Of a stretch of DNA of 64,000 nucleotides, positions 1-64,000 are shown piece after piece; position 1 is the stretch's first letter; every line of letters begins with the position of its first letter. Source of the DNA: Podarcis cretensis (lineage: Eukaryota). The notes beneath the pieces are model-generated. The model saw only the letters and a list, made by a program, of their open reading frames with translations. It did no database searches and had not been told where the DNA came from. The DNA lies in NCBI GenBank assembly GCA_951804945.1, contig OX638152.1, positions 46,996,001 to 47,060,000 of the forward strand. Direction: 5' to 3'. Both the position numbers and the translations under genes were made by a program.

Positions 1-1879
1 CTAATAAAGCAATCCATAGAGACTTTGATCATCTGATTTAATGCGTATGAAGGAGAAGGAACATTGATAAAGCTAAAACCTTTCACAGCTCTACTGAACC
101 TTCAGCACACGCTGCTAAATTGTGAAATAGTGTCTGAGTGATATCCATCCATCCATGGATAAGGGTATATCTAACAAGCACACAAACAGATACACACAAC
201 TTATTATAATATATATTACAGGTATATTTATATGCTGCCTATAAATATTTAGATTAGTGTTTTCATATTGGACTCACATCACTGATAGTCTTAATACTGT
301 TGATATTTTGACACTGCTGAGGACATATATCCATGTGCCTTATGATTTTGCAAATGCTTCAACATGTGTGCAGGTTTCAGGAAACTGTACTGAATCTCCA
401 GACCGTTGTAATATTAGTGTGCTGGTAGATCCTGGAAGGAAATAATAGTTCACCCCAACTGGATTCATCCTCTGGATTTAAACAGTACATCTCCCAAAGA
501 AGTTCACACCTGGCTATGTAAAGCAAGGCAAACGGAACCAGGCAAACGTCTGCGCTAAGTGGAACTTACAGACAGCAAGACTTGAGACCAAGTTATTTGT
601 TGATCTACAGTCTGTTGCCCAATGGGGACACCCTTTGGCCTCCAAAAGGATATGTATTTGGTGTTCCCCAATATATCTCAATTCTGCCACACACACCCTT
701 TTTCTTTCTCTCTAGCATGAAAATTTACCATTTTTTCTGTAGCCTGCTATCACGATTCTCCCTTTTTCTAAACCAGTGGTGGGGGACTGGATCTCCCCTA
801 CCATTCCATGGGCCAAATCTGAAAGGTGGGAAGGGCCACTCACCCATCAATCACGTGTTGTCACAATGACATCAGGTGATGTCATTGATTGCTCTTTGTA
901 ATTACAGGGCACCTTTAAAGTCTGCAGCATTATGGCATCTCTTGAATGCACATGCTCACGCACATACACTTCTCCCTTAAGCTAAATCAATTTCTCCCTT
1001 TCTTCATCTTAGATTTTTCTATTCTGGCATAGAAAAGAACTTTAGATTTTTGTCTGAAGAGATTTCCATGGCTTATAAGGTTAGAATAATGTGCAATGTA
1101 CTAGTTTGAGCATCTGTTCACTATGTTAATTCTTCCTAATACAACTCCTAAGCCAACAATTAACAATGAATACTGGGAGGTACATGTGTTTTTGTGTTTA
1201 CCACTTTAATACTTTTTTTCTGCTTTTCATGATGTGTGAAAGGTAAGAAACTTTCTACATGCAAGTTAACTAGAAAGGATAATTATTACAAAACTGTTCT
1301 TTGCACCCTTACATTGTGAACTCTGTGCATATTGGAATCACCACAGAGAGCAAAGAACAGAGTATAAACCCAAAGAGTTGGATCTCAACTTGTGTCACAC
1401 TTGGGGCAGACCTATAAGATCAATGGGACTTAACTTAGGCAGTAACTTAGGAGCTTTGGCTTTCTGGTAGAGCACACAATTTGCACGTTCCATGTTCCAC
1501 CTTTTGCATGATGACTTAAAATATATATATTGTACAGAGAAATACCCTGCTTCAGATTCTGGAGAGCTGCTGTTAATTAAGCAGAGTACTGGGGTACTGG
1601 GCTAGAGGGCTATTTGTTTTACTCAATAATGCACCTCCTTAGCATCCCAATGACTATTTTAACAACAATCTTTAATCAATTAATGACTAACGGCAGTAGA
1701 AAGGATATTTTTTAAATAAATAAACTCTTACAAAATTATATACAAGAAAAAGCTGTTTTTAAATATATATATTTGAAATCTAGCTGCAATTATTTTGATT
1801 CAAAATCATTGTATTTGCACCATTTTAGAAAACAGAACCACACTATATTGCAGTCCCTTTCCCATAACCCAACACTTAC

Positions 1880-2007
1880 CTCGAACAGTTAGTGTAGCAG
1901 AGGCTTCAACTTTTCCAACTCTGTTCTCCGCTATGCATGTATAGGTCCCCTCATCTGTGCTCATTGCCTTTTTAATACGCAAGGTGTAGTCATCTTTGAT
2001 GTCGTAT
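1880..2007 (-). CDS. ROBO2: ROBO2 internal coding exon (Ig3 C-half; exon 6 equivalent), 128 bp
   Basis: Hand translation (R)[42 protein letters not shown]. Acceptor tgcag, donor gtaagt. The four exons splice into 546 nt with no stop. Confidence 0.97.
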
Positions 2008-2474
2008 CTGCATTTGAAACAGAGAAGATGAAAATCACTGCTCGGCTTAATGTCTTACCTGGAATATACCATCCTTATTCTATCTTGGATATATCTCTGG
2101 AACATAATTTATTATGTGGAATTAGATAATTCCACTGAACATTAATCTTCATGACACTTTTATTGCACCATGCATTACTTAAAAACTTTACAGCCATAAA
2201 ATTAGTATTGCTATGTTCATGTGGTATCAAGGCTTTATTAATAATATCAGTCACTCTGCCCTTGATCTGGAGCACTATGATAAAATAGAGCTAACACGCA
2301 TCAGTTATCAATATATGACATTCCAGGTTTACCCTGAAACATTACTGCACGTTTCACTTCTGGCCTTTAAAATGTTTCATCTCCATAGTAAACTGCTAAC
2401 AAAGTTGACAGTATCTTTTCTGGTGTGGGGAATATACTGATTTAAACTAACATAGTAAATAAAAAATATGTAGG

Positions 2475-2569
2475 GAAAGCCATAGTCAGCGGTAAAGAAT
2501 CTGCTTTGCATGCAGAAGGTCCCAGGTTCGATGCCAGGCATCTCTAGATAGGGTTGGGAATATCCTCTG
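2475..2569 (+). mobile_element. tRNA-derived SINE head (Squam3-like)
   Basis: ctgctttgcatgcagaaggtcccaggttcgatgccaggcatctc with a B-box. More degraded copies at about 1460-1640 and 42375-42480. Confidence 0.7.
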
Positions 2570-2777
2570 TAAGAACACAAGACAAGGCTGCTGGATCAGG
2601 CTGAGAGTCCACCTAGTCCAGCATCCTGTTCTCACAGTGGCCAACCAGATGCCTGTGGGAAAAACCCTTAGGCAGGAATCGAGCACAAGAGCACTCTCCC
2701 TTCCTGTGGTTCCAGCAACTGGTATTCAGAAGCATTACTGCCTCCAGCTGTAGAGACGGAGCATAGCCATTATTGGC
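2570..2777 (-). mobile_element. CR1-type 3'UTR fragment
   Basis: taagaac...ctgctggatcagg...ctagtccagcatcctgttctcacagtggccaaccagatgcc is the reverse of a squamate CR1 3' tail. A homologous plus-strand relic lies at 58460-58800. Confidence 0.65.
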
Positions 2778-3298
2778 CTTTGCCTTCATCAGACTGTTCT
2801 TTTTGTTCTTCAGTCCCTTTTTTCTGCTTATACCAAGGACTCTGTACTTTCCAATATAATGGGAGCTGGGGACACAAGACGAGAGAATTGGCAAATTAGA
2901 AGGGAGAGTTCTTAACTCTCTCTCATCTCCAATTTGTACATTCATGGTTTCCTCTGACTTTGCAACAAGGCTGGGGAATCTACACGGGAGAAAGTGGTCA
3001 GCATGAGCAGTGCCTCTCAGGGAGAAAGTGGTCTACAAGTGCCTCTCTGCTTCTGCACTGATGTGAGAGAACCACGGGGAAACCTGTCCTTCTGCCCTGA
3101 AACTTTATTTTTATTCTGCAGGTAGGTACAGTTTCAAGTAAGTTTAATGTTAAATAGTGTTTTTTAATGGTTAGTGAGGAAACTTCTCACTGGCAGGTGC
3201 CAGAGCTAGAAACAATACAAGAAGCTGCCATGAATTAAGTAATTTGCCATTCTGATTGGCACTCATCAACAGGAAAAACCTTACTATGTTCATTAGAC

Positions 3299-3434
3299 CA
3301 GTGTTTCCCAACCTTGGGCCACCAGCTGTTTTTGGACTACAACTCCCATCATCCCTAGCTAGCAAGACCAGTGGTCAGGGATGATGGGAATTGTAGTTCA
3401 AAAACAGCTGGAGGCCCAAGGTTGGGAAACACTG
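3299..3434. mobile_element. Palindromic hAT-type MITE, 136 bp
   Basis: Near-perfect hairpin CAGTGTTTCCCAACC...GGTTGGGAAACACTG. Perfect 8-bp TSD CATTAGAC. Confidence 0.9.
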
Positions 3435-5383
3435 CATTAGACTAAGCACAAGAGCAGCAAATGGAAGTATCAAATTTCCAGAAACTGTTGATATGCTATT
3501 GCCAGAGGTTATAATTAGTATTGCTATTCTTTTTTAAAAAAAAAATAATATTTTTTTCATAGAGAGCAAGCAGTGAAAATCAGGACCTAAATTATTTCCT
3601 TTAGTTTTCTTTAATGTTAAGACTGACTACAGTGGAATTGAAAATACAGAGGCAAAAATTTAAATCTGCAGATCACAATAAAGCTTGGCCATTTCATATC
3701 TGAAGAACAATTCCCACCCTCCTAAGAGTACAGAAAGGTGGCTAGCATATACCTAGACAGTCAAAAGGGTATAACTGACTTGAACTTTAATGCAGACAAT
3801 CTTGGATACAATTCTGACAATCAGCTTTGGGCTGCAGCTGACTCATTCCCACTTCATCTCACTGATGTACTGGTTCTGGCATGCCAGCCAGCTGCCTTGT
3901 AAACCTCAGCAGACTTCATGTTCGCACCTATCAATCATGCAATTGTGCAGAGACTGATGAGTGTACAAGTTATTTATGTAGCATGCCAGGACAGAGAGTT
4001 AGCCACAATGATAATCTTGAGTACCAGTATGGAGATTATAGAGTAAATATGCCCTTAGAGTGGTCAAATCAGCAGCTATTTTGAGAAGGAACACCAACTC
4101 ATTGCATTCAAGCCTGCAAATTATCAGTGGGTTTCTAGACCACCCTGAAAAAGGCATGCTATCTAACAAGCAGCCAATGTATAGCAAGGCTCATGAGATA
4201 TTGCAACCATCTGTTCTCCTAAAGAATTGATGTAGTGCCCCATAGTCATCTGTTCTACTCACACTGCCCACACAAGTCATCATGGTTCACTGATAATCTA
4301 TGACAGGTGAAGCAAGAAAATAAGAGGTTGGAAGTTAATTGGCTCTGTGCAAAGGAATAATGTGAAATGGAAGGTTACATTTACGTATTTAAGTGACTTG
4401 TAGGGAAAGAAAACGAAAGACATGTTGAGTTTAGCTTCTCTAGGTAAAATACCATAATCCAATCAACCTTTATTGTACATTCAGTATAGGCGCTGATTGT
4501 ACTCTGAACCGAATAACCAACTTGTCATATGACAACCATATGATAGCCCTTTGTTGGAAGCCCTTGTAATGAACTGGCCCTTTAAACTCAGCCAATTGGT
4601 TGGCAGTTTGAGATCATTGTCTGCATGTGAGAACTCATTCAGAGGTGGAACTAGCACCACATATTACCACAGACATCTTGGCATATTTTGTGGTTACTTC
4701 ATGGGGGGGGTAGTATAGAATTTGCTCCGCACACAAGCAAATGAAAGCTCAAAAGTACGTACCTACTAGCCATTGTGCTTCTTGTTTCACCAACAAACTT
4801 TTCAAATAAGTATGACGTATCTGATCACCTCCTTACATTAGCACTAGTAAAGACCACATTAACACTAGTGAGGACCATTGATGTTAACCACTATTATTGT
4901 TGCTCTTCTTTCAAGGAGCTCAAAGCAGTGTAAACAGAAACTAATAAGAGCTCTAGAAAAGCAAATTTGATCACAAGAACAGCAAGAACTGAATTCTGAT
5001 CACATCTCTCTCACATTTCTTTTTCTTGTGTCCTTACAGTATTTCTACCCCTCTATAGATTGGCTTACACTCAGCAAAAAAAAGTCAAAAATATCTTAAA
5101 ATGTGTAGTTGTAAGAAGCAATTGTTAATGCCATATACAGTTATTCCTTTTCTGAAGTAATAGCTACAGATAGTCTGCTTTTCATTAAGCAGAGGGGAAA
5201 GCATACATGAGAAAAGATGAAAAAACATTACTGGTTAGGAAATTCTTAAAGAAATAGGGTGATTTTGATTTTGAAATTTGACAGTCTCTGGCTCTTATGA
5301 ATGTAGTCTTTGTTGCTGGTTTGATTAACGACAGTTGTACAATAGTGTGCTGACAGTCCCTGCCATTGAGACACATTTCCCCC

Positions 5384-5515
5384 NNNNNNNNNNNNNNNNN
5401 NNNNNNNNNNNNNNNNNNNNNNNNNNNNNNNNNNNNNNNNNNNNNNNNNNNNNNNNNNNNNNNNNNNNNNNNNNNNNNNNNNNNNNNNNNNNNNNNNNNN
5501 NNNNNNNNNNNNNNN
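5384..5515. other. Assembly gap (132 N)
   Basis: Run of N. Confidence 1.
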
Positions 5516-6225
5516 TGTATTTTTCTTGGAGGAAGAACTAGAAAACTTAATTGTGTCAAAACCATTACCATCTGTAGGTGAAATAATGATTAAAATAAAA
5601 CAAGTTAATCTACAATATCTAAATTTAGCTTAGATACAAAAATCCTTGCTTCATACTATTACAAAGCAGTGGATTTTCAAAGTCTAAATTGTCTTCATAT
5701 TTTTTGTATGTATTTCTGATCCCATCACAGTGAGTGGCACCTTGAGCCTATATCCTGACGGCCCATTTTTCTGTGTCATTATAAATATAATAAAGTAGCA
5801 GTTCTGCACTTACTTCCTTGGGAGTATGCCCCATTGAACTCAACAGAACTTACTAAGCTGCTGCCTGAGTGCTGGAAGAAAGAACTCCCTGCTGCAAGGC
5901 TCATTTCCACCTGGCCTAGGAGGCGGAGCCCACACTCACCCTGAACAGCTAAAAGGCTCCTGGGAGGCCAGAGGGACACTGCTGGAATAACTCTTGGGTT
6001 GGGACAACTGGCTACAATGCTTTAAATGGTTCTAATTTTAGTTCCTCTGTTTCATTTTTGTTGGGTTGGTGTTGGTTAAATGTTTAGTTGGGGTTGGCTG
6101 TTACTTTAATTTGGGTATAACTGTAAACTGTTTATTATTGTTTTGTGTTTTGTTTTATTGGTTTGTTTCTTGCTTGTATAGGATATCTTGTTTTTTAGTG
6201 TTTGATGTTTTGTTGTGTTTTATAT

Positions 6226-6310
6226 GTTGTAAGCTGCCCAGAGTGGCTGGGGAAACCCAGCCAAATGGGCAGGATATAAATAAAAAATTAGTAGCAGTAG
6301 TAGTAGTATA
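6226..6310 (+). mobile_element. L2 3' terminal fragment
   Basis: gctgcccagagtggctggggaaacccagccaaatgggc matches the 3' end of the L2 at 44401-44445. Followed by a (TAG)n-like tail. Confidence 0.75.
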
Positions 6311-9301
6311 TGTATAGATAGCACTATAAATAAATGAATTGTAATATGTTTAAATACCCCATAGAAATTAGGAAACAGTACCACGAAGATTCAGAATTCA
6401 GTGTTTCTAGTATGGTTTGTGCAGTTCTGACAATAGCAAAAGGGTATGGGACAGGAACAAGAAATAAACACGTTATCATATAGGATGTCAGGTTTGTTCT
6501 TTAGCAAGTGGGGCTTGTGTTCTGCACTCTTGAAATATGCACGACCAGATGGGATTGGTTCCACTTGGGAGCTCCAAGTTGAGCTGAACCCTGACAAAAG
6601 AAAGGGATTATAATCAGAGCTGATCAGTGGTGATTAGCTTTCCAGAACTCCAGAGTACTGTAGCTGATCTCTGCTGAAAGTGTGGCTTGGGGACAGTGAC
6701 AATCAGCAGACCAGTGTTGACTTTAAGTACCACATGGATCAGCTGGTATCTTCCTTTGCAGCATGGCTTGAACTCAGCTATAACAGTCTTTCATTTAAGC
6801 AGCCTATCATTAATACTTCAATCAGTTGTACCAAATGGTTGTGCAAACAGAAGGCAGCTTGTGCAGTCAGATTTTCCCCTTCACTCACATTCTTTCCCTG
6901 ATTCCTTTGTCTTGCCTAATAGTGCATGCCAAAGGCTCCAGGGGAAAACCACATGGCATGGGGGAGAGGGACAGCCCTATGTAGCATATGTTGCAGAACT
7001 TGGAAAGGGCATTTTAAAAAGGAACCTGTTCCAGTTCAACATGTTCAAAAAGGAACCTATTCTAGTTCATGTTTGTCCTTTTACAAAATGAGCTCGTTCC
7101 ACTCGTGTTCCAGTTATCCAAATTATCCTCCCCCCCCCCAGGCCTTCAGCATTCGCAATGTTACAAACTATTGTACTGTGGTATAAAATATACTTAAGAA
7201 GACTAACAAAGCATCAAAACATACACGCAGTGGAATGTTGTGAGGATACAGATTTAGTGGGCGTGGGCAGAAGTTATATTGTGCAAGTGGTCACTCAACT
7301 TCGTTGAAGCACGACCATGTTGTTTGCAAAATATGGCAAAAGAGGGAATTCACCTCTCTTATGTGAAGATATAACACACAAAACTGCATGTTAACTGAGT
7401 TGGCCAGAAGTAAAGTGGTGGTTTGTGTAAAAATAAATAAATCTGCATTTGTTTTTATGGAGATGTCATTGAGGGGCCTGATCCTGGGGCTCCACAGGAA
7501 AACAGATGGGGCTTTGGATCCAAGGCTGCTTCTTACCCACACTTCCCTTGAGTCTACTACTCATGGTAGCTCTACATCCATAGAGCTTCTGCAGTATAGG
7601 GTATGTTCCTTTGTGGAGTGGAGGTGTTCCTCCTGACAGCAGAACTTATCTCTATGAGAGTAGAGTCCCCTTTGCCTCATCCTACCCACCTTCAGCCAGC
7701 AGCTCTTGAGATTGCTTTTTAAGCCTCTAAATTCCTATTTGAGTGGTGAGGTCATTGCCAAGTAGTAGCAACCTTATCAAGACTTTTATTTATTTAGTTG
7801 CTGGACTCTTTACCAAAAGAATAGTAGTGTTCATAAACTGTTAAAGCTGCCAGATGAGATTTATGAATGCGCCAACCAAGTATATTCCCTTTTTTGTACT
7901 TAAATTAGTTTATTTCTTGTTGTTATTAGACACAATAAAGTATAAGCAATATCCATCATGCCCTAACCAATTATAGCTGTTACCCTGCAAAGGTTAAGAA
8001 GTTTCAACACTTGCTATCATTACACTACATATTTTGATAGAACTTCTGGTATTTTTTGACTGAAAACCTTATTGGTTGCTAGTAGAAATTAAAGCATATT
8101 CAAAGCAGTTGGACTTTTCCAATGCAAAACATATTCAAAACAGTTGGACTTTGGGGGTGTAAGTGGGTATAAGTAAGAGAGTTTACAATTTCTTGGAGTG
8201 GAGTGGAATGTGTGTGTGTGTAATCTAAAAATCAACTGTTACACTTATTGTGCAACATTGCCTGAAGTTCCAAAGACACACTTGGAAAGTGTTGGATGAA
8301 AGCTGACTTTCTCAGCTTGAAAGCAAGAGATTATATGTCTTCTATACATTTTTAATAATGCTTAAAATTATGTACAACCAAACTAAAACATTTTATTACA
8401 GTGTGCAAAGATGAGCAAGCAAATGCAATGGTCATAAACATTGTTAATAAAAATTGAAAAGCATTGATGGATAATATGGTAAAAACTATTATATTAAAAA
8501 TAAGGAAAGCTAGAAAGGAGTAGAAAGATAGCAAACCACCACTATACAGTTGTTTTGAAACACTACATAAAATAATTTGCCATATAATAGTTGGTATCAA
8601 CCATCATCTTCACTGGCATTGACAACTAAGATAACATAAAAGTAAATCCAGTAGAAACTGAACCATTCTTTCCATCATTTTAGCAGAATGGAAAGAATAG
8701 TTGCTCTTTGTATCAGAGTTGAGGCACATTTATCCGACAGCTTGTATTACCTTTTCTGTATTGTAATTCAACCCTCAAGCACTGGAACGTGAAGACTTAG
8801 AGCATCTCAGCATGTAACAAAAATCTCAGCATATAACACAGAAACTGAATTCTCTTTGAAGAAATGAGGAAAACATAAGATACTGGCCATTTTTTGCTTT
8901 TTAAAAATGGAAACATTATCAGAGTTGAACAGCTGGGAACAAGTCAAGGAACAAACATACCTTTTGTTGACTGTTTTGTTTTATTCTGTGTTGGTTTTAG
9001 CATTAGCTATTATAGTTTTGGAAGTGAAATTAAGTTAAATGTCTTCTAATCTTCATTTTCTACTGACAAAAGATGGATTAGTATATCAGAGGGGAGGTAT
9101 TCTATCCTAGGCCTTGTAACATTCAGAACGATTATCTCGTTGTAGGGTACTTCTGGCAAGATGCAGATTTCTATGATTATTGAACTTCATAATTAGCAGT
9201 TCGGTGCCCAGCTATATATGCACCTCTTCTAGCTAGAAATAAGTTTTAAAAATAAAGGGATGCATTTTTAAGAAGCAGAACATGTGGTAGTAATGTTGTT
9301 G

Positions 9302-10146
9302 GCATCCGTCTGCCTCAAGAAACAATGAAGTGCACCTCCAAGGGCGAAGTCAAACCACCGGAGAATCACAGCACCTGCTGTGGCTGTAGAAACTGCTAAC
9401 TCATAACTGCTGCCTCCTGCCCTGATTTTGCTGTGTTAGCAGCACTGAAGTGCTGCATCTGGGCAGTGTGTACGGAGGTCCTGGGCTGCCCAGACAGCAA
9501 GACCCCTCCTCTTGGCCTTGCTGATGTGGTCCCAAGGAAAGCAGAGCAACACATTTGGCATGTTCCTTGGCTGCATGAATTGGCAGAAAGAGGTGTACAA
9601 TACACCATCCAACCACCTTAGGTATTCCACTCCGGATTTGTGTACGGTTTACTTCTTAGCCTTTTCTTCTCCTGAAGATGTCCCACAAGGCAGCGCTTAT
9701 GGATTTTTCCTTGGGGTTTATTCCTGGAGCCTCTCTCACAGATGAGTTTAGCCAGAGGGCTGTGGAGGTTTAGGATCAGAGTTTTCCTTTCCTACCTTCC
9801 CAAGTTGATGAGCCCTATCTGCTCTCATGCCCTCCTACAGAATGTGCAGTAACTGCCTTCTTGATCACTGGACCCACTATTGGTCTCGTCCATTCAATTC
9901 ACCAGAGCCTGTCTTTGCATGCAAGGGAAGTCCCAAACTCGCCAAAAGTTTGAGACCATTGGCTACCCTCACCTAGATTAGCCAGCCTGTTGAAACCATT
10001 CCCAGACTGTGGCATATCCCATGTTGACAGCTTCTAGGAGTCACAGGTGAGAGCTGAGCGCAGGGTGGGGACCAAAGGTGGACAAACTATCCCAGATGGA
10101 TGAGGATGTGTCCCCCACCAGAAGTACTATCCCTTCCCTTACACCC
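9302..10146 (-). mobile_element. Non-autonomous RTE-derived element (5'UTR plus 3' terminus, no RT)
   Basis: 3' end reads ...GAGGCAGACGGATGCC on the minus strand, as in RTE termini. TSD TAGTAATGTTGTTG / TAATAATTTTGTTG (12/14) at 9288-9301 and 10147-10160. A homologous copy lies at 29499-29855. Confidence 0.7.
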
Positions 10147-11059
10147 TAATAATTTTGTTGTCTAGTTTTTAAGAGAAAACTTTGTATTGAAGCTACCTTT
10201 AACCTCTCCAGATGTACATAATAATAGCAATACAGTAGTTTCTCCTTTCACTGATCAGTGGTTCAGATAATCCTTTTGTCTTCCCCATGCCTCTCATAAA
10301 TGGAATTAATCTTTCCTTGATGGTAGCACAGGAAACAAGAAAGCACAACAGATTTAGGCAGAGATGATACTGAAAGTGCTATGCTTAATACAAGAAATCA
10401 CCTTTTCCCTCCTGTCCCTTTATTTAAGATGGTTAATTGTTATTAATTAAAATTGAAAATGTGCTGATGTAACCAAGGATTAGATCCCTCATGCCACAGA
10501 GAAAAGTCTTCTAATTAATTTGCAATACACATAGGCCTGCATTTAGTTGCAATCTGTGCTGTGATTAACTTGACTAAAGCACATAGCATTATAGTGTGTT
10601 ATTAACTCATATTTCATTGAAAGGTCATTTTCCCCTTGGTTGTGTCTTGTAGAAGCTTCAGTTAAATACCCAAGCATTTAATGCACAGGATATCAAAGTT
10701 CCTTTGTTGTGTACACTTAGCATTTTTAAAAAATCAACTCCATAGTTTCTTAACTACCTTTCAAAAGTAATTTGAAAGTGTGAGGTGGATTCTCAGGGCT
10801 AATATTGAATAGAAAAGGTATCCATTAGTCCACTAGGATTTTCAATTTAAAAAACCCCCAATCATCTATCACTTTTTGTGGGTTACAAAACATGCCTTTC
10901 GGGTGAGAATTAGTTAGCCCTCGCCTCTGAATGCTGTTTCCTGTTTCCTACTACTCTACCCTCTTTATCAAGATTCCTAGGTGCTGTGAGAAGAGAGACA
11001 GTTCTACCCTGGTCCTGTTATCTCCCACTCAGAAATGGACTGTGGGCTTCTCATTCTCA

Positions 11060-12609
11060 AAAAGCTTAAGGAACTACTGGGTGAGATCCCATGGTCTGAA
11101 ATACTAAAAAAATGCTCAAAGAGAAGGAAGTTGAAGGTGGATGGGAGTTTCTTAAAGGTGAAATATTGAAGGTAAAAATGCAGACAATTCTAACAAGAAA
11201 GAAAAGGGCATCAAAAGAGGCATCAAAAGAAACTGGTGTGGCTGCAGAAGGCACTTACAGATGATCTGAGATTTAAGAAGGGTGTGTTTAGGAAATGAAA
11301 GAAAGGGGAAATCAAAAAGGAGGAGTGTACATGAGTAGCCAATAGATGCAGGAAGGAGGTGAGGCAGGCCAAAACTCATAATGAGGCAGGCAAATGTTGT
11401 CCCCATCTTCAAAAAGGAGAAAAAAGAAGACCCAGGTAACTACCAACCAGTCAGCTTGACATCGATACTAGGAAAGGTCCTAGAACAGATAATTAAGCAG
11501 TCAGCCTGTGAGCACTTACAAAAGGATGCTGTAACTACTAAGGCCCAGCATGGGTTTCTCAAAAATAAGTCGTTCCAGATTAATCTCTTTCATACTTTTG
11601 ATAGAGTTACAAGCTTGGCAGATCAGGGGAATGCTGTGGATGTAGTGTTTCTTGATTTCATTAAGGCATGATATTCTTGCAAGGAAGCTAGTAAAATATG
11701 GGCTGGATAAGTTAACTGTCAGCTGGATTTGTAGCTGGTTGACTGACCAAATCCAAAGAGTGCTCACTAATGGTCCCTCGTCATCCTAGAAAAAAGTAAC
11801 AAAGGGGGTGCCACAGGGTTTTGTCCTGAGACTGTTGTTGTTCAACGTCTTTATAAATGACTTGGATGAAGGAATTGAGGGGATGCTCATCTAATTAGAG
11901 AGGTTTCTAATCCCACAGAAGACTGAATTGGGATTCAAGATAACCTTAACAAGAACTAGGCCCAAAGCACAATAATTAATTTCAATAGGGACAAATGTCA
12001 AGGTTCTACACTTAGGCAGGAATAATCAGCTGCACATATATAAGATGGGGTTGGCGGGGGGAGACACCTGGCTTGCCAGTAGTACATGTAAAGGATCTAG
12101 GGGTCTTAGCAGACCACAAGCTTAACATGAGTCAACAGTATAATGCAGCAGCAAAAAAGCTAACGTGATTCTAGGCTGCATCAATTAAAAGTATAGTGTC
12201 CCCATCAAAGGAGGTAATCGTACCACTCTATTCAGCCTTGGTTAGACCACATCTGGAATACTGTGTCCAGTTGGAGAGGCACAATTTAAGGAATATATTG
12301 ACAAGCTGGAGTGTGTGTGCAGAGGAGGGTGACCAAGATGATCAAGGGTCTGGAAACCAAGCCTTATGTGGAATGGTTGAGGGAGTTCAACATGTTTAGC
12401 TTGGTAAAGAAGAAACTGAGAGGAGATACGATAGCTATCATCAAATAACTAAAGGACTGTTACATGGAAGGTGGAGCAAGCTTATTTTTTCCTGCTCTGG
12501 AGGTTACAGCCCGAACCAATGGTTTAAGTTACAAGACAGAAGATTCCAACTAAACACCAGGAAGAGTTTTCTGATGGCAAGAGCTGTTCCACAGTGGAAC
12601 AGTCTCCCT
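11060..12609 (+). mobile_element. Degraded CR1 LINE (RT to 3' region) with an internal deletion near 11380
   Basis: ORF fragments ANVVPIFKKEKKEDPGNYQPVSLTSILGKVLEQII...FLDF and [19 protein letters not shown] are typical CR1 ORF2. Many stops and frameshifts. Confidence 0.9.
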
Positions 12610-13166
12610 TGTGAAGGAAGCTGAGGACAGGTGACCCCACCTAGGCCCGAAGTCACCCCCCCACTCACACCAGGCCTCAAAACTGTCCAAAATTCCTTTT
12701 GTCTTCTAAAAATCCACAGCTACAGCTTTTCTGTGGATTCTCACAAGATGCTGGTACATAGGAAAAACCGTTACTTTTATCAGCACAAGAAGGCTTCAAA
12801 AAGCTAATGAATAGGCTCTGTTCAAAGCAGGCCTGAGAAACGAATCTTATCTCATTCGGTTGCAACATCTTGGACATGCTGAACCACCAGGGCTCCTTGA
12901 CCCCTTGGCTCTCACCCCCCCTTTCCTGGGAATGGCGCCAAGAGTCCAAAAGAGTCCCAAGATAGGGGAGCTTTCTGTTCATGCTCAGAGGAACTCATGG
13001 GCAGGACTCCTGAGGGAGGAGAAAGGGGAGGGAACTGGAAGGGGAATATATACTCTGTGCACATGACTGTGAACCCGTGCATGCTTTTTGTGAGTTATCA
13101 CACTTGCTCCTTCTACCAGTTCATGGATGGTAGAAATAAAGCTTTATCTCTGAAACTATTCCTTGA
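12610..13166 (+). mobile_element. LTR-like sequence (left part), interrupted by the L1; continues at about 19110-19185
   Basis: Starts TGTGA right where CR1 similarity stops. TATATA at 13047, AATAAA at 13135. The right part ends ...GGCTACA. No clean TSD seen. Confidence 0.45.
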
Positions 13167-13500
13167 CACTTCCGGTCGGCGCCAGCGCTTAATGGCGGTC
13201 CGAGCCTCGAGCTCCGAGGCAGGACTGCTCCGTTAGTTCGGGTCTTACCCGCTACGGCAAGCGGGGGACCCCTAAAATCACAGGCGCGGAGCCTGTGAAC
13301 AAAGGAGATTCGGTGGGCACCCTTTGCGCCCCCCGGTACTGTGAGGGAGCCTTTTTAAAGGCTTCTGAGCGGCATCGGGGTAAGCGCGGTGCTGAGAGTC
13401 GTCACCCAGCTAGCGGAGTGAAGCCGCGTCGCCATGAGCGGAGAGCGCCGATTCCTTCCTGCAATTGGAATTTGACCACAACACCCGTGAGTAAGATTGG
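13167..13500 (+). promoter_or_regulatory. CpG-rich internal promoter region of the L1 5'UTR
   Basis: Dense CpG against AT-rich surroundings. ETS-type CACTTCCGG at 13167-13175 and YY1-like AATGGCGG at 13191-13198. Promoter function is inferred from known L1 biology. Confidence 0.65.
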
Positions 13501-14100
13501 AAAAGTAACGGGACTTTAAAAAAAAAAAAAAATTTGGCTGAAAACGGGAAAGGCAAAAATTAAGGAAGTCTGCCTCCCCGGAACTGCAGAAGGAATAAAG
13601 CAACGAAAATCAAGCTGCACTTAAAGGGAACCTTTCTAATTTTTTTTAAGCTGTCAAACTGACATCGGACTTAAAACCTCCCCCCAGATTGGCAGGAGAA
13701 GGGGGGAAGGGATTGGAACGTTGTTAACCTGCTGAAAAATTAATGGAGAATTAAGACCTTCCATTGCCAAATCCCCTGGGGTCGGGCTGCCCAAACAAGA
13801 CACCGGGACGTGGACTGTCAAACTTTGAGAAGTGGGGATTTGTTTGCAAAAAAGTTATCGGACCTTAGATGTACTTTGCTGCATTTTGGCCACATAGAAA
13901 AATAGAGACATTACAATTTGGACATTGGAAACTTTTGGCTACTGTTATACTTCCTTGCTTCTTTGTTTTCTTCTATCTCTGCCATTTGGATACAATTGAA
14001 TGCTCCCTCTAGAGGGCTCTATCTGAAACTGTTGCACTTGAAAAAGTAACAGTGGGATTTTCCACTTGGGAATCAGCTCTGTGAAAACGACCTTGAGGAT

Positions 14101-15093
14101 ATGAGTGCCCCTACAGAAGAGATAGTAACAAGGCAGAAAGCAAAACAATCTCACAAGAAAAGGGCCTCTATATCAGGAACTGCAGCTGTCCAGGAAAAAA
14201 CACCAGCTTCTATGGATCCTATGACTCAGGCTCTACTTAAAATAAATCAATCCCTGGAAGCATTGACAAAACTTTCGACAGAGAATTCTAAAAAATTAAC
14301 AGAGTTGACAACAAGGTTGGATGTGAATACGGCTAGTGTTGCATCGAACACAGATTCTATAAATAGATTAATTCAGGAAAGTTCAGAAACACGAAAGATT
14401 GCAGAAAGTGCAAAAATAACGGCTGAAGAGACAAGGGAAAAATTTGGGCCTATTATTAAAAAAGTGAATGAGCATGATGCAGCCCTCTCCTTATTGGAAC
14501 TTCAACGTAAAGAGAAGAATTTAAAATTTAGATTGGTGCCTGAAGGGGAAGGGGACAACCTTGTGAAATTTCTCACAGAGAACATCATAACTTTTTGGCA
14601 GGAGGAATGGGAGGAAGATGAGGAACTTGAGATAATATCAGCCTTTCGACTGGGTAGAAGGCAGGACAAAAAACCAAGGGACTGCCTAATTACATTGAGA
14701 TCAAAAGAAGAAAGAGATAGAATATTGAATTTGCATTATCAAAAGGCATTGGTGATCCAAAATTGTCAGATACAGATTTTTAAGGACATTCCTAAATACA
14801 TTTTAGAGGTGAGAACATATTACAAGAGTTTAGTAGACCTGCTGAAGAAAAACACCATACCATTCAGATGGGAGTTTCCACAAGGATTGTCCTTTAACTT
14901 CAATGGAAGGAAGATTAAAATAAAAACAATTCAGGACAAAGAACTATTTCTAGAGAAATACCTGGAGGATCTGCAGAAAGGAACCGTGGAGGAGAGGGAA
15001 CCACCCGATATAGCAAATTTGTCATTTGGACTTTCATTACCACCATCGGAGGAAGAGCAGAAGCTTGGAGCAGTTGGAGGAACAGCTACCTAA
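14101..15093 (+). CDS. L1 ORF1p (coiled coil + RRM-like + C-terminal domain), 330 aa
   Basis: Open ORF directly upstream of ORF2. Heptad-like N-terminal region and L1-ORF1-type motifs (KNLKFRLVPE, AFRLG, IQIFKDIP, FRWEFPQGL). Confidence 0.9.
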   Translation: MSAPTEEIVTRQKAKQSHKKRASISGTAAVQEKTPASMDPMTQALLKINQSLEALTKLSTENSKKLTELTTRLDVNTASVASNTDSINRLIQESSETRKIAESAKITAEETREKFGPIIKKVNEHDAALSLLELQRKEKNLKFRLVPEGEGDNLVKFLTENIITFWQEEWEEDEELEIISAFRLGRRQDKKPRDCLITLRSKEERDRILNLHYQKALVIQNCQIQIFKDIPKYILEVRTYYKSLVDLLKKNTIPFRWEFPQGLSFNFNGRKIKIKTIQDKELFLEKYLEDLQKGTVEEREPPDIANLSFGLSLPPSEEEQKLGAVGGTAT

Positions 15094-15100
15094 ATACAAA

Positions 15101-18100
15101 ATGTCTCTGCAACTCCTTAGTTGGAACTGTAATGGTTTGAACCTTCCTCGGAAAAGAAGACAGGTTTTTCACATTTTGAAGAAAGAACAATTAGACATAA
15201 TATGTTTGCAAGAAACCCATATTGCCAGGATACACAGGAAATTACTAATAAATAAGAGACTCGGTCAAGAATTCATCTCATCAGACAAAGTAAAGAAAAG
15301 AGGTGTGGTGATCTATGCAAAGGAAAAGTTGGCTCCAAAATTAATATTTAAAGATGAACAAGGAAGATACCTGGCAATTGAAATACAAATTCAAGGAGAA
15401 AAGATATTAATTGTGGGAGTTTATGCCCCAAATGAAGGGAAGGCTGAATTTTTTAGGAAGTTGCATGAGACATTAGTTGACTTTTTAGATTATAAAATCC
15501 TAATGATGGGAGATATGAATGGAGTTGTCTCAACAAACATGGATAAAGCACAGAGACAAGTGATTTCGAAAGAAGGGAGACTACCAAGGATCTTTTTTGA
15601 AATGACTGAAACAATGGACTTGATTGACATTTGGAGAACAAAGAATCCTTTAGAGAGAGAGGGAACTTTCTTCTCAGAAGCAAAAATGACATGGACAAGA
15701 ATAGACCAAATTTGGATTTCTAGTAGTCTGGCGTCAAGAACAAAAAAAGTAGAAATCTGCCCAAAAACGTGCTCCGACCATAATGCGGTCAAGATGGAGA
15801 TGAAACTAACAACAACTGGTTCCTTTAGATGGAGAATGAATGACACCCTATTCAAGGATGAAGAGATCCATAAGAAGGCCCTTAAAACATTAAAAGATTA
15901 CTTTGAGATCAACAGGAAAACAGATGTGGAAAAAAGAATAATTTGGGACGCAAGCAAAGCCGTGATGCGAGGTTTCCTAATTCAACAAAATTCTATTAAG
16001 AGGAAGCAACAAAATGAAAAGAAGGAAAAAATTTTAGAAAAAATAAAAGAAGGAGAGAAGAAGTTGAGGTCCAAACCAAAGTCCCATGAGATTTTGAGAG
16101 AAATAAAGTTTCATCAGATGCAATACATGGAACTCATGAACCAACAAATAGAATGGAAGATAAAGCAAATGAGACAAAAAACTTTTGAATCAGCGGATAA
16201 ATGTGGGAAACTTCTGTCATGGCAATTGAAAAAAAGGCAGAAAATGAATACGGTAACAAGTTTAGAAATGGATGGAAAGATTATCCACAAACCCAACGAG
16301 ATCAACAATTGTTTTCAAAGCTTTTTTAAGAAATTGTATGCACAAGGGCCAACCAACGAGCAAGAAATAGAAGAATTCATCAGAAAATACGGTTTACCAA
16401 AAATCTCAGAACAAAGTAAAAGGATCTTAAACGAGGAAATAACAGAACAAGAAATAGAGGGTGCCATTCAAAATATGAAATTGGGAAAATCACCAGGACC
16501 AGATGGCCTGACGGCCAAATACTACAAAATGCTGAAAGAACGGCTGATACAACCATTGAAGGAAGTTTGCAATGAAATTTTGAAGGGGAAAAAGGCACCT
16601 GAATCGTGGAAAGAGGCTTTCATCTCACTTATACCGAAAACAGAGACTGAGAAGAACCAGGTTAAAAACTACCGCCCTATATCTTTACTCAATGTGGATT
16701 ACAAAATTTTTGCAGACATTTTGGCAAAAAGATTGAAAAGAGTGTTGGCAGAAGAGATTCATAAGGATCAAACAGGCTTTCTCCCAGGTAGACATATGTC
16801 AGACAATGTGAGGAACATTATAGACATTTTGGAGTTGCTGGACGTTGACATTAATAGGAAAGTAGTTTTGATTTTTGTGGACGCGGAGAAAGCCTTTGAC
16901 AACATTTGTTGGACTTTTATGAAAAAGAATCTCCAAGGGATGGGGGTAGGGCAAGGTTTTGAAAACGGTATAGGTGCAATATACTCTCAACAAAAGGCCA
17001 AATTAATTGTAAATAACGTGGTAACAGAAGAAATACCTATAGAAAAAGGTACACGACAGGGCTGCCCAATATCCCCTTTGCTTTTTATATCGGTCCTGGA
17101 GGTTTTGTTAAACATGATTAGAAAGGACCAGTTGGTTAAAGGAGTTCAGGTCGGAGTTAGACATTATAAATTAAGAGCATTTGCAGATGACCTAGTATTG
17201 ACTTTGCAACAGCCAGACACTAGTACTAAAAGAGTATTAGAACTAATTGAAACATTTGGTCGAGTAGCAGGTTTTAAATTGAATAGACAAAAAACGAAAG
17301 TGTTGGAAAAAAATTTAACAATGGAAGAAAGAGAGAGTTTTCAAAATGAAACAGGTTTGGAAATTACAAAAAGGGTAAAATACCTGGGGGTAAACTTAAC
17401 ATCCAAGAATGTGAACTTATTTAAGGATAATTATGAAAAATGTTGGTTAGAAGTTAAAAAGGATCTGGAAATATGGTCAAGGCTGAAACTTTCCTTGTTA
17501 GGCCGAATCGCTACTATTAAGATGAATGTATTGCCTAGAATGCTGTTTTTATTCCAGACGTTGCAGATTGTGGACAAGATGGACTGTTTCAAGAAGTGGC
17601 AGAAAGACATATCAAAATTTGTCTGGCAGGGCAAAAAGCCCAGAATTAAATTTAAGATTTTAACTGATGCAAAGGATAGAGGGGGGTTTGCCCTGCCGGA
17701 CTTAAGACTTTATTATGAATCAGCAGCCTTCTGCTGGTTGAAACACTGGCTACTTCTTGAGAACACTGACATTTTGGATCTGGAAGGGTATGACAATAGT
17801 TTTGGTTGGCATGCATATTTATGGTATGACAAGGTAAAGGTGTATAAAAGTTTTAAAAACCATATTGTAAGGAAAGCATTGTACAACGTTTGGATTAGAT
17901 ACAAAGATTTGTTGGAAAGTAAAACCCCTAGGTGGGTGTCACCAATGGAAGCTAGGGAAGTAAAAAAGCTTAATATGGATTCTAAATGGCCAAAATATCA
18001 TGAGATCATAGAATACGATGGTGAAAGGGTGAAACTTCAGAGTTATGAGAAACTAAAACCTAAGGTTCGAGATTGGTTGCATTACTATCAGATAAATGAG

Positions 18101-18838
18101 ACGTTTAAACAGGACAGGAAAATAGGATTTCAGAAAGAGAAGTCAAAATTAGAAACAGAATTGTTGGAACCCAATACTAAGAATTTATCAAGAATGTATA
18201 ACTTGCTGTTAAAATGGAATACACAGGATGAAACGGTGAAATCAGTTATGATCAAATGGGCACAAGATATAGGTCATGATATCATGTTTGCTGACTGGGA
18301 ACAATTATGGACCACCGGTATTAAATTTACTGCATGTAATGCTCTAAAAGAAAATATTATGAAAATGATCTACCGGTGGTACATGACCCCAGTCAAGCTA
18401 GCAAAGATTTATCATTTGCCTAATAATAAGTGTTGGAAATGTAATGAGACTGAAGGCACTTTCTACCACCTTTGGTGGACCTGCCCAAAGGTTAAAGCTT
18501 TCTGGGAAATGATCTATAATGAAATTAAGAAGGTCCTTAAGTGGACTTTTCCTAAGAAACCAGAGGCTTTCCTTTTGGGTATGGTGGGCCAAGTGGTGTT
18601 AAGAAAGGATAGGACTTTCTTTATGTATGCCACTACAGCAGCAAGAATTCTACTGGCAAAGTATTGGAAGACGCAAGAATTACCTACTCTGGAAGAATGG
18701 CAAACAAAGGTGATTGATTTTATGGGACTGGCCGAGATGACGGGCAGAATCCGGGACCAGGGGAAAGAGACAGTGGAAGAGGACTGGAAGAATTTCAAAA
18801 TATATCTTAAAAATAATTGTAAAATTGAGGAATGTTAA
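15101..18838 (+). CDS. L1 ORF2p: APE endonuclease + reverse transcriptase + CCHC knuckle, 1245 aa from the first ATG
   Basis: EN motifs SWNCNGLN, CLQETH, GDMN, RIDQIW, SDH. RT motifs KSPGPDG, YRPISLLNVDYK, GTRQGCPISP, FADD, KYLG. C-terminal CWKC-x8-H-x4-C. ATG at 15101; the track's start at 15026 is a TTG. Confidence 0.96.
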   Translation: MSLQLLSWNCNGLNLPRKRRQVFHILKKEQLDIICLQETHIARIHRKLLINKRLGQEFISSDKVKKRGVVIYAKEKLAPKLIFKDEQGRYLAIEIQIQGEKILIVGVYAPNEGKAEFFRKLHETLVDFLDYKILMMGDMNGVVSTNMDKAQRQVISKEGRLPRIFFEMTETMDLIDIWRTKNPLEREGTFFSEAKMTWTRIDQIWISSSLASRTKKVEICPKTCSDHNAVKMEMKLTTTGSFRWRMNDTLFKDEEIHKKALKTLKDYFEINRKTDVEKRIIWDASKAVMRGFLIQQNSIKRKQQNEKKEKILEKIKEGEKKLRSKPKSHEILREIKFHQMQYMELMNQQIEWKIKQMRQKTFESADKCGKLLSWQLKKRQKMNTVTSLEMDGKIIHKPNEINNCFQSFFKKLYAQGPTNEQEIEEFIRKYGLPKISEQSKRILNEEITEQEIEGAIQNMKLGKSPGPDGLTAKYYKMLKERLIQPLKEVCNEILKGKKAPESWKEAFISLIPKTETEKNQVKNYRPISLLNVDYKIFADILAKRLKRVLAEEIHKDQTGFLPGRHMSDNVRNIIDILELLDVDINRKVVLIFVDAEKAFDNICWTFMKKNLQGMGVGQGFENGIGAIYSQQKAKLIVNNVVTEEIPIEKGTRQGCPISPLLFISVLEVLLNMIRKDQLVKGVQVGVRHYKLRAFADDLVLTLQQPDTSTKRVLELIETFGRVAGFKLNRQKTKVLEKNLTMEERESFQNETGLEITKRVKYLGVNLTSKNVNLFKDNYEKCWLEVKKDLEIWSRLKLSLLGRIATIKMNVLPRMLFLFQTLQIVDKMDCFKKWQKDISKFVWQGKKPRIKFKILTDAKDRGGFALPDLRLYYESAAFCWLKHWLLLENTDILDLEGYDNSFGWHAYLWYDKVKVYKSFKNHIVRKALYNVWIRYKDLLESKTPRWVSPMEAREVKKLNMDSKWPKYHEIIEYDGERVKLQSYEKLKPKVRDWLHYYQINETFKQDRKIGFQKEKSKLETELLEPNTKNLSRMYNLLLKWNTQDETVKSVMIKWAQDIGHDIMFADWEQLWTTGIKFTACNALKENIMKMIYRWYMTPVKLAKIYHLPNNKCWKCNETEGTFYHLWWTCPKVKAFWEMIYNEIKKVLKWTFPKKPEAFLLGMVGQVVLRKDRTFFMYATTAARILLAKYWKTQELPTLEEWQTKVIDFMGLAEMTGRIRDQGKETVEEDWKNFKIYLKNNCKIEEC

Positions 18839-20042
18839 GATGTCAGGGGGTAAGAAGTAAAGAATTGCAGCAGTAAACAAAAAAAAAACTTAAGAAATAT
18901 TTACGAAAAGGAATTAAGACAATGGACTTAAGGGTTGCTAAAGAATTATTAAACAAGGATGCAGGGATGGGGAGGTATGGGGAAGTCAAAGAAAAAAGGT
19001 TATGAACCGATGAGTATGAAGTTATATTGTGTTATATTGCTGTTTATTATCTGTGTGGAAAATTAATAAAAATTATTATAAAAAAAAAAAAAATGAAACT
19101 ATTCCTTGAGTGTCTGTTGACTCCCACCTCCCTTTCCCGGGCGCAATATTTTTCCCATCCGAGGGCAAAGCCTCATAAGGCTACATTTGGAAGATTGTGG
19201 AGGAACAGAACCTCCATCTGCCTCCTGTTTAAGGACTTCAACTTGCTCACCTTAAGGTGAGAGATGTTTGCAGAGCTGTCAAGAAAACCAGAAAAAGAGC
19301 TCAACAGTTGCTGTGGGTGCTTTTTAGTGATGTCATAACTTCGCTGTTTGGTGATGTCATAATCATTTCTGCCTTTAGAGAAATATTGCCAGTCTCTGTC
19401 TTGGATAGCAAGTTTTCAGGTAGCTAAAACACATTTTAATGAAAACTACAATAGCCAGAGTAATTATTCTCCCACTGCCCCAATAGCTATTGACTGAGCT
19501 GACAACACAATGATTTCTGAAATTTAGGAGAAATCCCTGAAGTGCCTGGAAATTGACAGGCAACCAATGGCAGTCCTTTAATAGCAAAGTAATGTACTCT
19601 CTGCTACTAACTCCAGCTAACAGTGGCAGTCACTGAATTCTAGAGTAGCTGAAGTGTCCAAACAATAAAAGGCTGGCACACATAGTTATTGCTATAATTG
19701 GTCCTTGAGGTGACTAGGTGATAAATGATGGTATCTGAGATCCCTCTCTTAAAGGATAAAACTGTAGCTTCTGCTGAAACTCTTTGAATCCAAGGGCAAT
19801 TTGACATCACCATTTTAGACTGAGATGTGGTGAAGCAGTAGTTATTAGTTAGCGGGTTTCTTTTGTTCTTTTCTTGTGTATTCCATGCTTTTATTTTGTA
19901 TTTTTAATGTTGTGAACTACTCTGAGAGCTACACATGAAGGGAGGTATATAAATAAAATAAAAAATAAAATAATATAAATATAATTGCTACACTATTATG
20001 CCAGTCGAGAACTCACTTCAGTTTTCCCATGCTATCACCATG

Positions 20043-20188
20043 AATCATAGAATCATAGAGTTGGAAGAGACCACAAGGGCCATCGAGTCCAACCCCCTGC
20101 CAAGCAGGAAACACCATCAGAGCACTCCTGACATATGGTTGTCAAGCCTCTGCTTAAAGACCTCCAAAGAAGGAGACTCCACCACACT
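20043..20188 (-). mobile_element. CR1 3' end
   Basis: (AATCATAG)2 octamer tail, then agttggaagagaccacaagggccatcgagtccaacccc. Confidence 0.85.
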
Positions 20189-20967
20189 GTGAAGAAGAGA
20201 ATTTCTAAAAGGTGAACATAACCCAAATTTCCATTTCATCCATCCTTGTAAAGGAAATAGGAGGGTCTCTTCACCACAACTACAGACTGCTAGAACAGCC
20301 TGAAGTTGGCTTCAGATTTCCTTTGGCTCCATCTACATCATGAATTCAAAACTTTGTTGACTGGGGTGTGTGTGTGTGTGTGTGAAAATAATGCCTTGGT
20401 TATTGCTGATACTCTTCAGTTTCTGTAGCTGCAGTGAAGCCAAAAGCAGTATAAACATGCAAATTTTGGTGCTGGGTCAAGATGTTACCCCAAAATAGGA
20501 TAACAGTTGAGATGATTTGCCTCCGTTCAAATTACAGAAACATGATTATTTATGATTTATTGTATAGTATAGTTAGGAACATTTAATTGACTTTATAATT
20601 TATAATTGCAGACAATTCACCTTATTCACTTTGTTCTTTGTTTGTTTTGTTAAGTCATTATGACCTATTTTCAAAGTTAAACCAATTTCAAACTTGGGAG
20701 GTGGAAGAGGGAATCAGAAGGAAATACCCAGCCAAGTCATGCTCAGAACAGACCCACTTAGATCAATAGATAAGTATATTGATTGCAATGGGTCTGTTCA
20801 ATGACTAATGTTGGATATCACCTAGAAAGTTTGTTCTTGTACTTAAGCACGCAAAGCATAATTCTGCTATTTAGTATTTCTACAGTGGTTGTTCAGTATG
20901 GTAAGCTACAATCACGCTTCTTTCTTCCTGTGTGGTATTGTTGCTTGCCACTTTCAATTCCTTAGAC

Positions 20968-21141
20968 CAGAGCTTTCCAAACTGTGTCACGACACATTAG
21001 TGTGTCAGCTGCAGTGTGTAGGTCTGTTGTGCAAATGCTTGGAAAGGAGTTAGTTTAACCTCCATAGTAAAACTGAATTTCTGTGTCGCAAAAGGCATGT
21101 TTAAAAACTGTGCCACCAACATAAAAATTTGGAAGGCTCTG
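20968..21141. mobile_element. hAT-type MITE
   Basis: TIRs CAGAGCTTTCCAAA / TTTGGAAGGCTCTG. Perfect 8-bp TSD CCTTAGAC. Confidence 0.85.
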
Positions 21142-21934
21142 CCTTAGACCAATACTCATCTAATCAGAAAATGTCCGTACATGCAACTCACAAGTACAGA
21201 TTGTAATTTCATTAAAGGGGTATTTACTGAACTTGAGCAAGCTACTCACAGTAGTAATACAAAACAGAACCATGCGATATTTTTAAAGAAACTAACAAAT
21301 GTGTGCATTCAGTGCAGTAGCCTCAGTCTCACAAGAGTTGGCACTGCTATCTTCTTCCATGTAAAGGTTTAAACACTTATTACAGCATGTCATAAATTTT
21401 AACTTGTAATTGAAAATCTTTCCACTTTCTTAAGGGGGGAGGAAAATCTTGTATCACTTGCTACATAATTACAGGCTATGCAGCTGGTCTCTCAGGCTTT
21501 GCTAGAAATTTGAAAACATGAAACGCTGCACAAGCCCTAATCAAATTTTATTAAACGTTAAGCCAAAGAAATGTCATCACCCATACCACAGCATATCAGA
21601 GAGTAACAATGGCTCCATATCTAAGCCTAAATAAAGCAGAAAATTTAGGACTTGATTTTGGCCATATTTAGTTAGAAGTCGTTATGGATGCTCTCCATCA
21701 TTTAGGGACCTCACTGCCCTTCAATATAAATGTGTCAGTCCTATTTGCATGAAACACACATCAAAAAGAAAACTAGTCACATTAATAAGCTACTTGAAGA
21801 GGCACACCATTCCTACTAGTCAGTTTACATTGTCCAAACACTTTAGGAATTATATCTAACCACTTTGATTAACCACCTTTGGAATATTCTGGCGGCCAGA
21901 ATCTGGCCTGTATTTTACAATTTACACTCTAAAA

Positions 21935-22070
21935 CAGGCATAGGCAAACTCGGCCCTCCAGATGTTTTGGGACTACAACTCCCATCATCCCTGACCACTG
22001 GTCCTGTTAGCTAGGGATGATGGGAGTTGTAGTCCCAAAACATCAGGAGGGCCGAGTTTGCCTATGCCTG
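21935..22070. mobile_element. Palindromic hAT-type MITE, 136 bp
   Basis: CAGGCATAGGCAAACTCGG...CCGAGTTTGCCTATGCCTG. TSD 6/8 (CTCTAAAA / ATCTAAAG). Confidence 0.88.
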
Positions 22071-22251
22071 ATCTAAAGCAACATTCAATTGTAAAACCTA
22101 TTATTTCAGTCATGGGTATCAAGCTGGTGATCTAACAATTTCTTGTTTACCTACAGTAGTTTGACATGAGTCATACCTGATTAAACGTTTTCCTTGTCTT
22201 TGTGAGGTATTGTGGGTTTAAACTTATGCAGATTTTTTAGAACAATATATA

Positions 22252-22497
22252 CAGTGGAACCTCGGTTTTCGAATGTAATCTGTTCCGGACATCCATTTGA
22301 CTTCCGAAATGTTCAGAAACCGAGAATCAATGAGCTGACTGCAAAGTCAATTGGGGGGGGGGGATCAAAAACGTGCCTCGGAAGCCATTCGACTTCCAAG
22401 GTGCGTTCAAAAACAGAAGCATTCACTTCTGGGTTTTTGGTGTTCGGCTTCCAAAATGTTCAGCAGCCGAGACGTTCGAAAACCAAGGTTTGGCTGC
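22252..22497. mobile_element. Tc1/mariner (Tigger-like) MITE with degraded right TIR
   Basis: TA|CAGTGGAACCTCGGTTTTCGAA on the left; TTCGAAAACCAAGGTTTGGCTG on the right. Confidence 0.7.
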
Positions 22498-23536
22498 ACC
22501 AGGTATTTTTATCCTTGATAAAATGCATGCTGTGTTGGGTCACCGATTCAAATGGGCTACTCCTATAATAAACCTTGTAACCAGCCAGAGCATAAATTCT
22601 GCATGGTACTGTTTTTAAAATGCCACTATGTTTTCAAAACAGATTATGAATTTGTTGATATTCATTCATGATCTATAAATGTAAAGAAAAAAATGCAAAT
22701 GAAACAATAAATATCTGTATGTTACGAACAATATTTTGCTCTAATCTGTTTCCAATAGTTTCTCTTCAGGATTTGCATTTGCTTTGACTTAATATTGAAT
22801 ATGTCTGATGTTGTTGTAGGCAACACTGGTGGTTAATTCATCTGATTCATGCATCCCCAGGGTGGCATGAATGCTTCTTGCTCATTGCTGTATTCTTGTT
22901 GTTCCAGTAATGAAAGTAAAGAACCACAATGTGGGACAGGTAAATGACATGGCTCCTTTCCTGACCTCTTTACAGATATAATCAAAGAGGGATGGGATCC
23001 ACCCACAAGGAAGTACTGTACGTCTGAGCGTATAAAATTAGCTCAGATGTTTAGGCATGTGAAATTTTAACTACCAGATGTAACCTAGGGCTACATTCAC
23101 AAGATAACACTCAGAGAAGTCCTGAGCATTATGATTAAAGTTGGGAGTGGTTGTGTGGTGTTTCTCCAATGTTTCTCACGGACATAGCTGAACACATATT
23201 TTACCTATATTTCTCCATGTTTGATTAATTAGCCAAACACAATGACTTTTGCAAACTTCCTGCCTCTCACACTCTGTCACTTAACAACAGCATCTGCCAG
23301 GCCAAGACTGATCCACAGGCTAGAGGTTCCTCATCACTGGATTCAATGGTGAGAGCTCTGTGCTCATTCATATTTGTCAGCCTAAAGGCAAAAACATTGT
23401 ACTGTGGAAGCACATGTTCAACAGGCAATAAAAATCCAGCACTCAACTAAAGTCCAAAACATTTTTCTGATAAATGTGATCAAGTACAGCAATCAGAATC
23501 ACCAGAAAGGAGAATAGCAATTAGTGTTTTTCATAC

Positions 23537-23675
23537 CTTCCTCTTGGCAAGTCATTGTCATCTTTCTTCCAACGCACTGTTGGCTGAGGATCCCCTTGTA
23601 CCTGGCATCTGAATTCTACAACTTCTTCCTCCAAAACCACTTGGTTGATTGGTCTCCTGAGAAATGTGGGTCGTT
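23537..23675 (-). CDS. ROBO2: ROBO2 internal coding exon (Ig3 N-half; exon 5 equivalent), 139 bp
   Basis: Hand translation (E)[45 protein letters not shown](R). Acceptor ttcaag, donor gtatga. Confidence 0.97.
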
Positions 23676-26531
23676 CTTGAAAACAAGAGTTCCAAATTAA
23701 ACAAGTTGGCTTTATTCAATTTCAAATCTTTGGGAACAATCCAGTCCTCAGCAAACATAGTGCCTGTATGCTCAACTGAGCCTTGTTTCTCCTTCTCCCA
23801 CTAGAAACCATAAAGTGGAATGACAGGTGTGCCTTTCATGTCTCCAAACTGAACTCCTGCCTCTCTGCAAACAAGTTATTTGTGCTCTGACAGGAAGGCA
23901 GAAACGGGACTCTACTGAGCACATGGGAATCTTGTACAGGATAAATGGAAAAAGCTAGGTATTTGCTATGGCCATTTCACAAACCCAAGCAATCAAAAAC
24001 AGTTGCAGTTACTGCATGATAAATGTGTTCATTTATATTATATATGGAGACGAGATGTGATTGCAGAAACTTCATCTCTTGATTGTTACCACCTCAGCTA
24101 GCCATGTGAGTCAACTCTAACTTTTCCAGTGACCATGGGTAAATTGAATACATGTTTCTTTAAGGCAAAGCACAATATGTTGCATGTTTTAACCATAAAG
24201 AGCTTGCAAGAAAACAATCACAGAAGTGCATACTAGATACCAAGGACATGCAAACAGAAGTATTCATTATTTTAATTTTGCACCATCTCTACTATTTTCT
24301 GTATGACTTCCAGGAAAAAAATAGTAATTTCCCAAGTTGTGTTCTCAGAGAGTATTGTGAGTTTGTCCAATAGCTAATTATACTACTATAGAATGATCAC
24401 AATGAATGCCACTACCAAAGCAATTAACATTCTTTATGCAAGATTAACTGGATTTGAATCACCTGCATAACTTGCTTGCAATGTTAATCTCTCAGGAGAC
24501 AAAAGAATACTGGTTTCTTGTGTATGCTAAATAAAGTATTGTCTTACATCACTCAGTTAAGTTAATTTCATAGCAGATTTTTGGAAATATGACTTGCTGT
24601 TTTAAAAAATCTGCCTATAAATTTTGGTGGCATAATTATAATTGCTGTTCTGTCAACAGCATTCAACAGATAAATTAAAATCATAGCTATAGATAACATG
24701 TATAACGTAGCCATTTTATAAGCTTTAGCTGAGTAAATAATGAACACTCTCAGACTTTGTTTCTGTGTGAATATTAAAAGCTTTTGAAGAGGGTAATAAA
24801 ATAGGTCACAGTTATATGTCGTGTCTGCTGTTTGGACTATGGCTGTTATGACCTTTATAACTTCGAATAAACTTTGCTTGTCGTTATAAATGTTTGCTAC
24901 CTATCACATTAATAAATTCACAGAGGCTTAAGTTATGGTACAGCACTTGACAGGACATACAAGAGCAGGACATTTTCAAAAATATAAAGTAGTGGGGAAA
25001 TTCCTTACTAGCCCTCATGAAGCTGCCACCAATGAACTCAAAAGTTCCCCACTGGTAAAGTGCCTTCTTAAGTTCACTCAGATTCCTTCTTCAATATGAG
25101 GAAACAAATCCCTTTGCTCCTCTGCCCATCTGAGACATCTTAGAACACTCAATTTCTACCCCCCACCTCCAGCAGCCGTATTTACATTTTCTCTCTCCAA
25201 AATGTATAGTTTATATCACTGCACAGCCAGGAGACATACTAAAACGAATGATAAGAATTCCCACTGAAAACAACGGGACCTTATCTGAAGGCCCATTGGA
25301 AACAATGGAGCTATGAGAATGCCAGTGGAGATCACAGAGCTCTATTAAAATAAAAACAAGTTTGACTGTTAAATGTGATAAAAATGTGATGTGATATTAG
25401 CTGCTCACTTGAGTATCTTTCTGCCTTAGACTCAGGTGAGGTGTGTATGCATGATACCAAATGCTAAAAGAAATGCAAAAAGGAAGTACTGAAAATAAAG
25501 CAGGTTACTACAAAAAAATTGAGCAGCTGCTACTTCAGCTGCTACTATTTCTACCACCATTGTGTCAGAGAAATCTGGTTTGAAATTAAAAGAGCAGTAA
25601 TACTCCTCAAATAAACCAGCGAATATCTGATTTTAAAATTAGGATATACCATTTCTCTCCAACAAGAATGTATCAGAACAAAAATACACAAAATTTGACA
25701 TGTGGTCCTGTGCAATTTGGCTACCAATGAAAAGAGATGTAGTTACTATCAACGCCTATGGCTTGCCATGATGTTTATTTATTTTAATAAATACCTATTT
25801 CAAATAATTTCAATTTAATTATTTATTTAAATTATTTGAGGCTGCTAAGAATAGGGAAGTGTGTATGTTGCCTGTAAACAGTGGAAAGAATATAAAAGTA
25901 AAAAAGTACTAAATTACTAGTGCCAGTTGCTGTTAAATGAAAGCGCTAATGTTCTTTACTTTTTTTTTAATTTTTATGAAAGTTTAAATAGTGACTTATT
26001 GAGTTAATCCTGCCCCAGAGAAAATTCCTTTTTTAAAAGTACTGTATGATAGAATGTAGATATATTACTTAATGCAAGATTGTAAGGCTTCCAGAAATTG
26101 ATCCTATCTTGATCAGTGGAAAAATCCTTGGCCACCTTTGGAAGCTGGTGACCCATAGTTTAGCCTTTCTACTTACTTATTTATTTGTATACATGCCTTG
26201 CAGTCCTTTGACAGAACATATGATGGTTTCAGATACTTTCCCACCATACACCTCAAGGGGGGGAAACCTTGCAAATCGCCACTCTGTCTAAATTTAATGA
26301 ACAAGCTCTAAGAAACTGGTGGATTGAGGGCTGTTTTATTCTAGCATACACAGACTCAAAGCTATCTTTTTTCACGTTTTTTGCTCTAATATATAGGAGT
26401 TTATCCAATGGTAGCTTTGTGCTCATGGAAAGCACTTCCACTCAGGTAAGGTTTGCACATGATTTTCACCAATTACAGCTGTTCTGAACTGCAGGGCAAA
26501 AAGAATGGTTTGCAAATGGATTGGTGAAGGA

Positions 26532-26915
26532 TGTCAAAAACACCAGAGTGATCGATTCTAGTGCTTTATTATAAGGAAGAGTAAACTTACAACACAGCCT
26601 TCAATGCCCCACTCCCGTTACAGATTCAGGATGGACCAAAACGAAGCAAGGAGAGGTGTTCAAGACTTGTTTGCACCCAAGCAAACATTTATACATTCTT
26701 TATACACAAAGCATCATATGTCACTTTGGCCAGAACCTCCCGTTACTCCACCTGGCTGATGAGGGCATAGGTGGCAAATATCCAAGTCTTACAGACAGCT
26801 TCCTTCTCTGGGCCCAGAGCCCAGCACTCCAAGCCCACAGATGAGCCTAACGCCAAAGCCAGCCAATTAGCATAAACATAGCAAGTGCATAAACATAGGT
26901 GATCTCATATTTACA
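26532..26915 (-). mobile_element. Possible solo LTR
   Basis: TGT...ACA ends, reversed AATAAA (gctttatt, about 26565) and reversed TATA (tttatac, about 26690-26700) in LTR order. No TSD confirmed. Confidence 0.3.
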
Positions 26916-29498
26916 ACTACCACCAATTTATTTCAGAGTTATCTTGATGGCATTTACAAGGCTTCTGGCACAGTCTCACCTTTGGTTCAAACAGCTATCC
27001 ATAGAGCCCCTACCCCACCCCCATGCCCCCTGGATAGAGTAGGACAGGATACAGAAGGCTGCAGCTGGTGGAAAGGATCAACCACACCTTGCACAAGCAG
27101 TGCAAAGCCACTATTGGCTACAATCCACTACCTATAATGAAGCAGTATATAGACAACTTAGAGCATCTTTGGATGTTACTTTCTATAGAAAAAATTCAGC
27201 CAACTACAAGTCTAAGAAACTTTCTCCATTACCTCAGAGAAACCAACAATTGAACTGATACTGGATTTCTGTGTCCTTAACAATGTACATCCACATAACT
27301 TAAAGAATAGGGATCCTAACAACATAAATGATGCATTGTGTATCATGTTGCTTTTGTGAATAAAAACATGTATTTAGGACAGATACATATTAGATATTTA
27401 GATGCATTTCTAACATATATATTTAATTTCAGTTTGGGTTTCCCATATATGTAGTGGGTTACTAGAGCAGAGGGGTGTGTAGAATTTCCACACTTACACA
27501 CTAAAAATACGCCCTGACAATGCTGCTTGTTAACATACAGAAAATTTGCATTGGACATTATCCAATCAAGATCACATCTTGGTAGAAGATTCTGAAAATC
27601 ACATTTTCCTTAAGTATGGGTACTCATAGCCCCATTTCTCTCTTTTTATTTTGTTGAGTGTATTTAAAGTTTTAGTCCAACGCTATTTGAGAAAAATGCT
27701 TTATGTACAATTCTAGTCCTGACCTCCCTACTGTTCCCACAGGACCCCTGTTAACCAGCCTACTTACTGTTACTCAGTTTCACCAGAAGCAATGCCTGAA
27801 GCTAAATTCACAGCATGGGGACCTAGAGATCAGTTATGAGTGACACACCAAAACTGACTTTAGGTAGAGAGCATTTTAAGACCAAAATAATAAGGGATTG
27901 AATCCTGGAAATGTTTGAAAACCAATATGTAGAAACATTTAAAACAGGATATGGACAAAGCAAAAGCATTTTTCACATGTTTTAAAGGAAGAAGAAAGAT
28001 TAATCAGCAAATGACTAATTAACTTCTGTCTATCTCTTTCAGCACTTTCTGTGGACTTGCCAGAAATGTTATTAAATGCTTTCAGTTTCCCACACAAACC
28101 AACCTTAATTTCCTGTTCTGGGTTTTATTTTAAGTACATGACCAACATTTACAGTTCTGGGTTTCTAGAAAAAGGCATTTAAATCAATATTAAACACCTA
28201 AGGTGGAATGTTTAAGTGCCTTGAGTTGCTTAAGGCAGACTTCCTGCAGCCAAAATAACAATTACTAGTGTTAACTTTAGCACTTCCATGGCAGGTTAAC
28301 TTCAGCATCTTCATGGCAGGTCCTACTGCTTAAGCACATTAATAAAACTATCTCAAGTAGTCAGAAAACTCATCAGCCAACATGGTGAAATTTTACCATA
28401 TCCTTATTAGAGTGAGTTGCTCATGGAAAGCAATGTCATCTCAGATACAAACAAAACACAGGCAAACACGACTTGCCATGATAATGGTAGGTTTGGGGTT
28501 TTGTTTTTTTAATGTGTGGTAATTCAAACAAACAGCATGGTGTTAGGTCCATGCTTATTGGGACTTATAAATCAAGTAAAATGCATTTTAACTGGAAATT
28601 AGGATGCCTCCTCCCCATGTTCTATAATTTTATCATGTTGCAAAAGTCACTTGGTAAAGCCAATATAAAAATGTAATGTGTGAATCATACTGAAAATTGA
28701 TGTTGGCCCAACATCAAGGGGTCATTTCAGAAAAATGCAAAACATGCTTGCCTGGCTAATAATAATGATGTTGGCCCATAGCTATGGCAGGTGGGATTGC
28801 CAAGCTTGCCAAAGTCTTTTCCCCCAGATGCCTGCCCCACTTTAAAAACTTTTGCCAAGTGCGTAAAGATGAATGCACACAAGTTAAATGTGCATAAGTT
28901 GTGGGCTTACAGTACATATTTTCATTACATTTCCTTTTGATACTGTTTCTTCTTCCTGCCTACATGGTCCGGAAGAAGGAAAGTTAACCAAATTATTCAC
29001 AGACACTTAAATAATATTTGTTTGCCATTCTCTTGTATGAACCACTTTCTACATCCAGTGCCTGACAGACGTGAATGTTTATGCACTCCTGAGGTTGCAA
29101 AGCATTCCTATTTCATCTACCTTCAGATAACCAAAGAGTATAGTTCTGCAGATTTTGTACTGGTACAATGGAGATCCAAAGAAGCATTCAAGGGAAACAG
29201 TGTATATCGGGGACAGACAATTTCAGTCCTGAAAAAGTTTATCTAAAGTTATTTATTTGCTCTAATGCTATTATAGTGGCTACCATGGAGTCAACGCAGA
29301 ATTTAAATGTGAGTTTCCTATAATACAGACCCAACGCTATAGCCCAGTACAATCCTCAGAAGTCCTAATAAGTTTAATGGGACTTACTCCTAGTGAACCC
29401 CACTGGGTGAAATGCATATTAAATAGACAATAATGTCTGATAAATTACTAGTAAAGAGAAAGTCTTTGGGTTGTAGTCAACTAACTTTTGCTCAGAGT

Positions 29499-29855
29499 TC
29501 TTGGCATCCGTCTGTCATGAGAGACGATGCAGTGTACCTCCAAGGGTGAAGTCAAACCACTGGAGAATCACAGTGCCTGCTGTGGCTGCAGAGACCGCCT
29601 CCTGCGTTGGTTTTGCTGTGTTAGCAGCACCAAAGTGACCTCTCCAAGGCACAAGCCTGGGCAGTGTGCATGGTGGCCCTAGACAGCTCAGATGACAAGA
29701 CTCACTGATGTGGTCCAAAGAAAAACAGAGCAATACATTTGGCACCAGCTTGGATGCAGAAGTTGCCAGAAGAATTGTCCACTCCACTCTGAATTTGAGT
29801 AGCGTTTACTTCTTAGCCTTTTCCTCTCCCAAAGATGTCCCACAAGGCAGCAAGC
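29499..29855 (-). mobile_element. 5'-truncated copy of the same RTE-derived element
   Basis: Colinear with 9302-9695 (ggcatccgtctg...gaagtcaaaccac...gatgtcccacaaggcagc). TSD TCAGAGT at 29492-29498 and 29859-29865. Confidence 0.75.
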
Positions 29856-30522
29856 TGATCAGAGTAGATCCATGGAAATTCATTGCCATGACTAATTTAG
29901 GTCCATTAATCTGAATGGTTCTACTCTGAGAAAAAGTTAGTTGAATACAATTCTGGCCAGCTTGAAGAATGAAAGAAACTGAGATCTGCCAAAATAAATA
30001 TTTTGTGGGATCAAAATGTGTACTTTTACTTTAAAGAAGTGGTGAAAAATAAAGACATTGATTAAACTCCCATGTGTAGAGGAATATATACTATGATGAT
30101 CACTAAAATGTTCTTTTGGATAGACAATTTACATTTACAAACAATTTTCATTCCTAGCACTAAATTCCTTTAGCAAAATTCATTGGGATTTTCTGTACTT
30201 TCAGACAGCAATCCATATTGTTTCCAAGGAAATATTTCACTATATTTCCATCAGTGCAAAGGAAGATAAAAGGTTTTATCTAATTTAACTATGTGGATCT
30301 GAGTAAGTCCTAACCTTAATCCAGTACCTGTAATGGAAACGCTAATGCAGCATTATGATTTTACTTATCAGAAAACAATTATTCAGTGTGGGAAAGCCAT
30401 AAACTAATGTGGGCAATTCTCCATTATTGTAGATGTGACAGTAGAAAGCTAACTTTGTTATATATATTTTGTGTCTGCAGCTCAATAACAGAAGGAAGCA
30501 AATATCTCAGAAGTTCCCTTAC

Positions 30523-30643
30523 CAAAGACAGTGAGCTCTGCTGGGTCACTATCCCGTTCTCCCACCATATTGGTGCCAACACATGTATACATTCCAGCAT
30601 CACTCTTTCTTGTGTTCGATATCATAAGCTTTCCACCTCTTAT
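30523..30643 (-). CDS. ROBO2: ROBO2 internal coding exon (Ig2 C-half; exon 4 equivalent), 121 bp
   Basis: Hand translation [40 protein letters not shown]. Acceptor ...ctgatag, donor gtaagg. Phase is compatible with both neighbours. Not in the ORF track. Confidence 0.97.
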
Positions 30644-30796
30644 CTATCAGGGAAAAAATGAAAAAAGTCTAAGTTTTAGCACACTGTAAGCGGTTTCATA
30701 TAACTAAAGATGAAAAGAAAAACACCAGTAGCAATATTTATAAATATTAGCAAATGTAATTACTATTTCTAAAGCACTATTCTTCATGTAAGATTA

Positions 30797-31300
30797 CCGT
30801 AATTTTTGCTCCATAAGAAGCACCGTCTGACCATAACACGCAGCTAGTTTTTAGAGGGGGAATCCAAGAAAAAAATATTCTTTAAAGGGAGCACTGAGCA
30901 GAGCCTGTATGCATCCCAGGCTCTGCTCAGCGATCCCTTTCACGAGCTGCGTGGATCGTGTGTGCGGCGCTTGCAGGCTTTTCCCCAAGGAGGGAGAAGG
31001 GCAGCCCGTTGCCCTTCTCCCTCCTCAGGGAGAAGCCCCCAAGAGCCGCACACACGATCCACATGGCTCTTTAAAGGGAGTGCAGCTCTTGCGGGCTTTT
31101 CCAGGAGGTGGGGGAAGGGACAGAGCACAGCTAAGCCAGAAGCTAGAACAGAGAGAGGGATTTCTGTGCAGCGCTCCCTCTCGCTGTTCTGGCTTCTGGG
31201 ATAGCTGCGCAGCCTGCATTTGCTCCATAAGATGCACACACACACTTCCCCTTAGTTTTTAGGAGGGAAAAAGTGCATCTTATAGAGCAAAAAAATACGA
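30797..31300. mobile_element. Tc1/mariner (pogo/Tigger-like) MITE within the 1025-bp ROBO2 intron
   Basis: TA|CCGTAATTTTTGCTCCATAAGA ... TCTTATAGAGCAAAAAAATACGA|TA, with an internal GC-rich palindrome. Confidence 0.8.
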
Positions 31301-31668
31301 TATTTAAAATTTGTGAAGGGGCATAGCAGGACACTTTGGTGACCTCTGTTCTTTCAAATGTCTTTGAAATATTTGGTGCTTTTGGTCACAAAGGGATTTC
31401 ACAAGTGCACTTTCACTGGACAATTGATGGGAAAAGGAACTTTCTGATCACCCTTCCACCTGAAAAATGCTTAGGAGAAGAGGCCCACCATGGATGTTAA
31501 TGAAAAAAAAAGAGCATCTCTGTCCATACTGCGATTCTCCCACACTCAGTCATTTAGCCACAGTGCTTAATTAAATGCTCTAATTTACCAGAAAACCTAC
31601 AGTGAGATTCACTTTTTAGCAAATTGATCAGTATTTTTTAGGTTTCCATTTCAGTAGGACAGACTTAC

Positions 31669-31826
31669 ACTGATTCTCTCTTCTCTGTCATCTATTCGGA
31701 TTTTGTCTTTTTTCCAGTAGATAGTGGGCTCAGGATGTCCTCGAGGAGGCTGGCACTCTAAAATAGCTGGTTCACCTGCTGCCACAACAACATCTGTGGG
31801 GTTTTGTCGGAAATCATCTCGTAGCA
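31669..31826 (-). CDS. ROBO2: ROBO2 internal coding exon (Ig2 N-half; equivalent to human exon 3), 158 bp
   Basis: Translates to [52 protein letters not shown]. Acceptor tcag, donor gtaagt. Residues match ROBO2 rather than ROBO1 (ROBO1 has SDVMVAVGEPAVME). Confidence 0.97.
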
Positions 31827-34033
31827 CTGATACAAAAATAATATATAAATAAAAGAGAGGAAGAAAAAAGAAAGAAGATTTATTATAACAGCACACTGGC
31901 AAAGAAAAAAAATTTCTTGGTCAAAATTTCTTTGGTGGCTATTTAACATGCATTATAAAAAATCCATCCCAATCAGCCAATACACCAGAAATAAATATGA
32001 CTCCATAGGTGGCCGATTCTCAGCATGTGAGTACAGGCTATGCATATGTATTTTGTAGCAGTATCTCTCATATAAATGCACACATACACACCCAGTTTCT
32101 TTTTTTTTAATTCTGCAGCCACACCTGCCAAGTGACATCTGGCCAATGTGACCTTCTGAGGACAAAAAACCCTAATAGTATGATTGCCATTCTGACACTG
32201 AATTCTTTTCATTAAGGAAAACAGCATGCTGGACTTTGCTTGCAACCTTTTGGAAATCCTGTTTGCCTATCTCTCAACTGGCACCTATATCCACAGAAGT
32301 CACTTTAAAGTCATCTGGGCAAAAGATGAGGTGACACACTACACAGTTTTACTTCTACTGTTTAATAATAATAATAAAAACAAACAAACAGCAACAACAA
32401 TTTATGAAGGATGCCAAGATCTAGGTATACATAAAGGTATGCTTTTTTTATTCTCACTTTTTATCTTTGCTGCTATGATTGTGAGAGAAAACCAGAAGGG
32501 AGAAAATGCTTGCAGGTTACTCTCAACTGTTGGAAAACTAGTTTAGGGAACTACCTTCTTATAGAAATTATGTCACAGCACAGGGATTAGACTTTAGTGT
32601 TCAGAAATGATATTATTTTATCATTATTCTTCCATGCATGTTCCAGTCTCTAGGTTAATTGCCACCCTTAACAACACAGAACTGAAGAGAGCTCCAAAAT
32701 CAGCTACTAAAAATTAGGGCATCTCCTCTCTTGTAGTTCAACTATGCAAGAGGCTCATTACTGTTTTAATACAGATTTCACCTTTAGTGAAACAAGGGCC
32801 CTCTGAGAAATCAAGAAAAGCCTGTGTCTCACTAAAGGAGCAGTCTGGAACAGTTCAGCAAAAATGTTCACTCTTCACTTATAAGCAGATTTAATTTACT
32901 GCTTTTGCTGTTAATAAAATGTGCTCCATTTTAACATTTTGAACTGCACATTTCCCATTTTCGTGTGTTACATGGAAGGATAAAATTTATATGCACAAGG
33001 ATTAGCCACTGAATGGGTTGAGGTGAGCCTGCATATAAATCTGGCTCTCAGCTACAGATATGGGTTTCTGCTTATCGTTTTAGCATTTTCAAGGCACACA
33101 GGTAAATCCTAAGAGAGGGAGAAACTAATTAAAGGTTAATTTAGTTTCTAATATAAAAAGGAGCTGTTTATGTACACCATGTCTAGACGCAGAAAATAAA
33201 AATAAAAGAATTGGCGTAAAAATCATTCTGGCAAGAACTCCACTTTCTCTAAAGGAACACATCTGGCAGGGTGAAGGGCATATTTCAGAACCCTCTTCCC
33301 ACATTTTTCTTGCCTAAAGCTTCAAATGAAAGGCATCCTCTGGACTGGTGCATATTATACAAATCTTTCCCATAAAAAAGCAAGTTTATATATTTGCATC
33401 TGTCAAGAATTCACATTTGATAGAAAAGAAAGAAAAGAGTGAGGAATAGTTAATTTTGGAGACAAAATAGAATGTTGATATCCTAACACAGAAGAGCACA
33501 GAATGTGGCAAAGTATATCCAAAACACAGAAGTAAGAAATACACTATCAGAAGGCCAGCATATTCAACAATGACAATCCACAAAATTTCCCATTCTGTAA
33601 TATTCCTCTGTGTATATCAGTATACAAACACAGAAAGTGAGAAAATAATGAGGAAAAAAAGTTTATTTCACAAATGGAAGTTTGGTAATATTCAGGATCA
33701 AAAAGTACAATTTAAAAATTACACAGAAAGTCAAGCACCAATCCCAGCATGTTACAATACTGGAAACACTGATCTCTAAACTCTACTTGGCCTCTGGATT
33801 ATTTACATAATCACTGGCGTGCCCACTTTAGGATAATTAAATTTTAGCATCAGGATATGCTTTTTCTACTGTCTTCTGTCAGTGATCAAGCAATCACTTT
33901 CTACTCACTGTAATCCTTGACACCTGCCCCCAATCTAGATTATAAACCCCTTTGGGCTGGGACCATGAACTGTCTGCATTGTGTTCCATCTGAAAAGAGG
34001 AAAGGCAATCCTCAAACAAACAAGAAATTAACT

Positions 34034-34211
34034 AAAAAAAATCCTTCCAGTAGCACCTTAGAGACCAACTAAGTTTGTTATTGGTATGAGCTTTCGTGTG
34101 CAAGCACACTTTTCATACCAATAACAAACTTAGTTGGTCTCTAAGGTGCTACTGGAAGGATTTTTTTTATTTTGTTTCGACTACGGCAGACCAACACGGC
34201 TACCTACCTGT
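34034..34211. mobile_element. Short Penelope-like element insertion (inverted pLTR hairpin)
   Basis: Perfect 56-bp inverted repeat (34034-34089 / 34113-34168). Perfect 15-bp flanking duplication AACAAGAAATTAACT at 34019-34033 and 34212-34226. The ccagtagcaccttagagaccaac...ccaacacggctacc sequence is recalled as reptile Penelope. Confidence 0.75.
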
Positions 34212-35703
34212 AACAAGAAATTAACTGCAGTTCTTTAGAATGTAGAAAAGGCATGTAATAAATAGCCTGATTATTGAACATTCATCCTGATTTGTTTGCA
34301 TAGTATTTCTTTTTAGTGACCACTCATTCTGTTTGCAAGGAGCTTAGTCCCAGAGACTAGAGAGTATAAGACGATCCTTTGCAGTCATCATATTTTGGCA
34401 GGCCCTGATGTTCATTAGGAATGGAAAACTACACTTTAGATAGGCACATTTGTACTTTTCCCCATTCTGGTAATGAGAGATCAGTAGGTTGGAATAACCT
34501 TGGGCGGAATAATAGGAGACTGCAGGGCTGCCAGAGGGAGGACCTTTCGTGGGACCCTTTGACCAAAGGCTGTTTCAGTTCTCCTCCACTGTTCAGGCAA
34601 GGCTCTCCTGAAAGATGTGAACTAAGTTTCTAGATTTTATATTCTATACAGTACCAGGTAATTTTTTCATACTATGAAATCTGCTAAAATGTAGAGAAAA
34701 ACCCCCTCAAATAGATCTTTAAATATGATACAGTTGACATGTCAAAGTTCCAGACGCTCCCCAAAGAACTGCTGTATAATCTGTTTCAGATATTCTGACA
34801 TTCCGTAGGAGATGAGAATAAGTGCACAGCTAAACTAATGGCAGTTTGGCCACTTTCATCTGGGATTGGAAGCATCTGAGAATAGGCAGAGAATCAGTCA
34901 AGGAAGTGATGATGGACCTCAACCATTTATTTCAGTCTCACACTGGATGGTTCAAAGAGATACAATATTATGCTCTACAGCACACATACAATAATGCTCC
35001 AGAAAAAATTTAATTGTAGCATTCTAGGTCTTTCTTTGATGAAGAATGCATATACTTCTGAAGTACCATTTCCCGTTTTCATTTGAAATGTAAAAGTTTA
35101 TTAATGGTTGAAAGCTTCATGTTGCAACAGTATAGTGAAGAGAAACGCTTGCAGCTAAAGCACCTGCTGCAACAGGGGGAAAGGCTTGCTACCAAAGCAA
35201 CTCCTCACTAAATATGCCAGTTTATGCCCAAATCCAGACCAAGTCAAACTAACGTCTGTAAACTCTAGGAATTTTATAGAAAGGGAATTCATTTTCTCCT
35301 CTGTGACTCTGACAATTTGTTTAAATGAGTCTGAGTGTTTTTTGGTGAAGAAAAAGAGGGGGTCATAACCATTAATATATATATCCATAGTGTAATCCTT
35401 CCTTCTACCATAAAGGCTCTCAGACCCTAAGAAAAGGGAGAAAACACATTTTAATAGGATTTACATTTACATGATGATTACAAATAACCATCTGTCTGCT
35501 TCTACTTTTCAATCTGGTCTGTGTCCCATGAGTCCCTAGCCTATGGTCAAAGCAACTAAGCTAGAAGGGGAAAGTACAGGTCTGTCAGGAGATTTTGGGT
35601 AATTTACATTCTTTTGCCACAGTGCCTGGTTTCTCCTTCTATCTACACATATATATTACAGGGACTGTTTTCTAAATTCCATATACATACATTATAAAAT
35701 ATA

Positions 35704-35745
35704 GTGTGTGTGTGTGTGTGCGCGCGCGCACACACACGCACACAT
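35704..35745. repeat. (GT)n(GC)n(AC)n alternating purine-pyrimidine tract
   Basis: gtgtgtgtgtgtgtgtgcgcgcgcgcacacacacgcacacat. Confidence 0.95.
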
Positions 35746-38700
35746 CAATATTTAAAATAACAGATGTATTTTATACAATACACTGTTTTGGTCCTCTCAT
35801 TCTATGAAACTGAGTTTTTAATCTCTATAATAAAATTGTCTCTAAGTATGATACTCTAGGTATGAACCAAACATAGTGGTTTGAGTCATTCTAGCAATCT
35901 CACCACTTTACTGCATAATATTCTAATAAATTAGAACAAGGTGCACTTTGCTTTGTTGTCACTTGTGCGGAAAGAGAGCTTGGGAAACTCTGCTTGGAGA
36001 TTAGGCACCAAGGCAAGCAGTGATGGGAGAATCCCCTATCAGATGATAAGTAGTCTCAAGCCATCTTTCAGGAGAATGTGAAGGATCCAGTCCTCCTGTA
36101 TCATAAAATAATCATTGGGCTGCCACTTGCCCTCCCACCCCACAACCGTAAGCTATTGAACCAAATTATGTACAACCCTCAGAGTTGTCTTTATTTATCC
36201 AAGAAAAATCAAAATGATTTCTATGGGATTTGGCACATTCCAAATCATTGCTGCTATACTGCATTTGCTAAGCCAACCCAAGATTAAATATGAATATGAA
36301 GGGTCCTGGAGAAGAGACTGTAGCAGCTTTGTACTTCCATGGTCCTTTTAACTCAGCGAGGCTAAACCAAAATTTGGCTTAATGAGTTGTCCAAACATGG
36401 GCTCATGTTTAAGCTTACAAAAACCAAACCCAAAATGTTTGTCGCTACCAGCAGCTTAATTAGATTTCTATATTTACTTATCTTAATGTTGAACTATAAT
36501 GGCAAATTAAGCAAGACAAACATGGGCTATGAGGCCTGAAAGTGCCTTCCCAGTGATATGGCCGCTACACTGCCATTGCCACCTGTCCCCCAGCACACCA
36601 AGTTCAATTTATTTCAAGTAGAAACTAGAATGTACAGAAATCGTCTCACAGTCTCCAAAACTAGTTGTTCCTTTACTAACTCCTATCCCATCTATGCTTT
36701 TGGCTGATTATCTTTAAGCCTTTCCTCCCAGCCAACACTCAGCTTTCAGCAGCTACAGAGCATGCTCAGCTCTCACTGAGCTGTTTTTAAAGGCGGGGGT
36801 CCCATTAGGTCCCCCCCCCCCTATGTTTTGTACTTTCGTAAATCTTGAGTATTGCAACATCTCACCTTCGGTTATCAGAAGCATGCTGTTTTTGGCTATG
36901 GTTCTGTCACCATTCACTGCCCAAGTTTGATATTAAAGAAAGTAATGCTAAGAGTGTATACTTGATATTGTTTGTTACAAACCTCTCACACTCTCATGCA
37001 AGTATTTATGTTCTGAGACAGACTTTTATGCATACAATATCATAATTCTTATTTTCTCTTTCATATCTCTGGGACTAAAATAGTAACAACTGAAAGATCA
37101 GATTGTTTTTATGAGCTTCAATCCTTTCAAACTATTTTTTCAGCAAAATAATTAAAAATATCACCATCTGATTAAACACTGGGGAAATCCCTCCTAGGCT
37201 TTCTGAGCCCTGTCTTACTTTAGAGAAGATTCTGTCTTCTTCAGTTGCATCAGGTGTTACAATAATACGTTACAGCCACTGGAAGTCAGTCTGTTAAATA
37301 TGTCATCAACAGTTATGTGATTTAAGGAAGTTCACTTTCTTGCGCACACAGGTTTCTGCTGATGCTTTATTATTTCTGTTGATGCTCTCTTACTGCTGTC
37401 TGCTTTTTATTTTCCCCACACCAATAGGACAAAAAGAAGATCCTATACTTTCTTAGAATTCACTGTGTTCAACTGAATGCAAGCTGACATCTTTGTATTT
37501 TCTGGAAAGATTCTATTTGACTGTTGGATGATATGAGGAGTGGAAGTCTTTCTAATCCAGAATATAAAATATTTATGAGTAAACTAGGAGATGGAAAACA
37601 AAGTTATATGACCTATCTACGCTGTAGTGAAGCCCCTATAACCTTATCTCCCCCTCGCTTTTAGCCCCTAATGAATTCTGAATGCTGCAGTTAACATTCA
37701 GCAATCTCATTACACATCAGCCATAAATCTTCAAAGGCATCACTTTTGTTTTGACAACCAAGGAAGGGAGAGAAAAGCAATAAGCATTTCTGAGCATGCT
37801 TTTTGTTGATATAGATTTCTCTAAGATCAGACTGAAATTATTTTACATGCACTATGCATATGATAATGGAATGTTTTGGATCATGCTGAAAATATTTCCA
37901 GGTTCACAACAGACATATTTTTCTTCTAATGTTGTTGAATACATTCCCCTTTAGCCAAACAGCCTAAATCCTACAATATAAATGTCAAAATACTGGTTTT
38001 TTGGAATTAAAAAATGGTTAATATTCCTTAATTGAAGAAGGCTTAATAGAGATTTGTGTGCAATTTCAGAAAATATAGTATGTGTATATCTCTGTACCCT
38101 TAGGTTTGTATATTTTCAAACCTTGAGGTTTAACAAAAAGAAAACAAACCAGTAAACTGTTCTTATCCAATGATCCCTTTTTCACTGAACCATGTCTATT
38201 GTTCGCACATACCCCACATGCATAAAAAGAGCTTGGAATATACTTTTACATTAACAGTCTACCAAATGGAGTTCAAAGAATAAGGTAATGTCAGTCTTCA
38301 GACTTTCACCTTAGTTTCTACATATGCCCCCAAATAAAACTGCTATTTTTTTTGACCTCCATACTTAAACAGTTACAGAATTTTGCAGAAGATGAATTAA
38401 TCAAGGGTGGAGACAGATCTACATCTTTACAAATAAATATGATTTGATTGATGTATGAGGATCCTTTCATAAAAAAGAAAGATTTTAGTTTAAACTCACA
38501 AAGGTATTTTTAAAAATGTAGAATACATTATAAACTTATGTCCACTTCACTTAAAAATAAAATTCAAGAAGCTAAAATTAGCAACATCTTCCATCTTTTG
38601 TCCATCTTTTAAACATGCATGGAACCATATCCTCATGGCATTTTGATGCTAAATTACTTACTAACCATTAATCTGTGGAAGCCATTTTCACAAGCATTTC

Positions 38701-39499
38701 AGAATATGTTGAATATACTGCAGATGTTACTAGGAAAAAATAATATGGGATGCTATGAAAGCAGTAGAAAGAGAATGTTGTATGGCAGAAAAAAATAAGA
38801 TGTGTAAACAACATGCTTAAACAGCAACATCTTTACATCTTGAATTGGAAAAATTAGAACATTACCATAAATAAACTGGTTCCATAAAAATTAGGAAACA
38901 AATTAAAAACATAAGTGACTTCTTGGGGAAGATATGACAGACTGAACATCTTCTTTTGGTTGCTCGCCAACAGAGATAATTACATGGTACTTGATGATAG
39001 CCAAGCTTTAAATCTTGCTTACTAAATTCACTCTTGAAAAATAGAGTGAACAAGGGATTAACGTCTGATGCTTGGAAAAAGTCCACTTTCTATGCTGGGA
39101 GACTGAGAAGCTGCAAGAAACCCAGATGAGAGTGAGTGATGTAGAGTGGAGGAAATAAAATTGTGCCCCCAAACCATCCAGCAGCCCCCAAGGCATAAGG
39201 TTGACAAAGCCTACCTTTCTCTAATTATCTTTATGGCTGCTTTAAAGGTTATAGAGGTTACCTGTCTGCCAGTTGAAGTTTATATCCAGTATGTGAGCTA
39301 CTGTCTGGTTTAAGAAGAGTTGATCATTAAAAGATTAAAGGCATAACTAAAAGCATTCCCTAATTTTAGCAACCAAGAAAGATTTAAATGGACAAAGGAG
39401 TTCTGATTGCTAGAAATTCTTATTTTATTTTTAACTCTCTGTTTTCTCAATGAAAGTGTTAACTTCAAACCAAAAGTAATTTTCCTATGTCACATTTCC

Positions 39500-40945
39500 C
39501 CCTGTGGGAAATAATGTGGATAGATAAGAAATGCTGTGGACATCTTAAGGTGGAGACGGGAGACAGAAGTTTTTAAAGTTCTTAAGGTATCAATTGAGCT
39601 GTTTATAAGACCAAGAACCCCCCAGTATTGACTCTCCATTGACCACTGGCATCTTGCAGCAATTATTGGAGGAACAATGAAAAGAGATCACAGTTGTAAT
39701 TGATGGAAATGAACCAGCAAAGAATGAAAAGGAAAAGGGATTTAATGAAAACACAGAGGCTTTGGAGAACATTATCGATAAAGGATTGCCAGAATAGGAG
39801 AATAAAATGATAGAGTTGGATGAAATGGATAAGTCCTTTGCAAGGGTATCTAGAAGACTGAAATAGCCAAATGGCAGATGTTGGAGGAGTGGAATGAAGC
39901 CATGGACAGAGAGATGAGGAGACATCCTGAGCTGGCAGAGATAAACTGGAGAGAGAGCATTTGGTGTACAATTTCGAGTGAATTCGGAGGAAAAAGCTAG
40001 CAAGGCTTTGGTGTTTTTCTTGAAAAAAGACAGGAAGTAGTGTAAATGGAAGAAATACATTTTTAAAATCAGGATGGAAAACCATGGCAAATATAACAAG
40101 AAATGGGATCAGAAGATATGCAACTGGGTGTGAATTGATGAATACACAATAAGTTAAATAACTATGGAATATTATTTTAACATATGACCACAGCAAAGAT
40201 ACTTCTGTGAACAAAAATGAAAAGATTTATTATTGTTTAATATGGAGAAGTGGTTGTTGAAGGTACTGGAGGCAAAACTGCTATAGAAATTTTTTTTTTT
40301 GCTGATATTTATTAATAATAACTACCGGTAAACAATCCTTTATGGATTTTTGGTGTAGAAAGGAAAATGAATGAATTTGAGATATTTGGGCCTAAAGAGT
40401 AGGAAAGTGTTGCTTAGCAACCACGATAGGGAGGTGGGCCTCAAACTTGATGAATCAAAAAGTAGAGTACAAGTCGGAACGGACCCCAGTGATCTTTTTA
40501 AGTGGGAACATTAATTGAATCTTTTACATTTGGAATTTCCAATAGTTTCACAGAATCCTTTTAAGAGGTTAGACCTAATTTCAAAAGGAACATTTTCATA
40601 CTTAAGCATAAACAATATTCTGTAAGGTCAAGCAAACCTTACAGATATGGTCAAAAATGGTATAAATTATGCCTTTTCTTATTCGTGTTGTCTGAAATGT
40701 GTAGCATGTTATCAATCTACACAAAACTGTGGTAAGTAAATGTAATAAGGGAAAAATTGCAACGTTAATGGTAAACTGTATTATACTTTGTCTGGTATCA
40801 TTACGCTGTTAGTTTCTAATACTGAATTATTATTATTTTAATAAGCTGTTAGATGCTAATGACTTTTATTTACTTTAGTTTCTGCATGCTTGAGAACCCG
40901 TTTTATTGTTTGTATTTGTTAATATTTTGAAATTCGATAAAATAC
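39500..40945 (+). mobile_element. Old, internally deleted L1-like relic
   Basis: Purine-rich ORF1-like stretch (LENIIDKGLPE...), an ORF2 C-terminus-like stretch near 40240-40390 and a T-rich 3'UTR-like end. Many stops. Boundaries approximate. Confidence 0.4.
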
Positions 40946-41099
40946 CCACCCACCCAAAATGGCAGTAGCCAATGACTACAACCTCCTAATCATATTCTAT
41001 TCAACATAGCTGGTCCAACAAACATGCATAAACATTTTGCATCCTAAGGAATATTCATTGGGAATGGCACAGTAGTCAGTGTTAAGGAGAAAAATGCCT

Positions 41100-41375
41100 G
41101 CAGTCCAGTCTTCCCCAACCAGGTACCGTTCAGATTTCTGGAGCTACAATTCCCATGCTTTGGCCATCTTGGCTGGGGATGATGGAAACTGTAGTAATAC
41201 AAAACATCTGGAGAGCTCCAAGTTGGAGAAGGATGCATTGGATAATTCAGTCAGTAGAGCATGAGGGTTGTGGGTTCAATTCCTACATTGGGCAAAAAAA
41301 GAATCCTGCATTACAGCGAGTTGGACTACATGACCCTCATGGTCCCTTCCAGCTCTGCAATTCTATTATTCTAAG
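41100..41375 (+). mobile_element. Degraded palindromic MITE followed by a tRNA-head/CR1-tail SINE (Squam2-like)
   Basis: ctacaattcccat...atggaaactgtagt core, then tcagtcagtagagcatgag...ggttcaattcc...gtcccttccagctctgcaattctattattcta. Confidence 0.65.
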
Positions 41376-42920
41376 GCTGCTGTAGTCTGTTATCCATAAC
41401 TTGTTAATATAAAACTCTCTCTTAAGTCACAGTAATACAACCACAAAATCAGAAAGCAGTTGTTCTAAAGGGAAAGACTTAAAAACAGTTGAATCTATTT
41501 TCTTGTTATAAAAAAGAATATGTCAAAGTGCATTTGTTACATTATTGGCTATATTATTTACAAACAACACATTTTATTAAATCCACAAAAGAATAATAGC
41601 AAATAAATCAATGTGTCATGTCAATGTAATAACAACATTATTATATCTATTAGTAAGCATAGATATGTTGGTGGGCTCTTAGCTGAGGGACTTCATAAAA
41701 TGAATAATATTCTTTCTTAAACAATATAATTAACTCTTAATGAACCTTTTCTCTTTTCCCAGTAAATTCAATTTAGTCTAATCCTTGGGTTTATGGTAAT
41801 GTTGAGCTCATTAAAATGTTACTTAAAACTCATTAAAATGCACACTGAGAGGTAACAGCTTCATTACAGTAATATATGGTAAAAGAAAAAAAGAATGCTT
41901 TATTATCATTTAATTGTTTCCAAAACTGAATACATTTGCATAGTGATAAGGTTCACAGGATACTTTAGATGGTACTCAATAATTAAGCAGCTCAGTAATT
42001 AAAAATGCATTTCTAAAAATAATTTTATGTTATTGCTTATTCTTGGTTGTTTTTCCAATTAGGAAAAGTAGCCATATCAATCCAGCTCATGAAATTGGGT
42101 GGAACAGATAGACAAGAAGACAAGATTAATTTTTTTTAGTTTCAGACAATGTGTATTTTTGTTCCATTTATTTTCTGTTCATAAACAGCACTTGAAGAGT
42201 AGTTACTGTTACATTAAAAGGTAAGGTATGCATATTCTAGTAAATGAGAACAGCCAAGTATTAGTCATTTAATTAAGTTGGGGAATTGTCCAGGAATTGT
42301 CCAGTAATGTAGAAATGCATTACAGTAACACCTGATGCAGACTTTTAAGTGCAAGTTGTGCCATTGTTTCACTATAGATTCAGAAGGGCCCAGGTTTAAT
42401 ACCTGGCATATTTAGATAGTTTGGGAAAGACCCATGGAGAGTCACTGATAATTAGTGAACACAATACTGATGAGATGTCTAGCACACGTGTACATACACA
42501 GACACAGACAGACACACACACATACAGTTTTTATATATAAACCACCAAGCGGTTCTCAAACTTTTTTCTCTGGGTCACACCTTCAGAATAAAAATTTGCT
42601 CATGCCACACCGAATTTTTAATTGATAAGAAATACATTGGAAAACAAAAAGAAACAACTGCCAGCAGTGCTTGATTTATAACACAGAATATGATCTTGAA
42701 ACATCCAGAAAGTATAAAATGCAGCTACATCAGAACATGCGTCATTCCCAACATATAATTATAAACAAGCACCTTACATATGTATAAAACCCAATGTGAA
42801 AGGTGAGCTGACTTTTGCCAGGTAAACTGCACACAAGGAGAGGAAGGGCAAATCCCACTGGGCAAGCAGAAGTCATTCTGCACATGGGGCACCTTCATCG
42901 GATCCAGCCCATGCAAAGCA

Positions 42921-44454
42921 ATCCTGGCTTATAAAAGCTAGCCGGGAAGGACTGGGCAATGGGCTTCGTGGGGTGGTGAATGCTTCCCTCCATGAGGGAG
43001 CCTTCCCAGACCCGCTGAAAGAGGTGGTTATTAAACCGCTTCTTAAAAAACCATCTTTAGATGCGGCCACAATGGCCAACTATCGCCCAGTCTCAAACCT
43101 TCCATTCTTGGGCAAGGTGATTGAGCAAGTGGTTGCTGAACAACTCCAGGCACGCCTGGAAGAAGCGGACCATTTGGATCCCTTCCAGTCGGGATTCAGG
43201 CCTCATCATGGGACTGAAACTGCTTTGGTCGCACTGGTTGATGATCTCCAGCGGGCTAGGGACAAAGGTGAGAGCTGTTTCCTAGTTCTGCTGGATCTCT
43301 CAGCTGCGTTTGATACCATCAACCATAACATCCTTCTGGACCGTCTTGAGGGTCTGGGAGCTGGGGGCACTGTCATACAGTGGTTCCGCTCCTTCCTCCT
43401 GGCCCGTGTTCAGAAAGTGGTGGGGAGGGGATGAGTGTTCAGACCCCTGGGCTCTCACTTGTGGGGTGCCTCAGGGTTCTGTCCTCTCCCCCATGCTTTT
43501 CAACATTTACATGCAGCCGCTGGGAGGTTTGGGCTGGGTGTTCATCAGTATGCGGATGATACCCAGCTCTACCTCTCTTTTAAATCAGAACCAGTGAAGG
43601 CGGTGAAGGTCCTGTGTGTCTGGAGGCGGTTGGAGGATGGATGGCGGCTAACAGATTGAAGTACTGTTTTTGGGGGACAGGAGGCGGGCAGGTGTGGAGG
43701 ATTCCCTGGTCCTGAATGGGGTAACTGTGCCCCTGAAGGACCAGGTGCGCAGCCTGGGAGTCATTTTGGACTCACAGCTGTCCATGGAGTCACAGGTCAA
43801 ATCTTGTCCAGGGCAGCTGTTTACCAGCTCCATCTGGTACGTACGCTGAGACCCTATCTGCCTGTGGACTGTCTCGCCAGAGTGGTGCATGCTCTGGTTA
43901 TCTCCCACTTGGACTACTGCAATACACTCTACGTGGGGCTACCTTTGAAGGTGACTTGGAAACTACAACTAATCCAGAATGCGGCAGCTAGACTGGTGAC
44001 TGGGGGCGGCCGCCGAGACCATATAACACCGGTCTTGAAAGACCTACATTGGCTCCCAGTACGTTTCCGAGCACAATTCAAAGTGTTGGTGCTGACCTTT
44101 AAAACCCTAAACGGCCTCGGTCCAGTATACCTGAAGGAGCGTCTCCACCCCCATCGTTCTGCCCGGACGCTGAGGTCCAGCGCCGAGGGCCTTCTGGCGG
44201 TTCCCTCATTGCGAGAAGCAAAGCTACAGGGAACCAGGCAGAGGGCCTTCTCGGTAGTGGCGCCCGCCCTGTGGAACGCCCTTCCAGCAGATGTCAAAGC
44301 GATAAACAACTACCTGACATTCAGAAGACATCTTAAGGCAGCCTTGTTCAGGGAAGTTTTTAACGTGTGATATTTTACTGTATTTTTGGTTTCTATGGAA
44401 GCCGCCCAGAGTGGCTGGGGAGGCCCAGCCAGATGGGCGGGGTATAAATAATAA

Positions 44455-44490
<36 letters not shown>
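42921..44490 (+). mobile_element. 5'-truncated young L2 LINE with (TTA)n tail; frameshifted RT
   Basis: NYRPVSNLPFLGKVIE, DPFQSGFRPHHGTETAL, LDLSAAFDTI, GVPQGSVLSP, YADD, LHWLPV. Candidate TSD CAAAGCA at 42914-42920 and 44491-44497. Confidence 0.92.
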
Positions 44491-44492
<2 letters not shown>

Positions 44493-44660
44493 AAGCATAG
44501 GGCTTGATGTGGTTAAGATACAGCACAACTAGGGCCCCCTGCCAGACGACAGTCCATGCCTGCAGAACCCCATATGCTCACCTGTGGGCAGCCCAATAAA
44601 TGGTAGTCATGCCTGTCACTGCTTAGTGTAATGGTCAAAAGGGATTGTGCTCAGGATGGG

Positions 44661-44790
44661 GATCATAGAATTGGAAGAGACCATGAGGGTCATCTAATCC
44701 AACCCCTTGCAATCCAAGAATCTTTTGCCCAGTGTGAGGCTCAAACCCAGGACCCTGAGATTAAGAGTCTCATGCTCTACCGACTGAGCA
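44661..44790 (-). mobile_element. Squam2-like SINE
   Basis: atcatagaattggaagagacc...gaccctgagattaagagtctcatgctctaccgactgagc (reverse of a tRNA-Lys-like head). Confidence 0.75.
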
Positions 44791-45224
44791 AAATGGGACT
44801 GGTAGCTCCAATACAAAACAAATTAGCACCAAAGTCTCTAGAAATAATATGATCCATGGCTGGTTCACAGTTGCTTGTCACTGGCCTCAAGAGGAAGTGA
44901 GAAGTTAATCTTTGCCAGCCACAATAAGGCAGTTGAGGTTTGAGAGTATTTAACACTCTCTGTTATGCATGGGTGCCTTGCATAATGGAAGTGAACTTCA
45001 AAAATGCTCGTGGAACTATCAACTTCTAGCATCATGTTAAATGAATGCAGGCATGCTGTGGGCCCAACATTCAAATAGCTGAATATAGCATAAAATAAGA
45101 TTATAATTGGTTAAATAGTTATACGTGGATATGGAAATTCTTTTCTGTCTTTGATAAATACAACAAAATTAAAAGAATATATGGAACCTGAATTTTAGGA
45201 AAATGAAGGAGTAGGAGGACAGCA

Positions 45225-45226
<2 letters not shown>

Positions 45227-45260
<34 letters not shown>
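45227..45260. repeat. (GT)17 microsatellite
   Basis: Seen directly. A shorter (GT)n lies at about 20366-20384. Confidence 0.95.
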
Positions 45261-45263
<3 letters not shown>

Positions 45264-46399
45264 AAAACTCCATAGATTTAAACATTGTTATATTGTACAG
45301 TAAATCAGGTTGTATTTCCAAAATCTCTGTTGATTCGTTTTTTAAAATGCCTGCTCTCTCTCTCTGTAGAGATTTCCATTTCCATTTCTATAATCTTTCA
45401 CATTTCATTTTCTGAGCCTTTTGAAAAGAAAACAAATAATATGCCTCTCTAGCCAAGTAAACAATCTCTCATTTTATCTTTATCGCACATTCCTGTAGAT
45501 AAGTTATGTCATTTCTTTGGAGCCCAATGTGAGATGCCTGGAAATAAATAAGCCAGATGGAAACTAAGTAATTGGAATAATAAGTATTAATGTCGAAAAC
45601 TCTCTCCATTGTATTTCCATGTATTCATTGAGCAAGGTTAAATGAGATACCATAAATACAAACTAGAAGATAGATGATACATTTGAAAACAAGTAATTGC
45701 ATATTATACTTACTAGCTTTCCCCTATGTAAGCACAATCTAAATTGAAAAGCCAGGAAAACCCTGTAAATAAATGGAAGACAAAAGCAACTAGAGACTCA
45801 ATTTTTAACTGATATTTATGGCAGGGCATCATTACATAGTCTGAGGAGCCTTTGCTTCACACTGTATACACATATAATAACTGTTTTCACATGATTTACA
45901 AGATTATGATCCAGAGCTATATTATTCATTTGCAAATATGTTCATATTTGAAACACGCAACGAATTGTATAGATGCTGTTTTAAATATAACTATGAAAGT
46001 GGTCTGGAAGGGAGAATCAAAGAGAATACTAAACAAACAAAGAAGGGGGCCAGTAGGGAATAATGAGCATCTGGGCAACCATAGTCTGCATGAGTGTGAA
46101 CAAAGTAAAAATACACACCAATGTATAATCAGACCACTGCTGCTGTTAATAATACATATTATTCCACAGTAAGGTTCCAGAATGTTGTTGGTGGGTAAGC
46201 GAAGAGTTGATTTACATGATCAGGTAATAACTAATTCATGTAATGATAATCCCATCACACACAAGTTTCCTCCCACTCCCACTGATGCCCCAAACACGAT
46301 GAAGAAAGTCACAACATAAGGTCTAATGTACAATGAAAGTTTTTAATGACTATCACATAATTGTAATAATGGCCAAGATCAAAATTGTTATTGTATGCT

Positions 46400-46530
46400 G
46401 CTGTTCTTGGGCTTTGAGAAGCTAGTTCACAAATCCCAGTCAGCCATTATGTTTATGGGTGCCCTTGAGCCAGCTGCTATCTCTCAGCCAAAAGGACCTC
46501 ACAAGGTTGTGAAGAGGATGAAGCAGGATA
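46400..46530 (+). mobile_element. MIR/CORE-like SINE relic (a similar minus-strand relic lies at about 60620-60760)
   Basis: aaatcccagtcagccat...gggtgcccttgagccag...tctctcagcc...cctcacaaggttgtgaagaggat. Confidence 0.5.
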
Positions 46531-46708
46531 CACTGCTTATAGGAAGGATATAACAGCAGTTAAATATTGAACTAATCTTTTCAGTGCCTAGGTCTTCATC
46601 CAGCCCTGCAATTAACTAAAACTTTGGTTATGTTGATGGTGCAACACTATGCCCAGTACAAAGTCATAATCCTTAACAAAATCAGAAGTCCCATTGACTT
46701 TGATGGTA

Positions 46709-47046
46709 CTGTATATACTCAAGTATAAGCCGACTTGAATATAAGCCGAGGCACCTAATTTTACCACAAAAAACTGGGAAAACTTATTAACTCGAGTATA
46801 AGCGAGTTCACCACACCACAAACCTCTCCCCCCTCCCCTCCCCCGCCTACCTAGAGTGCTGCCAAGAGGCAGAGGCTGATGGCGGCAGCGGCAGAGGAAG
46901 AACAAGCGGCCTGAAAGGGCTGCTTTTGGACTGCTTGTTCCTCCTCTGCCGCCGCCAACAGTGACCCTCACTGAGTATAAGCTGAGGGGGGCTTTTTCAG
47001 CATAAAAATGTGCTGAAAAAGTCGGCTTATACTTGAGTATATACGG
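46709..47046. mobile_element. Tc1/mariner-type MITE
   Basis: TA|CTGTATATACTCAAGTATAAGCCGA ... TCGGCTTATACTTGAGTATATACGG|TA. Confidence 0.88.
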
Positions 47047-48766
47047 TACTTACTTCCAGCAAGTGTGTCTAGGTACTATGTGGGATTGCAAGGTATGACT
47101 TCAGCATGTGTTTCTTTTAATCTAATTAGGTCATTCCTTTTGCCCATTTCTTTTGGAGCTACTCTTTGTCTGCTTCCTATACTTCCTAAAGGAAGACAAA
47201 TATAATGGTGGTGTTTCATTTTAAAACTAAATATAACTTGTTTGCAAACATCTGAGCATATATTGGAAATTGGAAATTGTTTTAAGGTGGGGTGTATTTT
47301 TAAAACAGGAAGCTGACAAATCTTCCTATAAGTTAAATTAACCACCGTCCAGCAGCAAATGCCAATAGGAGGCACAGCAGTTTTTTGCTTGAAATTGGTA
47401 TGTCTACTTTCAGGCAAAAAAAAAAAAAGTTCAATTAATTCCCAAAATACATTTGGAAAAGTATTCAACAGTTAGAACTTAATCATGGAAGAATATGGTG
47501 TAGTGCACAGTACTTAACACCAAGCACTAGGGCTCCAAATAAGGTCTGGTATTTCCTGCCAGCTTTTAATTTAAGCTCCAGACTTCTTTGCTACTGCCTC
47601 ATGCTTCCATTTTCCTTAATGTGAACTGAAGTCACTTGGCTTTCATCAGCTTCCTATAAAGTGGAAAATCTGTCAAAACCTGTTTTTAAATAGGGGAAGG
47701 TGGGAAAATGAAAGGAATTTGTGCCAAAGAACAGAGAGAAGCAGTCTGGATGTTTTTGCTTTCTCCTACTGAAAATGCTAACATCACCTGTCCTCCAAAT
47801 CCCTGTGCTCCACCCCCTAAGGATTGTTGTTAGTAAAAGAAAGCAGTCTGGCCCACCTCCTGACGTCTTTAATTGACTTCATAGTGAGTGTTATCAAGAG
47901 CTAGTCAAGCAGTGCTAATGGTGCCTGCAGATTGTTCACACATGGCATCGCTGGCATACGTTGGCCCTTAAAAGGACTAATAGGACAGTGTAATCTCTAC
48001 TCAGTGTGTGAGCAAGAACCAAGGGCTATCTGGAAAAACAACAAATAATTAGGCAGGGCTCTTCTCGGACAAAGGCAGTGTAATAAAGACTACCTCGAAG
48101 CACAAATACTAATTCTCTAGCAACCATTTATTACTGTACAAATGCTTTTAACAATAGTGTATAACTGTATGGTTTAAGCTGAATTATTTTCTGTAATTAA
48201 GTATTTTTATTGTTTTACTTGATCTAGGGGGGCAGCTGCCCCCCTCCTCGGCTATGTCCATTACAACAAGCAACACCACCTCTAAATATCTCAAAAGGTC
48301 AATTGGGCATATATGGGTGGAGACAATCTGCTAGGTATCCTGGTCCCAATTTTTTTAGGGTTTACATGTCAACAGCAAATTTTAAACATAGCTTGTGGAT
48401 TGAACAGAGACAAATAATTTTTAGCACATTATGACCAGGATCACATGACACAATAAAGCTTGGTCTAGCAAGACCACACAAATGTGATGGCTTCTGGAAA
48501 GGAATTCACAAGTGCTTGTGATGCTAACCACAAAGTGTAGTCACATTTTGTTAACTACAGCTCATGATTAGTGAAGAGAGATTTTAACGCTAGTGCTCTC
48601 CAGAAGCATGCAGACTGATACTGTCTCATTTAGCTAGGTTCTGACATATTGTGTTGTGCAGACTAAGTCTAAATGTATTAATTGGTTTACCAATGCCAGG
48701 ATGTCTTAATTATCAACAATTGTTTTGTGAATTACTACTGTTAATTAGGTACTTATTACTATCTGT

Positions 48767-49127
48767 GGACGCAGGTGGCGCTGTGGGTTAAAGCCTCAGC
48801 GCCTAGGGCTTGCCGATCGAAAGGTCGGCGGTTCGAATCCCTGCGGCGGGGTGCGCTCCCGCTGCTCGGTCCCAGCGCCTGCCAACCTAGCAGTTCGAAA
48901 GCACCTCCGGGTGCAAGTAAATAAATAGGGACCGCTTACCAGCGGGAAGGTAAACGGCGTTTCCGTGTGCGGCTCTGGCTCGCCAGAGCAGCGATGTCAC
49001 GCTGGCCACGTGACCCGGAAGTGTCTCCGGACAGCGCTGGCCCCTGGCCTCTTAAGTGAGATGGGCGCACAACCCCAGAGTCTGTCAAGACTGGCCCGTA
49101 CGGGCAGGGGTACCTTTACCTTTACCT
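48767..49127 (+). mobile_element. Sauria SINE (Squam1-type), full length
   Basis: GGACGCAGGTGGCGCTGTGG head, B-box GGTTCGAATCC, (ACCTTT)n tail. TSD TTACTATCTGT at 48756-48766 and 49128-49138. Confidence 0.9.
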
Positions 49128-49161
49128 TTACTATCTGTACTTTTCCACAGTTTGTTAACAG

Positions 49162-50030
49162 TTGAGGCCAGAGAAAAACAATTCTCCCCAATCCTCTGGC
49201 CAAAGACTCTTTGTACTCCTGCTCTGGAAGTCCATTTGCCCTTTTTGGGCAGGTGGCTTTTTGGGTGGGCCCCAGGCCTCCTCTGGGAACTGGTCTATTG
49301 CAGGCTGGGCCGTCCTCCTACTGCCAAATTGGCCCATGGCAAAAGGAATCTATAGATGGCATTCCCCTGGGCGTGGGACCAACTGATCAATAGCAGTGCC
49401 TGGTCCCGTGCCCAGAGCAAGGATAAATGCCCGGCCTGCTGGGCATTTTGACCTCTCACTCACCATGCCAGTTCTCCCACCCACACTCCCTCAGATTAGG
49501 GTTTTTGCCGATGGTACAACCTTGCTATGGACAATGTCGGTTGTTGGATTTAGGGGCTGGGCAGGATTTTTTCCCATCTAGCAAATTGGCACCGCTATTT
49601 GGGTATTCACCTACCTCATAGCAATCATCTCAAAATTGTAAGGCAGATAGGGATTGGTTAAGCATAATCTTCGTTGGAGGGGAGGTTGTAGCCTCCGCCT
49701 GCCCCTCCACGGGTAAGGGTATTCTGTTAAAAGGATCTGGGAAGAGTGGCTCCTGTCCAATACCCAGAAGGGGGCTAGGGCCAGACCACTGCTCCAATGG
49801 AGACCACTTGGGGGACACCCCTATTTGACATAGGTCATAGGGCGTGTCCCCCCCCCCCGGCTTCACCCTTAGAAACACTCCCAGAGGACGGGCGAGAGTA
49901 AAATATGCAGTTGCTTACCTCAATGTCTATGACCAAACCTTTACATCTGTAAGCAATAAAGTTGTGGCCATATTTAATACCAAACCAATATGTGTCTAGG
50001 GAACAGGGTGGTTACGGGCCTCACCACACT
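49162..50030 (+). mobile_element. ~870-bp GC-rich terminal-repeat-like element A (solo LTR or DIRS/Ngaro-type repeat)
   Basis: Shares ordered blocks with 52707-53566: TTGAGG start, TCCCACCCAC, ACCTTGCTATGG, TTCACCTACCTC, CAATAAAGTTGTGGCCAT, ACTAATAAT end. No TSD. Confidence 0.6.
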
Positions 50031-50689
50031 AATAATACGAAGTTAGATTTGCCTCTTACGTGCTTGTAGAGAAAGCTGAAAGCTTCTGCTATTTTGGGCA
50101 AAAGCGTAATTGCACATACAAATAATATATTACACCAATACTGCTTTTATTAACGAGCATCCCAGAATTTAGCTAGAGCTATATAAACTTTCTTTCATAT
50201 TTTATCTAGTAGTGCTATATATTGAATGTGCTTGCTTTTTTGCTAGTAATACTCTGAACTACCTGCTTTGCTAGCCCTCATTTCCTCCCCCAGGGACTTT
50301 GCCATTCACAAGTTTCCAACTTTACAAGGACATTGAAATGACCAAAAGGGGAATGCAAAACATCCAGTAGTGAGGTTTCAGTGTAAGTCCCTGAATCTTC
50401 TGGCCAACAAAAGGTGAAGGGTGCTATTAGGGAGGATTAATGGACTGCTGGGAAAAGAATTGGCTTATTTGCATTAATCTTTATGATTAAAGATGGAGCA
50501 GATACCACTGTTACACAGTATGATACAAGTGTGCCGTAGCATTACAGCAAATCTCTAAAGGAAAGATCAGGGAACATTGTGGGAATTCCAAGCCAAGTAA
50601 ATCACCATGCCTGAGGAATTTAAATAGGCCCTTAATGCAAATATAGCACAAGCAATATTTAAAGATGTATATAGTTGCGAATATTACAA

Positions 50690-51290
50690 TGAAAACTGAA
50701 ATTAGAGACTGATGAGCTTCTCGGTCCTAATTCAGGAGAGGTTGAGAAAGAATAAGGAGAAAATAATGCCCTACTTGGATAAGCATAAATTGATAAGGTC
50801 AAACCTCTGTGAAAAGAAAATCTTGCCTCTTTGAGACATCACTGTTCTTGGAAAGAGTTAATCAAACAGGATAAAAGAAGGTCTTTTTCAAGTAATTTAC
50901 TTGGATTGTCAAAAGCCTCTGATGAGACTATTAAGGAAAATAACCACAGGGTAGGGAGGTAAAATCCTGTTGTGGATTAAAAATTAGCTAAGTGATAGGA
51001 AACAAAGACTTGTAATTAATGGCTGCTTCTCAGAGTGGAAAGAAGTTGAGTGAAGCACTCCAGGGATCAGTATTGGGATAAGTGTTCAATATACTTAATA
51101 ATGGTTTCAGTGAGGAAATCAGCTGAGAGAAAGGGAAATTGAGAAATAACACAAAGCTTGTTTATAGCTCTGAAGGATAAAACAGACTGGGAAATTCTAA
51201 AGGACAAATACAAATAGGGAATCAGCACAACAATGTCAAGAAAGGACAAGGTAATGTACACTGGTGGTAATGATTTCACATCTTAGTACA
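50690..51290 (+). mobile_element. Highly degraded CR1 RT fragment
   Basis: Remnants ttacttggattgtcaaaagcc (YLDFQKA-like), aggaaacaaagacttgtaattaatgg, cagggatcagtattggga (QGSVLG). Confidence 0.6.
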
Positions 51291-52706
51291 TATTAATTAG
51301 CACTTGGGGAGGAACATAATCCAAAAAGGAAGAAAGTGAGTAAGTGAATGTTTTAAGAAAGTGAGCTCACTTTTCGTAGTTACATAGGTTATTTGTGGGG
51401 CATAGGAAATCGTTCATTTCCCCCCCCCAAAAAAAAAAATATAGCCCACATGGTCTGAGGGATGGTAGACTGGCCCACGGCTGAAAAAGGTTGTTGACCC
51501 CTGCTCTAATTTGTTCATGGATGGGAAGCTAGAATTTAAGCTAGGTTTGAAAGGCCCTTATCTCACCCACCCACCCGTAATACTCCTCACACACACTCTC
51601 TAACAGCCAGTGCTATTTTTTTTCTAGAAAAAGAGCTGGCTGAGCTCACCAAGAACACCTGCCCTGTTCTCTTAAAATGGCAATGGCAGCCGCCAGAGAG
51701 ATGCCTGATCTGAGTTGTGGCTAAAGAAAAGCCCTGCTAACAGCCTACTGTAAGGTAGTAAAAAAACCTTCCTATTTAGGAAAGCTTTTGAAGCCATGTC
51801 AATTGTTGTATTGTATTTAAATCATTTTTTATTGTCACTGTATTTATAATATCTCTTCCCTTCCCTGAGGTTTTAGTGGTTTATAGCTGCTTAAATTTAT
51901 TTGTCGCTGCTCTTAAATTACTTTAATAGCTGGGGTCCTAATTCTACAATTCTATGATTCTATTATTTTGATTTATTATATCCCGCTAATGTATTTGGAA
52001 AAGTAGAATATAAATGTTTTAAATAAATAAACACACTGCTTATAGACAGGTAGCATCTGCAACACTAAGCACGTGAGGTAAGAGCATTTTAAATGTTATG
52101 GAGCACAGACATGGGTAAATGCGTTCCAGATGTTTCCAGGTGGGGCCTATCATGTTTCAATTGGTCCTGAATGTTTATTATTAAATGAATACTAACTGGA
52201 GTCCATTCTTGGTCATTTCATAAGAGTTCAATATCAAGATTACATAGTATTTTGACATAGTAGAGCTCATCACAAGCAGCAACATTCTGCAAGCATCGAA
52301 TGGCAAATGAAATGTTTAAAGGAAGATACCAAGGTAGTAAAAGCATTAAACAGCTGCAGAATCCAACCGGTAAAATATTCCTGTTAAAGCATTTGAGATG
52401 CATGTAAATGTAAACCTCTCTCACAGAAATTACTTAAATGTCCTCAGAAAATAAAGAGGAAGGGGTAGGGAGCAGGAAAGCTACTACTGCTGTGCTTTAC
52501 ATCAGCATTTAGATCTATTAGCTACCTGTGCTGGCCTGTTTAATTAAACTCTCTGCTGGAAGTGAATAGCTTTTTCTATCAAACATTACCATTTTGAGCT
52601 TCACTGCAAGATATATTTTCTTTGAAAGTAGTAGTACTTTCATAAGGCTTTCGCTCCAGCAGTGTTAAAGGCAACTATTTGGGGTTTGTTTCCCCTCCTG
52701 AACAGT

Positions 52707-53566
52707 TTGAGGGAGAATAGGTTTTCAGTTAAAAGTGACAAGCCTATACTGACACCACTTCTAAGCTTTGTAGAACAGGCCAGTGCCCCTTCCGATCTTC
52801 AGGAGGAGGGGGGGTTGTGGGATCACGACCCCGCCCACACTCACTCTGCGAGGCTGGCGTCAGCCTCGCAGGAGACAGGGATTCACCCAATTAGCATACC
52901 CTGTGGCGCCAGCCAATTGGCTGGCGGCAGGGGCGGGCCTTCCTAGGGCCACTTAAGGTCAGGGCAGCCCCTGGCTCGCCCCCTTTCTTCCCTGGAGACG
53001 ACGCAGTTTCCCACCCACCCGCCCTTTAGGTTTTGCCACTGACCTTGCTATGGGCTTCGGCTGGTCGCCGCAAGGGGCCTGGTAGGAGTTTTTCCATTTG
53101 GCTAATTGGCTGGTTTTGTGAGCCACTTGGTTTTTTCACCTACCTCGTAGCAAATCGTCACAACTCCCTCGGTTTTGGCGGTAGGCATTGGCCGGGGTAT
53201 TATCATGCAGATGAGGTTGGGGGGGAGGAACGCCATCACCTCCCCCAATGCTTGAAGGGTAGTTCGTTAAAGGACTCCGAGGGGCGACGCCTCGTCCGAA
53301 ACCTACGGAGGCTAGGGCCTAAAGCGCGCCCCCGAGCGGTAACCCCTCGGGGAGCGCCTAGGGATATGCATCTCGGGTGGCTCCCCCTGTTGGTGTTTAA
53401 CCCTTCCCGGTCAGACCGGATAGTCGGTTAGGGCCAATGCCTAAAGCCAATACCCTTCTTTCCTGTAATCAATAAAGTTGTGGCCATTTTCGCCCATTAA
53501 CCTAAAACTCTGTGTCCGTTGTCTTCATTTATTCCACCTGTGGGGGGGAGGGAATAGCCACACAAC
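52707..53566 (+). mobile_element. ~860-bp CpG-rich terminal-repeat-like element B (same family as A)
   Basis: Same blocks as element A. CCAAT and GC boxes near 52890-52940, AATAAA at 53471. High CpG retention. Confidence 0.62.
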
Positions 53567-54184
53567 TAATAATTGTTTTTGGTCTTCCCAAAAAGTGCTT
53601 TCTTTGAAGTTTAACCCAGTATGATATGACACCCTTATCTGGCTAAAGAGTTCCAGCTATGTTATTGGTACTGTTACTGGGCTAAAAAGTTCAGTGTTCC
53701 CCTTCAGAGAAATGGTAACATACTGTATGGAAAACTGTGAGCTAACATGTCAGGTCAAGAAGGCAGTGAAATATGGCTCCCCGCCCACTTCTCTGACCAA
53801 GCTGGAGGAGGTGGCCTTGGGTGTGATGTTGGAGAACTATTTTCAATATCCAAGTGAGTGGTCCCACCCATCTTGAAAGGCTCCCTGGATTGAATTGGTT
53901 TCTGACAACTATTGCCCAGTTGCAAAAAGCCCATTTTCTGACAAAATGATGAAGAGGGTCACAGTGAGGACAGTTGCAAGCACTCTTGGATACACACCTC
54001 AGCGTCTCACTGGCTTGGTCACCCCCCCCCCGAATTCGCGGCGCAGAGCCGCCTGCAGCAGAGCCTGTTGCAGCATTCTGACCAACAGGCAGGCTCTTCC
54101 CCCGAACTCAACTCTCAGGTCCTGGACTCTTGGCCTGGCGCCCATGAGAGCCTGGCGCCTGGGTGCCCCACACCCCTAGCACCT

Positions 54185-54780
54185 ATGGGTAAGATGGCCC
54201 TGGATATGGCCAAATCTGGGATAGCCTGGCCACTGTTGTCCATGTACTGGTAAGCCTCCAGATTGGATTACTACTGAACTGCACTCTATGTGGGGCTGTC
54301 CTCGAGGATGGCCCAGAAGCTTTAGCTAGTGAAAAACGCAGCATGTAGACTGCACATTGGGACAGACTGCCACCATTAATTTAAACTGTCACTGAAAGAA
54401 TTGCAACTGCAATAGCAAAGAATAGTTGCCAATAAGCTACTAGGATAAGTTCAAGGTGCTAGGACTAGTGTCAAAAGTCCTATACAAATTGGGACCAGGA
54501 TATCCAAGATAACTCAATTTATCTACTATTTAATCAGGAATTCCATTCCATATGAGGTAGGAAATGAACCTTTAGTGTGGTAGCAACTACTCTTTGTTGT
54601 TCCTTTAGTGAGGTGTGATCTCTATTATCTTTTTGGAGATAGCTGCCTACTGAAGATTTGTCTTTTCAACCAGCATTTTTATATCTATACTGTAATTCAT
54701 ATTATTCCTTAATATAGGTTTTTATTGTTGATGTTTTTATTGTTAAATCATTTCGGAATGTTTTATGGGAAGCTATAAAC
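54185..54780 (+). mobile_element. Degraded L2 3' fragment
   Basis: cctccagattggattactactgaactgcactctatgtggggctg parallels L2 43905-43945; ttcaaggtgct parallels FKVL. Confidence 0.55.
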
Positions 54781-54831
54781 AAACCAACAAACCAACAGAC
54801 AAACTGAATGATGAAACACTTTTTCTTTGTA

Positions 54832-55057
54832 CAGTGGTACCTCGGGTTAAGTACTTAATTCGCTCCAGAGGTCCATTCTTAACCTGAAACTGTTCTTAAC
54901 CTGAAGCACCACTTTAGCTAATGGTGCTTCCTGCTGCTGCCGCACTGCCGGAGCACGATTTCTGTTCTCATCCTGAAGCAAAGTTCTTAACCTGAGGTAC
55001 TATTTCTCGGTTAGTGGAGTCTGTAACCTGAAGCGTATGTAACCTGAGGTACCACTG
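54832..55057. mobile_element. Tigger-like MITE
   Basis: TA|CAGTGGTACCTCGGGTTA ... TAACCTGAGGTACCACTG|TA, with internal (TAACCTGA) repeats. Confidence 0.88.
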
Positions 55058-55588
55058 TATGTGCTGTGTTGCAATCAGACAGCTCATGTAACATCAAACC
55101 ATAGTTAGTGATATATACTGTAGATTCCAGAGTATTAGGCGACTGGGCAGACAGCAGCAGTGGGTGGCGGGCTCGGCGCCAGAAGGAAGCCGCCCAGCGA
55201 TGCCAGCTTAGGTACTGATTGCTAAAAAAAGAAGGAAAATATATGTATAGATGTGAGCAGAAATAGAAATACTATAACTGAAATAAAATACAATACATCA
55301 CACTAAGTATGGAATATTGTGACCAAATTAACCTGTGTGCCTGCTCTGTCTGCTGCCCAGATGCTCTTGATGGGCTACTTCAAGGTCCCCACTCTCCCAA
55401 TCCATGGTTCCTATCCTTAAAACAGACCTGAACCAGAAAACCCTTCAAACAAACTTTCTTATAGAAGGCTGCCCTCTGTAAAATAGGACATTTGTCCACT
55501 AGCAATATATGAACTAGTCATTGGTTCACATGTTTCTTTTTTTCCACTTGCGGGTAAAATTAAATTAGCTACTTCTTACTTAAGACAA

Positions 55589-55962
55589 GGGACGCGGGTG
55601 GCGCTGTGGGTTAAACCACAGAGCCTAGGGCTTGCCGACTGGAAGGATGTCTGTTCGAATCCCTGCGACGGGGTGAGCTCCCGTTGCTCGGTCCCTGTTC
55701 CTGCCAACCTAGCAATTCGAAAGCCTGTCAAAGTGCAAGTAGATAAATAGGTACCGCTCCAGTGGGAAGGTAAACGGCGTTTCTGTGCGCTGCTCTGGTT
55801 TCGCCAGAAGCGGCTTAGTCATGCTGGCCACATGACCCGGAAAAACTGTCTGCAGACAAACGTTGGCTCCCTCAGCCAGTAAAGCGAGATGAGCGCCGCA
55901 ACCCCAGAGTCGTTCGCAAGTGTACTTCACTGTCAGGGGTCCTTTACCTTTACCTTTTTATG
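55589..55962 (+). mobile_element. Sauria SINE (Squam1-type), full length
   Basis: Same head and (ACCTTT)n tail. TSD TAAGACAA at 55581-55588 and 55963-55970. Confidence 0.9.
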
Positions 55963-56144
55963 TAAGACAAGCCATAGTTTGCTACTTCAGATGTAATGGC
56001 AAAGCATGATTTTTAGTATTTGGTAACTAATGAATAAAATTTGAGTTTGCTAGCCTCCTGCATGTTCCTAATTCTCCAATGCACATTAGATGTGCCTGGT
56101 GTTGTTATACCTAATCCTTTACTGTAGTCTCAGGTCCACACATT

Positions 56145-56308
56145 TCATAGAATCATAGAATTGTAGAATTGGGAGGGACCACAAGGGTCATCTAGTCCAA
56201 CCCCCTGCAATTCAAGAATCTTTTGCTCAACGTTAGGCTCAAACTCATGACTCTGAGATTAAGAATTTCATGTTGTACTGACTGAGCTCTCACAGACTGA
56301 GCTATCCC
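56145..56308 (-). mobile_element. Squam2-like SINE
   Basis: (ATCATAGA)n tail and reversed tRNA-like head; homologous to 44661-44790. Confidence 0.75.
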
Positions 56309-58011
56309 ATGGGGATGAAAAAGTCAGTGAGTGAATGTTTTACAACAGAATCAGGCAACTTGAAAGTTTGCACCATGTTGTAGGTATTTCTATTCAAATT
56401 AGAAAGTGCACCATCCCCTAATAAGCATTACTGTATACTATTCTGAACTGCATCTATTCTCAATATACTGCCATTAAAATCACTGGGAAATTTCTATACA
56501 GTACAGGTATTATTTGTATAACTGGATCTATAACTGGATCTGCAGCAAAAAGTAGTTAGCAGTAAAGAAAGAATATTACTATCCCTCATATTTTGACTGA
56601 ATTTCATTATCATGAATATAAAGCAATTATCATTGAAAAGATGCACTCTCAAAACTGAATGCACCGCTGAGAATTGCTCTACAAAAGGGATCTTCAAATA
56701 CTGACAAACAAGTCCCTCCAGACTGTCATGCTGGCTGATTTTATCTACTGCTGGTGTCCTTGCTGGCTTAACAAAAAGAAGATCAAGAGTTTTCCTGGAT
56801 ACTTGGTATTGGGACAAATACACAATGCTATGAGCTGATGTTTCAGCTAAGAACACTGTAACAAGTTTTGAAAGTATAAGCAATGAAACACATACATTTT
56901 TTAGCCGATGACTTAGGCCAGACACTGACCTTTAAAAAAATAGTGAACAAATAGGTCTTATTTTTGAATGGAATGTGGAATAACAGAACCATTGCTATGC
57001 ACTGATACCTTTTGACCAACGACAGTTTCTGGTTAAACAACCTTTACAAGGATTTCAAGCACTACAAGGATCCACTGAAGCAGTTAGACCAGGGTGAGAA
57101 TGCAGCCAAAGAAACGAGTGGACACACCATGACTAATAATGGTCCTCTCATTTCCAGCTCTTAATACAAAAAGGAACAAGCAATTATCCAAAAGCTACTA
57201 ACTCTACATGCACCACCTGCAAACTTAGATCTTTTAAAATGGCCATGCTCCATCAGGGGTTCCAACTTGAATAAAATATTGTGGGGGCCCAGGTAAGTCC
57301 CACCCCACATAATTAACCGCATGACACAGTGCACACACACCATTTGAATGGGAATGCCCATCAAATATTTTATTGTGGAGGCTGTAGCCCCCATGGCCCC
57401 TAGGAGTTGGCTCCTATGTGTTCCATTCATTTGTAAAATACTTTCTTCCAAGCTAGGCTGAGTCACTTCAGACACTGAAGTCTGTGTGGAAGAGAAGCAC
57501 CTTAAGGAGAGCCGTGGAGGGAAAATAACGGTAGGAGGAGGGCTCAGTGTTCTTCCCTCTTTAAACTGCACTCAATCACCACCACAAATATATATGAATT
57601 GGTTCAGACCCATGCTTCAATACAAAAGGTCTTCTGTCCAAATTTGTAATTTGGACTGGTGTCTGGAAAACAGAACATAAGGATTGACTTCTAAGTGAAG
57701 ATACAGGGGAAATGAATTTGCACCGGGAAAAAATTCCACTGCTGCAGTGGTGGTGGTGGTAGGACCTCTATAAATAAAACAATTTGGTGTTTTTCCTCCG
57801 TGTCTCATAAAACTAACTAGAAGATGGCACCATCCTAACGTTGTGGGATTGGAGGAGAACTATTGCTGATTCTTATATATAACAACAATAAGAGAACCTT
57901 CTTTGGACTTCTTGCATTGAAAGAAATGAATGAACTGAAAAGTCTCAGACTGAAGATTGGAAAAACATCACCTAGCAGAGGGAGGAACAGTGGAATATTA
58001 ATCTAGATTGG

Positions 58012-58085
58012 ACATTTGTGCAGGGACCATGCTAACATTTTACTATTTTGAAGAATTATCGTATATATTATTGACAGATGGATAC
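58012..58085 (-). pseudogene. Degraded U6 snRNA retrocopy fragment
   Basis: ttgtgcagggaccatgctaa matches the reverse complement of U6 at 18/20. A second block aattatcgtatat (11/13) lies at the correct 18-nt spacing. Confidence 0.5.
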
Positions 58086-58459
58086 CTGCAAGTCCTTTTC
58101 ACCTATTTCTTTTCATCTTGCTTTTTATCTTTATTCTTTTATTATTCTCTTTAATATTCTCTGTTACTCCATTTTGAAAAGCCTTAATAATACCATAATA
58201 AAAAAAGGAAAGTGATGGATTGAAGATGAAGGACTTTGTGCAAGAGGCTGGGTGGAGAGGATCTCTCAGGGTAAGAGACTGGAGAAAGAGGGGGAAGCTC
58301 CCAGGTGAGAGCTGGGAGGGTTCACCCTCCTTTTGTGGAATAAAGGTTAAGATATAATTCAAAAGAGAGTTTTTTTATTTTCCCCCTTCTCTTTTCCCCC
58401 TTTCTCTTTTCTTCTTTTTGATCTTTTAAAAATTGATTATTAAAAAGAAGAAACTGTCA

Positions 58460-58800
58460 CCATCCAATGAAGCCGAGTGGCAGAAGACTGAGGAAAGGAG
58501 AGAAAAGTGGAAGTACAAGAGTAAATAGTAAACTATGGAACTTGTTTTCACAAGATGTGATGATAGCAACCAAGTTGGATAGCTTTAAAGGAGGGTTAGA
58601 CAAATTCATTGTGGATAAGACAATCAATGGCTACTAGTCATGATGGCCATATACTACCTTCAGTATCAAAAATAGCATAAATACCAGTTGTTGGAGATCA
58701 TGAGCAAGAGAATGCTCTTGCACTCACACCTTTCTTGTAGGCTTTACACGGACATCTTAGTTGTGCACTGTTGGAAACAAAATACTGGACTAACTTGCTT
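58460..58800 (+). mobile_element. Degraded CR1 3' region
   Basis: tggatagctttaaaggagggttagacaaattcattgtggataagacaatcaatggctactag. Confidence 0.7.
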
Positions 58801-61800
58801 CAAGAGGCCTCTTGTGTCATAACTGAGTTCACAGAAAATTGCCATTAAATATAATAGGGTGAAATTAATATTAAGAATTGCCTAATGGGCCATTCATCCT
58901 CCATGATACAATATGATCTAAAACTAGAAAGAGAACAATCATTTGGGACATTTGATATCAAGACTGAACAAATCACAAGGAAACCTAGTATAAGAAGCAA
59001 TCTTTCTCCGGAAGAGAGACTAGGCGATCTAATAATGTCCCTAGTTTTTCCCTAATGTTATAAGATGACGTTGTCAATCTTGAGTTCATAATTCAATATT
59101 GTCCCTTCACTGAGTTATGGGACTGTGTTCCATGAAGCAGAGCCAGAAGCATTTTCTCTCCTATAGTCATTTAGCCCCAGAGATCCCGGTTTGATAAATA
59201 ACTTTTGTAAACATAGTTCTCATGGTTCCTTCAAAATCAGTCTCCTTCCATGTAAGCAGTGAGCAAACATATTACACTTCATCAATTAGTACAGAACTAG
59301 TTTTTCAAACCTGCATCCTGTGCTTAATTGGGAAATCTGCTTAAATGGGATGTCTCCCAGGAAACCAGTTTAAACCCAATGATACTTTACAGGAATGACT
59401 GGTGCTTAGCAAACTGAGCTCTTTTAATGGGAAAGCCTAAAGCAATTTTGTGGTGCTTAGTCCTTTATGCTTCTCGGGCTCCTATGATTTCTTCTTTAAT
59501 GGCTTTCTGACCTCCATAACCATTATTGTAATGAAGAAAATATATACATTGCCATCTGTTCCTATTTGCTTTCCCCTTTCATGACAAGTGTGGGTCAGTA
59601 GCAAGGACTGTGCACTTTTTCAGTAATTATCTTGTCTGCTTAAACTAAATGCTTTCCGTATTTGAAGTACTTTGTTCTAAGACCCAAGTACTATGAAGAA
59701 ATAAAAGCTCCTCATTTAGATTTCAAATAGCTTCCAAATTATTTGCTCTCTTTCTGTTCAGTTCAGGAATATTTCTTTCTGTCCTATCCAGAGCTGAACA
59801 TGAAGCAAATCTAAGGACAGCTAGAAGTACAAATATATTGTGCTCTTGTTGTTGCACATATCTGGTCTAGTTCAAAGAGCAGAGGGAGTGGCAGAATTAT
59901 CCCCTGAAGAACAAAACATTCCTCCCCACGAAAAAACAAAACATTTGAGAGCTAAACCTGATAAGATGGATCTACAAATGAAAGGTGGTAGTAGTAGTAC
60001 TGTAATAGTAGTAGTAGTAGTGGATGACCTGTTCTTTCAGGGTTGTACTCCCCCCTGAAATAACACATGTACATTCTAGTGGTGATTCAGCTCTGTTACT
60101 GGAATCACAAGTGATGTTAGTGGCTCAGAGTGCCTTTTGCACTTTTTACCCAATAATTTGGAAATTGGAAAGTGCTGCTTTGTAGTTTTAGCAATATGTC
60201 AGCAAATATGTCAGTAAAAAACAAAATGATTACTACAACTTTAGCTGCCCTTATGTTTTGAAATGTATTAAATGAAGTATTGTTCCTCATGATGATGTTT
60301 TGCAATAAAGGGCAGGTTATAAATATTTTAATGATTTAAAAAAAATAATAAATGAGGGGAAGGCTGTGTAGAAACCTTTTCTTCCTGACATGTAATTTTC
60401 TTTTTGGATGTACTTTGTTGCATGAAGAAACATCTAGTCACCTTAGCTGAAATCTTAACCGCATACAGGTTTACACCCCAACTGTTGTTTTGGAAGACAA
60501 CATGATAACGCAGTGTTGTCCCCAGGGGTATTCTATGGGGGGGGGGAGGCAGTTAGCAGCAAGTGAGTTCACCACCTACAAATGGATAGTGAAATTGTAG
60601 GGACATTTACAAGAAGTTACCCCACTTTCCCCTGTCACTACAGTCATGTGAGGCAGGTAAAGGCAAATTAGCTTAATGTAAGTGACCTTCATGGCTAAGA
60701 ATGTATTTGAATACGGGTCTCTTGGATCTTGGTTGACATTCTATTCACAACTTACTGGCTTCCCTGAAGCCCAAATTAGACAAGACACAGTCAACTTGGT
60801 AATCTTGTCAACAGAACAAATGCAGTTTTGTTAGTTTGTAAATGTAGATAGGGAATGGCGAGATGTTTCAAATCTGTTTGCCTTCTGACCATTCTCTCTC
60901 CCCTAAAGGAGCTTTCAAAGGAATTATCTGTCCTACACTGAATAGCATGGTAAGGGGTTTTGCCTCCCAGTGTTTTATAAACTCACAACCTGGTACAAAT
61001 GATTTAGTTCATATATTAACATCTTTGGTCTGCAGTTTCTTTCTCTCCTGCAGTTTCAAAAGGAAACTCGAGGACTTCTTTAGGATTAGCAAAGGCATTT
61101 TCCTAGCTACTCCTATGGGTATAGTTTTAGACTACAAAACATGTATCTTCCAAAGTCTCACAGATATAATTTCCGTAGAAGTTTGGGATGTTTTGATTGA
61201 TTTTAAAGGAAAATATTACAAACAGAATGGTAACTAGCAAATGAAAGGGGAAGGAAATATACAGAAGGGATGAAAAAGGCTTTAGCTATCAACACATATC
61301 AAATAAACATTGATCATAAAGTACATCAGCCGATGACTAATTGCAGTTTGCTCTCCAGGAGGCTGCAAGTTTATCCCATTTCGGAGATCAGTTTAAAGAA
61401 GCAGCTGCCACCTCCCTCTTTTTTAAAGATTTATAATATAATGGTTTTAGCAAACTTATGATTTCCCAAACCTTCATTAACTATTTTTTTTTATAAAATT
61501 ATTTAAAAAGCTTGAGCTCTCATAGTAGTAACAGTAAAAAAGAAAAAAAAAAAGTCCTGAACATATGAAAGCAAACCTTGTGTTTCTAGCAACCCCCCCC
61601 CCCAGGTGCATGTGCTGGCTACACATAATAAGTAAGTAATACTTTTATTGTGTATCCTATATTGTAAAAACAAGTAACTCTTAGATAAAACAGGCTGCTG
61701 AAAATGCTAGAAATTAGTACATAATGCATGCTGTCCCCAGGATGTATAGGTAACAGGCAGGAAACTGTGAGAAAGGAAATTCAGTAGACTCATCATTAGT

Positions 61801-63239
61801 ATCTGCTCATCTTATCCAGCTTGCCATACTGTCAATAGAAAAGAATGAAGTAATTATTACTATATGACTGAGCGTCTGTACCTTTTCCCCTTGTTCCAAC
61901 CACCTCCAATTATTCTGACACTATTCCTGCCCTTAGGTTAGACTACTGCTATTGAACCATTTTTTACAGCTTGTGGCAGGCAATAAAACACACCAAGTCA
62001 CATCAGCACACTCAGAACACTGGCAGAAGCAAGCAAATCAAAAGCCCATCCAATTATCTTGACTCACTAGATGTATTTTATTATTTATTTACTGGCTTGC
62101 GTCATATTTTGGGATATTTACGAAACCCCAAAAATGTTTTATTGAGCATGGGGAAATCAACTGGTCAGGCCCTACACAAAAGAACTGGGAACAAAAGAGC
62201 CTTCAAACCACCTCATATTCTCCTTTGCTTGCCCGTAGAGCAAAAACGAGTTCTCTTACCTAGAATGTGGGTGGCCAACATGTTGTGTGAGTACCACTGG
62301 GAATGAGAGTTTGCAGTCTATGGCACTTTGATAAAATTACTGGAGGATAATAGAGTCCAAGATTAGAATTTATTTTTATTCGCTACTAAAATTAATACTG
62401 CCCTCTGTAACGCTAAGTAAGTTTTTAGGGCAAGTTAACAACAATTAATAAAAAGATTAATAAAAGTATGATAAACAAAAAAAAAAAGCAATACATAACA
62501 ACAGTTGACTACGGGGATAATAGTCAAATCTATAGCTTAAAAAAAGTTTTGAAAATATATATTTTGCCATAACCTAGTGAATCTTGTAAGGAACAGTGAT
62601 GCTGTGGCATTTGGTGTTCTTGTCTGAGACAGATTGAGCCTATTAGTTCCTTTGTACCTGGACCTACAGTCTGGCCTTCCTTTCCAGCACTGAGCTTGGG
62701 AGCATTTGGCCTATAGGCCCAATAAGGCAGGCCTTTGAATTTGGTCCACAAAGACCATGGTCACCTAGCAGTCACCTGATCAGTCTTAGGATGTGAGACA
62801 CAAAGAGCTGTTATCTCTGATCTAAGCACTAAGTGCTAAGAAAATAAGGGATCTCTGATCTTAACACTAAGCACCACAGCACTAAAACTGGAGACAAGCC
62901 TCTGCCTGCTCTTTGACAGTTTACTCTCAAAACAGCAAGCAGTGTTTCTCTTCTCCTCAATCTGAATTCATATAAGAGATAAGCCTCTTCTCACTCTTTA
63001 AAAGGCACTAGGCAGAAGCTTATCTCCAGTTTTAATAGTGTGGGGTTACAGTGCTAAAATCTGAGATAAACTTCCAGGCTACTCCTGTGGATTGAACATA
63101 ATCACCTGATGTAATATGACGTTAGGTGATTGACAGGTGGGCGATTCCACCCACCTGTCAAATAGGCTCACAGTTCCAGCTCCCCATCCCTGTTCTAACT
63201 GGTGTACAACAGCTAAAACCACAATGTTACAAACATACA

Positions 63240-63950
63240 GTGATGTAATTAAAACTGCAATAAAATATATATATTAAAGCATTGTATGAAACAAAAAGAC
63301 AGAGTCCAACTTAATGATGTAAAAGAAAGAAAAACACACACATGATGTTTCCTATACAGTAGGGGAAAGAGTATTACAAACCACAGAGGCAGCACCAGAA
63401 AACGTCCCATGAGTCACTGCCATACAATGGTCCATAACACACAGCATCACTTACAAGACCTTCCCAGATGATATTCATGAACTACTAGGTCTGTATAGAG
63501 GTAACTAGGTTCCAAGATGTTCAGGGGATTATGTATTAATAACAAGAAACTGAGCATGTATCAAGAGCTAATCGGCAGCCAGCGCAGTTCTTTCACCACA
63601 GGTGTAAAAGGAGCATATCTGGATGTCCCTATTCTGCACCAGCTACATCTTCCAGAGCAGTCTCAGGGGAAGGCTCTCACAGTACCGGTAATTAGAATAA
63701 TCCAATCAGGAGGTCAGCAATGCCTCATTTGCCCAGTTATCCCTGTCCAGAAAAGCTTGTAGTTGGTGTACTAACTGAAGGTGAGTGTAGGTGCTCCTTG
63801 CAGTAGCTGACACTTGATCCTCCAAGGACAATGATGGATCCAAGAGCACCTCCAACATTATATTCTTCAAGATCATTAAGAAGGTCCTAAAGCCAGGACT
63901 GCAGTATATCTAGAAGGCAGCCAATTCACAGGCTTTGAAATGGAAGAAAA
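63240..63950 (-). mobile_element. Degraded L2 fragment
   Basis: cagccagcgcagttctttcaccacaggtgtaa is the reverse of an ITPVxKELRWL-like motif; ataatccaatcaggagg is the reverse of an SxLDY-like motif. Confidence 0.55.
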
Positions 63951-64000
63951 ACAAAAACAAAATAAATTCTGTACTATCAGTCACGCCTTATCAAAATGCC

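Follow-up and report, generated by a model that had tools for sequence, protein, structure and literature searches.

A repeat in an intron of ROBO2, located within the 64,000-nt stretch of Podarcis cretensis DNA analysed here (the window), raises the question of whether its 5' end folds as an HDV-like ribozyme and, if so, whether the host pre-mRNA is cut by it. The host gene and the orientation of the repeat had been assigned by a sequence-only reading of the window, and both were borne out. A minus-strand frame at 23536-23679 had ROBO2 as its best PDB match (E 1.3e-46, 1 difference in 47 residues), and immunoglobulin-domain exons were detected in minus-strand frames near 31.8, 30.6, 23.6 and 1.9 kb. 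Since the element lies between the exons at 23.6 and 1.9 kb and on the same strand, it is intronic and sense to ROBO2. The same insertion site was found in two organisms (contigs 8 and 16); thus, this insertion (hereafter, the ROBO2-intron copy) is old.

The ROBO2-intron copy lacks the first 10 nt of its family and is, therefore, 5'-truncated relative to the family. Within its first 380 nt, it was found to be related to the 5' UTR of an intact RTE on a metagenome contig (L005) at 65% identity over 278 columns (E 1e-21). No protein remnant was detected in the element by comparison to 120 RTE-type proteins or their profile, and its longest stop-free frame was 98 aa. Thus, the element has the composition of a bipartite non-autonomous RTE (i.e., a 5' end homologous to the 5' UTR of an autonomous RTE and no coding remnant), with a tail that displayed only a loose likeness to the WALLSI1/RTE-1_PSi tail. 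The target-site duplication that had been reported was confirmed, with 10160-10147 and 9301-9288 matching at 12 of 14 positions, a level reached in 4 of 20,000 random trials. A second copy (29854-29499) has the last 400 nt and the 3' motif in common with the element at 9297-10146, is flanked by its own target-site duplication (9/10) and ends in GGATGCC plus 4 nt before this duplication; it is the one further 3' copy of the 850-nt form within the window, and the comparison of family contigs described below covered 9840-10240. A tRNA-headed SINE was considered and ruled out, as no tRNA-derived head was detected by ARAGORN (0 genes) or by Rfam (no tRNA, 5S or 7SL match). Similar bipartite non-autonomous RTEs (RTESINE, WALLSI3, MAR4 and RTE-N) are described in the available text of PMC5786205 as having an RTE 5' end, non-coding sequence, a short repeat-like tail and a target-site duplication, and the possible presence of a 5' ribozyme is suggested there as one way to account for the retained extreme 5' end of such elements (Kojima 2018, PMC5786205). 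Five short motifs of the family were not found in the available portion of the supplement of that article.

Table 1. Coordinates of the element, its target site and the strands of its predicted ribozyme fold within the window.
Feature	Positions	Strand	Remarks
Non-coding RTE-derived element, about 850 nt	9297-10146	-	Likeness to L005 5' UTR; no protein remnant
Target-site duplication, 5' copy	10147-10160	-	9-14 nt, depending on count of CAA-like tail
Target-site duplication, 3' copy	9288-9301	-	First 5 nt overlap element tail
Second GGGGUGU repeat minus its first G	10141-10146	-	P1 strand of sequence-only reading; predicted outer 5' strand of P1.2
Structured J1/2 (P1.2) domain	10054-10146	-	-36.9 kcal/mol; -28.6 kcal/mol without first six bases
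P2 5' strand	10044-10053	-	9 Watson-Crick pairs and one G-U with 9975-9966; identical strand in L005
P3 5' strand	10040-10042	-	GAC here; GGC in family and L005
Canonical L3 core UCCUAG	10034-10039	-	U1, P1.1 cytosines, G6
Hairpin inserted behind L3 G6	10014-10031	-	5' arm (GCUGUC) intact; decay of loop and 3' arm, with 2 nt lost
P3' (GCC) and P1'	10004-10013	-	P1' ACAGUCU here; ACACCCC in family and L005
J1/4 GG (P1.1) and P4	9983-10003	-	P4 -1.4 kcal/mol, compared to -7.9 in L005
P2 3' strand and J4/2 (GCUAA, candidate catalytic C9981)	9966-9982	-	
GCAUGY motif, about 45 nt behind P2'	9917-9922	-	Complementary to hairpin loop
Second family copy, 5'-truncated, without ribozyme part	29499-29854	-	68.5% over 413 columns

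Each strand of the HDV-like fold that the sequence-only reading had named was present on the minus strand of the ROBO2-intron copy at the place given to it. Pairing was complete for P2 (10053-10045 with 9974-9966, 9/9) and P1.1 (2/2), but not for P1 as originally drawn (5/6) or for P3, where GAC/GCC forms 2 of 3 pairs with an A-C mismatch; of the 6 pairs in P4, 4 were G-U. A candidate catalytic C followed by N-R-A was found in both the ROBO2-intron copy (CUAA at 9981) and L005 (CUAA at 1572). Several other guanosines (G10132/10131, G10092/10091 and G10087) fit as the start of P1 as well as G10146 or better. No match was obtained in this copy with a strict descriptor. A loose descriptor (allowing one mismatch in P1 and one in P3, with L3 of at most 35 nt and P2 of 9) matched the fold and one other site in the window, compared to a mean of 2.43 matches in dinucleotide-shuffled 64-kb windows, with at least one match in 52 of 60 shuffles; when the ribozyme region itself was shuffled, 12 of 2,000 sequences matched. 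No ribozyme family was detected by Rfam up to E 10 (4 unrelated weak matches in the window region and 0 in L005), and whole-region folding z-scores were weak (-1.13 for the window and -0.99 for L005). Taken alone, the match from the ROBO2-intron copy is no better than chance.

The fold is instead established by relatives. L005 was the sole locus matched by the letter pattern of P2 and J4/2, and its fold is complete, with P1 7/7, P2 9/9, P3 3/3, P1.1 2/2 and P4 6/6 in the nested double-pseudoknot order P1, P2, P3, P1.1, P4 and without mismatch; as the locus was chosen by its P2 and J4/2 letters, the independent part of this agreement is P1, P3, P1.1 and P4. The strict descriptor with a long L3 matched L005 and none of 2,000 shuffles, and a refined descriptor matched only L005 among 168 loci. 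A G1388-C1548 pair places G1 opposite a pyrimidine at the 5' boundary of L005, a pair that is missing from the ROBO2-intron copy. Downstream of the ribozyme region, L005 encodes a 1,090-aa ORF with endonuclease and reverse transcriptase, 100% identical to a protein (P0002) of 1,090 aa with PF03372 and PF00078, a single ORF and no ORF1. Relatives of this protein were found in turtles, a shark, fish, amphioxus, a sea anemone and crustaceans. Based on its single-ORF architecture and on its motifs, we take L005 to belong to the RTE clade. No further relatives homologous beyond the pattern were found in viral scans (4, 0, 19, 0 and 24 loci) or among 120 bacterial loci, nor were any found by protein-based locus scans or by phage and plasmid BLAST. 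A 9-bp hairpin was also noted directly 3' of P2' in L005 (1588-1609), and a 12-bp hairpin of other sequence lies at about the same place in the window.

The letters of the family were determined from two contig runs (X1 and X9) and two RNA runs aligned to 9840-10240 at a likeness of at least 80% to the ROBO2-intron copy, which yielded 3,503 and 3,788 contigs and 171 and 211 RNA reads. Family letters are given in RNA sense and by contig depth, and are drawn from the differences listed (40 of 102); the loose ends cited are likewise those listed, beyond which lie 607 further entries. At 10041, the family has G (96% of depth in X1 and 95% in X9), and P3 is thereby restored. For P1', the family has C at 10007 (63% and 64%) and at 10006 (100% and 58%), and together with the loose ends at 10020 (100 and 108 contigs) these give ACACCCC, from which the ROBO2-intron copy differs by three changes. 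The P4 wobble becomes C-G with the family C9995 (71% and 85%), A9977 (97% and 96%) and C9975 (89% and 93%) match L005, and G was found at 10024 at 93-94% of depth. All of these listed core differences (10041, 10024, 10007, 10006, 9995, 9977 and 9975) shift the copy towards pairing or towards L005; position 9981 was not among the 40 of 102 differences listed. The sequence-only reading had proposed asking whether a family consensus restores pairing in P1 and P3, and the family letters restore both.

With the fold restored in the family letters and intact in L005, an HDV-like fold at the 5' end of this non-coding RTE-derived element withstood the comparison, and as judged from sequence it is the relatives that make the fold real. 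The alternative, that a conserved UTR only happens by chance to read as such a fold, is in keeping with the number of loose matches per shuffled window and the negative Rfam search; it is already largely refuted by the perfect five-helix match at the first base of the element in L005 and by family letters that repair the mismatches, and we consider it barely credible. Pairing-preserving variation between the family and L005 was observed in P4 (pair 2, G-Y compared to C-G) and in inner P1.2, which differs in sequence and is paired in both; this covariation comes from two lineages only, and P1 and P3 are invariant and so are without it.

The sequence-only reading had taken 10146 as both the element boundary and the cut site. 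The former holds for the ROBO2-intron copy, but the family runs 10 nt further upstream, beginning with a doubled GGGGUGU, and the same doubled start is present in L005 (1388-1403). Upstream of 10147, contig depth dropped to 15-35, having been about 2,500. Loose ends at 10146 (60 and 58 contigs) consisted of ten more family bases, namely the first GGGGUGU repeat and a spacer, followed by an A/T-rich flank unrelated to the family. Agreement among these loose ends was 0.48, from which a rough hand estimate suggests that roughly two-thirds to three-quarters of the contigs reach the first repeat. These alignments place the 5' boundary of the family at the G that opens the first GGGGUGU.

The original P1 register (10146-10141) was not upheld, as this strand pairs far better with 10061-10056 as the outer part of P1.2. 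By the nested-fold model, pair probabilities for 10141-10146 with 10056-10061 were 0.96-1.0, and the duplex had an energy of -12.3 kcal/mol compared to -3.1 kcal/mol for the register originally drawn. At 10059 the family letter is A (97% of contig depth in X1 and X9 alike), which changes U-G to U-A in this helix. Removing the second repeat costs about 8 kcal/mol in L005 as in the window, the P1.2 counterpart of L005 (of different inner sequence) going from -40.4 to -32.1 kcal/mol. Similarly, the nested model of L005 placed the second repeat in the helix closing J1/2 at 0.86-0.91 and the first repeat at 0, although nested-fold probabilities cannot show P1 together with P2 and near-zero values for P1 were therefore disregarded as evidence. 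As the probabilities, energies and A10059 all favour the second repeat in P1.2, the first repeat is assigned to P1 and the second to P1.2. In this model, the predicted cut site is the first base of the family, which is absent from the ROBO2-intron copy.

Both repeats might instead act at times as P1, giving two cut sites 9 nt apart with the ROBO2-intron copy derived from the second, an alternative that comes nearest to the sequence-only reading. Both repeats of L005 pair 7/7 with P1' at equal energy (-11.8 kcal/mol), the 5' end of the ROBO2-intron copy lies one base inside the second repeat, the preceding base is U, which the available text of PMC1874588 gives as the best -1 base for genomic HDV, and the loose-end agreement of 0.48 allows a minority of copies to start elsewhere. 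Use of the second repeat as P1 would, however, forfeit the energy that it contributes to P1.2, where most of the L005 ensemble has it, and a single copy starting there is indistinguishable from an ordinary 5' truncation. We regard this alternative as unlikely and retain the assignment of the first repeat to P1.

No pile-up of RNA ends was seen in the aligned reads, although fragmented libraries would rarely show one. None of the RNA reads (0 of 171 and 0 of 211) was at least 99% identical to the ROBO2-intron copy, and no RNA depth was detected on its flank; the aligned reads come from other family copies, are of mixed strand and are uninformative on the expression or cleavage of this copy. Read and contig depth at 10022-10100 was far above that elsewhere in the ribozyme region, and several contig joints jumped from about 10020-10030 to 9880-9960. 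This uneven depth may reflect uneven decay of the copy or subfamilies with core deletions.

An L3 of about 26 nt had been singled out as unusual. The length was confirmed (26 nt in L005 and the ROBO2-intron copy and 28 nt from the family letters, compared to the 7-8 nt expected), but the loop is not simply enlarged. Instead, a canonical six-base core (UCCACG in L005) is followed by an inserted hairpin, such that L3 reads UCC-H-M-G, then AA, the hairpin of 17-19 nt and one G. The base replaced by this insertion would correspond to an outward-pointing, dispensable position in HDV (U27). The 3' arm of the family hairpin, GACAGC, was recovered from the loose ends at 10020. The family letters give 6 hairpin pairs compared to 5/5 in L005, with one base more per arm and C-G in place of U-G, and the loop AGCAUGC is the same in both. 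Descriptors with a short L3 miss both L005 and the ROBO2-intron copy. U at position 1 and G at position 6 of L3 were present at canonical spacing in L005 and the window, and a U1/G6 reverse wobble is described as a feature of HDV-like ribozymes in the available text of PMC3386971. Loss of the L3 G from the ROBO2-intron copy was also considered and ruled out by comparison to Agam-2-1, which shows that G6 is kept. An HDV-like design descriptor in the accessible part of PMC6326823 fixes C at L3 position 5, which is A in the ROBO2-intron copy.

A GCAUGY motif complementary to the hairpin loop lies downstream of the fold in the window and at 1633 in L005, and in the 857-nt 5' UTR of L005, GCAUGY occurs at no place other than the loop and this site. 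The duplex between them was estimated at -10.1 kcal/mol, an energy equalled or bettered by 2 of 157 control windows and by the UTR site 1710-1714; because it is not unique among controls, this pairing stays a hint. The loop is also self-complementary (self-duplex, -8.4 kcal/mol). A far-reaching scheme, in which an active HDV-like subclass would be widespread in animal RTEs, the L3 hairpin would be regulatory, a third pseudoknot between AGCAUGC and GCAUGY or a kissing dimer would gate cleavage, and the doubled P1 would provide two cut sites with the ROBO2-intron copy derived from the second, is in our view a long shot.

The Agam-2 ribozyme is linked to RTE elements. Agam-2-1, as described in the available text of PMC4908430, resembles the family and L005 in its 7-bp P1, short linker, structured P1.2, P2 of at least 10 pairs, 3-bp P3, GG of P1.1 and GGCUAA junction, and its wild-type L3, UCCACGU (Table S1), begins with the same six bases as that of L005. 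The predicted folds likewise display a structured P1.2, short linkers (3 and 2 nt in L005) and an extended P2 (9-10 pairs). By contrast to the 7-nt L3 of Agam-2-1, the family and L005 have the seventh base replaced by 19-21 nt that include a hairpin, and their P4 is short and their P1 strand doubled. Cleavage of Agam-2-1 is as much as three orders of magnitude faster owing to its short linkers, its P1.2 and its P2 of 12 bp (PMC4908430, available text). More broadly, 5' HDV-like ribozymes are reported in the accessible text of PMC6765202, PMC5786205, PMC3774820 and PMC11620745 from R2, R4, baggins, RTE and L1Tc elements, where, as in the family, they lie at the first base of the element with a proposed release from the host co-transcript. 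These vary in J1/2 and P4/L4 and are conserved in P1.1, P3 and L3, with no L3 hairpin mentioned in those portions, whereas the family has one. Neither an L3 hairpin nor a doubled P1 was found in the available parts of PMC13708176, PMC10162972, PMC9901934, PMC1874588 and PMC10879173. Both the occurrence of HDV-like ribozymes at the 5' ends of RTEs and the retention of the 5' end in non-autonomous RTEs are already known (PMC5786205); an L3 hairpin, a doubled P1 or a reptile RTE ribozyme was not found in the literature searched, and the supplements of Webb 2009 and Ruminski 2011 may list such cases. The family would represent an Agam-2-type HDV-like fold, as predicted, at an RTE 5' end with an L3 hairpin that we have not found in print.

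By sequence, the family and L005 carry P1 (7 bp), P1.2, a long P2, P3, P1.1, P4 and CUAA in HDV order. The best explanation is probably that the ROBO2-intron copy is a decayed, non-coding RTE-derived element truncated by 10 nt and likely inactive, in a family whose first 200 bases form a predicted HDV-like ribozyme with an L3 hairpin, likely freeing the element RNA at its first G. In such a mechanism, family RNA would be made by read-through from host transcription, and the second repeat would zip into P1.2 first during transcription, so that the first would remain available to form P1. As in Agam-2-1, the core would be pinched between P1.2 and the long P2, with U1-G6 binding metal, the counterpart of C9981 acting as general acid and the hairpin standing for the seventh L3 base and pointing outwards. 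A cut before G1 would leave an RNA with a defined 5' end that may be reverse-transcribed by the protein of an autonomous RTE into new sites. Release of the element from a host co-transcript is the role given for 5' HDV-like ribozymes in the available text of PMC6765202, PMC7761336 and PMC11620745.

Several points count against predicted cleavage: an L3 outside the 7-8 nt of tested HDV-like ribozymes, as L3 is part of the active site; the A at L3 position 5; the weak folding z-scores; competing pairings; and the lack of an RNA-end pile-up. The fold may be real and cutting lost, i.e., the L3 hairpin inactivated an ancestor, the structure was kept as a 5' cap or a site for the RTE protein, and the 5' end is set by a promoter or protein. 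This is consistent with the position of the insert in the catalytic loop, with the absence of an RNA-end pile-up and with competing pairings, for the nested model of L005 prefers an extended P3 that takes three P1' bases (probability about 0.6), and GAAG(C/U) of L3 can pair with the P4 5' strand in the window (10034-10028/9997-9991, -6.2 kcal/mol) and in L005 (1518-1522/1557-1561, -5.7 kcal/mol). The GAAG/CUUC pairing is possibly an inactive alternative fold. In addition, the R2 fold is said in the available parts of reviews to guard against 5' decay and to bind protein. Against this alternative, U1, G6, P1.1, G1-C and CUAA all persist in two lineages that share only 65% identity, and the family boundary sits at G1; we consider it improbable and a cleaving family the preferred reading.

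For the ROBO2-intron copy itself, the sequence-only reading had judged it probably dead, and we agree; its further suggestion of residual cutting of the intron was left without support. This copy lacks the first P1 strand, carries three changes in P1' and an A-C mismatch in P3, and retains little of P4 (-1.4 kcal/mol); therefore, ROBO2 pre-mRNA is likely uncut. That this copy is active enough to cut the intron and affect expression draws on its sense orientation, its intact C9981, G10034, P1.1 and P2, and its presence at the same site in two organisms. Against this stand a best P1 of 5/6 or 6/7 with an internal mismatch, the incomplete P3 and P4 and the failed strict descriptor, which make such activity highly improbable, and cutting of ROBO2 pre-mRNA by this copy is, from its letters, very unlikely. 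In R2 ribozymes, P1 mismatches, even single ones, accompany loss of activity according to the available text of PMC3774820. The CPEB3 ribozyme is similar in that its HDV-like fold lies in the sense direction within an intron of vertebrates; it is intact and conserved, whereas the ROBO2-intron copy is a decayed repeat with broken P1 and P3. The ROBO2 angle is thus unimportant, as this copy is very likely dead.

The interest lies with the family. If it cleaves, the active-site loop of HDV would tolerate a whole hairpin behind its conserved G, a high-copy class of ribozymes in the RTEs of vertebrates and invertebrates would have escaped searches for an L3 of 7-8 nt, and the L3 insertion point would offer a new site for grafting modules onto a ribozyme in wide use. 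The 5' UTR of opossum RTE-1_MD presumably looks similar. Cleavage by the family would also account for the retention of the extreme 5' end in non-autonomous RTEs (Kojima 2018), and a bearing on RTE-based gene insertion is possible, where template RNAs carry element UTRs (PMC13708176, available text).

Other repeats were noted in the window. An apparently intact two-ORF L1-like element, possibly young, lies antisense in the same ROBO2 intron (14050-18838, plus strand), with stop-free frames of 347 aa and 1,274 aa, the second having endonuclease and reverse transcriptase motifs. Broken reverse transcriptase frames were found at 42826-44370 and 11363-11930 (both plus strand), which we take from their motifs to be L2-like and CR1-like, respectively. 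A 390-nt repeat, presumably Sauria-SINE-like, is present in two copies that are 79% alike (48743-49129 and 55563-55957). An assembly gap spans about 5260-5390, with N totalling 132 in the window. Near-perfect inverted repeats of 135-155 nt, likely MITEs, were detected at 3299-3434, 21927-22078, 30934-31079 and 34024-34178, of which the first two are mutually related.

Follow-up and report, generated by a model that had tools for sequence, protein, structure and literature searches.

In the PAN-type ENE, a single U-rich internal loop is flanked by short stems rich in G-C pairs (PMC7583470, PMC13541005), and in PAN RNA the triplex between the ENE and the poly(A) tail slows deadenylation (PMC7583470). 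Further ENEs are on record in plant, fungal and slime mould transposons and in stickleback retroviruses, some of them inside LTRs (PMC7583470). About 200 transposon ENEs are predicted, nearly all in plants or fungi with one fish case, and tests have been carried out on about 10 (PMC7583470, PMC12501189). The ENE of the Arabidopsis element Evade (Copia93) is described as forming a poly(A) triplex, protecting against deadenylation and giving rise to more transposition (PMC12501189). Solo AB repeats, derived from tyrosine-recombinase retrotransposons of the Ngaro type, have also been described (PMC8547959), as has SIRE (PMC6681497).

A preliminary description of the DNA studied here had held that ENEs are mainly viral, plant and fungal, which is correct, with the qualification that a vertebrate precedent exists in the stickleback retroviruses. 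Tycowski, Shu and Steitz reportedly treated the ENEs of transposable elements, including those of stickleback retroviruses, in 2016. Literature searches, conducted mostly without subscription papers or supplementary ENE lists, returned no ENE in a squamate or reptile transposon. The window analyzed here is a stretch of 64,000 nucleotides from Podarcis cretensis, in whose numbering all positions are given. A terminal-repeat-like unit within it (copy A) contains what appears, from its sequence and from folding models, to be a credible candidate for a PAN-type ENE, residing within a conserved RNA fold.

An ENE-like arm in a predicted four-way junction

53045..53153, + strand: four-way-junction RNA domain P1-P4 (predicted fold; 29 of 31 pairs retained in copy B)
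53045-52/53146-53, + strand: P1, outer closing helix, 8 bp with one U-G
53053-62, + strand: hairpin P2, UUCG loop
53063-79, + strand: hairpin P3, GCAA loop
53081-53144, + strand: ENE-like arm P4, from sequence read-out and fold
53081-86/53139-44, + strand: P4 lower stem, 6 bp, G-C-rich
G53088-C53137, + strand: possible closing pair in P4, pair probability about 0.5
53089-93 opposite 53131-36, + strand: P4 U-tracts, U5 and U6, respectively
53094-96/53128-30, + strand: P4 upper stem, CCA/UGG
53099-103/53121-25, + strand: P4 apical stem
53471..53476, + strand: poly(A) signal AATAAA, followed by a GU/U-rich stretch

In the predicted fold, P1 closes a four-way junction in which P2 and P3 precede the U-rich arm. 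The linkers of the arm are AG on the 5′ side of U5 and CA on the 3′ side of U6, and the U-rich loop is bordered by CC/GG above and, below, by a G-C pair, an A.A mismatch and then GG/CC. On the same strand, AATAAA begins at 53471, which is 327 nt 3′ of the arm in copy A; the corresponding distance is 340 nt in copy B, a second copy of the repeat. The preliminary description had named the outer helix, the lower and upper stems, the two U-tracts and the poly(A) signal, and every one of them is found on the + strand where it had been placed; the four-way junction with its hairpins P2 and P3 went unmentioned there. Its further enclosing helix is P1, the poly(A) signal lies at almost exactly the separation of about 330 nt that it had estimated, and the CpG-rich, terminal-repeat-like setting that it had reported is borne out by a CpG o/e of 0.62-0.75. 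Copy A combines three features of a single-domain ENE, namely opposed U-runs, short G-C flanking stems and a poly(A) signal on the same strand.

The repeat that carries the arm

52769..53573, + strand: copy A, solo terminal-repeat-like unit of ~0.8 kb, delimited by GC change, CpG and homology to copy B
52736-53590, + strand: alternative limits of copy A, with TG...CA ends and a 5-bp AAAAG duplication
52887..52957, + strand: Pol II promoter-like cluster 1 (motif scan; putative function)
53558..53573, + strand: 3′ end block CCACA...CTAATAAT, common to both copies

GC content climbs at ~52760-80 and drops at ~53560, delimiting an island of 58% GC and CpG o/e 0.62 inside a 39%-GC, repeat-rich window, and composition favors the narrower limits of copy A. 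The wider limits depend on TG...CA ends with a duplication, a test also satisfied by 104 of 3000 random zones, and no TG...CA with a target-site duplication was found at copy B. Promoter-like motifs followed by a poly(A) signal give copy A the anatomy of a solo terminal repeat. Cluster 1 contains two CCAAT boxes, a GC box and the TATA-like word TTAAG (at 52887, 52913, 52931 and 52953), and in copy B the word GATAA at 49422 lies at a distance to the fold similar to that of the TATA-like word in copy A. A second TATA-like candidate, GTTAAA, is situated at 53266-71, 120 nt 3′ of the arm. Both TATA-like words have CCAAT-type sites upstream and counterparts in copy B.

Copies A and B share a CTT-TGTA start, and this common start together with the CCACA...CTAATAAT end would suit an element with an end other than CA, for example a Ngaro-type solo AB repeat; as a control for the end block, an 8-mer was shared by 43 of 20000 random 16-nt pairs. 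By sequence, the shared non-CA end and the absent duplication in copy B are compatible with, and not diagnostic of, a Ngaro/PAT-type element. No gag-pol or other internal region of the element occurs within the 64-kb window, which holds the solo unit only, and literature searches on the element class yielded nothing usable.

A coding role was considered for a 133-codon frame that runs across the motif and was rejected, as the frame is not open in copy B. Searches with this frame returned 0 of 40 candidate relatives, 0 hits among 1.84 billion representatives and no Pfam family. Two poly(A)-signal motifs were used to look for stray host DNA in bacterial and archaeal genomes, with 0 matches; a shorter motif gave 53 matches there, about the number expected by chance, with further similarity in 0 of 53. 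Plasmid and phage collections contained no match.

Several other elements populate the window. An apparently full-length L1-like LINE, possibly still intact, occupies 13171-18838 (+ strand) and has a CpG-rich 5′ region, an open ORF1 (14050-15093) with no Pfam match and an open ORF2 of 1274 codons with endonuclease and reverse transcriptase. Directly 5′ of it, at ~12880-13170 (+ strand), is a short LTR-like stretch with a TATA-like run, an AATAAA near 13135 and a CA end, which is unrelated to the repeat studied here (E 9.7). Two young, CpG-rich SINE copies at 48767-49128 and 55563-55957 are 79% identical, and the first of them ends in a short tandem tail and shows a target-site duplication of 10 bp; they may be of the Sauria type, which would accord with the lizard origin that the preliminary description had supposed. 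A tRNA-like sequence at 44726-44798 (- strand; 37.8 bits, CUU anticodon loop), with related sequences at 56164-56287, 41264-41351 and 20042-20100, is probably the head of a tRNA-derived SINE. Palindromic MITE-like elements at 3299-3434, 21927-22078, 30934-31079 and 34024-34178 have sub-threshold Rfam miRNA matches. A broken non-LTR reverse-transcriptase element lies at 42826-44370, with related fragments at 11381-11668, 19543-19623, 54257-54503 and 63474-63801, and an assembly gap of 132 N spans 5384-5515.

Rarity of the motif

The rarity of the arrangement was gauged with an ENE descriptor that was composed after the motif had been seen. It matches once in the window when both strands are scanned. 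Block shuffling of the window produced a match in 1-2 of 100 trials, whereas shuffling of the repeat gave 0 in 5000. Because shuffles under-represent U runs, pairs of U-runs from the real sequence were also examined. Among 105 pairs of runs of at least five U in the window, one has a lower stem of at least 5 bp together with an upper stem of at least 3 bp, the expectation among the other 104 pairs being 0.07-0.27 under an assumption of independence. CC/GG closure together with a lower stem is found once among the 762 pairs of runs of at least four U in the window. The motif is real and uncommon, but copy A considered by itself makes no overwhelming case against chance.

Copy B and conservation between the copies

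49212..50036, + strand: copy B, a diverged, CpG-depleted relative of copy A (5′ limit uncertain; homology from ~49355)
49522..49624, + strand: copy B counterpart of the four-way domain, located with the covariance model of copy A

A self-search of the window revealed copy B 3.5 kb upstream of copy A, for a total of two copies. Copy A 52890-53568 is homologous to copy B ~49355-50034 (nhmmer E 9e-28; 61% identity by blastn over 535 nt). The CpG o/e of copy B is 0.33, less than half the level of copy A, so copy B is probably the older of the two.

With copy A as its sole input, a covariance model scores the copy B domain at 47 bits, the next best of the 24 matches listed scoring 14. On copy B the structure model scores 47.0 bits and the sequence-only model 29.6 (E 1.5e-9 vs 2.9e-8), on scales that are not strictly comparable, and the self-scores of the two models differ by a similar 16 bits. 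The sequence of the arm, its position, the homology of the copies and the retention of pairs are direct observations. P1 is intact in copy B, the 5′ U-run is kept as U6 (49567-72) and the upper stem reads CCCA/UGGG. The 3′ strand is interrupted, with 3 U in the 5 nt at 49603-07 and no run; the lower stem has one C.A mismatch, the closing G-C is absent and the arm is not formed in copy B's own fold (p about 0.01).

Of the domain pairs compared between the copies, 21 are unchanged, 6 are changed on one side, 2 are changed on both sides and 2 are broken. Neutral simulation retains at least 29 of the 31 pairs in 0.1-1.7% of runs at d 0.24 and in at most 0.12% at d 0.35. Identity is concentrated in P1, the lower stem and CCA/UGG, where 32 of 34 bases are identical vs 62-66% elsewhere (binomial P 8e-5). 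Compensatory changes, counted over two sequences, number 0 in the 9 core-stem pairs and 2 outside the core. A two-sequence shuffle control was not significant (135/500), nor was a test of the four-way domain by sequence-only alignment, in which 3 of 22 mapped pairs are broken (26 pairs in total; P 0.18-0.71). An alifold z of -4.7 over 30 column shuffles was set aside, the arm being out of register in that alignment and column shuffles overstating significance.

The preliminary description had proposed that the repeat family as a whole carries an ENE. Copy B retains the fold and the 5′ U-run, but a paired 3′ U-run and core-stem covariation are lacking, which goes part of the way towards refuting the family-level claim, although this single further copy is old and decayed. 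Overall, the interpretation offered in that description is partly supported. The 3′ U-strand of copy B either decayed after insertion or belongs to a subfamily without the loop, alternatives between which one copy cannot discriminate; with CpG at less than half the level of copy A, decay of one strand is plausible.

The 3′ domain and the poly(A) signal

53171..53454, + strand: 3′ structured domain with closing long-range helix 53171-93/53432-54 (20 of 23 positions complementary)

Downstream of the four-way domain in copy A is a multi-branched structured domain closed by a long-range helix, which has a pair probability of 1.0 wherever the span allows it; copy B keeps 9 of its 10 core pairs. This helix, if formed, loops out ~280 nt and leaves ~35 unpaired nt between the four-way domain and AATAAA, so that its folding would bring the cleavage site 3′ of AATAAA close to the arm. 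Within the domain, which is otherwise 62% identical, the words GTTAAA (53266-71; copy B 49726-49731) and GGCTAGGGCC (53310-19; copy B 49773-49782) are identical, and neither word has an Rfam match. In both copies, GGCTAGGGCC could pair with a CCUA-containing segment ~40 nt 3′ of it, a possible pseudoknot.

Helices picked by hand in the 3′ domain keep 45 of 46 pairs, with 6 compensatory changes including a G-C to U-A swap, a count biased by selection with both copies in view. In unbiased tests, the copy A fold has 3 broken pairs among 28 mapped (of 92) vs 5.0-8.7 expected (P 0.002-0.22), and the copy B fold, with 21 of 76 pairs mapped, gives P 0.0005-0.12; the range of P in these tests is the range of transition bias assumed. 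As judged from sequence comparison and folding models, this repeat has probably been under selection for RNA structure, and the prior for a functional U-rich arm is higher as a result.

The region of the poly(A) signal is the most conserved part between the copies (87% over 30 nt). The segment 53477-53487 that follows AATAAA is complementary to the end block at 53557-53568, and this complementarity is partly kept in copy B. Conceivably, the pairing forms a hairpin that masks the poly(A) site, or it could be an internal complementary region of the kind that tyrosine-recombinase elements have. Two other readings of the 3′ domain were discarded. A ribozyme, suggested by a resemblance to hammerhead and pistol motifs, was rejected, as the hammerhead-like GAAA is not retained in copy B and there is no match to an Rfam family. 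A conserved GNRA loop at 53339 was dropped because it has a single closing pair.

Folding in isolation and in longer contexts

53162..53167, + strand: competitor segment, able to pair with the 5′ loop strand 53085-90; complementary at the same offsets in copy B

In isolation the 109-mer is predicted to adopt the arm fold, its lower stem pairing with a probability of 0.90 and CCA/UGG with one of 0.75. Its stability is ordinary (z -1.29; 22 of 200 shuffles as stable), fold z-scores overall being -1.1 to -1.5. In copy A the probability of the lower stem depends on context, at 0.58 for 52980-53500, 0.05 for 52980-53575 and 0.0 for 52769-53500, and across ten span settings it ranges from 0.0 to 0.73, exceeding 0.5 in one of the ten. 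The main competitor of the arm in longer folds is the pairing of the 5′ loop strand with 53162-67, which prevails in the longest fold of copy A. Because nearest-neighbor energy models omit triple-helix stabilization and P1 is the best-conserved helix, the loss of the arm in long folds calls for caution and suggests a possible switch rather than a refutation.

Rfam offers little at this locus: 0 of the 44 weak matches in the window fall in either copy, in a library that may not include an ENE-core model, local scans gave 8 and 5 weak matches, none relevant, and the one match at gathering score in the whole window lies outside both copies.

Proposed mechanism and alternative readings

Judged from folding models and by analogy with described ENEs, it seems on balance probable, if not strongly so, that copy A contains a PAN-type single-domain ENE in a retroelement terminal repeat, which would bind the element's own poly(A) tail. 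We infer that the repeat is transcribed, that its RNA folds in vivo as predicted, and that triplex formation stabilizes it. P1 and the two small hairpins would form the four-way junction that presents the U5/U6 arm, a predicted fold that is conserved in copy B. The long-range helix, predicted in copy A and partly conserved in copy B, would pack away the next ~280 nt and leave the cleavage site near the arm. The poly(A) tail could then bind the loop, forming about five U.A-U triples and touching the underlying G-C pairs through A-minor contacts, and by extension from PAN and Evade, slower deadenylation of an intron-poor RNA would provide more RNA for reverse transcription. Copy A would be a young solo repeat that still carries an intact motif, and copy B an older copy of another subfamily in which the full 3′ U-run was lost or was never present.

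The reach of such an element would depend on which TATA-like word is used. With a start near 53295 the motif would lie in U3 and act only in the 3′ repeat; with a start near 52985 it would lie in a long R and act in solo repeats too. Should the upstream cluster at 52887-52957 be the true promoter, the ENE would reside in an R of ~510 nt, and each solo repeat could be a gene for a capped, intronless, polyadenylated and highly folded RNA of ~0.5 kb that clamps its own tail. A reptile genome would then harbor a whole family of stable, PAN-like nuclear RNAs, possibly belonging to a tyrosine-recombinase element, a scenario that we regard as quite unlikely. Literature searches found no report of an ENE in tyrosine-recombinase elements.

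Foremost among the alternatives, and still rather doubtful, is the notion that the four-way domain is selected as an RNA structure (for packaging, export, strand transfer or poly(A)-site control) and not as a poly(A) clamp, the second U-run being specific to copy A or its subfamily. Copy B retains the stems and not the 3′ U-run, as expected on these grounds, and structure and conservation extend over the entire 3′ half of the repeat. The presence of U5 facing U6 with CC/GG closure, seen in one of the 762 pairs, is nevertheless left unexplained, as is the kept 5′ U-run in copy B, where decay of one strand is plausible given the low CpG.

Conservation could instead operate at the level of DNA, through an enhancer or promoter with NF-Y-type CCAAT sites, the hairpin being a by-product of short inverted sequences. 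The reverse CCAAT box AATTGGC, superfluous to the RNA model, occurs unchanged in the apical loops of both copies and repeats the upstream CCAAT boxes; the second TATA-like word, identical in both copies, stands a short distance downstream; and the fold z-scores are weak, with the arm lost in long folds. Such a role does not predict an 8-bp helix with arms 93 nt apart that is kept on both sides, and the changes between the copies mostly preserve pairing, including wobbles possible on the + strand only (4 and 8 G-U, 0 A-C, a result partly built in because the helices were picked on the + strand). A DNA role by itself is improbable as an account of the locus, and DNA and RNA roles of the region can coexist. 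Very improbable is a switch or internal triplex in which the 5′ loop strand pairs with the segment just 3′ of P1 in alternation with the ENE-like fold, for example in the 5′ vs 3′ repeat, since this pairing, though also possible in copy B (49565-70/49632-37) at offsets identical to those in copy A (53085-90/53162-67), with U-A in place of one G-C, and dominant in the longest copy A fold, is a post hoc observation of six bp in two sequences, involves a segment that aligns poorly and would disrupt P1 and the lower stem, the best-conserved parts.

Comparison with known systems

If the reading of the copy A arm as a PAN-type ENE is true, it would place an ENE in a young, multi-subfamily amniote repeat and extend the clamping of retroelement tails in vertebrates beyond fish. 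The repeat would furnish a large natural alignment for the sequence rules of ENEs and for the delivery of tails by a long-range helix, and host transcripts ending in these repeats would acquire a stability element. As the mechanism of the ENE is already known, the gain would be one of range and testability rather than of kind.

Isolated, noncoding, ~0.8 kb long and equipped with promoter-like motifs as well as a poly(A) signal, copy A resembles solo LTRs of ERV or Gypsy elements and Ngaro-type solo AB repeats. Its ends fit neither class cleanly, with TG...CA and a 5-bp duplication in copy A only and the non-CA end block in both copies.

The closure of the U-tracts by CC/GG is a feature shared with the MALAT1 and MEN-beta ENEs, but the U-runs of copy A lack a C/G interruption and a canonical AATAAA is present. 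A MALAT1-type ENE was rejected, as no A-rich tract precedes the poly(A) signal and the motif in copy A is followed by no A4 run until 53504. ARAGORN, which may miss mascRNA-like folds, found 0 genes in 49000-55000, and no relevant Rfam match was obtained, leaving no sign of a tRNA-like structure. Many MALAT1-like loci are said to have been found in Anolis by Zhang et al. in 2017.

A double-domain ENE was likewise rejected, there being a single U-rich loop and a next internal loop of 2x2 nt. Copy A differs from the ENEs of transposable elements in its single rather than double domain, and would also differ in its amniote host; it shares with them the retroelement setting and the position near the 3′ end, and the one fish offers a vertebrate precedent. 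The mechanism proposed for copy A is like that of the Evade ENE, although Evade has four U-tracts located between the ORF and the 3′ LTR and copy A has two, inside the repeat.

The closest analog is the KSHV PAN ENE. In contrast to PAN, the predicted arm of copy A sits in a retroelement repeat, where it would branch from a four-way junction, and lies 327 nt from AATAAA. It nonetheless has the same layout of loop and stems, room for about five U.A-U triples, a position 5′ of the poly(A) site and, as in PAN, no A-rich third strand encoded in the genome.
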